DNA from: an uncultured virus (IMG/VR IMGVR_UViG_3300035396_000150) | Taxonomy: Duplodnaviria > Heunggongvirae > Uroviricota > Caudoviricetes > Crassvirales | Strand: one strand, 5' to 3' | IMG/VR virus record: IMGVR_UViG_3300035396_000150 | Span: 1 to 64,000 of that record | DNA: 64,000 nucleotides | In this document: piece after piece, positions 1 to 64,000 of the stretch | Layout: each line of letters begins with the position of its first letter | Position numbering within the stretch: position 1 is the stretch's first letter | Position numbers and translations under genes: made by a program | Notes under the pieces: generated by a model | Seen by the model: the letters and a program-made list of their open reading frames with translations, nothing else | Database searches by the model: none | What the model was told of the DNA's origin: nothing

Positions 1-3000
1 GCTATTCCTTTCATTACTTTAGGAACAAGTGCATTGGCTACATTAGACAATCTCATCATTTCTGATATTAAATCTGATGCCTTGTCTTTAAGTACTTGGT
101 TGTTTATTCTATCTTCATTTGCATACATCTCTAATATTACATTCATGGAAGCTAACTGTTGTAATGTGTTCATTACTCCTGTGGCTGTTTGGTCATTAGT
201 TAAGTCTGATTTAGCACTACTTAATAGACCTTCAACGCTTGTAAGTATCTCATTTAATACAGTATCTTCCTTTAGCTTCTCTTGGGCTTCCTGTAATTCT
301 TGAATACGGGCATTATACTTCTCTTGTTTATCAGGGTGCTTTGCTATTGTGTTCTTTAATGCTTTTATTCTATTGTCGTATATTTCATTTGCAGTGGTTG
401 TTATACCCTCTTTAAGGATTTGGTACTCTTCGTCTGATACTATATCCAAGTTTATTGTAGGTTCTACTGACTGGAAGTCTTCTTGTGTTTCTGATTGTAT
501 TCTTTGAAATGGTAATTCATCATCTTCAAATAGGTAATTCTGTGTACTGGTATTCTTTACTAGTGATTGCTTAACTTCGCTTCTAATTAAACTTCTTGGG
601 TATTTTTTAGCTACTTCCTTTAATGCTGCTAATTTAGTGTTAATTAATGCTTGCTTATTATATTCTTTTTTAGATTTAGTTTTTATTTTATTAAGAAAAT
701 TTTCAGCATCAGTTAGTTCATTTTTTAGGTATTCTTCAGCTTCTTTTTTTGTATCAAGTCCTATTGAAGGATAATTATTCTCTGATTGAATAAACCATTT
801 ATTAGCAGAAACATTTTCCTCATTTACAGAACTATCATTAAATAAAATTTTAGCGTTTTTAAGACTTTTTAAATTTTCTATTGCCTGAGATAAATATTCT
901 TCTTGTAAATCAATTATTCCTTCTTCTGTATTAACTAAATCACTTATTCTTCCTTTAACACTTTCAATATTCTCTTTTAAATTTTCATTAGTTTGAGTTG
1001 GTTGAATACCTACTTTATTTATTAAATTAGATAAATATTCATGTCTTTCTATTTCTTGTTGTGTAACATTTTTCCAATCATCTCCACTAACTTTTTTATG
1101 CAGTACTTCAAATTCACTTATAATGTCTTTGTTTATATTTTGTTTTTTACTAATCTCAGGTTCAATTAATTTACCAAACTTCTTCTCTAATATATTATTT
1201 AAACTACCTAATAACTTCTTAGTTTGATAAGGTATATCTTCGTCATATTCTAATCTAAAATTATTACCTGTTAATTGTATTCCTAATTCGTTATGCTGAT
1301 AAGCCAATTTATCTATTACATCTGCTAAATTAGGTACGATAGCATCTGAATTTATATGTGTCATTGAAGGTGCTTTAGTGTAACTTACACCCAATATTTC
1401 AGATTTTTTATCTTTGTTAATTTTTTCACTTGCATCCCAAACACTTCCACTAAATACATCTCTATTAGCAGCCCATTTAATATCATTCGATTGTGGAAAT
1501 ATTTTAAATTTAATTTTACCTCCCCCACCTTCTAAATGACCTATATTCTTATCTATAGGTTTAGTAAATGCCGATATAACAAATTCCCCTCCTACTTTTT
1601 TATGGTCTTCTAGATGTGTTAATAAGTTTTGAAACATTAGATTAACATCAAAACTACTATAAGCTCCTACAACACTATAAAACCCTTGACCTCTACTGTA
1701 AACTTCTTCAGGATTGTATACTATATTATTTATTCTTTTCCATTCATCTATAATCTCTTTAGATTGTTCATATTCTTTATTTTTTTCTATGAATTGATTA
1801 ATATTATTATAATTTAGTGTTAAATTATAATACCTGATTACACTAACATTAGTAGTAACATTTTCTTGGTTATTATAAAAATCATTTTCTAAATCTATTT
1901 TTGTATAACTTAAATACCATATACCATTTCTTCTTTCAGCATAAAAGGGAATGTCATCTATATCAGTACCACTAAAACTATTTACTTTTATTTCATTAAT
2001 ACTACTGATAGTGTTTTGGTTTATAATATTTAATTTAGCACCACTTAAATCAACATCTTTAACACTTTTAACTAATTTACTAATATGATTATTTGCTTCA
2101 CTATAAGTTTTAAACTTCATATTATCAGGTGTAGTATATTCTACTTCATATCCTGGTAATATAAGTTTACTATTACTGTATGCTAATAAATCACTTAAAT
2201 CTCCTAATGTCATATTATCAGGTAGTTTATCTATTTCTATTTCCTTTTGTTTGAGTAGGTCTTTAACAAAAGATTTAATTTCTTTTAATAGTCTTTTAAG
2301 TAACGATATTAACTTACCGTCTTTAATCACATCTAACTTTTCAGCAGTCATCATACCTAATAATTCTACAATGGCTTCTTCCTGTTGTTCTTCTAACGTA
2401 TATTTGGGAGAATATTTTTCTATATTTTCCTCTGCTTCTTTCAAAGTGTCAAAGTATTGGTGAGCAGTAGAACTTGTTTGTATTCTATACATACCATACT
2501 CCCAGTTGCCACTTTCAATGTTAGATTGCTTATATTGATAATCTCTCTTAATCCTATCTAATACTTCTTTACCTTTACCTGTTTCGAGTTCTTTAAGTAG
2601 GTTATTATATAATTCTTTATCTTTAATAGCTCTAATAATAGAATGTCCTAATATCTCATGTATAGGTGTATCTAATGTAGCATAAGCTAAATTTATATGA
2701 GCTGTGTTATTCTCTAATTTACCTTTATATTTTTTAGTTCTATCAGATTCGAATCTAATAGGAATTCCTATCCTATCAGACATTCTTGCAGCTAAATCTC
2801 TTATAGTCTTTTCTGAAGCTATATAATCTTCTGTGGATTGAGTTGTGTTGTTTTGATAGTATATATTGTTTTCTGTAGTACTGAATGTGCCTTGATTGAG
2901 GACTGATTTGATTTGGTTTGGTTCTTTAACTAATAGTTCCTCCTTTGTTATTAATCCGTCATTGTTATTTAAATTTAGTTTTTGCTTAGAAGTTATATCT

Positions 3001-4088
3001 CCTATAGCTATATCTATTTCTATTGGATCAACTAAAGATAAAAATACAGGATAAACAGTTGGATTGTAATTAGGAACTCCTTTATCTTTTAATTTTTTAT
3101 CTGCCATTTCAAAAAAATTAATTACATTATTTTTAATTTCATCTATTATCAGTTTCTTTTTTTCTTTTGTATCTATAAGCTCATTATTAAAGGATATAGA
3201 GGAAAGTTCAAATATATCTATACTACTATTATAAAAGTTATAGTCTTTGTTATATTTTCTAATTACATTAGATATTTCATATATTAATTTTTCATTGTTT
3301 AAAATATCATCTAATAGGGTATTGTCAGAAACTGTAAATTCTCTTGTTTTTATATTAAAGTATCCATTAGAACTTAAATTCATATAATATCCATAGGTAT
3401 CTGGATTACGCATTATTATATCTTCAAATATATAGTTATCTCCTACAAGATCCATATTATAGTATCCCTTTGAATACTCTTTAGAAAAAGAAAAGTAAAA
3501 TCCTTCTATTTCTTTTAGTGTATTCTTACCTATGTTTTCTTTTTTGAAGTAATTGAACTTAAATGGACTTCCATGATAAACTATTAAAGGCTCACCGTTC
3601 TCATCTACTACTTTACTATCCCCAAACCAATCCTTAAATTCTTTACTTCTTGTTTGTTTATATAGTTGTTCTGCTTGTTGCTTTGTAGTTACTTCTTCGA
3701 GCTGTTCTATATCTTTATATAGTTTAGATACGTTACCATTAGGTGCAAGTACTTCACCGTTTTCATTTCTACTTAATTCACTGTCTGTTTCTTTATTTCT
3801 ATTAGCTTCTATTTGTTCTTTACTGTTAGATGTATTTGTTTCTTGTGCTGTATTATTTAATATCAAATCCACAGCCTCCTTAATAGTCTCCGGCAAGTTT
3901 TCTCCCTTAGTTATATCCCACACATTATATGCTATATCCATAGCCTCCTTATCTACCCCTGTTCTTTCCTTTCTTAAATCAAGTGATTTAAACTCCTCTA
4001 CTTTAAGAGGAGTTCCATCAAACATAGTTACTATATTATTGAAAGCAACAACCACATTGGGGTCGCTTACTTGTGGACAAAATGCCAT
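1..4088 (-). CDS. Giant virion-ejected polyvalent protein (N-terminal >1360 aa, runs off the left edge) with ART-PolyVal-like ADP-ribosyltransferase and zincin metallopeptidase domains
   Basis: Absent from the ORF track, presumably because there is no stop in the window. Hand translation from ATG 4088 gives MAFCPQVSDPNVVVAFNNIVTMFDG. The same frame gives SKEFKDWFGDSKVVDENGEPLIVYHGS (~3650-3568), GFYFSFS, VYPVFLSL, KEELLVKEPNQIKSVLNQGTFS (~2945-2880), then TLDTPIHEILGHS (~2680-2641) and EEAIVELLG. The frame still reads sensibly at base 3. Spot-checked, not translated codon by codon. Confidence 0.85.
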   Translation of the reverse strand, partial: MAFCPQVSDPNVVVAFNNIVTMFDGTPLKVEEFKSLDLRKERTGVDKEAMDIAYNVWDITKGENLPETIKEAVDLILNNTAQETNTSNSKEQIEANRNKETDSELSRNENGEVLAPNGNVSKLYKDIEQLEEVTTKQQAEQLYKQTRSKEFKDWFGDSKVVDENGEPLIVYHGSPFKFNYFKKENIGKNTLKEIEGFYFSFSKEYSKGYYNMDLVGDNYIFEDIIMRNPDTYGYYMNLSSNGYFNIKTREFTVSDNTLLDDILNNEKLIYEISNVIRKYNKDYNFYNSSIDIFELSSISFNNELIDTKEKKKLIIDEIKNNVINFFEMADKKLKDKGVPNYNPTVYPVFLSLVDPIEIDIAIGDITSKQKLNLNNNDGLITKEELLVKEPNQIKSVLNQGTFSTTENNIYYQNNTTQSTEDYIASEKTIRDLAARMSDRIGIPIRFESDRTKKYKGKLENNTAHINLAYATLDTPIHEILGHSIIRAIKDKELYNNLLKELETGKGKEVLDRIKRDYQYKQSNIESGNWEYGMYRIQTSSTAHQYFDTLKEAEENIEKYSPKYTLEEQQEEAIVELLGMMTAEKLDVIKDGKLISLLKRLLKEIKSFVKDLLKQKEIEIDKLPDNMTLGDLSDLLAYSNSKLILPGYEVEYTTPDNMKFKTYSEANNHISKLVKSVKDVDLSGAKLNIINQNTISSINEIKVNSFSGTDIDDIPFYAERRNGIWYLSYTKIDLENDFYNNQENVTTNVSVIRYYNLTLNYNNINQFIEKNKEYEQSKEIIDEWKRINNIVYNPEEVYSRGQGFYSVVGAYSSFDVNLMFQNLLTHLEDHKKVGGEFVISAFTKPIDKNIGHLEGGGGKIKFKIFPQSNDIKWAANRDVFSGSVWDASEKINKDKKSEILGVSYTKAPSMTHINSDAIVPNLADVIDKLAYQHNELGIQLTGNNFRLEYDEDIPYQTKKLLGSLNNILEKKFGKLIEPEISKKQNINKDIISEFEVLHKKVSGDDWKNVTQQEIERHEYLSNLINKVGIQPTQTNENLKENIESVKGRISDLVNTEEGIIDLQEEYLSQAIENLKSLKNAKILFNDSSVNEENVSANKWFIQSENNYPSIGLDTKKEAEEYLKNELTDAENFLNKIKTKSKKEYNKQALINTKLAALKEVAKKYPRSLIRSEVKQSLVKNTSTQNYLFEDDELPFQRIQSETQEDFQSVEPTINLDIVSDEEYQILKEGITTTANEIYDNRIKALKNTIAKHPDKQEKYNARIQELQEAQEKLKEDTVLNEILTSVEGLLSSAKSDLTNDQTATGVMNTLQQLASMNVILEMYANEDRINNQVLKDKASDLISEMMRLSNVANALVPKVMKGI

Positions 4089-4103
4089 ATATTTATTATT
4101 TAA

Positions 4104-7100
4104 TTAACAACCGTCTCCTTTATCTTTTGATACATCAGCAGCTGCATTCTTAGCACTTAGTGTTATATCTTTATACTTATCTGTACTCTTTATATTTTTA
4201 TTAGATGCTAATACATATGCGTATTTTCTTGCTCTTGTTACTGCTACATATCTTAACTGCTTCCTCAATTCACTGTCTTTAAATTTATCTAAATCTCTAC
4301 TATCTATCATTATATTGTTATATGTACCTCCTTGAGATTTATGTATAGTATGTGCATAACCATAATCTATAGTCTTACTTATCTTAACTGCCTTGCTTCC
4401 CTTTGAATCTACTCCCATATCTGCTGATTTAGGTAATGCAAAAGTGTCTTTAAATTCAGACAATGCCTGCCATTTACCAGCCTGTGCCCTTTTATTTGGT
4501 TCTCTTATTGCAGCTAATCTTAGTTTCTCAAACTCTTCTGCTATTGCAGTATATACACTTTCATCATTTCTTTTACTTAATACGTTTATGTATTTAGGTG
4601 CTTCTTTCTTATTTAATATATTCTCAAGTTTTAAAGTATAATAAGTTACTTTTTTACCTGCGTGTTCAGTTTCTTTAAGCTCGCTAACTTCAGATACTTC
4701 ATAGTCTATTGAATTTACAATCTCTGATTTACCTGTTCTGTAATCTGTTTTGTAATTAGCATATCCCATTAGAAGCTCACCTTTGTTGTATTCGTTAACT
4801 GCAAGATTTCCATATATTGCTTCTCTTATCTTATTGTTTATATCTTCTATTTTTTCATTAGTTCCTGCTACCACTCTTACATATAGCTTGTTCTCTTTTG
4901 CTTCTTCTGATGTAAATAGTTCTTTAGCTTTCTCAAAGAAAGCGGCTTCAGAATTAGTAAATGTAACACCCTCTCCTTTTGAATTTTCTTTTGACATGTA
5001 ACTAAATTGGTCTTCTGTTTCTTTTGAATTTCTTATATCAGTGGCTTCAAATAATAATGGACTTATACCAGTTCTTTCTACTTTAGTTAATTCATAACTA
5101 TCTTCTACACTAAAAGCTTTAGATAATGTTGTTTGCTTTGGTGGCTTTAACTGTGCTGGGTCTCCCATAAATAGTACAGTAATACCATTCTCCTCTACGT
5201 AGCCTTCTATAAATTTAAATAGTTCGTCATTTATCATAGAACTTTCATCAATAACTAATATACTTCCATATCCAAGCTTACTTCCTTTAGTTTCAAATTT
5301 TAAATCTTTTGTAGAGAACGTCTCTAAATCCATCATAGGAGATAACCCAAATGCCTTATGTAATGTCATTACTGTACCTTTATCTATATTAGATGATAAT
5401 ACAGCATTGGCTCTGTGTGTAGGAGATGAATATACGACTGTCTTACCTGACTTTTCATATATATATTTACTTAATATATTTATAATAGATGTTTTACCTG
5501 TACCTGCATATCCTTTTAATACAAATTTCTTACCTTTAGAACTTATAAATGACTCCATCTTACCTAAAGCTTCTTCTTGTTGTGTATTTAATTTGAATGG
5601 GGTATCTATTACTACATCATCACTAAAAGTAAATGTGTTAGGTTTCAGCTTTTCTGGAATGTATATCTCCTTTTCTTCTTGTTTTACTTCAGGCTCTACT
5701 GCAGTAGTCTGCATTGACTTCTCTTTATCTAATTTAGCTTGATTTATTATCCTTTCTTTTTGTACTTTAGTAGAATTGTCTTGTGCAGTATATACTAATC
5801 CACCATTAGCTCCTGAATATACATTTCCTTTATCTGTTACTATATACTCTGTATTATTGTACATGGTTGTTTGATAACTTCCCAATACAGTAAGTTTGTC
5901 TATGTTAGGAGTACCACTGAATTTAGTACCATCTGTATTTATTATCTGTGCCTTGCCGTTATTGTTATTCCAGAATAGGTATCTTTTTCCATTGTACTCT
6001 ACAACACTTCCCTTCTTTAGTTCTTTATCTTCTTTATTGAATAGGCTTACTGGTTTTTCAGTTTTATTTACTTCTTGGGTTTGGTTTTGTTCTGTATCAA
6101 ATAAGGATTGTTGGATTGCTGGCTTTGCTATATTCTTAATACTTGAATAGGCATCTCTTAAAGACTGCATAAATAAACCATCTTTACCTGTCCACTTGTC
6201 TTGTTTAATTAATACTCCGTCTTTTATTAGATTGTGCGTACTGTTATTAAGAAATTCAATTCCACCCATTCTATCTATTCCTGTAGTCAAATCAGGATAC
6301 TGTAGTAATTTAGTTCTTAATACATCTGTCATAAGTTCTTTTACTTTGGCATTGAACTCTGTTTCAGTTAACTTCTCTTTTGGTTTATTTTCTTGGTAGG
6401 CTTCCTCACTTGAACTGTATCGTACTCCTTTATAATTAATAGGAAGTCTTGCAAAATTACTTAATTTACTACCTAAATCACTTTCGTAACTAGATATATT
6501 TATTCCATCTCTATTTACTTCTCTTTTTTCTGTTTCTACTTCCTTTAATTTTTCTTTACTTAGTAATTCCTTTAATTGCTCTCTCCAATTATCATTGAAC
6601 ATATTGATAGTGGGAATTCCCTTACGTCTTGCCATTTCTACTGCCTGTCCAGTACCTCCTTTTGGTCTTAAACTATTATTTGTTTCTTCTGCATAGAATA
6701 AAACAAAATCTACAGGCGTGTCTAAGTTCTCACCGAATACTTGATTTGTATTCCTCGCCATTAGCTTTGCTGCACCATCACTTAACGAACTTGGTTTAGG
6801 GTGTATTTCTTTCATTACTTGCATGGCTGTTTCAGGTATACGTGAATTTGGACTGTATAAGTTCTTTCTTGATGTACCTGCTGAAAAAGCCCTGTCTGCA
6901 CCTTCTTCGTCCATTCCTACTTTATTGCCATATAGTTTACTTAATCTATCAGATTCTGCTTTCTTTAAATCATATGCTTCTTTACCTAAATACTTTTCAG
7001 TTGATGTATATGACTTTCCTGTATTTAAAGTGTAACCTAAATCTTCAAGGTACTTGGCTGCTTTAGTCATTGCTTCCAATACTTCTGGTGTAGTTTCTCT

Positions 7101-10100
7101 ACTTCCTATACCTGCGTAAGTCATTGTTTTCTTATCTGATTTGCTTGGTAGTGTATTGAATATAGGTGTTTTACTGCTGTTTATAACTACATCTGCTTTA
7201 GTACTTTCTACTTTAGCTTTCAAGTCAGCCTTAGTCTGTATCACTAATTCAGTTTTCGGTGAATCATTTACTCTTTCTCTGGAAGTTTTATTTTCTGTTT
7301 TAATTTCATTTACTAACTCTTCAGAACTCTTATTACCTTCCTCACTTATTATACCTCTCAACTTATTTATTTCATCTTTAGTCATTCCCTCCTGAAGAAG
7401 TAAATAAGTAAATAGATTATTTGTCTTTATTAGTGCTTGTTCTATTGCCGATTTATCTGAATTAACTTTGTCATATGTTATGTTTTTTAGTTTATCAAAT
7501 ACATTCTTGTCAGTCATAAGTGCAATCATAAACTCGTCTATACTATCTAAGGCATTATTAAGTTCTGCATCATACGTATCAGTAAGCATTCTGTCTGTGC
7601 TTCCTTTAGCATTACCTGCAAGTTTCTCATTTAATAGATGTTCATATATCCTAGTTATTACCTCAACTCTCTTCATTACTCCTTCATCTTTAACTATCTT
7701 AGTATCACTATCAGATACACTTAATAAGTTATTAAATATAGTATGTAATAACTCATGCTGTAATGTAGTCTCAAATTCATCTCTTACACCTTTATAATTT
7801 AACATACTTGTGTTAAATCTATTAGGGTTTATCTTTATCTTCTTGCTATTTATATTGACTCCTTTTGTATATATTGTATTATCTATACTTAAAGACAAAT
7901 CTTCAGGTATATACTTCTCTAATTTAGTTATTACTGTAGATATGAACTTGTCCTTAAAGCTACTTAATGACTCAAGTGCTTCTTTCTTACCTATCTTATT
8001 TACATCTTGATACAGGGATGTTATTGACTTATGTAATCTTACTTCTTTTCCGTTTAATACTATAGAACCAAAGTCCTCACTAATTACTGCTGTATCTTCA
8101 TTAGCGTTAAGTACTGATTTTGTAAGAGTTTCTCCTTTTACGAATTCTGTCTTGTTTCCTTTTCCCAATAGAGGCATTATTCTATAAGTTGACTTACTTG
8201 CTGTTTCCAAATCAGCTATCTTCCATAATATATAAGGCTCTGTTACACCTACTTTAAGTATATTATCTAAATCTTTATAGTCTTCAATCTCTTTTACATA
8301 TTCCTTATCTACTTCAATAAGTCCGTCTACATTTCTTATAGGATTTCCTGTTGATTTTATTAATGATGGCTTATGTCTAACCATCTGTAGGAATGCCTGC
8401 TCTGCTACTTGTCTGTTATCTAAGTCTTGATTTATATCTTCATAGAATCTATTTATACCTATAGACTCTAATACGAATGGAGATATTAGCTGATTAAATG
8501 AATTAAAGTTAAATCTATCACCCATAGCAAAGTTATACTTAAGCAAGTCTTTAGCTAATAGGTTCTCTACTAAGTCATCACTGTAGAACATAGATAGTAA
8601 TGAGTTTGCATTCAACTGTACTTCTTCTTCTGTCTTAGTGTCTTGTTTATATTCTATATAGACTGCACCTGTCTTCCTGTCTATTTTACCTTCTAAGTTA
8701 GATATAAACTTGTAGGCTGGATGTGCTCTACTTATACTCTTAAGGAAAGCATTAACTCTATTATATAATGTAGATTCACCGAATAAGAACTTACTTCTTA
8801 TTGAATCTAATGAATCCCCCTCAAATATAGGATTAGTTCTATCTGCTTTTAAATAATCTAATGTAGCATTAGACAAATAACTTATATCTTCTGCATTTAA
8901 ATCTGTTCCTTTATACTCTGAAGCTAGTTGTATTATGTCTGTATATAATGGTTTCTTATAGTGGAATAGAGCTTCTTTATCTCCTACCTTGTTATTGAAT
9001 AAATCTTTAGTATATTTAATTCCTAAGCTAATAGTTTCTCCTAACTCATTAGTACCGTCTTCATCTTCAAATAGCTGTTTAGTAGATTCAAATATCTTAT
9101 CTTTTAGTACCTTATTATATTTAAGTAGCTTGGATTCAAGTTCATTGAAGTCGCTTCCAACTCCTTTACTATCTATATTAAGTACACTTCCTATATTAAC
9201 TAAGGACTGACCTACTCTATTGGCTTGTACTAAGCTCTCAAGTATACTAAGTGCTATTCCTTTATCCATTACAGGATTCTTATAACTATTTATTATCTCT
9301 TCTGCAGTATATACTTTAGGTTCAAGTGTAAGCTTATTTTCTCTTATTAACTTCTTTACTGCACCATTAAATGTATAATTTAGTCCAGAGAATTGACTAT
9401 CTGACTGCTCTAATAAGAATTGTAACTCTTTGACTATTGGGTGATTGAACATAGCCATTATCATCTCTCCTGATATAGAATCTTTCTCATCTGTTATCAA
9501 AGCATTCAATCCATTAAAAGCCTTAGACAACTCTAATGTCCAACCAGTAGCATCTAATAGCTTATTATTGGCATTATCTACTGCTTCATTCTGTATCATT
9601 GTAGTGAAGTTGAAGTTTGTTCTATCTTCATTCTTATGATTCTTATATGTGCCTAATCCAACTCCTGTGTATGTCTTTCCATTGAATTTAATAGCTTCAT
9701 TTAACTTCATGCCCTTATCTTCTAAATAAGCCATTACAACACTATGTACACTTTGTATAGCAATACCTTTCTTACCGCTCTGATTTGAATTGTAGTCATC
9801 TAAGGTATTTACTATATCCCAATGGTTATTTATTAGATTAATTTCTTTACTGTTTAATTTCTTTTCTACATAATCTTCAACATCTTTAAAGTCTAATGAC
9901 CTTAATGACTTCTTGGCTACTTCCGGGTGTGTGAATAGAGACTCTAATACTTCCATGTAGTTGTTTTGCAGCCATGCGAGTTTATTTGTCTTCTCTCTTA
10001 TCTTAGTTAACTTGCCATTACTATCTACTTCGTGATTAAATAAGTAGCTATATAAATGGTCGATGTCAAAATCAGAACCCATTTGAGCTGTTATCTCGTC

Positions 10101-13100
10101 AGGCAATATAACCATATCTTCATAGCCTTGCGGAAGAAATCCTACTATCTCCAATGCTATTGTACTACTATGGGATTGATTAGGGATACGAGCACTTATG
10201 GTATTTAGTAGAGCTTTATCTATCTTATTCATATCTATCTTATTTCCTACCATATAGTCTTTCATATCTATATCTTTAAAGGGCCAAGGGATTATTATCT
10301 GTGCTCTCTTTACTGTATTACCCTCTATCTCTGTATATGTAAGAGATTCATTGAAACTATCTGTAAATATTATATTAGATTTATTATAGTCTCCTAAATG
10401 TCTAAATCCCAAGTTACTCATTTGTGCATGGGACTTACCTTGCATTCTTGACTTAACTACTCTATTAGTAATTAAAGATACCAAATTAGAAGCTATTGTA
10501 TTATATACAGGAGTTAGATATAATGGCACCACCAAGTTACCATCTTCTGCAATCCTAATCATATCTGCTTCATTAGCTTTACCTGATGATATAAGTTCTT
10601 CTTTTATAAAAGCTACTATTTTCTTTAGGTCTGTAAACTTACCATTAGTTATACCAAACTCTTTCTCAAATTCGTTCTTAGCTTCTTTAAATATCTCTTT
10701 TCTTATATTCTCTTTTATCTTCTTTAATTCTTTTGCTGATATTGGTTTACCTCCTTTATATATAAATAGCTTCCTGTCATCAAGTAGAAGTCCTTGAAAT
10801 GCTAACTTGTTTAATTGGCTTATGTTAGTAATAGTATCATCTTCATTATCTAATTCCTCTTGTTGTAGACCTAATCCATCTCTATCTAATATCATACCAC
10901 CTCTCTCGAACATAGCTTCTACTTTAACTTCGTTTATCCTTGCTGTTCTATCTTGTGCTCTATTAGAATCTGTAGTAGGTACATCAAATATAGCAAATGG
11001 TTCAATACCTCTTGCTTTTGCTGCAGATTTGGTGATTACTCTTACGTTGATTCTGTTACCGTCAGCTATATGCTTCTTCTCTCTCTTTTCTATATACTTT
11101 TGCAATACCTCTAAATCAAACCCAGCCGCTAACTCCTTAGTTGCTGCATATGAACTTGATTTCATGTAGTTTACTTGATTAGATGCTGTGAATTGGTCAT
11201 ACTCTGTAGCAAAGAATAGAGGTTTTCTTTTTTGTAATTCTACTCCAAGCTCATGTAAGTTTGGCATCTTACCTGCATTTAAATTATCTATTATCTTCTT
11301 AAACGTGTCTGTAGATATACCTTCCTTACTATATAGTACAGTCATATCTTCTCTTAGAGATGTTATCTCTTCAGCATCTGCTACATTTACTTTACCATAT
11401 TGGTCTACATCAAGCAGCTCTTTATTTCTTACTTGATATCTTCTTGTTTCCACATCATCTATTACAAAGTACTCTACTTTACTATAATCGTCTGTAGTTC
11501 CATCTTCATTCTTAAATATGTACCTTCCTTTAATTGCAGTACCGGATATACCTCCCATTCTCTTAAAGTATGTATCTATTGAATTTCTAATCCAACTTCC
11601 TTTCTTCTCTTTATAGAACATTGCAGGGTCTCCGCCAAACGTCATAGTGAAGTTATGATTCAATAATATTTGATTGATATGCATCTCTGTAGCTAAGGCT
11701 CTTATTGGTTTATCCATATATCCTTTACCTCTTTTAGTTTCTTCTGCAGACAATGTTATATTACCGGACTTCTTTTTGTATTCATCTGCTATTCTTGATT
11801 CTAAATAGTTATATATACCATATTTCTTAAACTCATCTACTAGTTTATTTATAGATAATTCGGCACTTCTATTTACTATGGCTGCTATTGCTTTCTTATT
11901 ATCATTTATTGATATATCTATCTTACCGTCAGTAAATACGAATGTGTTCTCTTTATTCATTTCTGTATAGAAGAAGAACTTCATTGCTCCATCTTTATAA
12001 GTCTTACTAATCTTCTCAAATCTAAGTTTATCTTCTACACTCAATTCATTATTGTTGTACTTATTAGTTAAGTCTACCATCATATTATATCTCTCTATCT
12101 CTGCATAGGCTGACTGCATTAACATATTTAAGATATTCATTGGCTCCTCATCTTTATTTCCTTTAGTGTATGCCTTAACTAAATTAAGCTTTCCGTCTTT
12201 ATCATATACATCTTTGAAGTCAGCTACTTCAATCCTTTCAAAACTAAGTAATGGATACTTAGATTTATCAGACATTACTTCTGGAGACATATATGTTAAA
12301 TCATTACCGCTATTAAAGAAGGAGGTAATCATTTGCATATATTGCTCTTCTCTTGTCATCTTAGGTCGGGTCTTAGGTTTATCTGTTTCTCCTCCATTCT
12401 CTTTATTCATGGAATCTATATAGAAGTAATTGACTTCTTTTAGAGAGAATAGATTAATCTTATCATTGTATTTCTTTCTTTCTTCTTTAGTTGCTTCTGG
12501 TAGAAATGCAGAGTATCTTGTAAAATCCCCTTTTCTCATATCTTCTATAAAACCCTTATCTTCATTAGTTAGTTTATCTGTTACTAAGCTGAATCTTGAA
12601 GGTATACTATTAGATGAAATCATATTACCTTCATTGTTTCTGTAATTGCTTAATACATATTTATCTGAGTTCTCTGCTTTTAGATTAGCTAATACCTTTA
12701 CAAGTTTATTATTACTTAATGGATTAAATGCACTTGATAGCTCTTCAAATTCACCTGCATCTCTTTCAAATCCTGTATGGAATATATTACGTATAATACC
12801 GTTCTTATTACTTGTAAACATCTCATGTATACTTACATTTCCTTTAACTCCTGCAAGTTTAAAGTACTTAGTAGGGTTATTAAATAAAGATTCAAGTTCA
12901 GGTCTTGTTACATCTATACCTAATCCATTAAGAGTACTTAATAGACCATACTCTATTACAGGTTTTCTATCTACAGTTATGGTTCTATCATCTACAATGG
13001 CTTGTATAAGTTGTGGTCTATTTGTAGTGTTTTTAATAAGTTCTTTTGCTTTCTTTTCCCATGTGGATAGGCTTGATGATTTTATATGATTTAATAACTT

Positions 13101-14459
13101 GTAATCTATACCTTTATCAGTTATTAACTTCAAACTGCCTTTCATATTACCTAACTCAGAACTGTATATACCTTCAGATAACATCTTTTGATTTAATCTC
13201 CATTCATTATTTATTCTATTCTCTAAGGCATTTCTGTTAGTGAGAAACGGATAAGCAGTTTTCTTTATACCGTCATTGGCTCCTTCTTGTGATTCTTTTC
13301 TTCCTGTATTATGTAATATAGTAATTAAGTTTACGTCTTGGGTCGTTAATACTGCCTTCAAGTTGTTCTTTAATCCTTCTATATCTTTTTGTTTATTAAG
13401 CTCTTCTACTATATTACTTCCTATAGTACCCTTAGTTTTTATCTCTTCAAGCATCTCCTCTGCACTTGCATTAGGGTTACTTACAGAGTTTATCATATAC
13501 TGCATAACAAACTCCTTATCTAACTTCTTAACTAACCCGAACTCATTTCTTTCTTTTATACTAAGGTCATTTAATTTATCTATGTTGGATAGTACCTTTT
13601 TTAAGGCTGCATTAGCAGTAGTTTTCCAATCTATAGAGAATGAAGCAGTATCATTCCACATAGCTTTTAATCTCTCATCTGCTGCTAATTCTATCTTCTT
13701 ATTCTTCAGATTTATCTTTATAGTCTTATCATTTATAAGTCTTCTTTCTACAAGTGTCCTTACTTTCTCTAAATTAGATTCGTTTGTAGCAGCCTCAAAC
13801 ACATTTACTAAATAATTAAATCTATCTAACTCACTATTTACAAGTTTTTGGTCTTTTGTATCGTCTCCTATAAGAGATGCTATTTTATCTCTTGTTGCTT
13901 TATATCTTTCTAATATGGTCTTTAAGTCCTCTGTAAAGGAATCCAACTGCTGTATAGGTGATACATCTTTATCTAATTTAAAGCCTTGTACATAACTATT
14001 AACTAACTCTATTATTTGATTAGCACTTAATCCCTTTACACTGTATACTGAATCCTCATTTAGTGCCTTTATAAATTCAGGATTGAATGTATCTGTCTTT
14101 ATCTTTAATAGTGATGATATCTGATTAAAGGTAGGTTCCCCTGTCTTATTCTCGAAGTCATATCCAATACTACTTAAAAAAGCATTAGCTTGTTTAGAGC
14201 CCGAATAGACATGAATGGCTAATACTTCATTAGCCATTCTCTTATTTCCATAATAACTAACTAAGTCTTTATATAACTTAGACTCTATCTTATATTCTTT
14301 ATCTAAATACTTAAACGGCTCTTTTGCGTCCTTTATTCTATCTCCGTATTTATTATTATAGTTTACAGCCATCTTTACCAAAATATTAGATTCGTTCTCT
14401 GTGGCATTTGGTCTTAGTGATTTATATACTTCTATTAATTCAACTGGTTCACAATTCAT
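4104..14459 (-). CDS. Giant virion-packaged DNA-dependent RNA polymerase (crAss-like), fused to C-terminal zincin, SLOG-like, NADAR-like and SF1B helicase domains
   Basis: 3451 aa. RIPNQSHSS followed by catalytic GSDFDIDHLY (10059-10073); LQHELLH zincin motif (7743-7757); YAGIGSRETT and GGTGQAV (SLOG); LSNFA...YSSSEEAYQ (NADAR-like); GYAGTGKT, VIDESSM, GDPAQL, YAHTIHKSQGGTY and YVAVTRAR (SF1B helicase). Confidence 0.92.
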   Translation of the reverse strand: MNCEPVELIEVYKSLRPNATENESNILVKMAVNYNNKYGDRIKDAKEPFKYLDKEYKIESKLYKDLVSYYGNKRMANEVLAIHVYSGSKQANAFLSSIGYDFENKTGEPTFNQISSLLKIKTDTFNPEFIKALNEDSVYSVKGLSANQIIELVNSYVQGFKLDKDVSPIQQLDSFTEDLKTILERYKATRDKIASLIGDDTKDQKLVNSELDRFNYLVNVFEAATNESNLEKVRTLVERRLINDKTIKINLKNKKIELAADERLKAMWNDTASFSIDWKTTANAALKKVLSNIDKLNDLSIKERNEFGLVKKLDKEFVMQYMINSVSNPNASAEEMLEEIKTKGTIGSNIVEELNKQKDIEGLKNNLKAVLTTQDVNLITILHNTGRKESQEGANDGIKKTAYPFLTNRNALENRINNEWRLNQKMLSEGIYSSELGNMKGSLKLITDKGIDYKLLNHIKSSSLSTWEKKAKELIKNTTNRPQLIQAIVDDRTITVDRKPVIEYGLLSTLNGLGIDVTRPELESLFNNPTKYFKLAGVKGNVSIHEMFTSNKNGIIRNIFHTGFERDAGEFEELSSAFNPLSNNKLVKVLANLKAENSDKYVLSNYRNNEGNMISSNSIPSRFSLVTDKLTNEDKGFIEDMRKGDFTRYSAFLPEATKEERKKYNDKINLFSLKEVNYFYIDSMNKENGGETDKPKTRPKMTREEQYMQMITSFFNSGNDLTYMSPEVMSDKSKYPLLSFERIEVADFKDVYDKDGKLNLVKAYTKGNKDEEPMNILNMLMQSAYAEIERYNMMVDLTNKYNNNELSVEDKLRFEKISKTYKDGAMKFFFYTEMNKENTFVFTDGKIDISINDNKKAIAAIVNRSAELSINKLVDEFKKYGIYNYLESRIADEYKKKSGNITLSAEETKRGKGYMDKPIRALATEMHINQILLNHNFTMTFGGDPAMFYKEKKGSWIRNSIDTYFKRMGGISGTAIKGRYIFKNEDGTTDDYSKVEYFVIDDVETRRYQVRNKELLDVDQYGKVNVADAEEITSLREDMTVLYSKEGISTDTFKKIIDNLNAGKMPNLHELGVELQKRKPLFFATEYDQFTASNQVNYMKSSSYAATKELAAGFDLEVLQKYIEKREKKHIADGNRINVRVITKSAAKARGIEPFAIFDVPTTDSNRAQDRTARINEVKVEAMFERGGMILDRDGLGLQQEELDNEDDTITNISQLNKLAFQGLLLDDRKLFIYKGGKPISAKELKKIKENIRKEIFKEAKNEFEKEFGITNGKFTDLKKIVAFIKEELISSGKANEADMIRIAEDGNLVVPLYLTPVYNTIASNLVSLITNRVVKSRMQGKSHAQMSNLGFRHLGDYNKSNIIFTDSFNESLTYTEIEGNTVKRAQIIIPWPFKDIDMKDYMVGNKIDMNKIDKALLNTISARIPNQSHSSTIALEIVGFLPQGYEDMVILPDEITAQMGSDFDIDHLYSYLFNHEVDSNGKLTKIREKTNKLAWLQNNYMEVLESLFTHPEVAKKSLRSLDFKDVEDYVEKKLNSKEINLINNHWDIVNTLDDYNSNQSGKKGIAIQSVHSVVMAYLEDKGMKLNEAIKFNGKTYTGVGLGTYKNHKNEDRTNFNFTTMIQNEAVDNANNKLLDATGWTLELSKAFNGLNALITDEKDSISGEMIMAMFNHPIVKELQFLLEQSDSQFSGLNYTFNGAVKKLIRENKLTLEPKVYTAEEIINSYKNPVMDKGIALSILESLVQANRVGQSLVNIGSVLNIDSKGVGSDFNELESKLLKYNKVLKDKIFESTKQLFEDEDGTNELGETISLGIKYTKDLFNNKVGDKEALFHYKKPLYTDIIQLASEYKGTDLNAEDISYLSNATLDYLKADRTNPIFEGDSLDSIRSKFLFGESTLYNRVNAFLKSISRAHPAYKFISNLEGKIDRKTGAVYIEYKQDTKTEEEVQLNANSLLSMFYSDDLVENLLAKDLLKYNFAMGDRFNFNSFNQLISPFVLESIGINRFYEDINQDLDNRQVAEQAFLQMVRHKPSLIKSTGNPIRNVDGLIEVDKEYVKEIEDYKDLDNILKVGVTEPYILWKIADLETASKSTYRIMPLLGKGNKTEFVKGETLTKSVLNANEDTAVISEDFGSIVLNGKEVRLHKSITSLYQDVNKIGKKEALESLSSFKDKFISTVITKLEKYIPEDLSLSIDNTIYTKGVNINSKKIKINPNRFNTSMLNYKGVRDEFETTLQHELLHTIFNNLLSVSDSDTKIVKDEGVMKRVEVITRIYEHLLNEKLAGNAKGSTDRMLTDTYDAELNNALDSIDEFMIALMTDKNVFDKLKNITYDKVNSDKSAIEQALIKTNNLFTYLLLQEGMTKDEINKLRGIISEEGNKSSEELVNEIKTENKTSRERVNDSPKTELVIQTKADLKAKVESTKADVVINSSKTPIFNTLPSKSDKKTMTYAGIGSRETTPEVLEAMTKAAKYLEDLGYTLNTGKSYTSTEKYLGKEAYDLKKAESDRLSKLYGNKVGMDEEGADRAFSAGTSRKNLYSPNSRIPETAMQVMKEIHPKPSSLSDGAAKLMARNTNQVFGENLDTPVDFVLFYAEETNNSLRPKGGTGQAVEMARRKGIPTINMFNDNWREQLKELLSKEKLKEVETEKREVNRDGINISSYESDLGSKLSNFARLPINYKGVRYSSSEEAYQENKPKEKLTETEFNAKVKELMTDVLRTKLLQYPDLTTGIDRMGGIEFLNNSTHNLIKDGVLIKQDKWTGKDGLFMQSLRDAYSSIKNIAKPAIQQSLFDTEQNQTQEVNKTEKPVSLFNKEDKELKKGSVVEYNGKRYLFWNNNNGKAQIINTDGTKFSGTPNIDKLTVLGSYQTTMYNNTEYIVTDKGNVYSGANGGLVYTAQDNSTKVQKERIINQAKLDKEKSMQTTAVEPEVKQEEKEIYIPEKLKPNTFTFSDDVVIDTPFKLNTQQEEALGKMESFISSKGKKFVLKGYAGTGKTSIINILSKYIYEKSGKTVVYSSPTHRANAVLSSNIDKGTVMTLHKAFGLSPMMDLETFSTKDLKFETKGSKLGYGSILVIDESSMINDELFKFIEGYVEENGITVLFMGDPAQLKPPKQTTLSKAFSVEDSYELTKVERTGISPLLFEATDIRNSKETEDQFSYMSKENSKGEGVTFTNSEAAFFEKAKELFTSEEAKENKLYVRVVAGTNEKIEDINNKIREAIYGNLAVNEYNKGELLMGYANYKTDYRTGKSEIVNSIDYEVSEVSELKETEHAGKKVTYYTLKLENILNKKEAPKYINVLSKRNDESVYTAIAEEFEKLRLAAIREPNKRAQAGKWQALSEFKDTFALPKSADMGVDSKGSKAVKISKTIDYGYAHTIHKSQGGTYNNIMIDSRDLDKFKDSELRKQLRYVAVTRARKYAYVLASNKNIKSTDKYKDITLSAKNAAADVSKDKGDGC

Positions 14460-14478
14460 ATTAATTTATTTAGTTGAT

Positions 14479-17400
14479 TTATTTTGTTTTGCATGGTACT
14501 GTTGTTACTGCTTCTACTTCAGGTACAATACCTTCAAATACTTTATAATCGAATAGCTCAGAACCTTCTATTTCAAATAGCTCTGCATTATTTAATTTTA
14601 GTCCTTGTTTAGTTGATTCTACTTCTTGCTTTACTTCTTCTTTATTTGTTTCTTCTGTTGGTGGTTTAGGCTTATCTTTCATTACATCTACACTAAAAGC
14701 CACTACAGGATTATTATAATATATGAATTCCGTATTTCCTATATTGTTATTTAAGTTATCTTCTGTATTATGTATTACTGTCTTTACTTTAGCATCTATT
14801 ACAAATCTATCTCCTATAAAGTCTATATAATTTACAAGCTCTCCATTCCCATTAGGTATTTGTATGTTCTTTTCTATAGCTTTAGTACTTGCATTAAATC
14901 TTAAATTACCTATAGCATTTATAACATCTTTATTCTTTAGACTTGCTTCTGTAATCTCTACTGCTGGGCTGGCTTGATTTATGTTTATATAATACTTAGA
15001 CTTAGTTCCTTCCTTAACTCTATACATCTTACTATATGCATTCTTAGAAGCATCTATATTAACTCCTGCGATATCACTATGATTTATATCTACATATGTA
15101 ATAGCTTCTATTAAGTCATGTATATTGAACTCATCTTTTATAAGTACTCCTTCTTTATATAATGGATTACTTGTTGCATTTAATTTAGATAGGAATCCTA
15201 TAAAGATTTCTATCAAATCAGTTCCTATCTTCTTATTCTTATTTCCTTTCTTTACATTACCATTAAGACTCATCTGCAATACGAACTCTACTTGTAGACT
15301 TCCATCAGCAGAAGGAACTAATGCTATTGCCTTACCAAACCCAAATGTCTTAAGATACTCTCTCAACTCATCAGAGAACTCACTTGTTTTTATATTCCTC
15401 TTCTGTCCATCTACAGAAGTAACCAATGAAGTTCCTATAGATACTGCTATTATAGGATTACCTAATCCCTCTTTAGAGTCTTTAAGTCTTTCATTAAGTG
15501 TTCCGTAGTTATCTAATTCATTCTCGCTTCCTGACTTCTCTGCATTTAATATACCTACAGACTTGTAGTATACTTTACCTGTATCGGCTCCTTTTAGTAT
15601 ATTTGTACGAGCACTTCTTAGTTCATCTCTCTTTATTTCTATACTACTATCTTTTTCTACTTGGAAGTAATCATCAGTTACTCTACCTATACTATGTAAG
15701 TAACCTGCCTCAATTCCTTTAGATATTACTTTAATAGGTATATAATCATTTAATAGTTGCTCATTTCCATTGAACTTCTTCTTAAATTCTCCCCAAGTCA
15801 TCTTAGTTTCTTTCTCACCTTCATAATTTGTTATAAGCAAATCGTCATTATCTTCTACTATGAACTCTACTACATCTCCTCTATTTAGATATTTAGATGA
15901 TTCTGTAGGTATGGATAACACACCTGTACCCTCCTGTAATTTAGTTGTTTTATTATATCTTACACTTGTATTAGCAATAGATAATACACTTGTCTTTAAT
16001 CTATTCGTCTCATCTGTATATTGATGTCTATTATTGTAGTCTTCTTCATATTCAGGTGCTTTATTTAGTACTGTTTTTATAGTACCTGAATTGACTATAT
16101 CAGGATCTACACCTATAATCTCATTATCATTTATAAGTATAGAAAAGTTAAATAGATTAGCTACTAATTCATCTACAGGCTTACCTTCAACTTCTTTTGT
16201 TCCTACTACTTCCATATTATCTTGTAATAGTCTGAAGTAATTATTTAAGTAACCTACTACAGCATCTAAGCTACTTCTACGTGCGTTCTTTCTCATAGTA
16301 GGAGATATTACATCGAAGCTTCTCTTCATTACTGCAAATAGTTTGCGATGCTCTTCTATTAAATCTCTTGCTATTGGATTACCGTTCTCGTCTAATACAT
16401 ATGTCTTTAATTTATAATCCTCTATTAGCTTAGTGAAGTGGTCTATTAGTTTATTACTGTGCTCTTTAAGTCTGCTACGTAAATCAGTCATTTTAGTTTC
16501 TTCTTCTGTAGTAGCTTCTCCATTATCTTTCTTGTCTTGTATTACCTTAAATAAATCACGTGCTTCTTCGTGTATATTAGATTCTTCAAAGTTCAAGTCT
16601 TCAAGGTCTGCTAACTCATTATTCATTCTACCCTTAGCATACTGTACATTCTTCATGGCTTCTGTAGCATCTATAGGGAATAATGGAAGTGTCTTTAATA
16701 TATTATCTACTATACCTGTGAATTTTTCAGGCTGTCCTTTCTTAAAGGCATCTGTAAATTCATTTATATATTTTATAGTATCCTTATGCTCATCTTGATT
16801 ATCTTGTATCCATTCTGTTACTTTATCTAATGAAGCTAATAAATCAGCTTCACCTTCAACTACGGACCATTTAATAATCTGTTCCTTTAAATCTATAACT
16901 GCTTGCACACCTGCAGATGCCTTATTCTTCAGTGCCTCTTCTGCAGCCTTTGCTTTAGCTTCCTTAGCTAACCTTTCTTTCTCTGCTTTTTCATTTACTG
17001 TATTTACTGTCTTTCCGGTTGTTTCTTTTGACTTTAAGTTTGCTTCTCTGTCCACATTATCCTTTGCTTTCTGTACTGCTTTCTTAAATGACTCTACTGC
17101 TTCAGTCTTATTTTTTATACCATTCTTAACAAATTCTGTTTGTCCTTCTTCAGTTAATAACTTATCATGTCTATTTACTTGATATAGATAGGATTCTATA
17201 TTGTTTTTAAAGTTAATTAAGTGTCCGTTCAATTTATCTGATACTTTATCTTCTAGTGTTTTAAACCCCTCTTCACTTCTCTCATATGCTACTTCTTCTT
17301 CATATTGATTTCTTATTTTGTCTTTTTCACTATTTACAACAGCTTTAGATTTATCTTTACTATATTCTATAGTATCTTTATTCTCCTTTCTTAATTTATC

Positions 17401-20379
17401 TAATTCATCTTCAATCATTTCTTTCTGTGTCCTTAAGAACTTAGACTTCTCTTCATATAAAAACAGACTTTCATTCAGCTCCTCTATCTTTAATTTATCT
17501 GTTGGTGTATTAATATCATAAGTACTTATTTCTTTTTTAATCTTATCTATTACTTCTCTTGTTTTATCTTTATCTTCTTCGAGTTGTATTGTATCTTCTT
17601 TTAATTGTTTTTCTTTATCTGTTAAAGACCTTGATTTCATTTCATAGAGACTTACATTAGAGCCTATACCAGCTATTTCTTTTCTCGTTCTTTCTAATTC
17701 TCTCCGCTCTTTCTCTGCTTGAAGTCTAAGTGCAGTCAATCTGATTTCGTAAGATAAAAGGGCTTCTTTTGATGCTTTACTATTTAACTTATTTTCTGTT
17801 AAGCCTGTACTGAATTTATTGAGTTCATCAGTTACTTCTTTTATCTTTTTATTTGTTTTACTGATTTCCTCTTCTCTTCCTTTCAGTACTTTAAGTTTAT
17901 CTCCTTCTAATGCATCTAATCTCTTCTTCAATATCTTTTCTTCTTGTTTATATTTCTCTTCAAACATATTAACTTTAACTCCTGCACTAACTTCCTTTAC
18001 AGTAATTTGCTGTCTTAAATCAGATAACTTATCTTTTCTACTATTAATCTCTTTAGTCATTACATCAGATATTCCCTTATCTTTCTCCTTAGCTTGTAAT
18101 TCAAGCAGAGCTTCTATTTCTTTCTTAACTCTAACATAATTACCTAACATACTATCCATCTCATATTCAACTAAACTGCCTTTATCTTTAGGGCTTTTAT
18201 ATGTTAAGTCTTTATTGAACTCTTCTATACTATTCTCTATATTCTCTTGAGTAGTCATACTGCCCAATCTCAACTCAAGTAATCTATTAACTATACCATA
18301 TTTGTTTGCAGCAGTATTACCGTACTTGAATTCATAGTCTTTATAGGCTGCCTTAGCTTCATTCAACTTATCTATCTGTCTTTCAGCTAATTGCTTATAT
18401 CTATTATCGTCTTTATCTTTAGCATATCCATTAACTTGAGCTTCTGTCTTACCTGCTACTTTAGCTATTTCAGCCTTTAATGTTACTTTATCTTTCTCTA
18501 TTACTTCTTTTCTTTTTGTTAGTTCTTCTAATTGTCCTTGTATTTGTTCTTTCTGTTGCTCATTAGCCATATTGAAGTCCTGTTCTGTAGTCTTGATTGC
18601 TTCATCTAATTTAGCACTCTCCTTATTAAGTGCATTGAATTCCTCTTGTCTTTTATTAGCTACTTTGTTTACGTCTTTATTGTCTTGGTTTGCTATATCT
18701 TTATACTCTTGTACTAAGTGGTCTGTAATACCTAATGAAACTGCATTAAAGCTTGTTATATTAAATAAGTCATTCTCTACATCTTGTTTGCTTCTTTGTC
18801 CTTCTACTTTAATACCCGCTTGTTCATTTGCAGTTACTTCAATCAACTCATCATTAAGATTATCTATCCTCTCTAAGTCCTTTACCATAGTCTCACCTAC
18901 TAAGTCAAATCTATCTTCTCTTTCTTTTCTATCACTCTTTATTCTACCATACCACTCTAACTTAGATTCTCCATTCTCGGTTACTCTTCTTGGCATGATA
19001 TCCATTACTCCTGTAGTAACTGCACCCATAACAGCTCCCATACCGAACTCAATAGCTCCCTCTTTAGTTCCTATCCTCTCAAGTGATTCGCCGAAGTTAG
19101 TCATTTCATCTATATAAGAGAACTTATTCTCTTCTCCTCTTAAATCTTCTCCTGCAAGTGATTCCCCTAATCTTCTACCAGATACTTCAGCCATTCCTGT
19201 ATTGGTTTCTTCAAGTCCCTCTTGAAGTGGTTCCCCTAATGCTCTATACCCGTAGTTATCTCTTATGTAATTCTTATAGTCTCTACTTTGCTTTATAGTC
19301 TTTAATCCCTCTGCAAATCCTCCCTTCTTAGCTAATTCATTCAATCCAAATCTCTCAACTACTTCTTTATTCACATTCTTAAATGCAGCTGCTGTGCCTG
19401 TTATATTTAATGGTATATTCTTTAAGGCACTTATATACATAGTAGTATTACCTGCCTGTGATGCAGCCTCTTGTGCCTTTTTAGTTCCATCTTGTTCTTC
19501 GTACTTATTTATATATGCCTGTAGGTTATCTCTCATAAAATCATCATATACAGTAACACCACTTAACCTGCCCTCAAGTAAGCTAAGATGTGTTGCAGTA
19601 GCAAGTCTTGGTATAGTAGTTTCAAATGCCTTTGTAGTACCTGCTAATACATTCTTACTAAATGAACTTAACTCAAGTGCTGTTTCTGCTGCATTCCTTG
19701 AAGCTAATCCATACTTCTCTAATACTGTAGCTAACTTAGTTGCTTTCTGTAATTTAGCAGTAGTTGCTAATAACTTAGGTAACTTACCTACTACTGCACC
19801 TGTTTGTCCAAACATAGCACCAAATAAAGCACCCTCTATACCAAATTGAATAGCACTTGATAAGCCTCCTCCTATATTACCATACCAATCCGTATCTCCT
19901 GTCTTAGTATATACTTTACCTGCAGCCCAGTCCCTATTCTCCTCTGCCCATCTTGTTAATGAATTAGATAAGTCATCTTCAAAGATGGCGGCTGTACCTC
20001 CTATATCTCCTATTATACCTATAGGTACATTACCTAATGTATTGGCTGCAGTTCTTAATAACTTCTGTGAGGTTGTTTGTCTTTCGGCTGCTAAGTCATT
20101 TAGTTTTTCTGTATTAAATGTATCATATGTATAATCTTGACTACTTACAAGTCCACCAAAACTACTAACATCTGCTCCTTTTAATAGGTATTCAGTATCA
20201 GGTGCCTTATTACTTTCTTTATTTATATAATTATCGGCTTCTTCTGCAGTCATTCCTGCAAAATTAAAGTCTTTTATAAGTTGTTTATCTTTCTCTTCTT
20301 TTATTTTATTACTCATTTGCTCTGAGTAACTATTGGTATCAAAACCAAAATCAAAGTACTCTTTAGGATCTCGTGGCAT
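14479..20379 (-). CDS. Giant virion-ejected cargo protein next to the RNAP; N-terminal Gly/Ala-rich membrane-like segments and long coiled coil
   Basis: 1966 aa. Hydrophobic Gly-rich stretches (GGGLSSAIQFGIEGALFGAMFG; EFGMGAVMGAVTTG) and an extensive E/K-rich helical region. Lies directly upstream of the RNAP gene, as in crAss-like phages. Confidence 0.75.
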   Translation of the reverse strand: MPRDPKEYFDFGFDTNSYSEQMSNKIKEEKDKQLIKDFNFAGMTAEEADNYINKESNKAPDTEYLLKGADVSSFGGLVSSQDYTYDTFNTEKLNDLAAERQTTSQKLLRTAANTLGNVPIGIIGDIGGTAAIFEDDLSNSLTRWAEENRDWAAGKVYTKTGDTDWYGNIGGGLSSAIQFGIEGALFGAMFGQTGAVVGKLPKLLATTAKLQKATKLATVLEKYGLASRNAAETALELSSFSKNVLAGTTKAFETTIPRLATATHLSLLEGRLSGVTVYDDFMRDNLQAYINKYEEQDGTKKAQEAASQAGNTTMYISALKNIPLNITGTAAAFKNVNKEVVERFGLNELAKKGGFAEGLKTIKQSRDYKNYIRDNYGYRALGEPLQEGLEETNTGMAEVSGRRLGESLAGEDLRGEENKFSYIDEMTNFGESLERIGTKEGAIEFGMGAVMGAVTTGVMDIMPRRVTENGESKLEWYGRIKSDRKEREDRFDLVGETMVKDLERIDNLNDELIEVTANEQAGIKVEGQRSKQDVENDLFNITSFNAVSLGITDHLVQEYKDIANQDNKDVNKVANKRQEEFNALNKESAKLDEAIKTTEQDFNMANEQQKEQIQGQLEELTKRKEVIEKDKVTLKAEIAKVAGKTEAQVNGYAKDKDDNRYKQLAERQIDKLNEAKAAYKDYEFKYGNTAANKYGIVNRLLELRLGSMTTQENIENSIEEFNKDLTYKSPKDKGSLVEYEMDSMLGNYVRVKKEIEALLELQAKEKDKGISDVMTKEINSRKDKLSDLRQQITVKEVSAGVKVNMFEEKYKQEEKILKKRLDALEGDKLKVLKGREEEISKTNKKIKEVTDELNKFSTGLTENKLNSKASKEALLSYEIRLTALRLQAEKERRELERTRKEIAGIGSNVSLYEMKSRSLTDKEKQLKEDTIQLEEDKDKTREVIDKIKKEISTYDINTPTDKLKIEELNESLFLYEEKSKFLRTQKEMIEDELDKLRKENKDTIEYSKDKSKAVVNSEKDKIRNQYEEEVAYERSEEGFKTLEDKVSDKLNGHLINFKNNIESYLYQVNRHDKLLTEEGQTEFVKNGIKNKTEAVESFKKAVQKAKDNVDREANLKSKETTGKTVNTVNEKAEKERLAKEAKAKAAEEALKNKASAGVQAVIDLKEQIIKWSVVEGEADLLASLDKVTEWIQDNQDEHKDTIKYINEFTDAFKKGQPEKFTGIVDNILKTLPLFPIDATEAMKNVQYAKGRMNNELADLEDLNFEESNIHEEARDLFKVIQDKKDNGEATTEEETKMTDLRSRLKEHSNKLIDHFTKLIEDYKLKTYVLDENGNPIARDLIEEHRKLFAVMKRSFDVISPTMRKNARRSSLDAVVGYLNNYFRLLQDNMEVVGTKEVEGKPVDELVANLFNFSILINDNEIIGVDPDIVNSGTIKTVLNKAPEYEEDYNNRHQYTDETNRLKTSVLSIANTSVRYNKTTKLQEGTGVLSIPTESSKYLNRGDVVEFIVEDNDDLLITNYEGEKETKMTWGEFKKKFNGNEQLLNDYIPIKVISKGIEAGYLHSIGRVTDDYFQVEKDSSIEIKRDELRSARTNILKGADTGKVYYKSVGILNAEKSGSENELDNYGTLNERLKDSKEGLGNPIIAVSIGTSLVTSVDGQKRNIKTSEFSDELREYLKTFGFGKAIALVPSADGSLQVEFVLQMSLNGNVKKGNKNKKIGTDLIEIFIGFLSKLNATSNPLYKEGVLIKDEFNIHDLIEAITYVDINHSDIAGVNIDASKNAYSKMYRVKEGTKSKYYININQASPAVEITEASLKNKDVINAIGNLRFNASTKAIEKNIQIPNGNGELVNYIDFIGDRFVIDAKVKTVIHNTEDNLNNNIGNTEFIYYNNPVVAFSVDVMKDKPKPPTEETNKEEVKQEVESTKQGLKLNNAELFEIEGSELFDYKVFEGIVPEVEAVTTVPCKTK

Positions 20380-22724
20380 TATCTTGACGGATTAGATTTT
20401 AAATCATTTATTACCTTTTTATCATAAGCAGTTGTCATAACAGCTATATCATTAGAGTTGTATTCTCTGTCGTATTTAACTTCAGTTCCTTCAGGAGTAT
20501 ACCCAACTAATTTAAACTTACCATCTCCCATAGCTTCTACTCTATATGCTGAACCAACTGAATTGACTAAATCTATTTTTGTTCCTCTACTTGCTGTAAG
20601 CATCTTATTGGCATTTTGTTTGTAATAAGAATCAAATAGGTATTTAGAACCGTTAAGAAGTCTTTCTTGTACTCCGTCTGCTCCTTCTCCTGCCTCTCCT
20701 GTATTTTCTAAATCATCTATAAAATCATAAACAAGTGAACTTCCTATAATTCGTTTATTTCTATACCATTCTTCTTTACTCCCATTAAACTTAACTTGTT
20801 CTTGCTTTCTTCTCTTTTCTCCATTTTCATCTACATACTCTATTGTTCTTATAGCATTATCATTTCCTATTCCAGCTGGTATACTATATATATCAGTATC
20901 TTCTGGTTTTATATCTTTTCCAGTTAAAGTTTTATATCCACTATTTTTAGCTATATTCTGTGCAAACTTTTGTGCTATCTCTATTTTATTATTTTCTCCT
21001 TCTCCATAAGATATTATTCCATATAGTGTTTCTTTATTTCCTTTTTCTGCTTCTTTTAATGTGTTAATTCCACTTTCTATTACATCATCAGAACCTTCAT
21101 TATTTAATATATCATTGCCACTTATTAATAAATTAGTAGGTAATCCAAACGGGCCTAATAATTGACGTCCTATAAACTTACTTATACCGCCTAATGATGA
21201 CATACTTTGTAAACTATCTATTTCTTCTTTTACCATATTCATTCCTTTCTCTGCTCCATATCTCATTATATATTCAGGCAACTTATTAGATATTTCTAAT
21301 GCCTTATTTTTATCTGTTGCATCTATTTTATCTGTGTTTGCATTTATTGTTGATATCAATTTTTTCTTTTGGTCTTCTATTAAGTCTACTCCATTTACAG
21401 TATAGTCTTTTTTCATTGTATTTTCAACATCTCTGTAAGAATCATAAGCTCTCTTTAAATTTAATAAATAGTCTTTATTTGTGGCATTTGCTGCATACCC
21501 TTTGACTAATTCATCATATATATTCTTCTTATTTGAATAGTCGGTAAATGCCGACTCCCTATCAAATTCAACTTCATCTGTCTTTATTGTTGTACTTGAT
21601 GCATCAGATTTAGGATAACTTCCTCCTCCTCCTTTGTAATTATAATCTAGTTTTTCTTGTATTGTGGAATCTAAATCTGTTTTCTTTACTGCATTATGTA
21701 TTATACTTTGATTTAAAGCATTACCATATATAGTACCTGCATACTTGTTATTAAATCCATCTTTACTTAAATTATCAAAAGAAAAACCTTCTTTTGTAAT
21801 AGCTCCGTAGTTTTCAGGATTTCTCGCTTCATTCTCAAAATCAACTACTTCTTGTCTTTTCTTATTAGCTTCTATTCTTGCTTCGTCTTTATTCACACCT
21901 GATTTAATTAAATCATAGTAAGTCTTATCAAATATTGCTTTTCCTTTTATTTCTATTTGAGACTCTAAGGAAGCGTTTTCTTTTCTATTACCTGTCATAG
22001 AAGTAAATCCTATAAGAGCTATTTCTTCAGGGCTTCTTTCTTCTGTAGTTGAATGATCTTTTCTTATATAAGGAGCACCTCCTATAGTAGTTTGATATAT
22101 CTTAGTAATTCCTTCTTTATCTATCTCTGTCTTACCTACATCCATTACAAACTTACCTGTATTAGTAAAAGCATATGGATTATAAGAACCAAATGTATTA
22201 AAATCTCCACTATTTCCTTTCAATTCACCTTTATTAACATACTGCTGTTCTAACTCTCTCAATAAAACAGATTGCTCATAATCACCTATACCTTCTGTTC
22301 TTGCATTCTGCATCAAATCGTTCTTTGCTTTATTATATAATTGCAAATTCTCACTTGCCACTTTAAATATACCTGATTCCATATTATATTTCTTATTCTT
22401 TAATTTAGCTATACTTCTTGTAGCATCCCCTAAATTATCTAAATTCAAATCATTAGTCAAGAAATTAAGTGCCTTTTCCTTTTCTGCATACCATTCATCT
22501 GCAGCTCCTTTAACTACTGCATAGTCTTTAGCATCTTGCCCTAATCCCTCATACTGTTTGATTGCTTCGTACTCTAACTGTTGGTCTTTTATTTCATCAG
22601 CTGCTCCCATTAACTGGTCTACTCCTTTCTGCTTCTCTGTCAGAAATTGATTAACAGCACCCAAATTAATAGGTGCATATGTGCTTTGTGGTAAACTTCT
22701 TTCACGTTGAAAATACCTTGCCAT
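20379..22724 (-). CDS. Putative virion-ejected cargo protein
   Basis: 781 aa ORF between the cargo-1-like gene and the giant proteins; its stop overlaps the next start (TAATG); no cysteine seen. Confidence 0.6.
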   Translation of the reverse strand: MARYFQRERSLPQSTYAPINLGAVNQFLTEKQKGVDQLMGAADEIKDQQLEYEAIKQYEGLGQDAKDYAVVKGAADEWYAEKEKALNFLTNDLNLDNLGDATRSIAKLKNKKYNMESGIFKVASENLQLYNKAKNDLMQNARTEGIGDYEQSVLLRELEQQYVNKGELKGNSGDFNTFGSYNPYAFTNTGKFVMDVGKTEIDKEGITKIYQTTIGGAPYIRKDHSTTEERSPEEIALIGFTSMTGNRKENASLESQIEIKGKAIFDKTYYDLIKSGVNKDEARIEANKKRQEVVDFENEARNPENYGAITKEGFSFDNLSKDGFNNKYAGTIYGNALNQSIIHNAVKKTDLDSTIQEKLDYNYKGGGGSYPKSDASSTTIKTDEVEFDRESAFTDYSNKKNIYDELVKGYAANATNKDYLLNLKRAYDSYRDVENTMKKDYTVNGVDLIEDQKKKLISTINANTDKIDATDKNKALEISNKLPEYIMRYGAEKGMNMVKEEIDSLQSMSSLGGISKFIGRQLLGPFGLPTNLLISGNDILNNEGSDDVIESGINTLKEAEKGNKETLYGIISYGEGENNKIEIAQKFAQNIAKNSGYKTLTGKDIKPEDTDIYSIPAGIGNDNAIRTIEYVDENGEKRRKQEQVKFNGSKEEWYRNKRIIGSSLVYDFIDDLENTGEAGEGADGVQERLLNGSKYLFDSYYKQNANKMLTASRGTKIDLVNSVGSAYRVEAMGDGKFKLVGYTPEGTEVKYDREYNSNDIAVMTTAYDKKVINDLKSNPSR

Positions 22725-22761
22725 TATGTTATATGTTTAATTAAATACTATGTAACTGCAT

Positions 22762-22795
22762 AAAAAAACCGACAACCTTAGTCAGATTGTCGGTT
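22762..22795 (-). terminator. Rho-independent terminator after the 832 aa gene
   Basis: Minus strand reads AACCGACAA-TCTGACTAAGG-TTGTCGGTT followed by a T-run. Confidence 0.75.
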
Positions 22796-22905
22796 AAATT
22801 CTATAAAAAGCTATAAAAATCGATTTTAATGAATTAAAAAATATAAAATGATAACTAAATCGAATCAAAAATTTGGAGCGATTAGAAACGATTTTACTTA
22901 ATCAA

Positions 22906-25404
22906 TTACTTTTGATATTTATAATACCATTTACCTTTGTCTTGGTATACCTTTATATTGTTCTGTGATAAGAAAGGAAGTGTAGCCGTTTGCATATTAT
23001 ACTGATTCTGGTCTCCTTGTCTCTGTAAATAATGTCCAGACATATCTGTAAGTCCTCCTTGTATCATATTAGACGCAACATCCCTCTCTTGTTGATTTAC
23101 CATCTCTTCATACTGTTGTATTTGTGAGTTGGCTTGTTGTGTACCTACATTCATCTGTGCGTTAATTCCTTTATACTGATTAGCTATTCCTACGTTGGCT
23201 TCATCATAAGCCTGATTTGTTCTTGCTCTGTCCTGTCCTTCCTGTCCTTTCAATGCAAGCATATTAGACATATAATTACCTCCTCCTATACTGTTATTTC
23301 TTACCACATTAGCGGCACTTCCATATGAATTAGATACATCTTGAAGGGCTCTTTGTGGGTCTACATAGGAAGCTCTTACATAATCAGGTTTGATTCTTGA
23401 GAACTTCTTTTGTGGTTTAAGTAATCCATGTATACCTCTTGCTATATCATACATACCACCTAAATTAGATAAGAAGGCATTGGGTTGTTCGTAGTTAAAA
23501 TTGAACTCCGTGCCCATGTTGGGATCACCTGTATTGTCTGCTGATGTATAAGCTGCCTTGTTGGCTATATTAGCACCAGTACTATCAAATACAGGCATTG
23601 TATAATTACTATTTCCTTCAGCCCCTTGTATTCCTGTAAATAAGCCACTATTATCTACCATAGGATTTCCTGAACCGCCTCCTTGATTAATTTCACGTTT
23701 AGTTATATAATCGCTTGGTAGTACTCCCTTATTGCTATTTGCTTCTGCTTTCTGTCTTCCATATCCATTATTATACCAGTCTTTGCTTTGTAGTGGATTT
23801 GTACCTGATTGTGTCGTACCTATATTATTTGATATTCCATTACTTGTATTTGCAGGTGATATAGATACAGTACCTACATTTGCTGATGGATTAGTTTTAT
23901 TACTTATGTTTATATTACTATTTGATCTTTGAGATAAGAAACTTAAATCTTGTGTTGCATTTAAGTCTGCTACATTACTACTTGTTAATACATTACTAGA
24001 ATTTGTATTTCCGGTACTTGTTCTATTTTCTCTGGAATTTGTATTTAAATTAATACCTTTATCATAAGACTTTCTAAACTCCATAGGGTCTTTACTTACT
24101 CCATACTCATATATTAGAGGATTACCTGAACTCACAGTATTATTCGATTGTATGTTATTATTACTCGTGTTATCAGTTCTTGGTGTATATCCTTTTGTTA
24201 TATCAGTAGTGTCTATTCTTGGGTCTCCTGAACCCGAACCCGTATCTATAATACCGGGTGGATTAATAGATGTTCCATAATCATTAACTACAAAATTAGA
24301 AGTAGATGTAAATGAAGGTGCTGCATTATTTAAGTTGCTTTCATCTGTCTTTTTACTAAATAAAGGAAATCTTCTACTTGACATAGCTTCTTTACCATAT
24401 GGAGTATTTACTAACTGACTTACTGGTCTTAGACTTGCATTATAGGCTTCATCCTGTGGACTATAGTTACCCATTACAGGATAGTCTGCTATTCCTCCTT
24501 GTCTATAATATTCTTCTGCACTCTGTTTATATTTATCATTTATTTCAGGTGGTATAGTACGTCCAAATGCAGCCTTAGGCAGTCTACCACCATACATCAT
24601 CATAGGTATCTGTCCTCCTTGTTGTTGCATCATCATTTGTTGTTGCATTTCAGGAGTCACTTGTTGTTGCATTTGTGCCTGTTGTCCCATCATATCTTGT
24701 TGTTGTATTCCTTGCATATCTTGCATCATTTCAGGTGTAATCTCTACTCTGCCTTGCTTCAAGTCGTTATTATATGTCTTATTCTCTTGTTCTACTTTCT
24801 TTACTTCTTGTATCTGTGTCAAGTCATCTAATCGTCTTTGCTTCTCTTTATTATCTAAACTATCCAACTTCCTAAGACTGAACTGCGATTCTATATCTTT
24901 TGCAATATCTGCAATAGTCTTTCCTAAATACTTCTTAGGTAATTGATACCTATCTAAATCCTTCTTTTCTATCTTAAGCCTATCACTATATATTACATTA
25001 CCTTGTTTAGCTTCTCCTTGCTCTGCCTCAACTACATTAGCTAAATTAGTACCTCCCTGTTCATGTGTATTTCCTGCTATTGGTGTAACTTGTTGTTGTC
25101 TTACTTGTTGAGGTGGCATTTGTCCACCATAAGCAAATGTAGGTATATTTAAATCGTAGTTTTGTAGATTGGTCTGTAGTCTACCTTGTGCTGATTGCTG
25201 TAACTGCTCTTGTTTCATTCTCTGCTCTTCTTTCAATCTCTCATTATTAGCTTCCCAAGCACTTAATCCCATACCAGCAATTCCACCTACAGCACCTATT
25301 ACCTGTCCTCCCGGTACCATACTTGCCACACCACTTGCAGCAGTTAATATCTCTCCCCACTTAGCTTTCTTTAAATTATATACTTCTTGTTTTTTAAATC
25401 TCAT
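22906..25404 (-). CDS. Virion cargo protein (crAss cargo-protein-1-like)
   Basis: 832 aa. N-terminal Gly-rich hydrophobic segment; GNTHEQGG...VEAEQGE...IYSDRL block; YGG motifs (FAYGG, MMYGG); Q/M-rich tract; immediately downstream of the muzzle gene. Confidence 0.65.
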   Translation of the reverse strand: MRFKKQEVYNLKKAKWGEILTAASGVASMVPGGQVIGAVGGIAGMGLSAWEANNERLKEEQRMKQEQLQQSAQGRLQTNLQNYDLNIPTFAYGGQMPPQQVRQQQVTPIAGNTHEQGGTNLANVVEAEQGEAKQGNVIYSDRLKIEKKDLDRYQLPKKYLGKTIADIAKDIESQFSLRKLDSLDNKEKQRRLDDLTQIQEVKKVEQENKTYNNDLKQGRVEITPEMMQDMQGIQQQDMMGQQAQMQQQVTPEMQQQMMMQQQGGQIPMMMYGGRLPKAAFGRTIPPEINDKYKQSAEEYYRQGGIADYPVMGNYSPQDEAYNASLRPVSQLVNTPYGKEAMSSRRFPLFSKKTDESNLNNAAPSFTSTSNFVVNDYGTSINPPGIIDTGSGSGDPRIDTTDITKGYTPRTDNTSNNNIQSNNTVSSGNPLIYEYGVSKDPMEFRKSYDKGINLNTNSRENRTSTGNTNSSNVLTSSNVADLNATQDLSFLSQRSNSNINISNKTNPSANVGTVSISPANTSNGISNNIGTTQSGTNPLQSKDWYNNGYGRQKAEANSNKGVLPSDYITKREINQGGGSGNPMVDNSGLFTGIQGAEGNSNYTMPVFDSTGANIANKAAYTSADNTGDPNMGTEFNFNYEQPNAFLSNLGGMYDIARGIHGLLKPQKKFSRIKPDYVRASYVDPQRALQDVSNSYGSAANVVRNNSIGGGNYMSNMLALKGQEGQDRARTNQAYDEANVGIANQYKGINAQMNVGTQQANSQIQQYEEMVNQQERDVASNMIQGGLTDMSGHYLQRQGDQNQYNMQTATLPFLSQNNIKVYQDKGKWYYKYQK

Positions 25405-28400
25405 AATGTATATGGTTCAAAATGTGTCATTATATCTAATATCTTAAATCTTCCTCCTATCATACTATTATCATATAAAACCCGTATCTTACAATAATTT
25501 CCATTAAGCAACTCATTTATTGCTTTACTGTATCCTTCATCTGTATAAGTTAAGCCTGTCTTATTTCTTGGTACCGCTGTCTTAAATTGATTCAAATCTT
25601 TACTTATATTATATAGGTAAGCCGGATACACAGTATCTGTTTTAACTCCATTGGTGTCTGCTATTACCCTACTACTTCCTGCATAGTTTAAAAAGGACTG
25701 ATTATCAGTTGCTTCATATTCTCCTGTACTTGTATTAAGTTCTGTTTCAGTCATTGCTGTCGAATTCTTTACAAACAAATCAATGTACTCCGATTGCTGT
25801 GTATTAGTAATTCCCCTTATTTCAGTTATTGTCCTATTCTCTATACCGATATAATTTGACTTACCTTCCAGCTTTCTTTCACCTGTAGTTAGTTCATTTA
25901 TCAATTCTATGGCTTCATAATAAGCATTAGATGATTGTGGATTCAATACATATTCAAACATTAATGGATATGTAATTCCATAGTACTCACCATACTCTCC
26001 TAAATTATGTTCATATAATAAATTAGCGTTATTAGATGTCATAAACCCCTTAGGTGTCTTTAAATACAAGTCTGGTATAAAAGTCTCGAACCCTATAAAC
26101 AAATTAAGAGGTTCATTAAATACCATAGTGTAGTTGTTCTTTAAGTCTATAAATTTGTGCATATACACCTTATCGGCATTTATAAACTCATCTCCGTACA
26201 GATACTCAAATTCTAAATTAGTTTCATAAATACCTGTTAATCTATAAGTACCTTCCTTTCCACTGCTTGTATTTAATTTATATATCAAGCCTGTTTCCAT
26301 TATTACGTTAGTTGTATCTCCTGTTAGATAGGTAAATTCAAATCCCACACTTACTGTAAATGTATTGTCATCATACTTAACTCCTATTGAATCATTTACT
26401 ATGGACAACATAACACAAGTCCTTGAATTATCATATACCCCTAAGAATCTCGTATTCTTATTTAAAGTTTGCTTAAAGTAACTACTCACTCCTTTTATAT
26501 CTGATATTGACTGTATGCCTTCTCCAAATCTATATAACTTCTTTCTATTCAAATCAATCCAATATATAAAAGATACACTAACTACTGCTTCATTACACTT
26601 CTGTATTCCTACATTAGTAGATAGATACTGATGCGAATGTATAATATCTCCCTTACCAAGCACTACAGGTAGTCCACTATCTGTTGTTGTTTGTACTGTA
26701 GGACTTATACTAAGTGCTACTACTGCATTATCTTGAAATACAAATACGTTATCATTTAATCTAACCATGTAATTAAGTGAGCCATAATTAGCATCTAATG
26801 TACTATAGTTATTAGCTTTGAAATCTAACCAACTATCATATAACTCTCCTGATATCTTCTTTTCACTGTATCTTATCATAGTATCTGCTACATAATTCTT
26901 TAATCTGTCGGCTGGTAACTGTATTGCTAATTTAGTTTTATTTATACTACTATATACTGAATTATATAAGTATGTAGGAGATATATCTACTATAGCATTA
27001 TGTTGTGTTTCTCTGCCATCACCTAATTTTAATACCCTGCTATCAGTTAAGGTAAGTCCTTCCTCTTGTACTTGTATAGCATCTATATTGGAGTTTCCTA
27101 TTGAATAAAAATCATCATGTCTTAACTTCAAATTAATTGAACTTTCTACTATAGTATCTATTATATGTGCAGCAGAGTATATTTTAAGTGATACTGGGTT
27201 ATTAGGGTCTATTACACCTCCCGGATATTCAGCCTCTAATTCTGGTATATGTATCCAAGTTGCATGAAAGTACTTATATCTATTAACAAACGTATCACCA
27301 TATCTACAACCTACTGTACCATTTCCTGTATATACTATACTTGCAGGAATATAAACACTATTTAATCTTTTATTATAAGAACCAGCCCCGTATGGAATTA
27401 TATACCTTCTTATATTTACAATTAGAGTTCTCTTTCCTATTGCAAGTATTGAAGTATCAAGTGCTATTATAGAAGCAGTACTGTTGTAATATATAACAGG
27501 AGCACCAAGAGTGTCTAATCCTGTTCCTATAGGAACTATAGTATTTCCATCTACATACACAGTATCCTTTTGTTGTGCTATTGCAAAGTCCTTTATCTTA
27601 TTTCTAAATGGAAATAATGCACTGCCACTTACTTTTAAATCAGAGTAATAGAAACAAGCACTTCCAGAATCAAATGCATCTATATCATGCCCGTATTCTA
27701 AATAATCATAACTAACATCATTTAACTGTTCTATATAAGTATCTTTTAAATTCAAATCCTTAAAGAAACTTATTTCAGGACTATGTAATCTGAATAGTTC
27801 GGAAGACTCAAATGTAGGCGATTGAGGTTCATACCAACCATGTTGAAAATGAGTACCTTTATCTTCAAGACTACTTAATACACCTTGAGTTAATATTGTT
27901 CTATCTTTCACAGTTCTTTCTACTCTAACTATCTGATAGTTATTTACTTCACCCGGAAGATTACTTACATTAAAATAAGGGACACATAAATCGTACTCTC
28001 TTTTATATGTAAATGATGGATATATATCACGATACTTAGGCATTCTTATATCTCCTATATACTTTACAGGACTTTGCCTTCCATACTTATCAAATAATAC
28101 AATACCAAAACTATATATCTCATCATACATAAATCCCTTAATAACGCCTAACTTAAAATCGTTATTATTGTAATCATAAGAGGTATCAAATGAAACACTT
28201 ACATTTACTCCTTGAGCACCTAATGTAGTTCCATCAGCTTGATACTTATATGCATTAGTTCCTATAGTATCTAAAGATATATCATTGAACTTGTTATGTA
28301 TATCTGAATCAATAGGTATTAGTTCAGCAGTGTCTTTCCAATTAACTAAAGCTCCATTTAAAGACTCCACTAATGTAGTACCATCAGCTTTATATATATC

Positions 28401-29567
28401 ACTTATTCTACTTGAGTTAAATCTGTATATGCGAGCATCGTATTCAGTGTCAAAGAAATCTTCTTCTATATTACCTATAAATAATCTATTATCTTTAACA
28501 ACCATTGTCTTAGCTTTAAAGAAGTTGGCTTGTATATTAAATTCATTATAATCTACAAATCCGAATGTACTTCCATAATAAGAATCAATAACACTTATTG
28601 TAGTAGCTCCTTTTATACCAATTCTATCTATTATAAGTACTTCAGGTGTAGAATTTATACTTGACTTCCATAATCTAGCAATTTCTATATTATCATAATT
28701 ATGGTTGAATGCTATACTTATATCAAACTCTATAGACTTACCTGAATTCATTTCTCCTTCAGTTCCTGTAGTTTGATTCTTTACACTATCAGTTATACTT
28801 ATTATAGGACTCAACTCACTCCACATTGTCTTCCTTCCTACATCATCTATATATCTACAAGAATACTGATATGTTCCGTTCCTTAATACTCCATTACCTA
28901 TTCTAAGATTACCGCTATCAAATGTCAATCTACTTAAGTCTGCATTATAGCTTAAAGCCATCATTTCTAAATCCTGCTCAAGTAATCCATTAACTCTTGT
29001 ATAACTTGACTGTTCATATACGGGAGCACCTATACCATCAGTAAAATCTTGTGCTATATTTAATTGCCTTATTGTATTTATGTCTGAATTAGTTACAAAC
29101 TTCTCTCCAAAATAGACCTTTATCTTATCAGGGGCTTCATAGTTACCTATTGCATGTATTATCTTATCTTGCGAAAATCCTAAATTCAAGTCTACCAGTT
29201 GTATTCTATAATATCTATTATCCAAATGATTTATAGCTGTGTCATACTTAAGTAAATCTATCCGTGATTCTGTTCCTTCATTATTAGCATAAAATAACAC
29301 TATATCATCTCTCACATTTACAGCACCTACTATCTTCCATTCAGTATGCTCACTCCCAAATGGACTTACATGTTTGAATAGACTCTCATCTCCTCCTAAC
29401 TCTATATGAAGTTCTTTATTTCCTCTTAAATTTGATATAGCATCAAAAGACTCTCCGTCATTATTGACTATATCTCCATTCTCCATATACGTATAGGACT
29501 GGTTGTCCAAATCTAATGGATTACTGTCCCTTACCATTCCCTTAATAAACCTTTGTTTTGTAATCAT
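25401..29567 (-). CDS. Tail stabilization / muzzle protein (P22 gp10-like, crAss-like)
   Basis: 1388 aa. Starts FIKGMVRD; contains KDNRLFIGNI, DEIYSFGIVLFDKYGRQSPV, GDTFV and FIYWIDLNRKKLYRF blocks typical of the crAss tail stabilization protein; synteny fits. Confidence 0.85.
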   Translation of the reverse strand: MITKQRFIKGMVRDSNPLDLDNQSYTYMENGDIVNNDGESFDAISNLRGNKELHIELGGDESLFKHVSPFGSEHTEWKIVGAVNVRDDIVLFYANNEGTESRIDLLKYDTAINHLDNRYYRIQLVDLNLGFSQDKIIHAIGNYEAPDKIKVYFGEKFVTNSDINTIRQLNIAQDFTDGIGAPVYEQSSYTRVNGLLEQDLEMMALSYNADLSRLTFDSGNLRIGNGVLRNGTYQYSCRYIDDVGRKTMWSELSPIISITDSVKNQTTGTEGEMNSGKSIEFDISIAFNHNYDNIEIARLWKSSINSTPEVLIIDRIGIKGATTISVIDSYYGSTFGFVDYNEFNIQANFFKAKTMVVKDNRLFIGNIEEDFFDTEYDARIYRFNSSRISDIYKADGTTLVESLNGALVNWKDTAELIPIDSDIHNKFNDISLDTIGTNAYKYQADGTTLGAQGVNVSVSFDTSYDYNNNDFKLGVIKGFMYDEIYSFGIVLFDKYGRQSPVKYIGDIRMPKYRDIYPSFTYKREYDLCVPYFNVSNLPGEVNNYQIVRVERTVKDRTILTQGVLSSLEDKGTHFQHGWYEPQSPTFESSELFRLHSPEISFFKDLNLKDTYIEQLNDVSYDYLEYGHDIDAFDSGSACFYYSDLKVSGSALFPFRNKIKDFAIAQQKDTVYVDGNTIVPIGTGLDTLGAPVIYYNSTASIIALDTSILAIGKRTLIVNIRRYIIPYGAGSYNKRLNSVYIPASIVYTGNGTVGCRYGDTFVNRYKYFHATWIHIPELEAEYPGGVIDPNNPVSLKIYSAAHIIDTIVESSINLKLRHDDFYSIGNSNIDAIQVQEEGLTLTDSRVLKLGDGRETQHNAIVDISPTYLYNSVYSSINKTKLAIQLPADRLKNYVADTMIRYSEKKISGELYDSWLDFKANNYSTLDANYGSLNYMVRLNDNVFVFQDNAVVALSISPTVQTTTDSGLPVVLGKGDIIHSHQYLSTNVGIQKCNEAVVSVSFIYWIDLNRKKLYRFGEGIQSISDIKGVSSYFKQTLNKNTRFLGVYDNSRTCVMLSIVNDSIGVKYDDNTFTVSVGFEFTYLTGDTTNVIMETGLIYKLNTSSGKEGTYRLTGIYETNLEFEYLYGDEFINADKVYMHKFIDLKNNYTMVFNEPLNLFIGFETFIPDLYLKTPKGFMTSNNANLLYEHNLGEYGEYYGITYPLMFEYVLNPQSSNAYYEAIELINELTTGERKLEGKSNYIGIENRTITEIRGITNTQQSEYIDLFVKNSTAMTETELNTSTGEYEATDNQSFLNYAGSSRVIADTNGVKTDTVYPAYLYNISKDLNQFKTAVPRNKTGLTYTDEGYSKAINELLNGNYCKIRVLYDNSMIGGRFKILDIMTHFEPYTL

Positions 29568-29604
29568 AATTTCCAGAGAAAGATGAATATCACCGAATAC
29601 GACC

Positions 29605-30267
29605 TCATACTACATATCTGTTAAGATTATAGTCATCTACATTTCTACCCCTCATTACTTTATTCACTCCACTACTTATATCATGTAGCTCATTAAGCTC
29701 CCTCATCTCATCCATAGTGGGCATTACAAGTTTGTTCTTAGCTGCTTCTGCATGGAATAGCCAGCCCTGCTCTAAATCCTTGTATACTTGTCCTGCAACG
29801 TTGTTCTTTATCCATTCCCTCTTAGCTAATCTATATATAACATATGATACAACAGCCTCTATTACATACACATTGTCAGGCACTAAGGGTTTATTATCTT
29901 CATCAGTAGGAAATATAAATGCCTCTATATTGACTGCTTTTCCGGTGTAGTTAGTTGTTAGTGTCCGTCCATTCAATATATACTGATACCCATTCAATAC
30001 ATTAGTCTCAAATCTATTTCTTGTTTCAATCATAGCTTCTCCCTCATAAGTATATATAGTTCTTACATCAGATATATTACTTGGAACTATACACATATTA
30101 TTATCTAATTCTATAGATAATGTAGTCCTTCCATATGCCTTTTCAGCACCTATAAAAGATATAGCTTCCCACACCCACTCGTAAACATCTGCTATATTAT
30201 ATTTAAACGTATCTGGCTTATCCCTGTTTATCTTCTCTAAGATACGAGAAATTTCTACGTAGTTCAT
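29605..30267 (-). CDS. Tail tubular / ring protein (P22 gp4-like)
   Basis: 220 aa. EWVWEAISFIG and FPTDEDNKPLVPDN...EAVVSYVIYRL motifs; directly upstream of the muzzle gene. Confidence 0.75.
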   Translation of the reverse strand: MNYVEISRILEKINRDKPDTFKYNIADVYEWVWEAISFIGAEKAYGRTTLSIELDNNMCIVPSNISDVRTIYTYEGEAMIETRNRFETNVLNGYQYILNGRTLTTNYTGKAVNIEAFIFPTDEDNKPLVPDNVYVIEAVVSYVIYRLAKREWIKNNVAGQVYKDLEQGWLFHAEAAKNKLVMPTMDEMRELNELHDISSGVNKVMRGRNVDDYNLNRYVV

Positions 30268-30739
30268 TGAAATTACTTAAGTCATTATTAATTGCTTTAT
30301 CGAATAGCCTCTTAGAAAACTCACCGGACTTCTTAAAGTAATATGAACTCATATTCCTAAATCCGTCCTTCCTCCAACTAAATCTTAATATATGTTCTGT
30401 ATCCATTAACCTGATAGGTCTTGCAAAGGGGTCTGTCTTTTGTACCTCTTTTGTAGCTTCTCTATTCACATAGCAGTTAGTAAATACCTCTCCATTATCT
30501 CTTATTATAAACTCTACTTTTTCTTTCCTTAATGTAAAGTGCCCTAATCTATACTGCATCTTTACATCTACTCCTGTTTCTATCAAGTAGTCTGCTACAT
30601 TTCTGAAGTAACTATTAATTACATCTCTAAATAGGTCTTTAGTATGTTCCTTATTAGATATGTCCCAGCAGTCATCTACATCAAAGGAGCTTCTTATTGT
30701 TGTTGTAATCTTTATACTACGTGTTGTCTCTGTCGTCAT
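30218..30739 (-). CDS. IHF/HU-like DNA-binding protein of crAss-like phages
   Basis: 173 aa. FRDVINSYFRNVADYLIETGVDVKMQYRLGHFTLRK resembles the HU/IHF core; conserved position before the tail tube gene. Confidence 0.65.
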   Translation of the reverse strand: MTTETTRSIKITTTIRSSFDVDDCWDISNKEHTKDLFRDVINSYFRNVADYLIETGVDVKMQYRLGHFTLRKEKVEFIIRDNGEVFTNCYVNREATKEVQKTDPFARPIRLMDTEHILRFSWRKDGFRNMSSYYFKKSGEFSKRLFDKAINNDLSNFNELRRNFSYLREDKQG

Positions 30740-31400
30740 TTACTTCGTTTTCTTTTATTTGATTTAATAACAGATACCTATTATTTCTAATAGCCCCCAA
30801 TATATACTCCCATAGTGTATCATTAATCGGGTAATGGTCTCTATCTACATTATAGGCTGCATTACCATTGCTATCCACGAAGTTAATCAGCTCTAACGGA
30901 TTCTCAAATATAGCATCTATTGTTATATCATTTAGACTTGTAGACACTAAGGAGTCTTCTGTATTCTTTACATATACTCTATCCTTATAATAGGTTGCAT
31001 ACAGTTCATTCTTATTGAACACCCCTTTTCCGGTGTATTCTATCTTCTCTGGAAGTTCAATATTCAATTCCTTACCACCCAATTCAGGTAATCTTAAAGA
31101 CCTTATTAATGGACTTCCCTTCACTTCCATTATACGTGGAAGCTTACTTACTGTAGTTAAATAAGACTGTTTACTATCATAAGTTAGAACCATCCTACCA
31201 CTAACAAGTGTTAGTGGCAGTCCATTGATGGTTTGGTATGCTGAATGTGTTAATGGGTTTCCTTTATTTACTTCATTCTTGATGAATAAAGCACGCTGGG
31301 AGTTAAGCCAGCGTGTTATTATCCTATCATCTATTTCAGCATCTGAATTATCTAACTTTAGAGTGAGTCTTATCTCATCTATATAGTACTTTAATATCAT
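30717..31400 (-). CDS. Tail ring protein (crAss R2-like)
   Basis: 227 aa. IDDRIITRWLNSQRALFIKN...IDAIFENP...YPI pattern of crAss ring proteins. Confidence 0.65.
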   Translation of the reverse strand: MILKYYIDEIRLTLKLDNSDAEIDDRIITRWLNSQRALFIKNEVNKGNPLTHSAYQTINGLPLTLVSGRMVLTYDSKQSYLTTVSKLPRIMEVKGSPLIRSLRLPELGGKELNIELPEKIEYTGKGVFNKNELYATYYKDRVYVKNTEDSLVSTSLNDITIDAIFENPLELINFVDSNGNAAYNVDRDHYPINDTLWEYILGAIRNNRYLLLNQIKENEVNDDRDNT

Positions 31401-31831
31401 TTCTGTTTAAATTGTGCTATTAGTGTTTTTATTCCTAAGTTAAGGTTATCAGTAGACTCAAACCTATCTTCTATACTGTGTACTAATAGAGATATAGAAT
31501 TTGCTACTTTCTCTATTGAATCTGCTACCTTACCAAATGCCTTTGAGTTTTCTGTTATTATATCAAGTAATCTTACTTCAGTAGTTTCTAAGTGTACTAA
31601 AAATTTATCATTTATTTCATTCTTTTCTGCTACTGCTTTGTCCTTATCTGTTACAATCAATTTAATCTGTTCTACATAAGTATTTATAATTACTTGATTC
31701 TGTGTTTTGTATTCTTTTGTTAAATATCTTATTATAGCTATCATTATAACAGCAAATATACCAAGCACCCCATAGTTCAGTAATCCACTGACTATACCAT
31801 CAGTTCCCTGTGTTGCATCTAATATACACAT
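31397..31831 (-). CDS. Holin-like small membrane protein (single TM plus coiled coil)
   Basis: 144 aa. LLNYGVLGIFAVIMIAIIRYL transmembrane segment followed by a heptad-rich region. Confidence 0.5.
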   Translation of the reverse strand: MCILDATQGTDGIVSGLLNYGVLGIFAVIMIAIIRYLTKEYKTQNQVIINTYVEQIKLIVTDKDKAVAEKNEINDKFLVHLETTEVRLLDIITENSKAFGKVADSIEKVANSISLLVHSIEDRFESTDNLNLGIKTLIAQFKQK

Positions 31832-31834
31832 ATT

Positions 31835-33379
31835 CTATCTTGTTGATAATACTAGTAAAGTTCCTGTAGATATTGTAAAACCGATATCCGCAAGTCTATT
31901 TATACCAGAAGCAGTAAATGAATATGTCGTACTTGGGGTAACAGACATACCTAATACAGTTCCTGTAAAGTCATTGCTTGTAGTCAAAGATACACTTCTT
32001 GAACCTGCGTTTATCTGCCCATCAGAACCATAAAGCCCTATAAGAGGTATCTCGTTTGTATAGCTATTAATGTTACTTATACCTGTATTTATATCATCTA
32101 ATTTAAGATTTGCTGCTTCCAGAAGAAGATTTGTATAATCAACTTTTGCACTCAAAGCAGTTAAAGTAGTATCTGTACTAAAATCCTTTGATATTAAGGT
32201 ATTTAGTGATGTGTTCATATCTGATTGAATACTAAGTAGATTAGTATTAATCTCAACTTGCTTTGATTCAGTAGCTCCGTCAGGAGGTAGTAAGGCAGAT
32301 AAAGGACTCACATTAACAGTTTCTCCACTATTTAACTTTGTACTTAAAGCAGTTATTATACTATCTGCCTGCCAGCTCTGAGCTAAATTACCCATTCCGG
32401 TTAATAGACTTTGTGTTTGGTCGTACTCAAATGTACTTGTAGTAGCAGAATAATCAACTACTACATTATTGGATATACTTACAGGTTGTGTATCTGTTAA
32501 AATAGCCTGTTCATTTAATTTAGATAATACAGATACTAAATCACCACTCATCACTCCTATTACTGTATTTAATGTACCAATAGCTGTAAGAATAGAACTT
32601 GATGTAGCTTCTGTACTTGCCAAATCTAACTTAGTATTAGTTAGCTGTACTTCTGTTGTAAGAGCATCAAGGTTTAAATTGATTTGTTGCTCTTCAGCTA
32701 ACTGTAATACTTGTTGTGATTCAGTAGCTGCATTAGCGGCTAACGAGATACTACTTATAGATACAGGTTGTGTTTCAGTTAAATCTGCCTTTAACTGCAA
32801 TTCAGTAAGTAAGTTACCTAAGGCCGTTATAGTATTATCCTGTTTAGATTCTGTAGCAGGAGATGTTATAATCTTTGCTAAAATAGCTGCTGATGTTGCT
32901 TGTGTAGCGAAATCTTTTGATTCTATACTCGATAGTGTTGCTTCTGTAGCAGCTCCTGTAGGCAATGCAATAGAAGCTATTGATACAGGTTGAGTGTCAG
33001 TTAATTTAGCTTGTAATCCAATAGCTGTTTGAATCGAACTTAACCCAGCTTCTATACCATCTGTATTTAATCCAAGTGATGTAAGTAACGTCTCTATATT
33101 ATCTGTATTACTTCCAAGTAGTGTAAGTAAAGATTCCATGCTATCAACATAACCTTCAAGCTGGTCTGTGTAGCCTGATATACTTGTAAGTAATGAATTA
33201 GTATTACTTTGCAATGTTTCTATTAAATTAGTATTGCCATTTATAGCACTTAACTGAGATAGCATTGCAGTACTATTAGTCTCAGTTACAGACATATTAG
33301 GAGCAGATGTAGAGAACCCTGCTATGATAACTTTACAAGCTTCCTTTACTTTTTGAATATCTAAGAATGTCCATTCCAT
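31835..33379 (-). CDS. Repetitive coiled-coil fibre-like virion protein
   Basis: 514 aa, S/T/L/A-rich. Three copies of xAxLTxTQPVS plus repeated ATESKQ and SKDF motifs. Confidence 0.55.
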   Translation of the reverse strand: MEWTFLDIQKVKEACKVIIAGFSTSAPNMSVTETNSTAMLSQLSAINGNTNLIETLQSNTNSLLTSISGYTDQLEGYVDSMESLLTLLGSNTDNIETLLTSLGLNTDGIEAGLSSIQTAIGLQAKLTDTQPVSIASIALPTGAATEATLSSIESKDFATQATSAAILAKIITSPATESKQDNTITALGNLLTELQLKADLTETQPVSISSISLAANAATESQQVLQLAEEQQINLNLDALTTEVQLTNTKLDLASTEATSSSILTAIGTLNTVIGVMSGDLVSVLSKLNEQAILTDTQPVSISNNVVVDYSATTSTFEYDQTQSLLTGMGNLAQSWQADSIITALSTKLNSGETVNVSPLSALLPPDGATESKQVEINTNLLSIQSDMNTSLNTLISKDFSTDTTLTALSAKVDYTNLLLEAANLKLDDINTGISNINSYTNEIPLIGLYGSDGQINAGSRSVSLTTSNDFTGTVLGMSVTPSTTYSFTASGINRLADIGFTISTGTLLVLSTR

Positions 33380-33387
33380 AATTTTAG

Positions 33388-34566
33388 TTATTTAAATTCA
33401 ATAAAATTAACTAACACACTTGTGGACTGCGTAGCAGATAACGACAAATATATAAAATTGTAAATAGGATTATCCCCGCTGATACTTATAGGTAAAAATT
33501 TACCTATATACTCTGTCTTATGTTCTATTGGAGAACCGCTGTTAAACTCAAATGCACTTATAATTGTCCCCAAGTTGGCTTCTGTTATAGTAGTACCAGT
33601 CAAATTATTACTTTCTTCTATTATACTATCAGGTACAGGCACCATAGTCGGACTTATATTGGCACCTTTACATATAAGTAATATGCCTGCATCTGAAGTA
33701 GTAGTTCCTGTCATACCTATTCTTTCTATAATAGCACAGCCTCCCCTTGTATATTCTTCTGCTATCTTAACAGACTTTAAATGATAGTAAGTTCCTACTA
33801 TATTAGTATTTACTTGGGACTTCATATAAACAGGAACAGAAAGCCCTGCCCAGCTATCTACTTGTTTAGTAGCCACCATAGAACATATATACTTACAACT
33901 ACCTGCACCTGAAGTACTTAATATAGCCATTGTTATAGGCTTATTAGGTCTTTTAATAAACTGACCTGCCAGACCTACCTGTGTATTCTTTATTAGTTCC
34001 TTGACTCCAACAGAGCTTAAAAACATATAAGGCTCTAATAAAGCACCTCCTAACCAAAGGAATATATAAGATAATACAGCAAACTTTTCCCAATCTGTAT
34101 AAGCTGTTATATCTTCTTCAAATCCTTTTGTACCATCATGGTACGTCCTTAAGTACACTTTAGTATCATCTGTCTCTATCAATATACCATCTTTCTTGGC
34201 AAAATCCACACCGACAGACTGCATATCCCAATAACCAAACATCTTAATCTTACCTGTCTCAGGGTGCATTAACTCTGATGTTATGTCGAATATTTGTCTA
34301 TTACCTTCAAAGTAAGGGTTGTTATAGGACTGTTGTAATATAGCATAATCTCCAGCAGTAGCTACTGACAGCACATATCTCTCTTCAGAAGTGTTGTATA
34401 CTACAGTTCCTGTACCATTAGTAAACTTATTAAATTTCTTTAATGGTTCTCTTAATGTAGTACCTCCACCAAATATAGTTCTGAAGTCTTTGTAATTATC
34501 TTGGAAACTATCTATCTTTATAGTGTTTCCAGCAGGGTCTAATTTTAAATTATTATATGTTACCAT
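33388..34566 (-). CDS. Hypothetical beta-rich virion/tail-associated protein
   Basis: The ORF track starts at 34611. The more likely start is ATG 34566, which overlaps the upstream TAA (TAATG) and gives MVTYNNLKLD. Confidence 0.5.
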   Translation of the reverse strand: MVTYNNLKLDPAGNTIKIDSFQDNYKDFRTIFGGGTTLREPLKKFNKFTNGTGTVVYNTSEERYVLSVATAGDYAILQQSYNNPYFEGNRQIFDITSELMHPETGKIKMFGYWDMQSVGVDFAKKDGILIETDDTKVYLRTYHDGTKGFEEDITAYTDWEKFAVLSYIFLWLGGALLEPYMFLSSVGVKELIKNTQVGLAGQFIKRPNKPITMAILSTSGAGSCKYICSMVATKQVDSWAGLSVPVYMKSQVNTNIVGTYYHLKSVKIAEEYTRGGCAIIERIGMTGTTTSDAGILLICKGANISPTMVPVPDSIIEESNNLTGTTITEANLGTIISAFEFNSGSPIEHKTEYIGKFLPISISGDNPIYNFIYLSLSATQSTSVLVNFIEFK

Positions 34567-34949
34567 TACATTTGAATTATAGTTATGTCTTCTTCTAATA
34601 TACCTAAACAAGTCTTTAGGTGATCTTTGTATTCTCTATTAAAAAATAGAGACAACTCTGCTAAATTTGCTGATACAATAGGCTTTAAGACAGGTATTAA
34701 TACAATATTACCCCTATCAAGACTATCAACAGTAATAGTATTAGCTTCTATGCCTTTTTTACCTTCTGCTATTTTTTCATCCCATTTGCTTTTTAAGTAA
34801 GCTCGATAATCATAAAAGAATCTTAAACAAGGAATTGAATCCAATGTTTCAACCTCTCCTTCTCTACTATCTTGCATTGTTCTTACATACACTTCTTCTG
34901 GTATTAATACATCAGAAGTTTTAATTTTATTTGCTGCTATTTTTATCAT
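34566..34949 (-). CDS. Hypothetical protein (possible tail fibre chaperone)
   Basis: 127 aa ORF immediately downstream of the tail fibre gene; function inferred from position only. Confidence 0.4.
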   Translation of the reverse strand: MIKIAANKIKTSDVLIPEEVYVRTMQDSREGEVETLDSIPCLRFFYDYRAYLKSKWDEKIAEGKKGIEANTITVDSLDRGNIVLIPVLKPIVSANLAELSLFFNREYKDHLKTCLGILEEDITIIQM

Positions 34950-34967
34950 TGTGTTGTATTTATTTTA

Positions 34968-36920
34968 TTAATATAAAGGATTCCATATATTACCGTTAAA
35001 TCCTTCGTGTTTATTGGTAGTAGTATTGTAAATAATATCCCCCGCAACACCTGTTAAAGCGTCTCTTGTTGCTGTAGATATACCATCTAATTTAAGCATA
35101 TTACCTCTAACTCTAATATTACCTTGTACGTCTAATTTCTCTGTTGGTTCGTGGCTTCCAAAAGCAGATTCACCAAACCGATTTATAGTAAATTTTCTTC
35201 CAACAGAACTATTTAATTCTAAATAATAATCTGTTCCTGTTGTTCCCGTAAAAGGAGAACTTAATGTCAAAGATGTATTACTATTTACACTAAGAACTGT
35301 AAGTATGTGTGTTTCTGTTGGTGTGTTTGGGTTTCCTTTTTTAAAAGTTATAGTATCACCTGCTCTAACTTCACTTAATAAAACAGCGGTTCCTCCTATT
35401 ATTGTAACGGAACTACTGCCGTTAGTTAATGTGTATGTTGCTTCGGCAATACCTGGTCCATAAAGGCTGTATGTCGTAACAGGATTATAAATAGAAAATA
35501 GATTTTCAACCATAGTAAATGCGGCTGGAGCATTTATTGTTGTACTACCATTGAATAAATGTTCAATGCCAAGATTAATAGATGCTCTTAAATTATCAGG
35601 TTTAGAATATGTATTATGCCTTGCAGAATTGCCAGCCCCTACTATTCCTATTTTAGCATTAACAGTTTGCAAATAAAAATCAAATCCTGTGGCGTTTAAT
35701 CTTGATTGACCATAACCATCATTATGAAAATATAATCCGTTACCCCATAAAATAACAGGAGTAACAATATCATTAGTTCCAAAATTATAACCTATGCCTG
35801 CGGGTGTAAGAGCAAATACACGACCATTACCAACGCCGTCAGCAGTAAAATTCAATGTTCTTCCTACATTAAAACTTAATAATGAAGTGCCATAAGAAAA
35901 AAAACTTCCACCCGAAGAAAGTATTTGAAACTTTGTGCCTGTTGTAAGCCCTGTTTTAATTGTAACTATATCTGGGTCAGTTCCATCATACTGTGTGTCT
36001 ACAAACGTGTCGCCGTCTGTATCTTGTATTCTTGTTGTTGAAGGGGTTACCCAATTATACACGCCACTTCCATTTGTACTTAATACACTACCCGATGCTC
36101 CTCCTGTTGGTATATGCTTATTTCCATCTGTATCTAAATGTGTGAGTACTCCTAAACTTAATTGTAATGGAGAAGAAGCACTTAATATACTTGATATACT
36201 CTTATTTGTTATATTATCCCAATGAATTGAAGATTGTCCGGATGTACTCAATTCTGTTTCTGTATAATATCTATCATCATGTGTATGTACTATTGGGGCA
36301 TATACTAAATTCAACTTATCTATGGAATATGTTCTATTTAATGCTGTAAGTAAGCTATCATCTATAACTGCCGCTACTGCATCTGCATCTGTATAAGGCA
36401 ATACAGGATTTACCCACTCTACCATCCCTCCATGACTTGACAGTATCTGTCCGTCTTGTCCTGCCGGCAATGCCTCAAATAAATCTATTTGTCTATTAAG
36501 CGGATACCATGATGTAGCATTATAAGGGTCTTTCCAAAATCTAAAGAATCTTATAGAAGGACTTGTATGAGGCACTTGCACATATTTACTATCTGCAAAC
36601 TGTACTACAGGACTTAATCCATCGTTTCCCTTAACTCCAACTCCGATGTCTCCTTTATCTCCCTTATCTCCCTTGTCTCCTTTATTTAATGTAGTAACTA
36701 ATTTCATTGGACTTGTCCATGCATCCCTTTCTCCTACTTTCATCTTCATCCACACATGATATAATTCCATCTCTCCTTTTACACTACTTTCTTTTACAGG
36801 TATAAAGTTACCTGACCATTTAAATCCAGCATGATCATGTGGGGGATACAGTCCTGTAGTAAAGTCCCACTCTATATCAGGACTATACAGTATTTGTACT
36901 GACTCTCTTATATCTCTCAT
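34968..36920 (-). CDS. Tail fibre / receptor-binding protein
   Basis: 650 aa. Collagen-like GDKGDKGDKGD; HTHDDRYYTETE fibre motif; GQILSS/GSVLSTNGSG repeats; PTEKLDVQGNIR and GDIIYNTTTNKHEGFNG C-terminal fibre motifs. Confidence 0.75.
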   Translation of the reverse strand: MRDIRESVQILYSPDIEWDFTTGLYPPHDHAGFKWSGNFIPVKESSVKGEMELYHVWMKMKVGERDAWTSPMKLVTTLNKGDKGDKGDKGDIGVGVKGNDGLSPVVQFADSKYVQVPHTSPSIRFFRFWKDPYNATSWYPLNRQIDLFEALPAGQDGQILSSHGGMVEWVNPVLPYTDADAVAAVIDDSLLTALNRTYSIDKLNLVYAPIVHTHDDRYYTETELSTSGQSSIHWDNITNKSISSILSASSPLQLSLGVLTHLDTDGNKHIPTGGASGSVLSTNGSGVYNWVTPSTTRIQDTDGDTFVDTQYDGTDPDIVTIKTGLTTGTKFQILSSGGSFFSYGTSLLSFNVGRTLNFTADGVGNGRVFALTPAGIGYNFGTNDIVTPVILWGNGLYFHNDGYGQSRLNATGFDFYLQTVNAKIGIVGAGNSARHNTYSKPDNLRASINLGIEHLFNGSTTINAPAAFTMVENLFSIYNPVTTYSLYGPGIAEATYTLTNGSSSVTIIGGTAVLLSEVRAGDTITFKKGNPNTPTETHILTVLSVNSNTSLTLSSPFTGTTGTDYYLELNSSVGRKFTINRFGESAFGSHEPTEKLDVQGNIRVRGNMLKLDGISTATRDALTGVAGDIIYNTTTNKHEGFNGNIWNPLY

Positions 36921-37399
36921 TATTCAAATTTGATTGTTTTCCATCCATTCCTTGTCAATGTTCTTATTCTGTCCCCATCACTATATACAGCACCTATCTT
37001 ATCTACAACAAGTTCTATCTTATTATCTGATAATATATTTATAGGAGTTACTAATACAAGAAAATCCTGTATACTAATTAATGGGTTACTATCTAACTTA
37101 GCTTCTATTTTATCAATTTTACTAATTAACTCATTGTTGTTTGTTAATAAATTATTTAAACTATCCGATAATACAATTAAGTCTTGTCTATTAGATGAGG
37201 TACTGCTACTAAATTTAATATCTAATGTATCAATAGCATTAACTAATTCACTATTATTTATTAATAGTTCCTTTAAATTCTCTACACTTATTTTATATTT
37301 AGTCCCATTCAAATCGAAAACAAGGAATGATAAATCATTCCTCGTAACATCGACTTCATTAAATAAGTGTGCTTGTGGTTGTAATTTACTATTATCCAT
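36920..37399 (-). CDS. Hypothetical tail-associated protein
   Basis: ~159 aa. Likely start is ATG 37399, overlapping the upstream stop; short coiled coil. Confidence 0.45.
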   Translation of the reverse strand: MDNSKLQPQAHLFNEVDVTRNDLSFLVFDLNGTKYKISVENLKELLINNSELVNAIDTLDIKFSSSTSSNRQDLIVLSDSLNNLLTNNNELISKIDKIEAKLDSNPLISIQDFLVLVTPINILSDNKIELVVDKIGAVYSDGDRIRTLTRNGWKTIKFE

Positions 37400-40341
37400 T
37401 ATCCACAATTAGGGTCAGTGTCTGTTGTAAACAAGTTACCATTGTTATCTACATGTAATTTAAACATCTTAGTTGCATCGTCGGCAGACCTTATATATAA
37501 CCCTCCTGTAGAATTCTCTACAGCTCTTATTAATATATTATCATACCAAGTACAACTCTCGACTCTTTTATCCAATTCTATTTGTAAACTAGTTACATCA
37601 GCTATCACATGTGTATGTGCTGCTAAATCCCATCTTTGAGACGGAGTTAATTTTCCATCTATACCTAACGTTGCAATAGACACCCCTGCTTGAGAATCAT
37701 CTAACTTAGAATCAAGTGCTGCCTGAAGTCCATTTATATCTGGTATACTATGAACCAATGAGTCGTAGGCATTTATCTTTAAATCTATTAACGCCTGTAA
37801 TGCTGCTATATTAGTCTCAGGAACTACTTCAATAAATTGACCGTCTCTCTTTATCAGAATATTCATATAAATATCTGAATTCACATCTCCTCTTATTCCA
37901 ATATCGCCTGTCAAATCTCCGAGATTAGTTTCACCGAGTCCGCCAACCCATCCCTTATATGGTTGTAGTTCTACTTTCTTAACTACAAAATCATCTAACC
38001 AAGTCAAATCAGACTTATCTATTTCAAGGCCTTCATTTATTATTCTCAAGCCTCCTAAAGGTACTACCTTGACTTGAAGCTTATCTAAAGTCTCATCCAT
38101 AAATAAAGCCCCATTATCCTCATCTGCTATATTTCTATGTAGGTGCTTTCCTTGTACTCCGTGAATAGTCAATGTGACTTCACCTAAGTTATTATACATT
38201 AGAGGATTTATAACTACATCAGTAGTATCTATCTTAACATAGAACTGGCCTGTAGTGTCATTTTCTTTTTCTAATCCTTTAGTTTCATTAGCCATATTAC
38301 TATGGATATGCTTAGCTTGTACTCCTAATGTGAGACTATCTGTCTCCATTACTTTAATTATAGGACTATCTAATGATGTTAAAGTAAGCTCGTCTGACTT
38401 TACATTAACTCCTTTTATATCAACTTCTATAGCATCTCCGGGTTTTACATATATATTCTCAAATGTATCAGTTTCATGTATAACTCCGAGTGGGTGATTT
38501 AATGAATTAATTAACCCTGTTTGTATAGCTGTTGTAGGTGTAATTAAATCGGTTACTTTAACAGTAGCAAATTTAACCATCTCTCCATCTGTAGTTAAAG
38601 GAACTAATCCATTTCTACCCTTATCAGTATGTATTAAACCATCACTCAATAAAGGCTCCACATCTACTTGTAAGTCATCATATAAGTCTGTAATTGATGT
38701 GTATGCCTTAAGACCAACACCGTCAAAATCAGACACCTTAACTATAATCGGATCCTCTTTATATCCTGTACCTCCAACAACACCTTCCTCTAAACCGTCC
38801 CCAAAACTACCATCTTTAAGGTGTGCGGGTTCTATGCTATTTATCTTTACTCCTAACTTATATGTAATCTCATCCATGTATATAGTACTTCCATCACCAG
38901 CAGGAACTTCTAAATCCACATAGTCCTCCATATACAATCCGTTAAACTTTGTTATAGCATAGTCTTCTGTAGGTGCCATCTTGTATACAGGAGCAGCTAT
39001 ATTAGTCATTAAAATCCAACCTGCCTTAGTACATACATAAACATTACCCCTGACTCCCTCTCCTGTCTGACCTACTCCTGCAGCCTCTCCGGGATATCTT
39101 GTATCCACTACAGCAACAATAGCCTCTATACCTCGTGCTATTATATTATGTCTTAAATCTATTCCGGTATTGCCTACTGTAAGATTACCATCTATAGTAC
39201 CAGAAGTCAATCTTCGAGTCAGTTTAATACCGCTTCCTATTCCTTCTTCGTGGTAGTCAATAGGAGATGGTACTGCAAGTATTGCATTAACTTGTTCATC
39301 TACTGTATGTGCTCCCCTATTAACTCCTGCAGTCACGTTGCCTAATGCCACTACTGAACCGGCAGCAGTACCTGTAACAACCAATGCCAACACTCTATTA
39401 TCTCCAGATTCCCCTGCACCTATAGGAGCATCTACATAGAAAGACGAAGCCCCAAATGTAATACCTCTATATCCAGCACCCAAACTAATAGCCAACGTGG
39501 CTGCTATATTTGATACTGTTTCAAGTCCTGTTGTAGTATAGATTGCTATTGGATTACCATCTACAGTAACTGTAAATGTATTACCTATTGCACCTGTATT
39601 ACTTATAGTAATAGATCCTCTTGATCTTACCTCTTCTCCTATATAAACTACACCATTAGGTAAATCTTGCGGGTCTATCTCAGTAAATACTACAGTCTTT
39701 CCCGCATAAGATAATGTCTTTTCTCCTACTACAGGACTATAAAGTACAATATCATCTACAGAAAGTACACCTTCAATTGAATCGGTACCGTCAGACTTAC
39801 CCAAAGTTAAAAATGTACTACCAATTCCACTGCAAGTAGTAACTACGGGTCTTGCATTGGGATTACATGAATTGCAAGTAGGTTGTGTATGCTCATGTTT
39901 AGTATTGCAGTTAGGTCTATGATTCAAATAACCTGCAGCATCTATCTTAAGTCCTTCTCCTTTGTCTCCTGTATCTCCTTTAGTTCCTCTTAATTCCTCT
40001 AAATCAAATAACTGCAGATACTTAGTATCTGGTTCATCTATGTACTTTTGATATAACTTTCTATCCTCTACTTTAAACATAGGTATTCTGCCATCTTCAG
40101 GTACAATCTTCATTGGCTTCTGTGGATACTCATCTCCTGCGTGTCTTACTTGTCTCCATTTATGTCCCGGTAACATCTCTGATAAGTTATTAGGATTAGG
40201 GTGAGCAAGAGGCTCAAATTCAGATTCCCACACTATCCCATTACCACTATATAAAATCTCTTCTATATAGATGTATTTTCCGTTCTCAAACAAGAATACA
40301 CCTTTATCAAAGTATCCTTTGTTTATCTGCATTAAACTCAT
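37399..40341 (-). CDS. Tail hub/fibre protein
   Basis: 980 aa. GTKGDTGDKGE collagen-like stretch, Cys/His cluster, HSIPDINGLQAALD and HTHVIADVTSLQ fibre repeats. Confidence 0.65.
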   Translation of the reverse strand: MSLMQINKGYFDKGVFLFENGKYIYIEEILYSGNGIVWESEFEPLAHPNPNNLSEMLPGHKWRQVRHAGDEYPQKPMKIVPEDGRIPMFKVEDRKLYQKYIDEPDTKYLQLFDLEELRGTKGDTGDKGEGLKIDAAGYLNHRPNCNTKHEHTQPTCNSCNPNARPVVTTCSGIGSTFLTLGKSDGTDSIEGVLSVDDIVLYSPVVGEKTLSYAGKTVVFTEIDPQDLPNGVVYIGEEVRSRGSITISNTGAIGNTFTVTVDGNPIAIYTTTGLETVSNIAATLAISLGAGYRGITFGASSFYVDAPIGAGESGDNRVLALVVTGTAAGSVVALGNVTAGVNRGAHTVDEQVNAILAVPSPIDYHEEGIGSGIKLTRRLTSGTIDGNLTVGNTGIDLRHNIIARGIEAIVAVVDTRYPGEAAGVGQTGEGVRGNVYVCTKAGWILMTNIAAPVYKMAPTEDYAITKFNGLYMEDYVDLEVPAGDGSTIYMDEITYKLGVKINSIEPAHLKDGSFGDGLEEGVVGGTGYKEDPIIVKVSDFDGVGLKAYTSITDLYDDLQVDVEPLLSDGLIHTDKGRNGLVPLTTDGEMVKFATVKVTDLITPTTAIQTGLINSLNHPLGVIHETDTFENIYVKPGDAIEVDIKGVNVKSDELTLTSLDSPIIKVMETDSLTLGVQAKHIHSNMANETKGLEKENDTTGQFYVKIDTTDVVINPLMYNNLGEVTLTIHGVQGKHLHRNIADEDNGALFMDETLDKLQVKVVPLGGLRIINEGLEIDKSDLTWLDDFVVKKVELQPYKGWVGGLGETNLGDLTGDIGIRGDVNSDIYMNILIKRDGQFIEVVPETNIAALQALIDLKINAYDSLVHSIPDINGLQAALDSKLDDSQAGVSIATLGIDGKLTPSQRWDLAAHTHVIADVTSLQIELDKRVESCTWYDNILIRAVENSTGGLYIRSADDATKMFKLHVDNNGNLFTTDTDPNCG

Positions 40342-40895
40342 ATTATAAATTTAGGTTCAGTTGTTATTGATAATACTCTCTTCAATTCGTTCAGCTTCTT
40401 ATTAGCTTCAAAGGAATCATATATCTCTGCTGTATTCTGTATAAGATTAGCATATAAAGACATTGCTTGAAAGTACTTTACTATAATATTTATTTCTTTT
40501 GTACTTGTGTTTAACTTAGTTAAATCCTCTAATGGGTAAGGTAGTAACTTATATAACTCTGCCAACTTCTCCTGTACTTCAGTTACTATTAAACAAGATA
40601 CATTAAATTCATCAGTATTATTAATCCTGAATACGAAGTTGTAAGCACCATCAGGTATCCTTACATTCTTAGGCAACCCAAGTGTATTGGAATCTATCTC
40701 ATATATCTGATTTTCTATCTTCTTTGTGAACATATAAGGGAGTATCTCTAAGTCAAAGACATTCGTAGGTATAGACTCGCTTATAATATTCATTCTAATA
40801 CTTGTTATCTTTCTTGGTAATCCTGATATACTACGTCTTGTAATATCCATTACTATTAATCTGTAATCATTTAATTCTATTATTTCAAATTGCAT
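40338..40895 (-). CDS. Putative tail hub protein
   Basis: ~185 aa. Likely ATG at 40895 (MQFEII). IPDGAYNFVF motif is typical of crAss tail hub proteins. Confidence 0.5.
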   Translation of the reverse strand: MQFEIIELNDYRLIVMDITRRSISGLPRKITSIRMNIISESIPTNVFDLEILPYMFTKKIENQIYEIDSNTLGLPKNVRIPDGAYNFVFRINNTDEFNVSCLIVTEVQEKLAELYKLLPYPLEDLTKLNTSTKEINIIVKYFQAMSLYANLIQNTAEIYDSFEANKKLNELKRVLSITTEPKFII

Positions 40896-40902
40896 ACATA
40901 TC

Positions 40903-40940
40903 AAAAAAAGGGGCGTTATATGCTAACATACAACACCCCT
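40903..40940 (-). terminator. Rho-independent terminator after the capsid block
   Basis: Minus strand reads AGGGGTGTTGTATG-TTAG-CATATAACGCCCCT followed by a T-run. Confidence 0.8.
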
Positions 40941-40957
40941 ATTAATTATATAAATAA

Positions 40958-42337
40958 CTACAAATCAATACCGGAATTAAATACACCAGAACAAGTCAAG
41001 GACTTACCCTCATTGTTAGTTATATTAGTTCCTGTTGCTATCACTTCAGAAGCAACCATAAAGGTATTAAGTATATTTAAGAAACTGCCTATAGTACCTA
41101 CTGTATCTGCACCTGTTCCTTCAATTATATTAGTTCCTAAAGCAGTACCTGCAGCATTAGCTTTAATATCAGCATAAGTTCCTCTATCCACAAACACTAC
41201 TACTTCTTTAATTGCTCCATTAGATTCTAATATGTTGATTCTATCATGTGAATGAAACTTAATATTAACAGAAGAATAACCGTGTCCTGTTTGTGTTTCT
41301 TGTACGTAACTTGAATAATTTCTATCGTTGTCAGTACTGCGTACGCTGCCTTGATAGTAGAACTCTTCAACTGATACAGGCTCATGGCGTCCATTACCTA
41401 TAAGCATTTCAAATCCTGTACCCCCATTAGTGAATGTAGTAATACCAAATCCTTCACGTTGTACGTGTGCAAATGCTTTTACATAATCACCATTACGGAA
41501 CTCAAACGGAAACAACACTCCTTCAAATACAATACCGTAATTACCTGTAGTCAAGTCAGCTATTTTAGTAATTGCTATTGCTGATTGATTGGCATTTTGG
41601 TAAGGTATATTGATAGTTACTACTTTATTTACAGTATCTACATATTCTACTTTGTATATACTTGCAAATTCATCTCGATAAGGAGTTCCTGTCAATCCTG
41701 GTACTTTAATAACATCACCTACAGCCGGAGTACCTCCTGTATAGCTTATTGCTTTAGAGCCTTTAATAACCTCACAACCAGTTAAAGAACCAGCACCAGT
41801 CTCATTACTTATTACATTCACTTTCATTGAAAGGAATCGTGAGTTCTCTATAATAGTTGCATACTGTTCTGCAATACCATTAGCTATATCCCATTGATTA
41901 GCTGCCGTAAAAGGACTTCTATATGCTAATTTATGCAACTTGCTTTCTTCGCATACTGCATTTCCTACGTTATCATATTCAAGTGTTACTGAATATACAT
42001 TATCGTCAAATACTGCAATACTTCCTGAAGTACCGTTATAACCTAATACAACACGTTGTTCTTCTGATTGACTAAACTTGAATCCTTTAAATGATGCTAC
42101 CTTACCTTTCTCAATCAAATCTGATATATAGTATCCGCCTCCTGTGATACCTTGTACTAATCTAATAGCTTTAGCGGCTTTAGCTTCGGCTATAGTCTTA
42201 ATTAATTTACCTGTATCGCTCAATACGACTACTTCTCCTGCTCCTATAGTAGTATACAGATTAGAAGCTGTCAAAATTGATGTTCTTGCACAATTACGTG
42301 CAACAAATACCTTTTTAGTTTCTATTTGTGAGTGCAT
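40958..42337 (-). CDS. Auxiliary capsid / major structural protein (crAss gene 73-like)
   Basis: 459 aa, beta-rich. Located three to four genes after the MCP and followed by a terminator, matching crAss-like synteny. Confidence 0.6.
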   Translation of the reverse strand: MHSQIETKKVFVARNCARTSILTASNLYTTIGAGEVVVLSDTGKLIKTIAEAKAAKAIRLVQGITGGGYYISDLIEKGKVASFKGFKFSQSEEQRVVLGYNGTSGSIAVFDDNVYSVTLEYDNVGNAVCEESKLHKLAYRSPFTAANQWDIANGIAEQYATIIENSRFLSMKVNVISNETGAGSLTGCEVIKGSKAISYTGGTPAVGDVIKVPGLTGTPYRDEFASIYKVEYVDTVNKVVTINIPYQNANQSAIAITKIADLTTGNYGIVFEGVLFPFEFRNGDYVKAFAHVQREGFGITTFTNGGTGFEMLIGNGRHEPVSVEEFYYQGSVRSTDNDRNYSSYVQETQTGHGYSSVNIKFHSHDRINILESNGAIKEVVVFVDRGTYADIKANAAGTALGTNIIEGTGADTVGTIGSFLNILNTFMVASEVIATGTNITNNEGKSLTCSGVFNSGIDL

Positions 42338-42585
42338 TATTTATTTTTTATTTTAGTTACTACTTCAACTTTTACTTCTTCTATCTCAGCTTCTACTTTA
42401 TCAGGAGTTGCTTCAGTTACTACTTCCTTAGTAGCTTCTTTCGGTATTTCTTCTCCAAACATAGATGTAACACTTTCCATCCCATTGACTTTAGCTATCA
42501 ACTGATTAACAGTATCAACTAATAAATTAAATCTGCTCCCATCTATATATGTCTTAGGGTCTATCTTATTGATTTTCTTTATCAT
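42337..42585 (-). CDS. Small hypothetical protein
   Basis: 82 aa. FNLLVDTVNQL motif plus an E/V/K-rich tail; overlaps both neighbours. Confidence 0.5.
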   Translation of the reverse strand: MIKKINKIDPKTYIDGSRFNLLVDTVNQLIAKVNGMESVTSMFGEEIPKEATKEVVTEATPDKVEAEIEEVKVEVVTKIKNK

Positions 42586-43447
42586 CTTTATCGGCTAATT
42601 GAAATTTAGACTGTTCAGGTATTCTACCTGTTATTGCTTTTAATACTGCCTTATCCACTATTTCAGTATGTACTGAAGGATGCAGTTCGCAATTCTTCAT
42701 GTTTGCTGGTGTTATTGTATCTACTAATATTCTATTAGGTCTTTTTATATAGTGCATATTATATGATTCTACAGTCCAGTCCTTACCGGGTATCAGTAAC
42801 CCGCTTCTATAAGTAGTAAGCATCTTTGTAACTCCTGTCATATTTGCATTATATCCAGACAATTGATGTTTTGTAGATGTTGTACTTCCTCCTGTACCTG
42901 CAGGTTTATATGTGCCATTATCTAATCTCCATACCTTATTATAATAAGGACTTAAATATACGTTATATATCTTTGCATAATAGTCTTCATATGTAACTAC
43001 TTCTATCGGTACATTGTGCTTTATTTCAGCACCTTTACTTGTACCACAAGTATCAGCTATTATATACAAACACTCATCAGGTATAGAAAAGAACACACCA
43101 TAATCAGTTTCTACTTGTGGCAGTCCACCAATATCACTACTTGATTGGTAGTCCAAATCTGGAGTAGGTAATGCCCCGTTATCTGCAGTACCTAATACAA
43201 AATCACCACTTGTTCTTTTCAATGTAACGTGAGAAGTTATAACACCAGCAAGGTCTAATCTTCTCTTTACATCAAATTCAAATCCTTTTTTCTTTATATT
43301 CATATCGGGAATAAACCGTTCTGTTATCCACTCGTCCATAGCTTCATTCAACAGTATTGTTCTTTCCCTATCATCGAAGTTTATGAGGTTATAGTTAGAA
43401 GACCCAAGTCTCCTAACTAATTCAGCCCCCATAGTATTAGCGTCCAT
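42566..43447 (-). CDS. Ring / head-tail adaptor protein (crAss gene 74-like)
   Basis: 293 aa. GFEFDVKRRLDL and YIKRP...CELHPSVHTEIVDKAV motifs. Confidence 0.7.
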   Translation of the reverse strand: MDANTMGAELVRRLGSSNYNLINFDDRERTILLNEAMDEWITERFIPDMNIKKKGFEFDVKRRLDLAGVITSHVTLKRTSGDFVLGTADNGALPTPDLDYQSSSDIGGLPQVETDYGVFFSIPDECLYIIADTCGTSKGAEIKHNVPIEVVTYEDYYAKIYNVYLSPYYNKVWRLDNGTYKPAGTGGSTTSTKHQLSGYNANMTGVTKMLTTYRSGLLIPGKDWTVESYNMHYIKRPNRILVDTITPANMKNCELHPSVHTEIVDKAVLKAITGRIPEQSKFQLADKDDKENQ

Positions 43448-44311
43448 CTATTTTAGTGCAGCTTTAAATTTAATATATTCTTCCTGCTTACTGTTATTAG
43501 TACTTAAATCCTTAATATAAGCAATTACCTCTGCAATTCCATTACCTACCTGTCTGCCATCTCCCATACCTAAATTATAAGTATATCCATTTCTGTTAAT
43601 TACTCCTCTTCGCATAGCTCTGTATAATACACCCTTTACCTTAAAGTCTACATCTTCTACTATCTCTATAAACTTCTTAGGATTACTATCAACAAAATTA
43701 AACAAAGTAGCCTTAGCTGTATGGTCTGGCATTTCATCAGGTACAAACTTAGTATCACCACTATAGATAACCATTAGACACTCAATAGTCTTATCTTTAG
43801 ATTTAGATATTTCAGAGAATAAATTGCTTGCCTTAATCTTAGAATCAATCAACTCTGACTTATTCTTATCCATCTCTTCTTTATTCTCTATGTAAAACAA
43901 ATACTGTTTGTCTAATCTATTCTCAAATGTAGGTGATATATCTTCTGTATTGCTTAATAGAATCTTCCACTTAATAAAATCAACAGGATTACTTAATTCA
44001 AGTACAACTTCATCATTACCAAGTTCTACTTTAAATCCTCTATTACCTGACCATGCATTCTCTTTTCTTGCATAAGCAGATAACCAACCTTTCGGTCTTG
44101 AACTATCCATTAGATTCTCTAAATACTCTCTCTCTTCTTGAGTTAATACTTCTTTTATAGTATTATTAGCAGTAAGTGGTGCACAATAAGTACAGTATGA
44201 ACCTTCAAATCTAACATGTCCATTCTTTCCTTCTGGTATGTGCATAGCATTATTCTCTGCTACAGGTCTTACTATAACTACCTTATTTTGTAAACAACTT
44301 TTAACGTCCAT
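43448..44311 (-). CDS. Conserved crAss-like protein downstream of the MCP (gene 75-like)
   Basis: 287 aa. LELSNPVDFIKWKIL motif; synteny. Confidence 0.65.
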   Translation of the reverse strand: MDVKSCLQNKVVIVRPVAENNAMHIPEGKNGHVRFEGSYCTYCAPLTANNTIKEVLTQEEREYLENLMDSSRPKGWLSAYARKENAWSGNRGFKVELGNDEVVLELSNPVDFIKWKILLSNTEDISPTFENRLDKQYLFYIENKEEMDKNKSELIDSKIKASNLFSEISKSKDKTIECLMVIYSGDTKFVPDEMPDHTAKATLFNFVDSNPKKFIEIVEDVDFKVKGVLYRAMRRGVINRNGYTYNLGMGDGRQVGNGIAEVIAYIKDLSTNNSKQEEYIKFKAALK

Positions 44312-44322
44312 TTATATACTTA

Positions 44323-45774
44323 TTATTTTAAAATATTAGGTCTGTAAATCATTGTATTGTTAGGATTCTTAACAACAACCATAAATTGGCTCATACGTGA
44401 TTCAGTCCAACCGTCTTTCAATGAAGCTACTTCATCTTTAACATAAGCACCTGTAGGGGTATAAGGACTTCTCAAACCTTTAAGTACTCCTGTAATATCT
44501 TGAGCTGATTTTACATAATTCAATTTGATATTACTTTCTCCTGATGTTTGTCCTAAATCCATTATATGATATTCATATGAACGTGCATATCCTTTAGCAG
44601 GGTGTCGTACAGGTGTTCTGTACTCATCGTCTAACATAGGATCTACTCTAAAGTCAATATAAAATCCAGATGGGTGCATATAGCGTTTAAATGAATTACC
44701 ATAACCCATATTCTCATTAGTTCCAAACACTACTTTGTTATCTACTAATGTCCAACCTTGTGCTTTCTCTGCAATAGCATTGTGTGCTTGTAAGGCACCA
44801 TAAGTACCTGTACTTACTACATAATGTGTTTTATCTGTCGATTTCTTACCTACTCGTAGTCGTAAGATATGGTCAGAGAACTCATCAATGTCAAATGTAT
44901 TATAGTAGTTCAAGTTAGCTCTTTCCATTTGTTGAACTAAACCAGGACCCTGTATAATCTTTTCTCCTGAGTGTCTATCGACATCATCATAACCACCTGT
45001 CTTATTCATGTTATCTCTACCCCACAAGATAGTCTTATTCTTCAATTCACGGAAATGTAAATCATTAACCCAAGTATCATAATGTTCCCAAGTAGTTAAT
45101 GTATTACCTTTATCGTCTTTCCATGAGAAAGCTACAGGTCGATTAGCCATATCACCACCAGCTTCTCGCTCTGTACGTGTAGAACTCCAATTGAATGTAA
45201 TAGCATATGGTGAAGTATGGTATGCTTTAGCACCTTTCATTGAACGTGTCAATGGTACAGAAGCTCCGTCTCTGCTCCATAGTGTACCGGCTCTCAATTC
45301 AGAAGCAGGTATAAAGCTATCAGCCGGTCCAAATACCTCACATAAGTAAGCATAATTAGTACCCTCTTGTGCTGGACCATCAATTACTTTAACTCTGTAA
45401 CGGTCATTCATACCAACAATCTCATGTACTTCACTGAACAGCGGGTCCGCAAACACCATAGTAAATCGAGATTTACCAAGTCCTGCACGATTCATATCGT
45501 CAGCTCTATATGAAGTTAATTTAGTATTACCTTTAGATTCACCATATACTCTATAGTTAATTGGGTCATCAGAGTCCATTACTTCTACATTGTTACCTAA
45601 AGCTTTCTTTAAGTATTCTTCCATAGCCATACCAGATGAATTAACTGATTGTACGTAAGTCAGTGTCTCATCTGCCCATTTAGGCTCAATAGCTCGTATC
45701 TTTAACAAGTTATTCTTAGTTGTTAAACCACTCCAACCGGGTTCAGGTCTAAATAAAATACCGTTGTAATTCAT
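44323..45774 (-). CDS. Major capsid protein (crAss-like, HK97 fold)
   Basis: 483 aa. WSGLTTKNNL N-terminus, GPGLVQQME, STGTYG and DPMLDD motifs; follows the portal and putative scaffold. Confidence 0.88.
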   Translation of the reverse strand: MNYNGILFRPEPGWSGLTTKNNLLKIRAIEPKWADETLTYVQSVNSSGMAMEEYLKKALGNNVEVMDSDDPINYRVYGESKGNTKLTSYRADDMNRAGLGKSRFTMVFADPLFSEVHEIVGMNDRYRVKVIDGPAQEGTNYAYLCEVFGPADSFIPASELRAGTLWSRDGASVPLTRSMKGAKAYHTSPYAITFNWSSTRTEREAGGDMANRPVAFSWKDDKGNTLTTWEHYDTWVNDLHFRELKNKTILWGRDNMNKTGGYDDVDRHSGEKIIQGPGLVQQMERANLNYYNTFDIDEFSDHILRLRVGKKSTDKTHYVVSTGTYGALQAHNAIAEKAQGWTLVDNKVVFGTNENMGYGNSFKRYMHPSGFYIDFRVDPMLDDEYRTPVRHPAKGYARSYEYHIMDLGQTSGESNIKLNYVKSAQDITGVLKGLRSPYTPTGAYVKDEVASLKDGWTESRMSQFMVVVKNPNNTMIYRPNILK

Positions 45775-45778
45775 TCTT

Positions 45779-46816
45779 TTAGATGTTTAAATTTAAATTA
45801 GATAAAGGTGATGCGTACTTACTATCTGTCTTATTACTACCAGATATCCTTGAATTTTTATATGCATTTTCTAAATTCTCTACTGCTTTACTTACTTCCG
45901 CCTTATGCGGTTCTGCTTTTGTTCCTATTTTCTTTGTCATTATAAAATAATTAATTTCAGCTAATAATAAGGGGTCCTCCCTAAGACTCCTCTCTAAATA
46001 AGATAGAGGCCTCTTGATGCCATTCTCTTCGATAACATCAACAGGCTCTATTACACTTTTTATAACCTTCTCTTTAAGGTCTGCATTCATAGCATATCTG
46101 GACGCTAAGCTGTTGTTTACATTAGCTTTGGTATCCTCAAGCCATTTATTATAAGCACTCAACTGTTCCTGTTCTCTTCGTTTAGTATCTTCTTTTACTT
46201 GTTCTATTTCTTTAGTTCGTTTACTAATAAGTCTTTCCTTTGCTATCTTACCTTCCATTTTAACTGAATCTGTATCCTCTGCCTGTTCTATTCTCTTAGC
46301 TATGTACTCTTCAGGATATCCCTCCAATCTTAGATTCTCTGCTATTATCTTCTTATAAGTTTCTGCATCTGACTTATCATTTAACTTATTAAGTTCTGTA
46401 AGTGTTAATACTGATTCCTTTACTTGTTTCAAATCAACCCCTTCAGAAGACATATCAATCATAGACCTTACTTCTTCTGGAAGTGTTTGTTTATATCTAT
46501 TTATAATCTCTTCATCTTTAACATCAAAGATATTAACTAAATCTTGATAACTATTAATATTATCAGCAGTATCTAATACCTTATTCTCTACAAGTAAAGT
46601 AGCAAGCATTTTAGGTACATTAGCTACTTCCTCAACTTCTTGTTCTTGCTCTCGCTCGTCATCTTTTATTTCAGGAATACCTCCTTCCTTAGCTGCAGAC
46701 TCTACATCAGAGATCGGTTTCTCCTCTCTAATAGGAGAATCGTCTGGATTAAGCTCTACACCTGTCAATTCATTTAATGAATCATCAGACGTAATTAAAT
46801 CATTCTCTATTGTCAT
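45779..46816 (-). CDS. Putative capsid scaffolding protein (crAss gene 77-like)
   Basis: 345 aa acidic, helical protein between portal and MCP. Confidence 0.6.
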   Translation of the reverse strand: MTIENDLITSDDSLNELTGVELNPDDSPIREEKPISDVESAAKEGGIPEIKDDEREQEQEVEEVANVPKMLATLLVENKVLDTADNINSYQDLVNIFDVKDEEIINRYKQTLPEEVRSMIDMSSEGVDLKQVKESVLTLTELNKLNDKSDAETYKKIIAENLRLEGYPEEYIAKRIEQAEDTDSVKMEGKIAKERLISKRTKEIEQVKEDTKRREQEQLSAYNKWLEDTKANVNNSLASRYAMNADLKEKVIKSVIEPVDVIEENGIKRPLSYLERSLREDPLLLAEINYFIMTKKIGTKAEPHKAEVSKAVENLENAYKNSRISGSNKTDSKYASPLSNLNLNI

Positions 46817-49191
46817 TTACTACTTGGTTTATTTTTAGTATTTATATCGAGTTTCTTAAGTTCAAGTTCCCTTAACTTAATACGTTCATCAATTTTCATT
46901 TGTTCTTCCTTAATATCAAGTTCTCTATTCTTAGTATCTGTTCTCATCTGTTCTTTAACTAATTCAACACCATCTTCTACTCCATTAGCATTTACATCTT
47001 TATTCTCCTTAGTATTGTCATAGTACTGCTTCATATCTAACTCCATTCTCTTAACATCCAATCTACCTTGATTTCTTATATTCTCCAACATAATTTCATA
47101 TTCTTTTTCAGCTTTAAGTTGTTCTGCCATTGCTTGTTTTCTCATATCTTCTATCTGTACTTGATGTTGTCGTTCAGCCTCTTGAGCCTTCTGCAACTTC
47201 TCTTCTTTACTGTCATCTAATCTTTGAGCTTCTACAATCATATCAAAACTACTATCCGCCTTAAATAACCTAATCAATTCTGTATATGTAACCTGTCCAT
47301 TAGGTAAGCCTTGTATTACAGCTTGCTCTAATGTATTTGTCAATTTCTTAAACTTCCTTGTATTAACAGGGAATAACTCAAACTCTGCTACATTAAATCC
47401 TTCAGGTATTTCCTTGAATATAGAGTAGGAATAATCATCTAATACTGATTGGAACATTACACCATCTCTAACTAATTGCTTAGCTACACTCAAGATAGTA
47501 TAATTCAAATCAAGCATTATCTTTTCATACCTATTAAACCAGTATTCAGTTATATGTGAACTTTGTATACGACTCCTTTCTACATTACCTACCAACTCTC
47601 TATTACTAATAGCACCCAATCTCTGTGGTGTTATACCAGTAATCTTACTCAATTGTTCTTCAGTCTTATCCATCATTCCTATAATGTACTGTATACTGCT
47701 TCCAACTTCCATATCTATTGGCTTACTCGAAGCATTATACATACCAGCCATTCTTCCCTGTGCAGCACCTCTTGTACCCTCTCTAAAGCTATCCTTAACT
47801 CTTATACCATGTATTTTCATATACTGCATTACTTGCTGTACTGACCACTTATCTGGTATATTAGCCAAATCTAACTCTATTATCTTACCCATATTTTTAC
47901 TCAATATATCTTCAACTCTTGCATACAACACATTCAAAAAATACAAGTGTGGTGCTGCCAAAGATACTATTGACTTAGCTCTATTATTAACTACATTAAA
48001 ATAACCACCTACATACCCCGAGAAGCTCTCGAATGGATTAGATGGAGATGTTATTCTTGGCTCTACTACACCCTGATTAACCACTAAATCAGAACCTACT
48101 AATGTAGCTCTATACCACTCTTTAACATATCTTGGAGTCAATTCCTCCCCTTTATCTTTATCCGGTGTGTACTGCTCACTTACATAATCATAAAGCACTT
48201 CAGCATTATCTCCATAATACTTTCTCTTAAATAACTTCCTATATCCAGCCCAAGTAATATCAGCTACCCTCAAATTACCCTCACTGTCAGATATAGCAGT
48301 ATTACCTGCCGACTGTGTAGTCATGAATCCATGTAAGCTATCACCGGGAAATGCCAAACTATATAAATCTAATTCGGCATTACTTACATCTCCTAAGAAA
48401 CCTGTAACACTCTTATTAAATACCACATCTTCAAAGTCTCTCTTACCTTCAATAAATTCCCCAAACTCATCTATTATACGACCCCTTGACATATATCTAA
48501 TCTCTACTATTACATCAGCATCTCTTACATCATTGCTACTGCCAGACCTCACTGTATAAGTATTTAAAGGGTCGGTCTTCCTAACAACAACCCTATTATT
48601 AGATATACCCACATGGAATATAGCTTGAGCTGTTATTAAAGATTCCCTGAACCCTTCTGCCTTATAGAATGGTAAGTTATTACTCTTCTTTACTATACTT
48701 AATAAACTATTAGCTCCTTTCTCAAGTGAAGACATGAACCTCGAAGGGTCTAATTCCTTCAACTTCTTTTTCATTTCTTCTTCACTATAATCATTAACTA
48801 ATAACTCATTTAATATCTCAGAAGCCTTCTTGCTTCTTTCCTTTAGTTTCATTGAAATCGAATTTGTATCAATTGCTGCAACACCATACTCCTCACCACG
48901 TTCTAAATACTCACCATACAGTAAATCTATCTTATCTCTTATTACTGCATAATTCTTAAAGTTTGGAGAGTAATTACCTGTAAACAATTTCATAGTATCA
49001 AAGTTGTTCTTTAACTCTTCTTCATCTATTATACTATCATACAAGTCTATATTCACTTGCTTTTCCTTAGCTGATAGTGCGATACTATTTAATTCAGTTG
49101 TAGCTATACTTACTGCCGCTTTAGCACATTCCGTAAACCACTGTTTAGTCTTTGCGGAACTTGATACCTTTTGTAATGGTAATTGTTTCAT
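46813..49191 (-). CDS. Portal protein
   Basis: 792 aa. LPLQKV N-terminus, ITGITPQRLGAISNRELVGNVERS motif and C-terminal coiled coil; follows the terminase. Confidence 0.9.
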   Translation of the reverse strand: MKQLPLQKVSSSAKTKQWFTECAKAAVSIATTELNSIALSAKEKQVNIDLYDSIIDEEELKNNFDTMKLFTGNYSPNFKNYAVIRDKIDLLYGEYLERGEEYGVAAIDTNSISMKLKERSKKASEILNELLVNDYSEEEMKKKLKELDPSRFMSSLEKGANSLLSIVKKSNNLPFYKAEGFRESLITAQAIFHVGISNNRVVVRKTDPLNTYTVRSGSSNDVRDADVIVEIRYMSRGRIIDEFGEFIEGKRDFEDVVFNKSVTGFLGDVSNAELDLYSLAFPGDSLHGFMTTQSAGNTAISDSEGNLRVADITWAGYRKLFKRKYYGDNAEVLYDYVSEQYTPDKDKGEELTPRYVKEWYRATLVGSDLVVNQGVVEPRITSPSNPFESFSGYVGGYFNVVNNRAKSIVSLAAPHLYFLNVLYARVEDILSKNMGKIIELDLANIPDKWSVQQVMQYMKIHGIRVKDSFREGTRGAAQGRMAGMYNASSKPIDMEVGSSIQYIIGMMDKTEEQLSKITGITPQRLGAISNRELVGNVERSRIQSSHITEYWFNRYEKIMLDLNYTILSVAKQLVRDGVMFQSVLDDYSYSIFKEIPEGFNVAEFELFPVNTRKFKKLTNTLEQAVIQGLPNGQVTYTELIRLFKADSSFDMIVEAQRLDDSKEEKLQKAQEAERQHQVQIEDMRKQAMAEQLKAEKEYEIMLENIRNQGRLDVKRMELDMKQYYDNTKENKDVNANGVEDGVELVKEQMRTDTKNRELDIKEEQMKIDERIKLRELELKKLDINTKNKPSSK

Positions 49192-49208
49192 TATACAAAT
49201 TTAAATCA

Positions 49209-51293
49209 TCACAGTTTCATAATAAAATCATCTATATTAAATTTTGTATTGTTTACCTGTAGCGTCCTTGACCAGAAAGGGTCAGCTGCTGGGTCATATA
49301 CCTCTAAGTCTTTATTAAGTTCCAATCCCTGCACTCCTTTAGTGCTTTCATAGAATATCATAAGCATACCAAGCGAGCTGACTCTATCAAAGTTATCTTC
49401 TATGTTCCAGCCACTTAACTCTTGCAATAAAGGAACACTATTAATAGTATCTACAAAGTCCAGCATATCTCCCTTAACAACACTCTCCAATAACCATGCC
49501 TTGATTCTCTCTCTTGCATACTTATTTATCTGTGTTGTACCGGGTGTGCCTAATTCCCTCTCTGCGGCTACCTTCGATATCTTCTTTATAATCTCAGGTG
49601 CTGGTATCAATATATGTTCATACCCTTTAGATTTAAAGTAGTTCCTTATACCTAACAAGTTATTCTCAAAATTAACCTTAGCATTAAAATACAAAGCCAA
49701 CAACAATACCTGCTCATTAAAGTCATCTGCTGTAGTCGGTCTTCCTGTATACTCTGCAACCAACAAGCCAGTCAGCCTATTCATAACAAAGCAACTACCC
49801 AAACTCATTGTACTACTTGAGTTCTGGTCGTATCCATCAACACCCATTATATACAAATCTTCAGGAACTACACCATTCAACTTAGTAGGTACTTCCCACA
49901 TCTCTACTGCACCTTCATTAGAGCCTGTCTTAGCGTGAGGATAATACTTAATTACAGAAGCATTCTTATCATAATCAAATATAACCTCCTTATTCTTTAT
50001 CTTCATATTACCTACCCTACTATAAGATATAAGCTCTTCATTGCCTTGCAAGTCAGCTAATCTATTCTCTATTCTCTTTATAGGAAAGTCATTAGTGTCT
50101 GCTCTCAACAAAGCATCTTCCGGTCTTAATGGTCTTTCTGACCTCCTTTGCATAATAGCGGACGGGTCTGTACCCATAGCCTCCATCTTCTCAATGCTTA
50201 CAAATTCATGTTCATAAGAACTCAACACGTCTGTATTTCCATTCTTATCCATAAACCCATACACATTAGCATATACAGGAGCAAAGAACCCAGACTTAGC
50301 TACTCTTGCCTTAGAACTCCATATGTTCTTTATACCGTGTATATCATATGCTTCAGGCTTAAAGAACAATTCATTAAGTGTCTGATATGAAGTCATCTTA
50401 GAGCCGCCAGTACCGAATGCTACCATCAATCCATAAGTTATATTATCTTGCTGTACTGATTCCTTAGCTATCTGCCATGCCTTAAGTAATTCAGGGAACT
50501 CACCAGCCTCTTCAAACAGTATCAACTTACCGCTGATACCTCTCGCTCTATCTGCATTATTGTTAAGTGTCTTTCCTATTATCTCGCTCATAATACCCTG
50601 CTCTACTCCTCCCCTAAAGTAAGAAGCTCTTGTGTGCATTAGCTGATTGTGCTTCTGCGACAACCTCCTAAATCCAGTGTACTCATTTATAAAGTTACCT
50701 ATATCATTAGACTTATTCAATATACCGTCCTTTATTAAGAACGTCTCTTGACTTGCTAATGCAAAGCTCTTACTATTAGGTATTAAATGGAAGTTCCTCC
50801 TTAACATAGAGCCTCCCTTAAATGAATATCCCCTACGTCTGCATTTCAATACACTGCCATGTTTACCTGCTTTTTCTGCTTCTTCTAAATAATGAAAGTA
50901 GTAGTAGTCATAATCCCATATATCAGGGTGAGAGAATATCCTCTTTCCTTTAATTTGTTTACCTTCCCTAACCTTAACTAATTCACTCTCATCATACTCT
51001 ACTCTCATTATAGGAGAGAAGTTCAAATAGAAGTAATAATAACCCGGTATCCAATCACTACCTATATGATAGCCATCAATGCTTCTCCTTCTCTGTTCTG
51101 CCCAATACCTACCATAAGGGCTATCCTTATGTCTATTAAATGGATGATTAGTATAATATCCGTACTCTTGGAACTTCAGAGCCTCTTCTCTGAACTTATC
51201 TACATTCTGTAATTTATGTCCAAAGTTACAGCCCGGAGAATCATCATAACTGACATCTACATTATAAGGGCTATTATTCAAACTCAAGTTCAT
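49209..51293 (-). CDS. terL: Terminase large subunit
   Basis: 694 aa. Walker A KCRRRGYS, Walker B LILFEEAG, coupling motif FGTGG, nuclease motifs MGVDGYD and NFDRVSSLGM. Confidence 0.92.
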   Translation of the reverse strand: MNLSLNNSPYNVDVSYDDSPGCNFGHKLQNVDKFREEALKFQEYGYYTNHPFNRHKDSPYGRYWAEQRRRSIDGYHIGSDWIPGYYYFYLNFSPIMRVEYDESELVKVREGKQIKGKRIFSHPDIWDYDYYYFHYLEEAEKAGKHGSVLKCRRRGYSFKGGSMLRRNFHLIPNSKSFALASQETFLIKDGILNKSNDIGNFINEYTGFRRLSQKHNQLMHTRASYFRGGVEQGIMSEIIGKTLNNNADRARGISGKLILFEEAGEFPELLKAWQIAKESVQQDNITYGLMVAFGTGGSKMTSYQTLNELFFKPEAYDIHGIKNIWSSKARVAKSGFFAPVYANVYGFMDKNGNTDVLSSYEHEFVSIEKMEAMGTDPSAIMQRRSERPLRPEDALLRADTNDFPIKRIENRLADLQGNEELISYSRVGNMKIKNKEVIFDYDKNASVIKYYPHAKTGSNEGAVEMWEVPTKLNGVVPEDLYIMGVDGYDQNSSSTMSLGSCFVMNRLTGLLVAEYTGRPTTADDFNEQVLLLALYFNAKVNFENNLLGIRNYFKSKGYEHILIPAPEIIKKISKVAAERELGTPGTTQINKYARERIKAWLLESVVKGDMLDFVDTINSVPLLQELSGWNIEDNFDRVSSLGMLMIFYESTKGVQGLELNKDLEVYDPAADPFWSRTLQVNNTKFNIDDFIMKL

Positions 51294-51828
51294 CTTCAGC
51301 TCCTCCTCTTATTCTACTCTCCTCGCCATCATCTTCATTATCTACCATCTCCATAGCAGATTTAAGTTCTTTAAGTAGTGTTGTTTGCTTAGACAATATC
51401 TCACTGTACTGTTTAGGATTATGTATTAGCTTATTATTAGCATCTCTTTCATCTAAATCAACAGCACTTAAGAAATTCCTTAACTTATCTATATTACTTA
51501 TTATATCCCTCAAGAAATCCTTACTATGCGACTTGTCTATAGTAAGCATTGCATCTATTGCTCTCGTTATTAACTTATCTTTCGAGTAATCTACATACTT
51601 ACCAAACACCAATTCAGATACAATATTAACTCTTTCCTTTCTACCATACAGTCTAAAGCTATTATCTTTATTCATACTTGTTATATAATACACAAATGTC
51701 AACTCTTTTATTGCATTTTCCTTATTAGGACTTAAGTCCCTATCCCACAAGTCAAAGAATGCACCTATACCAAGCACATTCTCACTATATTGCAGTTTAC
51801 CTGCATCATCAATTCTAAATAACCTCAT
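51274..51828 (-). CDS. Putative terminase small subunit
   Basis: 184 aa helical protein directly upstream of and overlapping terL; ends in an SRIRGG motif. Confidence 0.45.
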   Translation of the reverse strand: MRLFRIDDAGKLQYSENVLGIGAFFDLWDRDLSPNKENAIKELTFVYYITSMNKDNSFRLYGRKERVNIVSELVFGKYVDYSKDKLITRAIDAMLTIDKSHSKDFLRDIISNIDKLRNFLSAVDLDERDANNKLIHNPKQYSEILSKQTTLLKELKSAMEMVDNEDDGEESRIRGGAEDELEFE

Positions 51829-52289
51829 ATCTTTGCTACTTTCTTATTATAATAATTACTATTCGTTTTATTTAACAATTTAAAATCACACTTAGTTAAG
51901 TAATCAATCCACTCCTGCTCAAATTCATATACCTTTGATGATGGTACTTTATTAAGCTCTATTGCTATCAATTCTCCTCCACTCTGTATGACCTGAAACA
52001 TCCATAAATACTTAGAAGTCCACTCTTTACTACCATCAACCATTTCTTTGATGTTACTCATGTGTTGTTTAAATCGCTTGTCAATTGTTTGAGATGTCTT
52101 ACCTACATATAATACACGTGGCATATTACTATTCTTATCTATCTTCTTAAAGATTAAATACACAATCTGTCTACTTTCCACATACTTATAAGTTTTAAGC
52201 TTTGCCATATCTAACTTATATATCTTATCTATAACAACATCAATTTTATGTTTAATAGTAGTATAAGCATCTCCTAAGATTTTTTCCAT
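51825..52289 (-). CDS. GIY-YIG family endonuclease (catalytic domain only)
   Basis: 154 aa. IVYLIF...YVGKT...KRFKQH...EQEWID...LLN match the GIY-YIG motifs. Confidence 0.75.
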   Translation of the reverse strand: MEKILGDAYTTIKHKIDVVIDKIYKLDMAKLKTYKYVESRQIVYLIFKKIDKNSNMPRVLYVGKTSQTIDKRFKQHMSNIKEMVDGSKEWTSKYLWMFQVIQSGGELIAIELNKVPSSKVYEFEQEWIDYLTKCDFKLLNKTNSNYYNKKVAKI

Positions 52290-53173
52290 TTATATCCGTA
52301 TATTGTATTATCAGTATCTAAATACCTAATTATATTACTTTGTGTAGGCTTTACATACTTACCTAATAATTTAATAAACTGCACACAATCTATAGGATTA
52401 CCATATTCTTTATACAGTATTTCACCAGTATCTTTATCAACTATGTCTATCTTATAATCATGTTTTATAACAGCATGAGGGGTCTTAATAGACTCCGGCT
52501 TATTATAATCACACTCCTTTACATACACATACCTACCAATCAGTTTAGAAGCACTATCTGCTCTCTTCTTACTATTATGTATAACAGTCCTAAATATATC
52601 TATAAAATTAATGGGATTCTTAAACTCTAAATCCTCATAGTTCTCAAACACCTCAACTACATTCCTCTTTAAATCACACTTATATATCTTCCCCGAATAA
52701 TTAAGCTCTATGATTATATTAGACTTGTCATCATCAGTCAGCTTATTATATAAATACAACACAGCCGACTTCAATCCCTTTATATATTCTAACTTAACAT
52801 AGTAATCTTCTCCTGTTATACTATTATGAAACTCGTATCCCTTATTCTTAGACCATCTCAATAAAGACCAGCCAAGCACATATACATAAGTATATAACTT
52901 AGCAAAGTCCTCTCTATCTATATCGAAATCCTCCTTACCCTCTTCAAACCTCCTCAACACATGAGGCGTATAGACAATAAAACCCATATAAGGAATTTTT
53001 ATTCTCTTTACATAGGTTTCATCATTAACTTTATTACCATAAGTAACTAACTTAAATAAAGTCCTGTAATACTCTCTTACTATCTCCACTATCTCTTTCC
53101 TTTTCAAGTTAGGATAATGCTCTATTAGCTCCTCCAGAACCTTATTAGTTAATACCGTATTAGTATGTTCCAT
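52274..53173 (-). CDS. IHF/HU-like N-terminus fused to a NUMOD1-like C-terminal DNA-binding domain
   Basis: 299 aa. N-terminal VLEELIEHYPNLKRKEIVEIV...IKIPYMG is HU-like; C-terminal SNIIRYLDTDNTIYGYKWK is NUMOD1-like. Confidence 0.5.
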   Translation of the reverse strand: MEHTNTVLTNKVLEELIEHYPNLKRKEIVEIVREYYRTLFKLVTYGNKVNDETYVKRIKIPYMGFIVYTPHVLRRFEEGKEDFDIDREDFAKLYTYVYVLGWSLLRWSKNKGYEFHNSITGEDYYVKLEYIKGLKSAVLYLYNKLTDDDKSNIIIELNYSGKIYKCDLKRNVVEVFENYEDLEFKNPINFIDIFRTVIHNSKKRADSASKLIGRYVYVKECDYNKPESIKTPHAVIKHDYKIDIVDKDTGEILYKEYGNPIDCVQFIKLLGKYVKPTQSNIIRYLDTDNTIYGYKWKKS

Positions 53174-54018
53174 TATATTTTATCAAATACTTCTTTGTCA
53201 ATACTTAAATCAATCACATTAATATCTATCTGACTCTTCAACAACTCCTCCGTCAATTCAGGCAAATCTTGCACCGGATACGCCTTATATCCTTTATCTC
53301 CATAATAGCTACTCAGTCCATCAATATGAAATAAGAAGCTCTTACTTACATTAATACCCTCCTCTCTTAAAAACTCCTTATACATATTCAACTGTATAAC
53401 TCCCTTATCGTGTCCTACATCTCTAAAATCCTGCAATAAATCCTTCATCTTATTAGGAAGTCTTCCCTTATCTTCTTTATATTGTTCTGATGTAAAGGCT
53501 TTACTGAACTTAAAATCCCCCAAATAATATAATCCGTCCTTCAACCCTTTCATCAGCAAATCCACAGTATATCCAATCTTATACTTAGCACTTCCTTTAG
53601 GTATTTCCATTCTTACAATCTCAAATTTACTCAATATATCGTCCATTAACTTCTTAGCATTCATATCTAATACAGTTACTGGTCGTGTATTCTCGGGGTC
53701 TAACCAGTACATAACACAGAAGTCATGCCCGGCAGTCCCCAATCCAGAACTATGCTTACCTTGCATAGCCCAATACTTAGCTACTAATTGAGGATTAGTT
53801 AAATACTTTCTTCCATTCTTTTCATTCTTATTAGCCACCATATTAGATATGATATGACTATTAAATTCAGGTACAAACTCCTTTATATAAGTTGTTGCAC
53901 TCTTTAACTTAACTCCATCCATCAAATAACAATGGCTCACATCATCATAACTAAACCCCTTTACATTACTTACTTTAATTCTTTCTTTTGATTGTGTTGC
54001 TTTAATATCCAAATCCAT
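53173..54018 (-). CDS. PD-(D/E)xK (Cas4/RecB-like) nuclease
   Basis: 281 aa. HCYL...SATTYI, GTAGH, YTVDLL...GDFKFS and QLNMY motifs. Confidence 0.8.
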   Translation of the reverse strand: MDLDIKATQSKERIKVSNVKGFSYDDVSHCYLMDGVKLKSATTYIKEFVPEFNSHIISNMVANKNEKNGRKYLTNPQLVAKYWAMQGKHSSGLGTAGHDFCVMYWLDPENTRPVTVLDMNAKKLMDDILSKFEIVRMEIPKGSAKYKIGYTVDLLMKGLKDGLYYLGDFKFSKAFTSEQYKEDKGRLPNKMKDLLQDFRDVGHDKGVIQLNMYKEFLREEGINVSKSFLFHIDGLSSYYGDKGYKAYPVQDLPELTEELLKSQIDINVIDLSIDKEVFDKI

Positions 54019-54019
54019 T

Positions 54020-54328
54020 TTATCGTTTCATTATATTAATTATAAATTGTACTTCATTATCACTTACCAACTTACCTATAAATAGATTAATATATATCTC
54101 CTTACCCCCAACAATTCCTCTTCTTTGATACCTTATTAATCTGTCTTTAATATTTAACATGATTCTATCATGTTCTATTTTCATTACTTCACTTACTACT
54201 TGAACCACTTTAGTCCATACTATATTATCAGACTTATTATCTATTTTATTAAATTCATTATTCTCTATACATTCTACTATCTCATTTAATAGTTCCTTAT
54301 TTAATTCCTTTGATACTTCTTTATTCAT
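54020..54328 (-). CDS. Hypothetical protein (first gene of the leftward operon)
   Basis: 102 aa ORF with an A-rich leader, tightly coupled to the next gene. Confidence 0.55.
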   Translation of the reverse strand: MNKEVSKELNKELLNEIVECIENNEFNKIDNKSDNIVWTKVVQVVSEVMKIEHDRIMLNIKDRLIRYQRRGIVGGKEIYINLFIGKLVSDNEVQFIINIMKR

Positions 54329-54423
54329 TATTTTATTTATTTAATTATTAATACTTATTTATTTTATTTAATTAATTACTATTAAAAAGAATTAATTAGT
54401 TTATATATTTCGTTTATTTACAC

Positions 54424-54433
54424 TGCTAAGTTA
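54424..54433 (-). promoter_or_regulatory. Possible Bacteroidota-type -7 promoter element for the leftward operon
   Basis: Minus strand GTAACTTAGCA has one mismatch to TAnnTTTG and lies ~100 nt upstream of the 102 aa gene. Confidence 0.35.
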
Positions 54434-55522
54434 CAATTTTTTTTTGGAATAAAAAAATGACAAAAAGTCAAAAACATAGTATCAGCTCGAATGGTATAAT
54501 ATATAAAATTCAAGATTTCATAAATAAGTAATTTTAATATAGTATATTAAATACATATATAAAGTAATATCCAATAGAATAACATAAGTAGTTCAAGTAC
54601 TGTAAAGTGATTGGCATTAAAGCTCACTGTGTATATGAATAGATTTGGAAATCAAAATCGACTTGTATTATATATAAGATGGATTTAATCTATATATAAA
54701 GATAGAACAAGTACTATATACTATATATAACAAATTTAATGTAATAGAAATTCATATAGTATTTCAAGTATATAAAATTGTTGATGATGTAAAAGATGGT
54801 ACACATATACTATATACTATATACAATATGTGCAGTACAGGCAACTACTATATAACCTATTCTATATATAAGCATTATGGAATAGATATATCTAATTGAG
54901 AGTTCCAGAGAAAGATGAAGTTATTCACCGAACTTGTTCGTTAAAGCATTTAAGTAATAGAGAAAGAATTATAAACTAAGCTATACAGTACAGTATGTAA
55001 GTATATAGAATACAGTATTGAATTAGGTATATAATTCGGGGCTTCTTCTTTCTCTGGAAATCTCAATCAAGTAAAATAGGTTCTATAAGTTGTACTAAAT
55101 AAGTTGTATATAATTGGGCTTAAGATGCTCAACCTCGTGCTCAACCCTTATATATAGTACTTAAATAAACTATATATAATATATAGTTTATATTTATATA
55201 TAATAAGGTACTTATATTATATATAGTAAATTGGTTTACTTATCAATTCTTTACTACTTTACTATATACCAATTTACTACATATTAAATTATATTAGGTT
55301 GGTACTATTATATAATATATAGTATTAGTTAATTATGTTTTGTTTTATATATTGTAAGGTGGATACTATATACTATATTAATATATAGATATTATATTAG
55401 AATTTTTTATATAAAATTTTATTTAGTGGATAGATTATAAAATATATAGGTTGGTATTTGATATTGATGTATAGTATATGATATTGATTGATATAGTAAA
55501 ATTTTTTTATAATATAAAATTT

Positions 55523-55636
55523 AGTTAATGAAAATGTAGGATAGTTATGTACTATATAGTATATATAGGTATAGTATAGTAATTAATAATTTTTTATTAT
55601 GGAATTTTTTTTATAAGTTAATGAAAATATAGGATA
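55523..55636 (+). repeat. 21-nt direct repeat AGTTAATGAAAAT(G/A)TAGGATA, two copies
   Basis: Copies at 55523-55543 and 55616-55636 differ at one base. Confidence 0.8.
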
Positions 55637-55743
55637 TCTATGTTGGTACTGAATACCTATGGGGGTGACCCATACTATAATTTGCGAGCGAAAGCCCGTA
55701 CGGGTAACATAAGTTTCCGTAACCATGTAAATATAAAATACAC

Positions 55744-56163
55744 ATGGCAAATACAAATGAAAGAATTTTATCAGTAACTACTTCTACATTTAACACAGAA
55801 GAAAGTTACGTAATTACTGATTTAGGTAAATTTACTTGCCCTTCCGAGAAATTATCAGACAGTCTTCGTCAGGCAGTCGATAATAAAATGGAGCCTTTGT
55901 GCTCTATAAGACGAACAGTACGTCAGATTGGTGACCCTTACAAGGACGCACAAGGACGTGACCGTAAAGTAGGATACAATGAACTTGGTGTAGAACTTGG
56001 TGCTATATCAGGGGAACAGGTAACGATAAATGCAGTAATTCCGATTAAGTCGGAAGTCGAAAAGAAACTTGATGAAAAAGACCTTGTTGTTGAAAGAGCT
56101 GTAAAGCTCATGCAAGCAACAGGCATCACGTTCGAAGCAGCACTTGCTATATACTCTGCATAA
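55744..56163 (+). CDS. Hypothetical early protein
   Basis: 139 aa ORF with an A-rich leader, followed by a terminator-like hairpin. Confidence 0.75.
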   Translation: MANTNERILSVTTSTFNTEESYVITDLGKFTCPSEKLSDSLRQAVDNKMEPLCSIRRTVRQIGDPYKDAQGRDRKVGYNELGVELGAISGEQVTINAVIPIKSEVEKKLDEKDLVVERAVKLMQATGITFEAALAIYSA

Positions 56164-56169
56164 AAGAAT

Positions 56170-56206
56170 ACAACCATATGCCTTCGGGTGTATGGTTGTT
56201 ATGTTT
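56170..56206 (+). terminator. Terminator-like hairpin
   Basis: ACAACCATATGCC-TTCG-GGTGTATGGTTGT followed by TATGTTT. Confidence 0.65.
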
Positions 56207-57064
56207 GCCTATTTATAATTAAAATAGGATATACTATACATCTAACATAGTGTATAATGAATAGTAAATATATGTATGGCATCTGTTAGCCATTGCAGTA
56301 ATGCAGAAGTAACTTGGTCCACTATGACCACACAAAGGCAAGGAAGTTGCTTGTAATCCTATCGGGAATGTGTGATATGTGGTAGATAGGCAGTATTACG
56401 GAACTAAGGTATGCATAGACTTTCCAACTATGTTTTACTATCCGTAACGTTTCAAATCAGTGTAATGAACTGATACGTTTTTATAAGTTCTGTGGCTCAT
56501 AACCACACGTTGAAAGATTAGCAAGTCAAAGCTAATTACGTTTGGGCAGTTGACCAGCACACATACCTATAAGTAGGGATACTATGTGTGCTGAAATAAG
56601 GTATATGATTATATATAATGCTTGTAAATTCCGTTGATACGGTATTCATACAAGTATGCTATTACAGGCATTATATATGATTATGAATAAGCACCAATAC
56701 ATTAAATAACACATAAGTAGTTAATTTGATTGTTGGTGCTTTATTTTTTATATATAGTATTACATATGTGTTATCGTATGTATATACAATATAATAAAGA
56801 ACAAGATTGATGTAATATAATATGTGTGGGATTACTTATTGAGTGTCTGTGTGTATGTGTATTGCATAATATAATAGATTAAATTGAATTTATTGATGTG
56901 TGTGTCGAAGTGGCACTATACCAACAAACCACATATCAAGCCAACCACCAACAATAAATTAGTAACAAACTTGACAAATAATCTCATTTTAAATAATAGA
57001 TAAGACATTACTATCTATTACTTTATCATGTAGGAAATTTAGTAAAGTTAAATAACACAGTAAA

Positions 57065-57301
57065 ATGGAAGAATCCCTGATCTTATTTGATGGTGCAGGT
57101 TTCGGAAGATTCGAAAACGGCATTTTCTGGGACAGTGAGAACTGTGCCAGAGGAAGAGCAAAAGATAAGATATTCATCAATATTATTGAGGAATACTTAA
57201 AATTGGATGCTCAAATAGAATTATCCATGAACCCTTTACATGTAGAAGTAGATGTAAAAGGGACGCCATTCTTCCTTTCAATGGTAGAATGGTTTGATTA
57301 A
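57065..57301 (+). CDS. Small hypothetical protein
   Basis: 78 aa ORF with an A-rich leader. Confidence 0.55.
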   Translation: MEESLILFDGAGFGRFENGIFWDSENCARGRAKDKIFINIIEEYLKLDAQIELSMNPLHVEVDVKGTPFFLSMVEWFD

Positions 57302-57536
57302 AAGAATAAATAAGATGTATCACTATCTTCCCTAAGACTAACATAGAAATATGTCCTTAGGTTTCAATATTAACTATACTTTGTTAAATTACCTGAAAGT
57401 TGAATGCATAAGAGCTATGCACAGGAGTAATTTACGTGATAGAGTATATATTATAAACAATCTAAATTAAGATTGTACTTAGTAATAAGTTTATGATAGT
57501 AAATAAGTACAATATTAATACTAAACCTATATAGAT

Positions 57537-57683
57537 ATGTGTGACGATGCAGATGATTTTGTATGGTATTATTGTCCTATGTGTGGATCTTCAACAGATA
57601 CATACAGTAAGTATTATTGTTCCTGTTATGATATAGACAGTAACAATGATACAGATGATAAAGACCTTGACCAACAAGGCTAA
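57537..57683 (+). CDS. Small acidic Cys-rich (zinc-ribbon-like) protein
   Basis: Hand translation: MCDDADDFVWYYCPMCGSSTDTYSKYYCSCYDIDSNNDTDDKDLDQQG* (48 aa, below the ORF track cutoff). Confidence 0.55.
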   Translation: MCDDADDFVWYYCPMCGSSTDTYSKYYCSCYDIDSNNDTDDKDLDQQG

Positions 57684-58663
57684 AACTCGATAAGTTGAGT
57701 AGATAGATACAACCTATCTTAAAATAAAGTAATTAGGTAAAACATACGTGACTAATACTACGAGTCAAAAGGTAGTTAATGGTACGTCCGATTCAGCGTA
57801 TGTTTTATTGGTTGAGAGTGATAGCTTAAACCCTATCTAAGTCCCCTAAGTTAAATAACAAAACTACATTAGTAGTCTTAGGGTACTTTTATATTATTAA
57901 AAACCTATACCATAGTTAGTACATCGCCTCGTTACTAGTGTGGCTTTGTTATTACTATGAAGCAGTATAAATACAGATAGGTGTCTACCAATTGGTTTAT
58001 TCTGTGTATTACAACAGAAAGGATTAGCTGTTTACCTGAATAGCTAATATCGTTAAACTCGATTCGGAAACATATAAAAGTATGTAAGGTAATCCAATCC
58101 CTTGAAATATAGGGGTTGGATTTTAAAGTACTAAGAATAGAGTTATTATATGAATTCAACATGAGTGATTCCGATACAAAAGTAGCAAGGTTGAAACATA
58201 CTATTTAGCATAGGAATAGCTTTATTCTTTTTTTTTTTAACAATACAAAACAAACTCTTTTTCAATTCAAATAAATACTACCTAAAAATAGTGCAGCTGC
58301 AATAAAGCAGAGGATAAATAGTATTTAAAGTAATTTACAACTAAATTTTGGTTAGTAATCTAAATGTTGTAGTATAATGTAATTACACTCGGTGTTAGCA
58401 TTACACTTAGAGCTAACCAAAACTACTAAGGTAGTTGTTATTTGAATTAAAGGTAATAATAGAACGTACTTTAATGAATGTTTACATATAAAGTTATTCC
58501 TTTATAGAGTGTAAATAAGAGATTACTATATAACGAAGTATAAGGGAGAATAGTACTTATACAAGAAATAGCTATTCTTGAATCTTCTAATATTATTATC
58601 CCACCACTTAGTGGAAGAGTTTGTTTTTTAATATAAAAGTATTAACAATCTAAATAAAAAGAA

Positions 58664-60823
58664 ATGGAATTTAAAGAATTTAATCAGAAAGTAAGAGCAC
58701 AATTCAAGAGAATGTGTGAAACAGGAAAGTTATTTAAAAGTAGTATTACTGGACAACAAGTCTGGGATACTTATTTAAGTAGTTTTAAACCGGAAGATAA
58801 TGGTATATTCAGAGACAGTAATAGCTCTGAACATAACTGTAATTGCTGTAAAAACTTTATTAAAAGATATGGTAATATTGTAGCAATTATTGATGGAAAA
58901 CTTGAAAGTATATTTAGTAATTTAGGAGATTGTGGAGAATATAATGAAAGTATTGAAGCATGTAATAAAGAATTAACAAATAGTCCTATTCAAGACGTAT
59001 TTTTTGAAACCTATGATATGCTTGATAGAGGTCTTAACTATGAAAAGACCAACAAAACACAAACTACTTATAAATTAGGTATTGGTACTACACATTTTCA
59101 ATACTCAAAAGAGTATGAAGACCAATACGGTCATAAAAATTCTGGTGGCTCATATAGAGTTCAGTTTGATAAAGTATACGAATTTAACCATTTTGAAGTA
59201 GCTTTACCTAAGCAACTTGTAGATTTTGCTAATAGAAGTATTGATGATATTACCAACGAATACAGAACTAAATATGTTTCTTTTAAGAACACAATGGAAA
59301 CTATTTCTATTGCAACTTACAAAGAAGTATTAGAAGGCATAGCTAAAAAGTATGCAGCTAATAGTGATAAATATATTCCTGTAATAGAATCATTCATAGC
59401 TTTCAAAGAAGAGTATGATAAAGCTACTGATAAGGATTTATTCTGTTGGGAAACATCTTATTCATTAAAAGATTCTATTGCTAAAATGGGTAGTTCTAAC
59501 TTAGGTAATAGTTTATTGAAAGAACTTGAAAGTGGCGAGAAAGAACTTGACCGTATATATCAAGAATTTAATAGAAGAGAAGACCCGGAAAATAAGTTCA
59601 AAACTGAAAAACCATCATCTGTTGGTATGCAACTAGTAGCCAGTAAAGCTATTGAAGAACTAGGTTTAGTTGAACAATTTACAAGTAGAAGACATACTAC
59701 TTTAGATGATGTAAAAGCTAATATAGTTTCTTTTATAAACAGAGATAATGCTAAATCAAAAGTAAATTTGTTTAAAATTGATACATTGGATGATTCTAAT
59801 GTATATAATCCAAAACAATTTGATAAAGTTGATGAAGTAGCCATTAAAGAGTTTTTAGTTAATATGGATAAATATACATCTATTGAATTACTGTTAGAAA
59901 ACAGTATGTCTTTATTTAATATGACAAGTTGCTCTGTTGAAGGTTTAAAACCAATGTTTAAATATGGTAATAACTACAGTTTTACAGTTAATGGTAAAAA
60001 TGCAGGTGAAAGCCAAATTAAACAAGCTGTAAAAGAAAGAGGAGGTAATGTAGAAGCTGTAGTAGCTATTAGATTACATTTTCCTGATACAAGAGAAGAT
60101 TATGATTTGTATGTAGAAGAGCCTAATAGAAACATTATTTATTACGGCAATAAAAGACAAAAACATAACTCAACAGGTATGTTAGATTTGGATGCTCAAG
60201 GAGGAGATGGTCATTTTGAACCTGAAAGAAGAGTAGAAAACTGCACTTGGACAGATTTAAAAAAGATGCCTATAGGGAATTATAAAATTATGGTTAATAG
60301 CCATCCGAAAAATAGAGTAAACACTACATTTTACATGGATATTGAATTAAATGGTGAATTAACTCAATTAAAATTAAAAACATTAGGACTTATAAAGCCT
60401 ATTGTTGCTATTTTTAAATGGAACGGTTTTGAATTTAGTTTAAAAGTGTCCGAATGTATGGAATTATTGGAAAGTAAAACCATGTCTAAAAAGATATGGA
60501 ACTTAGATTCTTTGAAGTTTCATAAAGTAACTTGTATTTGTCTAAGCCCTGACCATTGGAATACTAATATAGGTACATTACATCATTTATTTGCTTTGAA
60601 AGGAGCTTATAATGATCAGCCTATACCAACATTCCATATTGATAATCTGATACCTGAATTACTGCCTAATAGGAAAGCTATTCAATCCTTAATGGATATA
60701 TTAGTAGTTAAACCTGAGGGAGAGCAATTTGCAGGAGTATGTTTTAATGATACTTATACTCGAACTATTATAGTTAGAGTTAGTGAAGACAGCAAAAAGA
60801 AAGTAATTAAAGTACAATTTTAA
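58664..60823 (+). CDS. Conserved phage protein with an N-terminal Cys motif and a C-terminal YfaP/DUF2135-like domain
   Basis: 719 aa. HNCNCCKNF motif; DYDLYVEEP...IYYGNK...GMLDLDAQGG...VENCTW is the YfaP-like signature. Confidence 0.65.
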   Translation: MEFKEFNQKVRAQFKRMCETGKLFKSSITGQQVWDTYLSSFKPEDNGIFRDSNSSEHNCNCCKNFIKRYGNIVAIIDGKLESIFSNLGDCGEYNESIEACNKELTNSPIQDVFFETYDMLDRGLNYEKTNKTQTTYKLGIGTTHFQYSKEYEDQYGHKNSGGSYRVQFDKVYEFNHFEVALPKQLVDFANRSIDDITNEYRTKYVSFKNTMETISIATYKEVLEGIAKKYAANSDKYIPVIESFIAFKEEYDKATDKDLFCWETSYSLKDSIAKMGSSNLGNSLLKELESGEKELDRIYQEFNRREDPENKFKTEKPSSVGMQLVASKAIEELGLVEQFTSRRHTTLDDVKANIVSFINRDNAKSKVNLFKIDTLDDSNVYNPKQFDKVDEVAIKEFLVNMDKYTSIELLLENSMSLFNMTSCSVEGLKPMFKYGNNYSFTVNGKNAGESQIKQAVKERGGNVEAVVAIRLHFPDTREDYDLYVEEPNRNIIYYGNKRQKHNSTGMLDLDAQGGDGHFEPERRVENCTWTDLKKMPIGNYKIMVNSHPKNRVNTTFYMDIELNGELTQLKLKTLGLIKPIVAIFKWNGFEFSLKVSECMELLESKTMSKKIWNLDSLKFHKVTCICLSPDHWNTNIGTLHHLFALKGAYNDQPIPTFHIDNLIPELLPNRKAIQSLMDILVVKPEGEQFAGVCFNDTYTRTIIVRVSEDSKKKVIKVQF

Positions 60824-60942
60824 TTTATAGGAGTAATTTATTCCTAAGGAACTCTGAAGTCTTATTGGTGAATATGTAACCACTCATTTAAACTGATGAA
60901 CAGGAGATTTTTTTTATTTATAAACAATTTAAAAATATAATT

Positions 60943-61347
60943 ATGTTAATTATTGAAAAAGGCTTACAAGCCAAATTACGTTACAATGTAACAGGCAACA
61001 ACACTATTGAAGATTTATATGACTTTAATAGTACGGTATTAGCCGAATTAGGTGGTAAATTATTTGAACAAGTAAAACAGTTTACTTCAGATAATCCATT
61101 TAAAACCATACGTAAAACTAAAGCTCAAGAAAAAGTACAATTAGCCTATGATGTAGTAAAGTACATTTATGATGTGAAAGTAGCTGAAGAGGAATTAGCA
61201 GCATCCTTAACTGAAATTAAAAATGAAGAGCAGGAATTACTTGCTATTGCAGCAATGCAACAACAAGAAGAATTACGTAAAAATCCGGAACTGGTAAAAC
61301 AAAGATTAGCTGAAATACAAGCTAAGAAAGCACAAATTAAAAAATAA
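60943..61347 (+). CDS. Hypothetical coiled-coil protein, likely partner of the 719 aa gene
   Basis: 134 aa. KLRY...G...IEDLYD motif and a helical C-terminus. Confidence 0.65.
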   Translation: MLIIEKGLQAKLRYNVTGNNTIEDLYDFNSTVLAELGGKLFEQVKQFTSDNPFKTIRKTKAQEKVQLAYDVVKYIYDVKVAEEELAASLTEIKNEEQELLAIAAMQQQEELRKNPELVKQRLAEIQAKKAQIKK

Positions 61348-61770
61348 ATTACAATTAAAACCTATATCTGTTCAGGAGAAGAAACAGACGAGTAGTTAGT
61401 AATAACTGCATTATATATTAAATTTCATAGTATATAAAAGAAAAGAAGTAAAATCCAAAATATAAGTATCTTACATATCTAAGTGTAATATATGAAGTTG
61501 ATGGTATGCTGTTTGCAAGATATAGATAAAACTTGTAATACTAAGGAAACCTATGTGTTGAGTGATGAACTCGGTTATAGGACAGCATAAGCACAAAGGA
61601 GTATTATTGTCTTGTATTTATACATTTCAGTATTTAACCTATTAAATTAGGACGAACTTTGGAGAATTAGAAATTAGTTGTGTGAACGTTAAAATGTTTA
61701 TTTCTAATTACTTTGACCCACATATATCGAAAGTGGGAGCTTAAATTAATAATAATCTAAATAAATAAAA

Positions 61771-62043
61771 ATGAACATATACTACTATTTAATAACTGAT
61801 GGTTATAGGGTATATGTAGTACCAAACCATTACTCTCATTCAGTACAATATATACTAAATACAATAGAGTTTGCAAAAACTATATGTACTGTACCTGTAT
61901 TAGAAGAGACAAACGTGGAAGTATTAGGGAAACCTAAATACGATAAGATGATGTCAGTTAAATTTACTTCTAAAACAAAACCAATACAAGGCATAGAACT
62001 TACCAAAGATTCAGGACTCTGGGAATGGTTAAAAAAAGTATAA
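61771..62043 (+). CDS. Hypothetical protein
   Basis: 90 aa ORF with an A-rich leader. Confidence 0.6.
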   Translation: MNIYYYLITDGYRVYVVPNHYSHSVQYILNTIEFAKTICTVPVLEETNVEVLGKPKYDKMMSVKFTSKTKPIQGIELTKDSGLWEWLKKV

Positions 62044-62339
62044 TAGAATTTGGTAGGTAAACCCCTCCTTGAATGGAGATAATAATACCTTTATAGTAAA
62101 TACCGACATGGTTTGTAGAAATACATTTGAGACTGGTTTAAAGTACTGGTGTAGCAGTCGTACTAATTACTATATAAAAATCACTGATATAGATTTCTAA
62201 CCTATATCAAGAACTTATACAACTTCCTATGTACATGGTTGTTGGAATATCTTTTGGTCTCTTCTATTGCAGAATAAAGAGTTACGAGATTTAAATTAAG
62301 TAGGGAGTGTACGGCATGACTATTTCAGGATAGTGCTAA

Positions 62340-62616
62340 TTTGATATACGTTGAAGTATATTGCAGTAATTTGGACAGGGGTTCGATTCCCCTCACCTCC
62401 ACATACAACTTCGCCGTTGTAAACAAGTTAGTAACTAAGCAATTAGTTAAAACCTTGCTAAGTTATAAGGGGGTGTCAGGCTTTCGACAGGTTATGATAG
62501 TAGTGTATGGAGTATATTAAAGCCTATAAATGGCAAAACAATTTCAATTTCAAATGCACCTGTTAGACAGGCTGCATAAGACGTTATTTAGAGGAGTACG
62601 ACAACTCCTCTTCTTT
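62340..62616 (+). ncRNA. ssrA: Circularly permuted (two-piece) tmRNA
   Basis: The acceptor piece comes first: GAC-AGGGG-TTCGATT-CCCCT-CACCTCC-A (62374-62401). After a 67-nt intervening segment comes the coding piece GGGGGTG-TCAGGCTTTCGA (from 62469). The acceptor stem has 7 bp with G3.U70, and three P2 helices pair between the pieces. The tag frame 62532-62579 reads GKTISISNAPVRQAA*. Confidence 0.88.
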
Positions 62617-62617
62617 T
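62590..62617 (+). terminator. Hairpin/terminator closing the tmRNA coding piece
   Basis: AGAGGAGT-ACGACA-ACTCCTCT followed by TCTTTT. Confidence 0.6.
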
Positions 62618-62642
62618 AAAATAATAACTAAAAATCTATAAT

Positions 62643-63191
62643 ATGGTATTTGGAACAACATTTTGTAGCTTATCAAGGCTGCCAATAAATGACGGAGATG
62701 TATGTGTAATATTAAAGTTAAAGGGAACGAGAAACAGGTATAAAGACAATGCTGTAAAAACATCATATGAAATATGTGAACTTCCTAAGGAAATAACATA
62801 TATAGGAAATCCACAATATGATGAAAATATATACCCTGCTATGTTTATACATAAAAGATATTATGAAGAAGTAATGAGCAACTTCTGTGTAAGTTCATAT
62901 AAGTACATGACGGGCAGGCTATTAGATAACTTCGCACATAGGTTATTGGAGAACTTAAATAAGAAGTACAAAAAGTGGGAAAAAACCACTTTAAATAAGA
63001 TAAAAGGTAAAGACGATGTAACAGAATTAGTAAAAGGTATGAAATTAAGCATAGAAGAAGAAATGCTTATAAAGATACTAATATTGATGAGTTACTTGAA
63101 TGCTGTTCCTTATCCTAACTACACTTGTAGTAATAACTCTATTGTAGATAAGTTAGAAATCATAAGGGAAAAAGCAAAGAAACGTAAATAA
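62643..63191 (+). CDS. Hypothetical protein
   Basis: 182 aa ORF with an N-terminal CSLSRLPINDGD motif. Confidence 0.65.
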   Translation: MVFGTTFCSLSRLPINDGDVCVILKLKGTRNRYKDNAVKTSYEICELPKEITYIGNPQYDENIYPAMFIHKRYYEEVMSNFCVSSYKYMTGRLLDNFAHRLLENLNKKYKKWEKTTLNKIKGKDDVTELVKGMKLSIEEEMLIKILILMSYLNAVPYPNYTCSNNSIVDKLEIIREKAKKRK

Positions 63192-63303
63192 TAAGTAATA
63201 GGATATACTCGTGATTTATGACATAGAGTTGAGATAAAGTAACTTCAATAGGGATAACAACCATACCCTATTACTTTTTAAAAAAACATAACATAAAATA
63301 TAG

Positions 63304-63654
63304 ATGAAAGAAGAAGAAATAAGTCATCTGGAAAAAGAAGCAGCTGAATATGCTGAAAAAAGTAAATCACCATTCGAAATAAGAGAAGACTTAGTAACAG
63401 CTACAAGAACATTAATTAAAAAAGCGTATATACAAGGATATTTAAAAAATCAAAAAGAAATGGAAGAAAAATATGAAGATTGGTGTAAAAGGCACAATAT
63501 AGTAAACCCTGAAACATGTAAGGGTTGCACAAATGAAGAAAGTGTTGGGTCAGATATAGACCATTTCATGTTATGGTGTGGTTCTTGCAAAAGAACTGAA
63601 GATACCATAGAAGATAAAGGAAGTAATTATAAAAAAAAGACATGGAATACTTAA
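63304..63654 (+). CDS. Hypothetical protein with two CxxC motifs (putative zinc finger)
   Basis: 116 aa; CKGC and CGSC. Confidence 0.6.
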   Translation: MKEEEISHLEKEAAEYAEKSKSPFEIREDLVTATRTLIKKAYIQGYLKNQKEMEEKYEDWCKRHNIVNPETCKGCTNEESVGSDIDHFMLWCGSCKRTEDTIEDKGSNYKKKTWNT

Positions 63655-63794
63655 CTATTTTAACTATAATAACAGTAGTAATTCTTTCTATTGTTATATT
63701 AAAAATTACTTCTGTATTAGAAGACGATATAAAGAAAGCAAATAAAAGAAGAAAAGAAAAACAATTCAACAAATGGAAGAATGGAATATCTTAA
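63642..63794 (+). CDS. Small single-pass membrane protein
   Basis: Hand translation: MEYLTILTIITVVILSIVILKITSVLEDDIKKANKRRKEKQFNKWKNGIS* (50 aa). Confidence 0.5.
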   Translation: MEYLTILTIITVVILSIVILKITSVLEDDIKKANKRRKEKQFNKWKNGIS

Positions 63795-63849
63795 AGGAAT
63801 TAAAATAAAGAACTAAAAGAACTATTAATTAAACACAATAATAAATAAT

Positions 63850-64000
63850 ATGAAAATAATTAGCATCATAGTAGTTTTATGCTTTGCACTCATAAGCAAA
63901 GCACAGGTAAATGGTAAGATTAGAGACATCTATGATGCTACTCACTTTGCATTTGAAGAAGACATAATATACCTAAGTTCATATGAAGGTAAATTGAAAA
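63850..64000 (+). CDS. Secreted protein (partial) with a signal peptide
   Basis: MKIISIIVVLCFALISKA/QVNGKI: Sec signal with Gln at +1, as is typical of Bacteroidota. Runs off the window. Confidence 0.5.
   Translation, partial: MKIISIIVVLCFALISKAQVNGKIRDIYDATHFAFEEDIIYLSSYEGKLK

Follow-up and report, generated by a model that had tools for sequence, protein, structure and literature searches.

Facing terminal cysteines between the giant cargo proteins of crass-like phages and a possible disulfide-linked ejection chain

The cargo block and its virion RNA polymerase

The window analyzed here (the whole stretch of 64,000 nt, positions 1 to 64,000 of the Crassvirales record IMGVR_UViG_3300035396_000150 from IMG/VR) carries a block of cargo genes that includes three giant proteins, P1, P2, and P3. 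The features needed below are, in the order of reading:

25401..29567, minus strand: muzzle protein, PF25731 crAss_MUZ, where the cargo block begins; its 7 internal Cys make it the contrast case
22906..25404, minus strand: 832 aa cargo protein 1, PF25725 crAss_CARG1, 0 Cys
20379..22724, minus strand: 781 aa protein at a cargo position, no family match, 0 Cys
14479..20379, minus strand: P1, first giant cargo protein, 1966 aa, no family match
14491..14493, minus strand: Cys1963 codon of P1 (...VPCKTK, stop), opposite Cys3 of P2
4104..14459, minus strand: P2, crAss-type virion RNA polymerase (vRNAP), 3451 aa, with fused DprA/SLOG-like and Dda-like helicase modules
14451..14453, minus strand: Cys3 codon of P2 (MNC...)
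10059..10079, minus strand: GSDFDID catalytic motif (DFDxD) of the P2 vRNAP, aa 1461–1467
6549..7130, minus strand: DprA/SLOG-like module of P2, aa 2444–2637, phrog_768, Cys-free
4197..5768, minus strand: Dda/PIF1-like SF1 helicase module of P2, aa 2898–3421, PF13604 and others, Cys-free
4107..4109, minus strand: Cys3451 codon, last residue of P2 (...GDGC, stop), opposite Cys4 of P3
3..4088, minus strand: P3, third giant protein, 1362 of its 2369 aa inside the window, cut by the contig end
4077..4079, minus strand: Cys4 codon of P3 (MAFC...)
2892..3605, minus strand: ART-PolyVal domain of P3, aa 162–399, PF18760, 41.7 bits (cutoff 31.2)

The identification of P2 as a Crassvirales-type vRNAP draws on its DFDxD motif, the homology of its core, and its place after the muzzle and cargo genes. 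This giant putative virion protein carries GSDFDIDHLY at aa 1461–1470, and in an alignment with phi14:2, crAss001, cr118_1, and FpV4 (alignment A1) the residues D193, D195, and D197 are invariant. With tblastn the core matched 141–144 phage records, including crAss001 gp50, phi14:2 g066, and crAss002. As a single sequence the core had no match against PDB; the profile of A1 matches PDB 6VR4, but phi14:2 itself is part of A1. Directly upstream of the giant genes and on the same strand are crAss_MUZ (E 1e-137) and crAss_CARG1. Packaging in the virion is known by mass spectrometry only for the phi14:2 and crAss001 proteins.

The remainder of P3 was read from an identical 95,999-nt IMG/VR contig (L002, 10001–17110), and the P3 proteins of other loci share homology with its last ~1100 aa. 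With PF18760 above the gathering score inside a very large multidomain phage protein, P3 can be assigned to the polyvalent proteins. A zincin protease identity was considered for P3 and rejected, as there is no HExxH motif and the spacing in HEILGH is wrong. By phmmer P1 had no homologue among the fetched loci (see below), no homologues were found for the last 350 aa of P1 or the first 350 aa of P2, and the N-terminal modules matched no Pfam family.

Cysteines at the facing ends

P1 has Cys1963 alone, at the fourth position from its end, P2 has only Cys3 and its final residue 3451, and P3, translated to its full 2369 aa, has only Cys4. The three proteins have in total 4 Cys per 7786 residues, one at every facing end (-4 | 3 at P1/P2 and -1 | 4 at P2/P3, upstream and downstream, respectively), and the outer ends of the chain have none. 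A previous sequence-only reading had pointed out these positions at P1, P2, and the start of P3, together with the lack of Cys in the 781 and 832 aa proteins; translation confirmed all of them and extended the pattern to the whole of P3. That reading had also described the modules fused to P2 as Cys-free, which is right for the helicase and the SLOG-like module, while the NADAR module it had listed among them was not found by Pfam in P2 or P3.

At the Cys frequency of the other virion-module ORFs in the window (0.51%), ~48 Cys would be expected in the 9399 cargo residues and 4 were observed (Poisson P ~3e-16), a deficit of the kind described for the Schitoviridae (see below). The probability of four random positions landing one each in the four facing 4-residue ends is ~2e-12. 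The Cys pattern of the window is not a product of chance.

Two other explanations of the facing ends were discarded. The start of P3 is in frame with P2, 15 nt past a single TAA, but read-through of this stop is unsupported because P2 is not in frame with P1, several stops lie in the gap between those two, and gap lengths differ greatly from locus to locus. Splicing of the intein type or native chemical ligation was rejected since the Cys is at position 3–6, not 1, and an intein sequence is absent.

Conservation in related loci

Similarity to the vRNAP core was the only criterion by which 80 loci were fetched; clustering at 70% identity left 69 representatives, and the first ATG was taken blindly as the start of each ORF. 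Both Cys lie within 10 aa of the ends at 65 of the 68 junctions of consecutive giant genes, and at the remaining 3 the N-terminal Cys is present and the sole upstream Cys is found at -12, -15, or -24; a C-terminal Cys alone was never seen (0/68). The outer N-termini of the chain have no Cys (0/53), and the three outer C-termini that do (3/55) are each followed by another ORF beginning with Cys. In 76 control ORFs taken from elsewhere in these loci, Cys appears in the first 10 aa of nine and in the last 10 aa of nine (12%), with an overall content of 1.02%. Terminal pairs are also kept in eight named crass-like phages, so that loss of the terminal Cys in homologues, which the sequence-only reading had named as evidence against itself, is not what diverged loci display. 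The terminal-Cys junction rule holds widely.

Most junctions are tight (-8 to +35 nt), and the pair also persists across gaps of ~490 nt holding another gene. The C-terminal Cys is mostly preceded by K and followed by K or the stop, and the N-terminal one is mostly preceded by A/S and followed by P. Distant proteins follow the same pattern, such as P0004 (25% identity), with Cys3 and Cys3674 of 3676 aa, or P0006, with Cys3 and Cys2003 of 2004 aa.

There are exceptions. The nearest Cys of the vRNAP protein is at -168 in one locus (L047) and at -130 in another (L076), where a later ORF nevertheless begins MQC. L054 encodes a protein of 5419 aa whose nearest Cys is at -398, followed by a Cys-free ORF of 584 aa and then by an ORF starting MQHC, and all 3 Cys of P0007 (5334 aa) are internal. 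Internal Cys, claimed by the sequence-only reading to be purged, are indeed scarce in the giant proteins of the 69 loci (73 in 367,931 residues, 0.020%), although the gut lineages carry more of them, with 13 in each of two cr7_1 proteins (5443 and 1945 aa) and 8 in 4070 aa in LMMB.

Cultured crassviruses

The equivalent modules of the cultured phages are gp67-gp66-gp65 in phi14:2 (gp66 is PDB 6VR4) and gp47-gp50-gp49 in crAss001, which share with P2 a homologous vRNAP core and DFDxD, occupy the same place after the muzzle and cargo genes, and have the same terminal-Cys pattern. In phi14:2, gp67 ends in its sole Cys, the Cys of gp66 are limited to residues 3 and 2179, and gp65 has just Cys3. 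In crAss001 they are found at -3 in gp47, at position 5 and -9 in gp50, and at position 5 in gp49. Since crAss001 gp47 is encoded on the strand opposite to gp50 and gp49, the pattern belongs to the proteins and not to the gene junction. Unlike these phages, the window has the extra SLOG-like and helicase modules ahead of the terminal Cys of P2, and an insert of ~1200 aa with the ART-PolyVal domain in P3.

Gene fusions and new breaks

The N-terminal Cys depends on where the polymerase gene starts. It is present in all ORFs with DFDxD that start no more than 2408 aa upstream of the motif (21/21) and in none of those starting at least 2539 aa upstream, P1 included (0/36). All-fused proteins (L022, L041, L053, L058, L060, L077, and the 3'-open L052) lack Cys altogether, and in the junction-by-homologue comparisons listed, the 30 aa on either side of the projected break are free of Cys in the colinear fused homologues. 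Conversely, four loci (L028, L032, L033, and L040) are split just ahead of the catalytic core, have a ferritin-like gene between the halves, and carry a new Cys pair at the split, and L063 has an additional split with an additional pair. It is evident how the rule is conserved and how the Cys pair and the peptide bond replace each other along the same proteins.

Comparison with other ejection systems

The closest parallel is the cyanopodophage A4 (Anabaena phage A-4L), for which virion cryo-EM revealed a Cys1715-Cys5 disulfide between gp27 and gp26 in the pre-ejectosome (PNAS 2025, PMC12002296). These are the sole Cys of gp27 (1717 aa) and gp26 (1114 aa), at -3 | 5, and as in the window they are near-terminal, on facing ends of neighboring ejection proteins encoded by consecutive genes. 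A4 gp26/27/28 had no blastp or phmmer match to the crAss giant proteins, and to judge from sequence the crAss chain appears to work like A4 but outside the A4 family. In A4 the head-to-tail bond is present inside the capsid between ejected proteins, while the crAss bond is only proposed. The A4 pair also differs in that it is held by a single link, includes no RNA polymerase, and folds into a ring of five-fold symmetry about the portal axis, whereas the crAss proposal is a thread. The available part of the A4 paper states no general rule and draws no tie to gene fusion or fission.

The second parallel is the ejection operon of the Schitoviridae (N4 gp50, DEV gp71/72/73), with 0.00075% Cys against 0.865% in proteomes, a suppression attributed to passage through the envelope (PMC11445570). 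As in crAss, giant virion-packed RNA polymerases and co-ejected proteins are nearly Cys-free, although the N4-like and crAss polymerases are of different kinds. The N4-like vRNAP is one chain of ~3500 aa with zero Cys, described as "beads on a string" (PMC13434306), and being a single chain it needs no tether; crAss phages add conserved terminal pairs at the breaks.

In the literature searched (Drobysheva et al. as preprint only), we found no description of a terminal Cys chain in crAss cargo. The novelty suggested by the sequence-only reading stands to that extent, and not for its two components, given that Cys suppression was already in print for Schitoviridae/N4 and one such disulfide for A4 (PMC11445570 and PMC12002296, respectively). 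The available part of Bayfield 2023 (PMC10172136) does not contain the word cysteine and mentions disulfides, between subunits of the crAss001 virion, only for the tail and gp57, while the preprint of Drobysheva et al. has no mention of cysteine, disulfide, or Cys.

A disulfide-linked chain and its alternatives

P1, P2, and P3 are probably joined end-to-end by disulfides at their facing Cys, which would stand in for the peptide bonds of a polyprotein, as the sequence pattern and the analogy with A4 suggest. Disulfides between subunits do exist in crAss001 virions, in the tail and in gp57 (PMC10172136). The three would be split pieces of a giant polyprotein that stays single in other crass-like phages. 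At the breaks, the Cys a few residues from the upstream C-terminus and the downstream one at position 3–6 may form an intermolecular disulfide in the virion, giving an unbranched pseudo-polypeptide (P1-S-S-P2-S-S-P3) of 7786 residues. Such a tether could secure packaging at 1:1:1 and let the three leave one after another as a single thread, and after entry it would be cut by cytoplasmic reductants. Internal Cys would be selected against because a non-terminal bond gives a loop or branch unable to pass a narrow channel, and because free thiols could be trapped by oxidants or periplasmic oxidoreductases. A strict purge argument is weakened by the internal Cys of the gut lineages. The ejection chain put forward in the sequence-only reading is, to this degree, partly supported.

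Other considerations count against a disulfide tether. The cytoplasm in which virions assemble is reducing, and phages of the gut live anoxically. The cargo is not resolved in the crAss001 maps, and Drobysheva et al. (preprint) suggest cleavage of the fused forms, which would mean that continuity is needless after entry.

A metal ion (Zn, Cu, or Fe) bridging the facing Cys, already allowed as an option in the sequence-only reading, would leave the same chain topology with another chemistry. Two thiolates meeting at the chain ends are potential ligands for a soft metal, and the reducing cytoplasm at assembly favors free thiolates. It seems improbable, with just two Cys per junction, no enrichment of His, Asp, or a second Cys beside the terminal one, and the A4 pair of the same signature being a disulfide by cryo-EM (PMC12002296). 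Only a small chance is likewise given to Cys that stay free in the virion and are oxidized after ejection in the host envelope, locking an ejectosome or channel assembly. The periplasm is an oxidizing compartment, the proposed cause of Cys suppression in ejected proteins (PMC11445570), and the cargo proteins are thought to build a trans-envelope tunnel; however, the vRNAP has to reach the cytoplasm for transcription, mis-oxidation would threaten free thiols at the ends no less than the counterselected internal ones, and the A4 bond is already present in the packaged pre-ejectosome (PMC12002296).

The terminal Cys might instead serve another partner or role, such as attachment to portal, capsid, or DNA, a packaging signal, acylation, or homodimerization. 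Lone terminal Cys without an obvious facing mate, in FpV4 gp30 (Cys5), the 861 aa protein of LMMB (-2), and crAss002 gp30 (-8), point in this direction, but it is quite unlikely, given that C- and N-terminal Cys come together at 65/68 junctions and the C-terminal one never alone, both are lost together at fusions and gained together at new breaks, and the outer ends of the chain lack them (0/53 and effectively 0/55). Chance, an annotation artifact, or a nucleotide signal of coupled junctions (TGY codons near stop/start), to which the many tight junctions might point, is already refuted by the comparative data, because the pattern survives ~25% protein identity, ~490 nt gaps containing another gene, opposite-strand partners in crAss001, and blindly called starts, against 12% in control ORFs and P ~2e-12 for the window alone.

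A broader reading of the disulfide chain is conceivable and, with all its steps taken jointly, still somewhat doubtful: chain-end disulfides would be redox-cleavable substitutes for peptide bonds in ejected proteins. Crass-like phages and, independently, A4-like cyanophages would eject proteins as one unbranched thread, and host cytoplasmic reductants would split the 7786-residue P1-vRNAP-P3 thread into working subunits. Evolution could freely exchange the peptide bond of fused genes and the Cys pair of split ones, with short portable N-terminal modules starting with Cys acting as couplers at any break.

The crAss001 atlas and a 2026 N4 paper raise the question of how crassviruses and N4 package their RNA-polymerase proteins, a total of ~0.7–0.9 MDa in crassviruses, and move them in order through a narrow tail. 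A conserved end-to-end tether would be a concrete answer for the packing and ordered exit of crassvirus cargo. It would account for the existence of both fused and split modules among the lineages, and relate the three crAss proteins to the single-chain vRNAP of N4. The Cys rule would also allow linked ejection proteins to be predicted for other phages and guide the placement of gene starts, as in crAss002, which conforms only with the gp33 start at Met33 instead of the annotated one.

Finally, helicases of the P2 type are Cys-poor anyway, with a median of 2 Cys among the 120 matches listed, 7 of which have none, and the Cys-free state of the P2 module therefore reveals little about a loss of Cys upon its fusion to the cargo protein. 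About 25 of these 120 end in Cys, and several resemble pieces of recoded crAss vRNAP-helicase fusions.

The virion module and its giant proteins

The crassvirus virion module was found on the minus strand of the window, with the following genes:

25401-29567, minus strand: muzzle protein (PF25731, E 1e-137)
22906-25404, minus strand: cargo protein 1, 832 aa (PF25725)
20379-22724, minus strand: 781 aa protein, the ORF between cargo protein 1 and P1
14479-20379, minus strand: P1, 1966 aa cargo protein
4104-14459, minus strand: P2, 3451 aa, putative virion RNA polymerase (vRNAP)
start at 4088, continuing past the contig end, minus strand: P3, third giant gene

The source assembly is a single incomplete contig of 72,958 nt, and the complete P3 (2369 aa), the final gene of the operon, was taken from a 95,999-nt IMG/VR contig of identical sequence. 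P2 is a predicted crAss-type vRNAP, with the DFDxD motif at aa 1461-1470 (GSDFDIDHLY), a core that can be aligned with phi14:2 gp66, crAss001 gp50, cr118_1 and FpV4, and a C-terminal third carrying a DprA/SLOG-like module and a Dda/PIF1-like helicase. P3 contains an ART-PolyVal domain; over its final ~1100 aa it shares homology with the third protein of other loci and with the C-terminal region of polyproteins in which all modules are fused. The NADAR module that the sequence-only reading had described found no Pfam match in P2 or P3. The closest homologues of the helicase module (protein search matches P0008-P0061) frequently have a C-terminal Cys (e.g., ...KQRKKECE), and several resemble pieces of recoded crAss vRNAP-helicase fusions cut up by table-11 translation, which would make this fusion widespread. 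The P1/P2 gap is 19 nt and out of frame; between P2 and P3 the frame is kept, with 15 nt from the single TAA that stops P2 to the start of P3 (window 4089-4109), probably by chance.

Cysteines at the facing termini

The cysteines noticed in the sequence-only reading proved to be where it had placed them, at residue 1963 of the 1966 in P1, residues 3 and 3451 (the last) of P2 and residue 4 of P3, and in the full-length P3, which that reading had left partly untranslated, Cys4 is the sole Cys in 2369 aa. The 781 and 832 aa cargo proteins were likewise found to have none, and Cys is also missing from both outer ends of the chain, N-terminal in P1 and C-terminal in P3. Cys makes up 0.51% of the remaining virion-module ORFs in the window; for the 9399 cargo residues ~48 Cys would be expected against the 4 observed (P about 3e-16), and four positions drawn at random would occupy the four facing 4-residue ends, one each, with a probability of about 2e-12.

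A protein search with P2 residues 1-2400 gave four non-self matches. Two of them have Cys only near the ends, P0004 (3676 aa, 25% identity) at 3 and 3674 and P0006 (2004 aa) at 3 and 2003, and P0005 (4992 aa) has no Cys at all. P0007 (5334 aa), with three internal Cys and ends without any, counts against a disulfide chain. We then used a vRNAP-core profile search of viral contigs and took the best 80 of 516 confirmed relatives, picked on core similarity alone. ORFs were called blind in these 80 loci, with the first ATG as start and with TAG translated as Q in nine loci of one lineage where it is a sense codon; clustering at 70% identity removed 11 redundant loci and left 69 representatives. 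Junctions were defined as borders between consecutive ORFs of at least 1000 aa each (n = 68).

When Cys positions were counted across these relatives, as the sequence-only reading had proposed, both facing ends had a Cys within 10 aa in 65 of the 68 junctions. The other three keep the N-terminal Cys, and the sole Cys of the upstream protein is at -12, -15 or -24 (negative positions are counted from the C-terminus); no junction had the C-terminal Cys alone or neither. The N-terminal Cys was at position 3 (35 cases), 4 (18), 5 (12) or 6 (3), and the C-terminal one mostly at -1 to -3. Outer N-termini had no Cys (0/53) and outer C-termini only three (3/55), all three followed by a further ORF with an initial Cys that had been excluded by the size or gap filter. 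Internal Cys amounted to 73 in 367,931 residues (0.020%), against 1.02% Cys in 76 other complete ORFs from the same loci, where 9 ORFs had a Cys within 10 aa of the N-terminus and 9 within 10 aa of the C-terminus. The terminal-Cys pattern is real and strongly conserved, with three misfitting loci (L047, L076 and L054) that count against a disulfide chain.

The same arrangement is found in named phages:

Facing cysteines at junctions of named phages (phage; upstream protein; downstream protein)
phi14:2; gp67 (1797 aa), single Cys at the C-terminal residue; gp66 (2180 aa), Cys3 and Cys2179 with no others
phi14:2; gp66 (Cys2179); gp65, 1421 aa, Cys3 only
crAss001; gp47, one Cys, at -3; gp50, Cys5, Cys at -9 and a single internal Cys
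crAss001; gp50 (Cys at -9); gp49, Cys5 only
FpV4; gp32, 4287 aa, sole Cys at -2; gp33, MAC
cr118_1; gp14, Cys at -4; gp15, sole Cys3
LMMB; Cys at -2; MSC
cr6_1; Cys at -4; MIIC
cr7_1; Cys at -1; MFC
crAss002; gp32, sole Cys at -2; gp33, Cys35 from the annotated start, MSC from Met33

The phi14:2 proteins gp67, gp66 and gp65 add up to 5398 aa, roughly 600 kDa. The annotated start of crAss002 gp33 (NC_055828, 16086-16200) reads MVLDYSI..., and Met33 gives MSCTPS..., the N-terminal form common to the family; translation probably begins there, 96 nt further downstream. A lone terminal Cys with no obvious facing partner was also seen in small cargo-position proteins: FpV4 gp30 (locus L013, 8120-9916; Cys5), an LMMB protein (L098, 4964-7549; Cys at -2) and crAss002 gp30 (L099, 5391-7064; Cys at -8).

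Fused versus split genes

The giant modules appear in four architectures, as three genes, with P1 and P2 fused, with P2 and P3 fused, or all fused. Where the ORF with the catalytic motif starts at most 2408 aa upstream of the motif, and the break is thus present, an N-terminal Cys was found in 21/21; where it starts at least 2539 aa upstream, and thus includes P1, in 0/36. All-fused proteins have no Cys (L022, 4799 aa; L041, 5220; L053, 5005; L058, 4933; L060, 4730; L077, 5331), nor does the open-ended fused protein of L052 (>6681 aa). By BLAST projection both sides of split junctions are colinear on fused homologues, and no Cys lay within +-30 aa of the projected break among the colinear homologues listed.

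Breaks located elsewhere have their own pairs. Four loci (L028, L032, L033 and L040) are split directly ahead of the catalytic core, and L063 has an additional split with an additional Cys pair. In crAss001, gp47 lies on the strand opposite gp50 and gp49 and still keeps its C-terminal Cys. Because of this and of the fusion and break data, the pattern belongs to the proteins and not to the junction nucleotides, and the predicted partners are the facing ends. A 345 aa ORF in L074 (8283-9320), with Cys3, a last-residue Cys and no others, resembles a small link of the chain, close to the end of its contig.

The ~490-nt gap in the four loci split ahead of the core contains a 157-aa ferritin-like gene (L028, 9244-9717; PF00210, E 3e-12, plus a rubrerythrin match). 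It has internal Cys and sits between two giant cargo genes, exactly at the lineage-specific vRNAP break.

A putative disulfide-linked chain

In the best-supported reading, which we consider probable from the sequence data, a disulfide joins the two cysteines of every facing pair in the virion. This would turn P1, the vRNAP and P3 into a single unbranched chain with the same topology as the fused polyprotein. Such a tether may secure equal packaging and sequential exit, internal Cys may be avoided because a bond elsewhere would introduce a branch or a loop, and cytoplasmic reductants would cut the bonds.

A precedent exists in cyanopodophage A4 (Anabaena phage A-4L): in its packaged pre-ejectosome the gp27 C-terminal helix, inserted into gp26, is stabilised by a Cys1715-Cys5 disulfide (PMC12002296). 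As encoded in the A-4L genome, gp27 (1717 aa) and gp26 (1114 aa) have one Cys apiece, these same two; no sequence similarity links them to the crAss giant proteins. Inter-subunit disulfides are described in the crAss001 tail and gp57, gp45, 46, 47, 49 and 50 were detected in its virions, and the cargo is argued to have to unfold partly (Bayfield 2023, PMC10172136). That study includes LC-MS/MS of crAss001 under both reduced and non-reduced conditions.

A metal bridge between the facing Cys is unlikely; no His enrichment was found beside the terminal Cys in the 68 junctions, where Lys precedes the C-terminal Cys in 26 and Pro follows the N-terminal one in 14. With K and R next to the Cys, trypsin would leave very short terminal peptides. 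Just as unlikely is oxidation after ejection only, the A4 bond being in the packaged state. Other partners or roles for each terminal Cys are improbable too, and chance or artefact has a negligible probability.

Cys suppression has been reported in N4-like phages: Schitoviridae gp71 homologues have 0.00075% Cys against 0.865% in proteomes, N4 gp50 has none, and passage through the periplasm is the reason offered (PMC11445570). Internal Cys of the giant proteins are rare in aquatic phages (phi14:2, 0; FpV4, 0-1) and more frequent in several lineages from the human gut (cr6_1, 8 and 6; cr7_1, about 12-13 per protein; LMMB, 2 and about 7-8), and the latter count against the disulfide chain; in this small sample, the difference would be consistent with stray thiols being selected against more strongly in oxic habitats.

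The sequence-only reading had taken the idea to be undescribed. This holds for the crAss terminal pairs, of which we found no description in the literature (Drobysheva et al. covered as preprint), and does not hold for a single such bond or for Cys suppression, already known from A4 and N4-like phages. The accessible parts of Bayfield 2023 (PMC10172136) do not mention cargo cysteine, nor those of the Drobysheva preprint Cys, the latter reporting the three proteins fused in some phages. How the three crAss proteins relate to the single-chain 'beads-on-a-string' vRNAP of N4 is left as an open question in a 2026 paper (PMC13434306).

N-terminal modules and recoding

No Pfam family matched the 90 aa N-terminal regions. 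Families recur in the first 90 aa past the N-terminal Cys at both P2 and P3 N-termini, with 61 cross-type phmmer matches. One cluster of 34 joins 24 P3 and 10 P2 starts (motifs like CPNxNSxEWKxLV and NGxxSxLF), and another of 11 has the form MxCxYxFxGxxY. The first 69 aa of the window P3 are common to the P3 of L017. The N-terminal families together with the shared P3 start suggest portable coupling modules. A cassette of N-terminal Cys module plus ART-PolyVal opens P2 in L024 (6011-6460) and P3 in the window (2892-4088); modules move between chain members.

Several vRNAP genes (L078, L080, L083-L088, L092, L100 of cr6_1 and L101 of cr7_1) have many in-frame stops under table 11, which marks stop-codon recoding in late genes. 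In L078, L080, L083-L088 and L092 these are all TAG, 100-130 per frame, with TAA and TGA absent before the real end. The terminal Cys pair is retained in the loci with recoded vRNAP genes.
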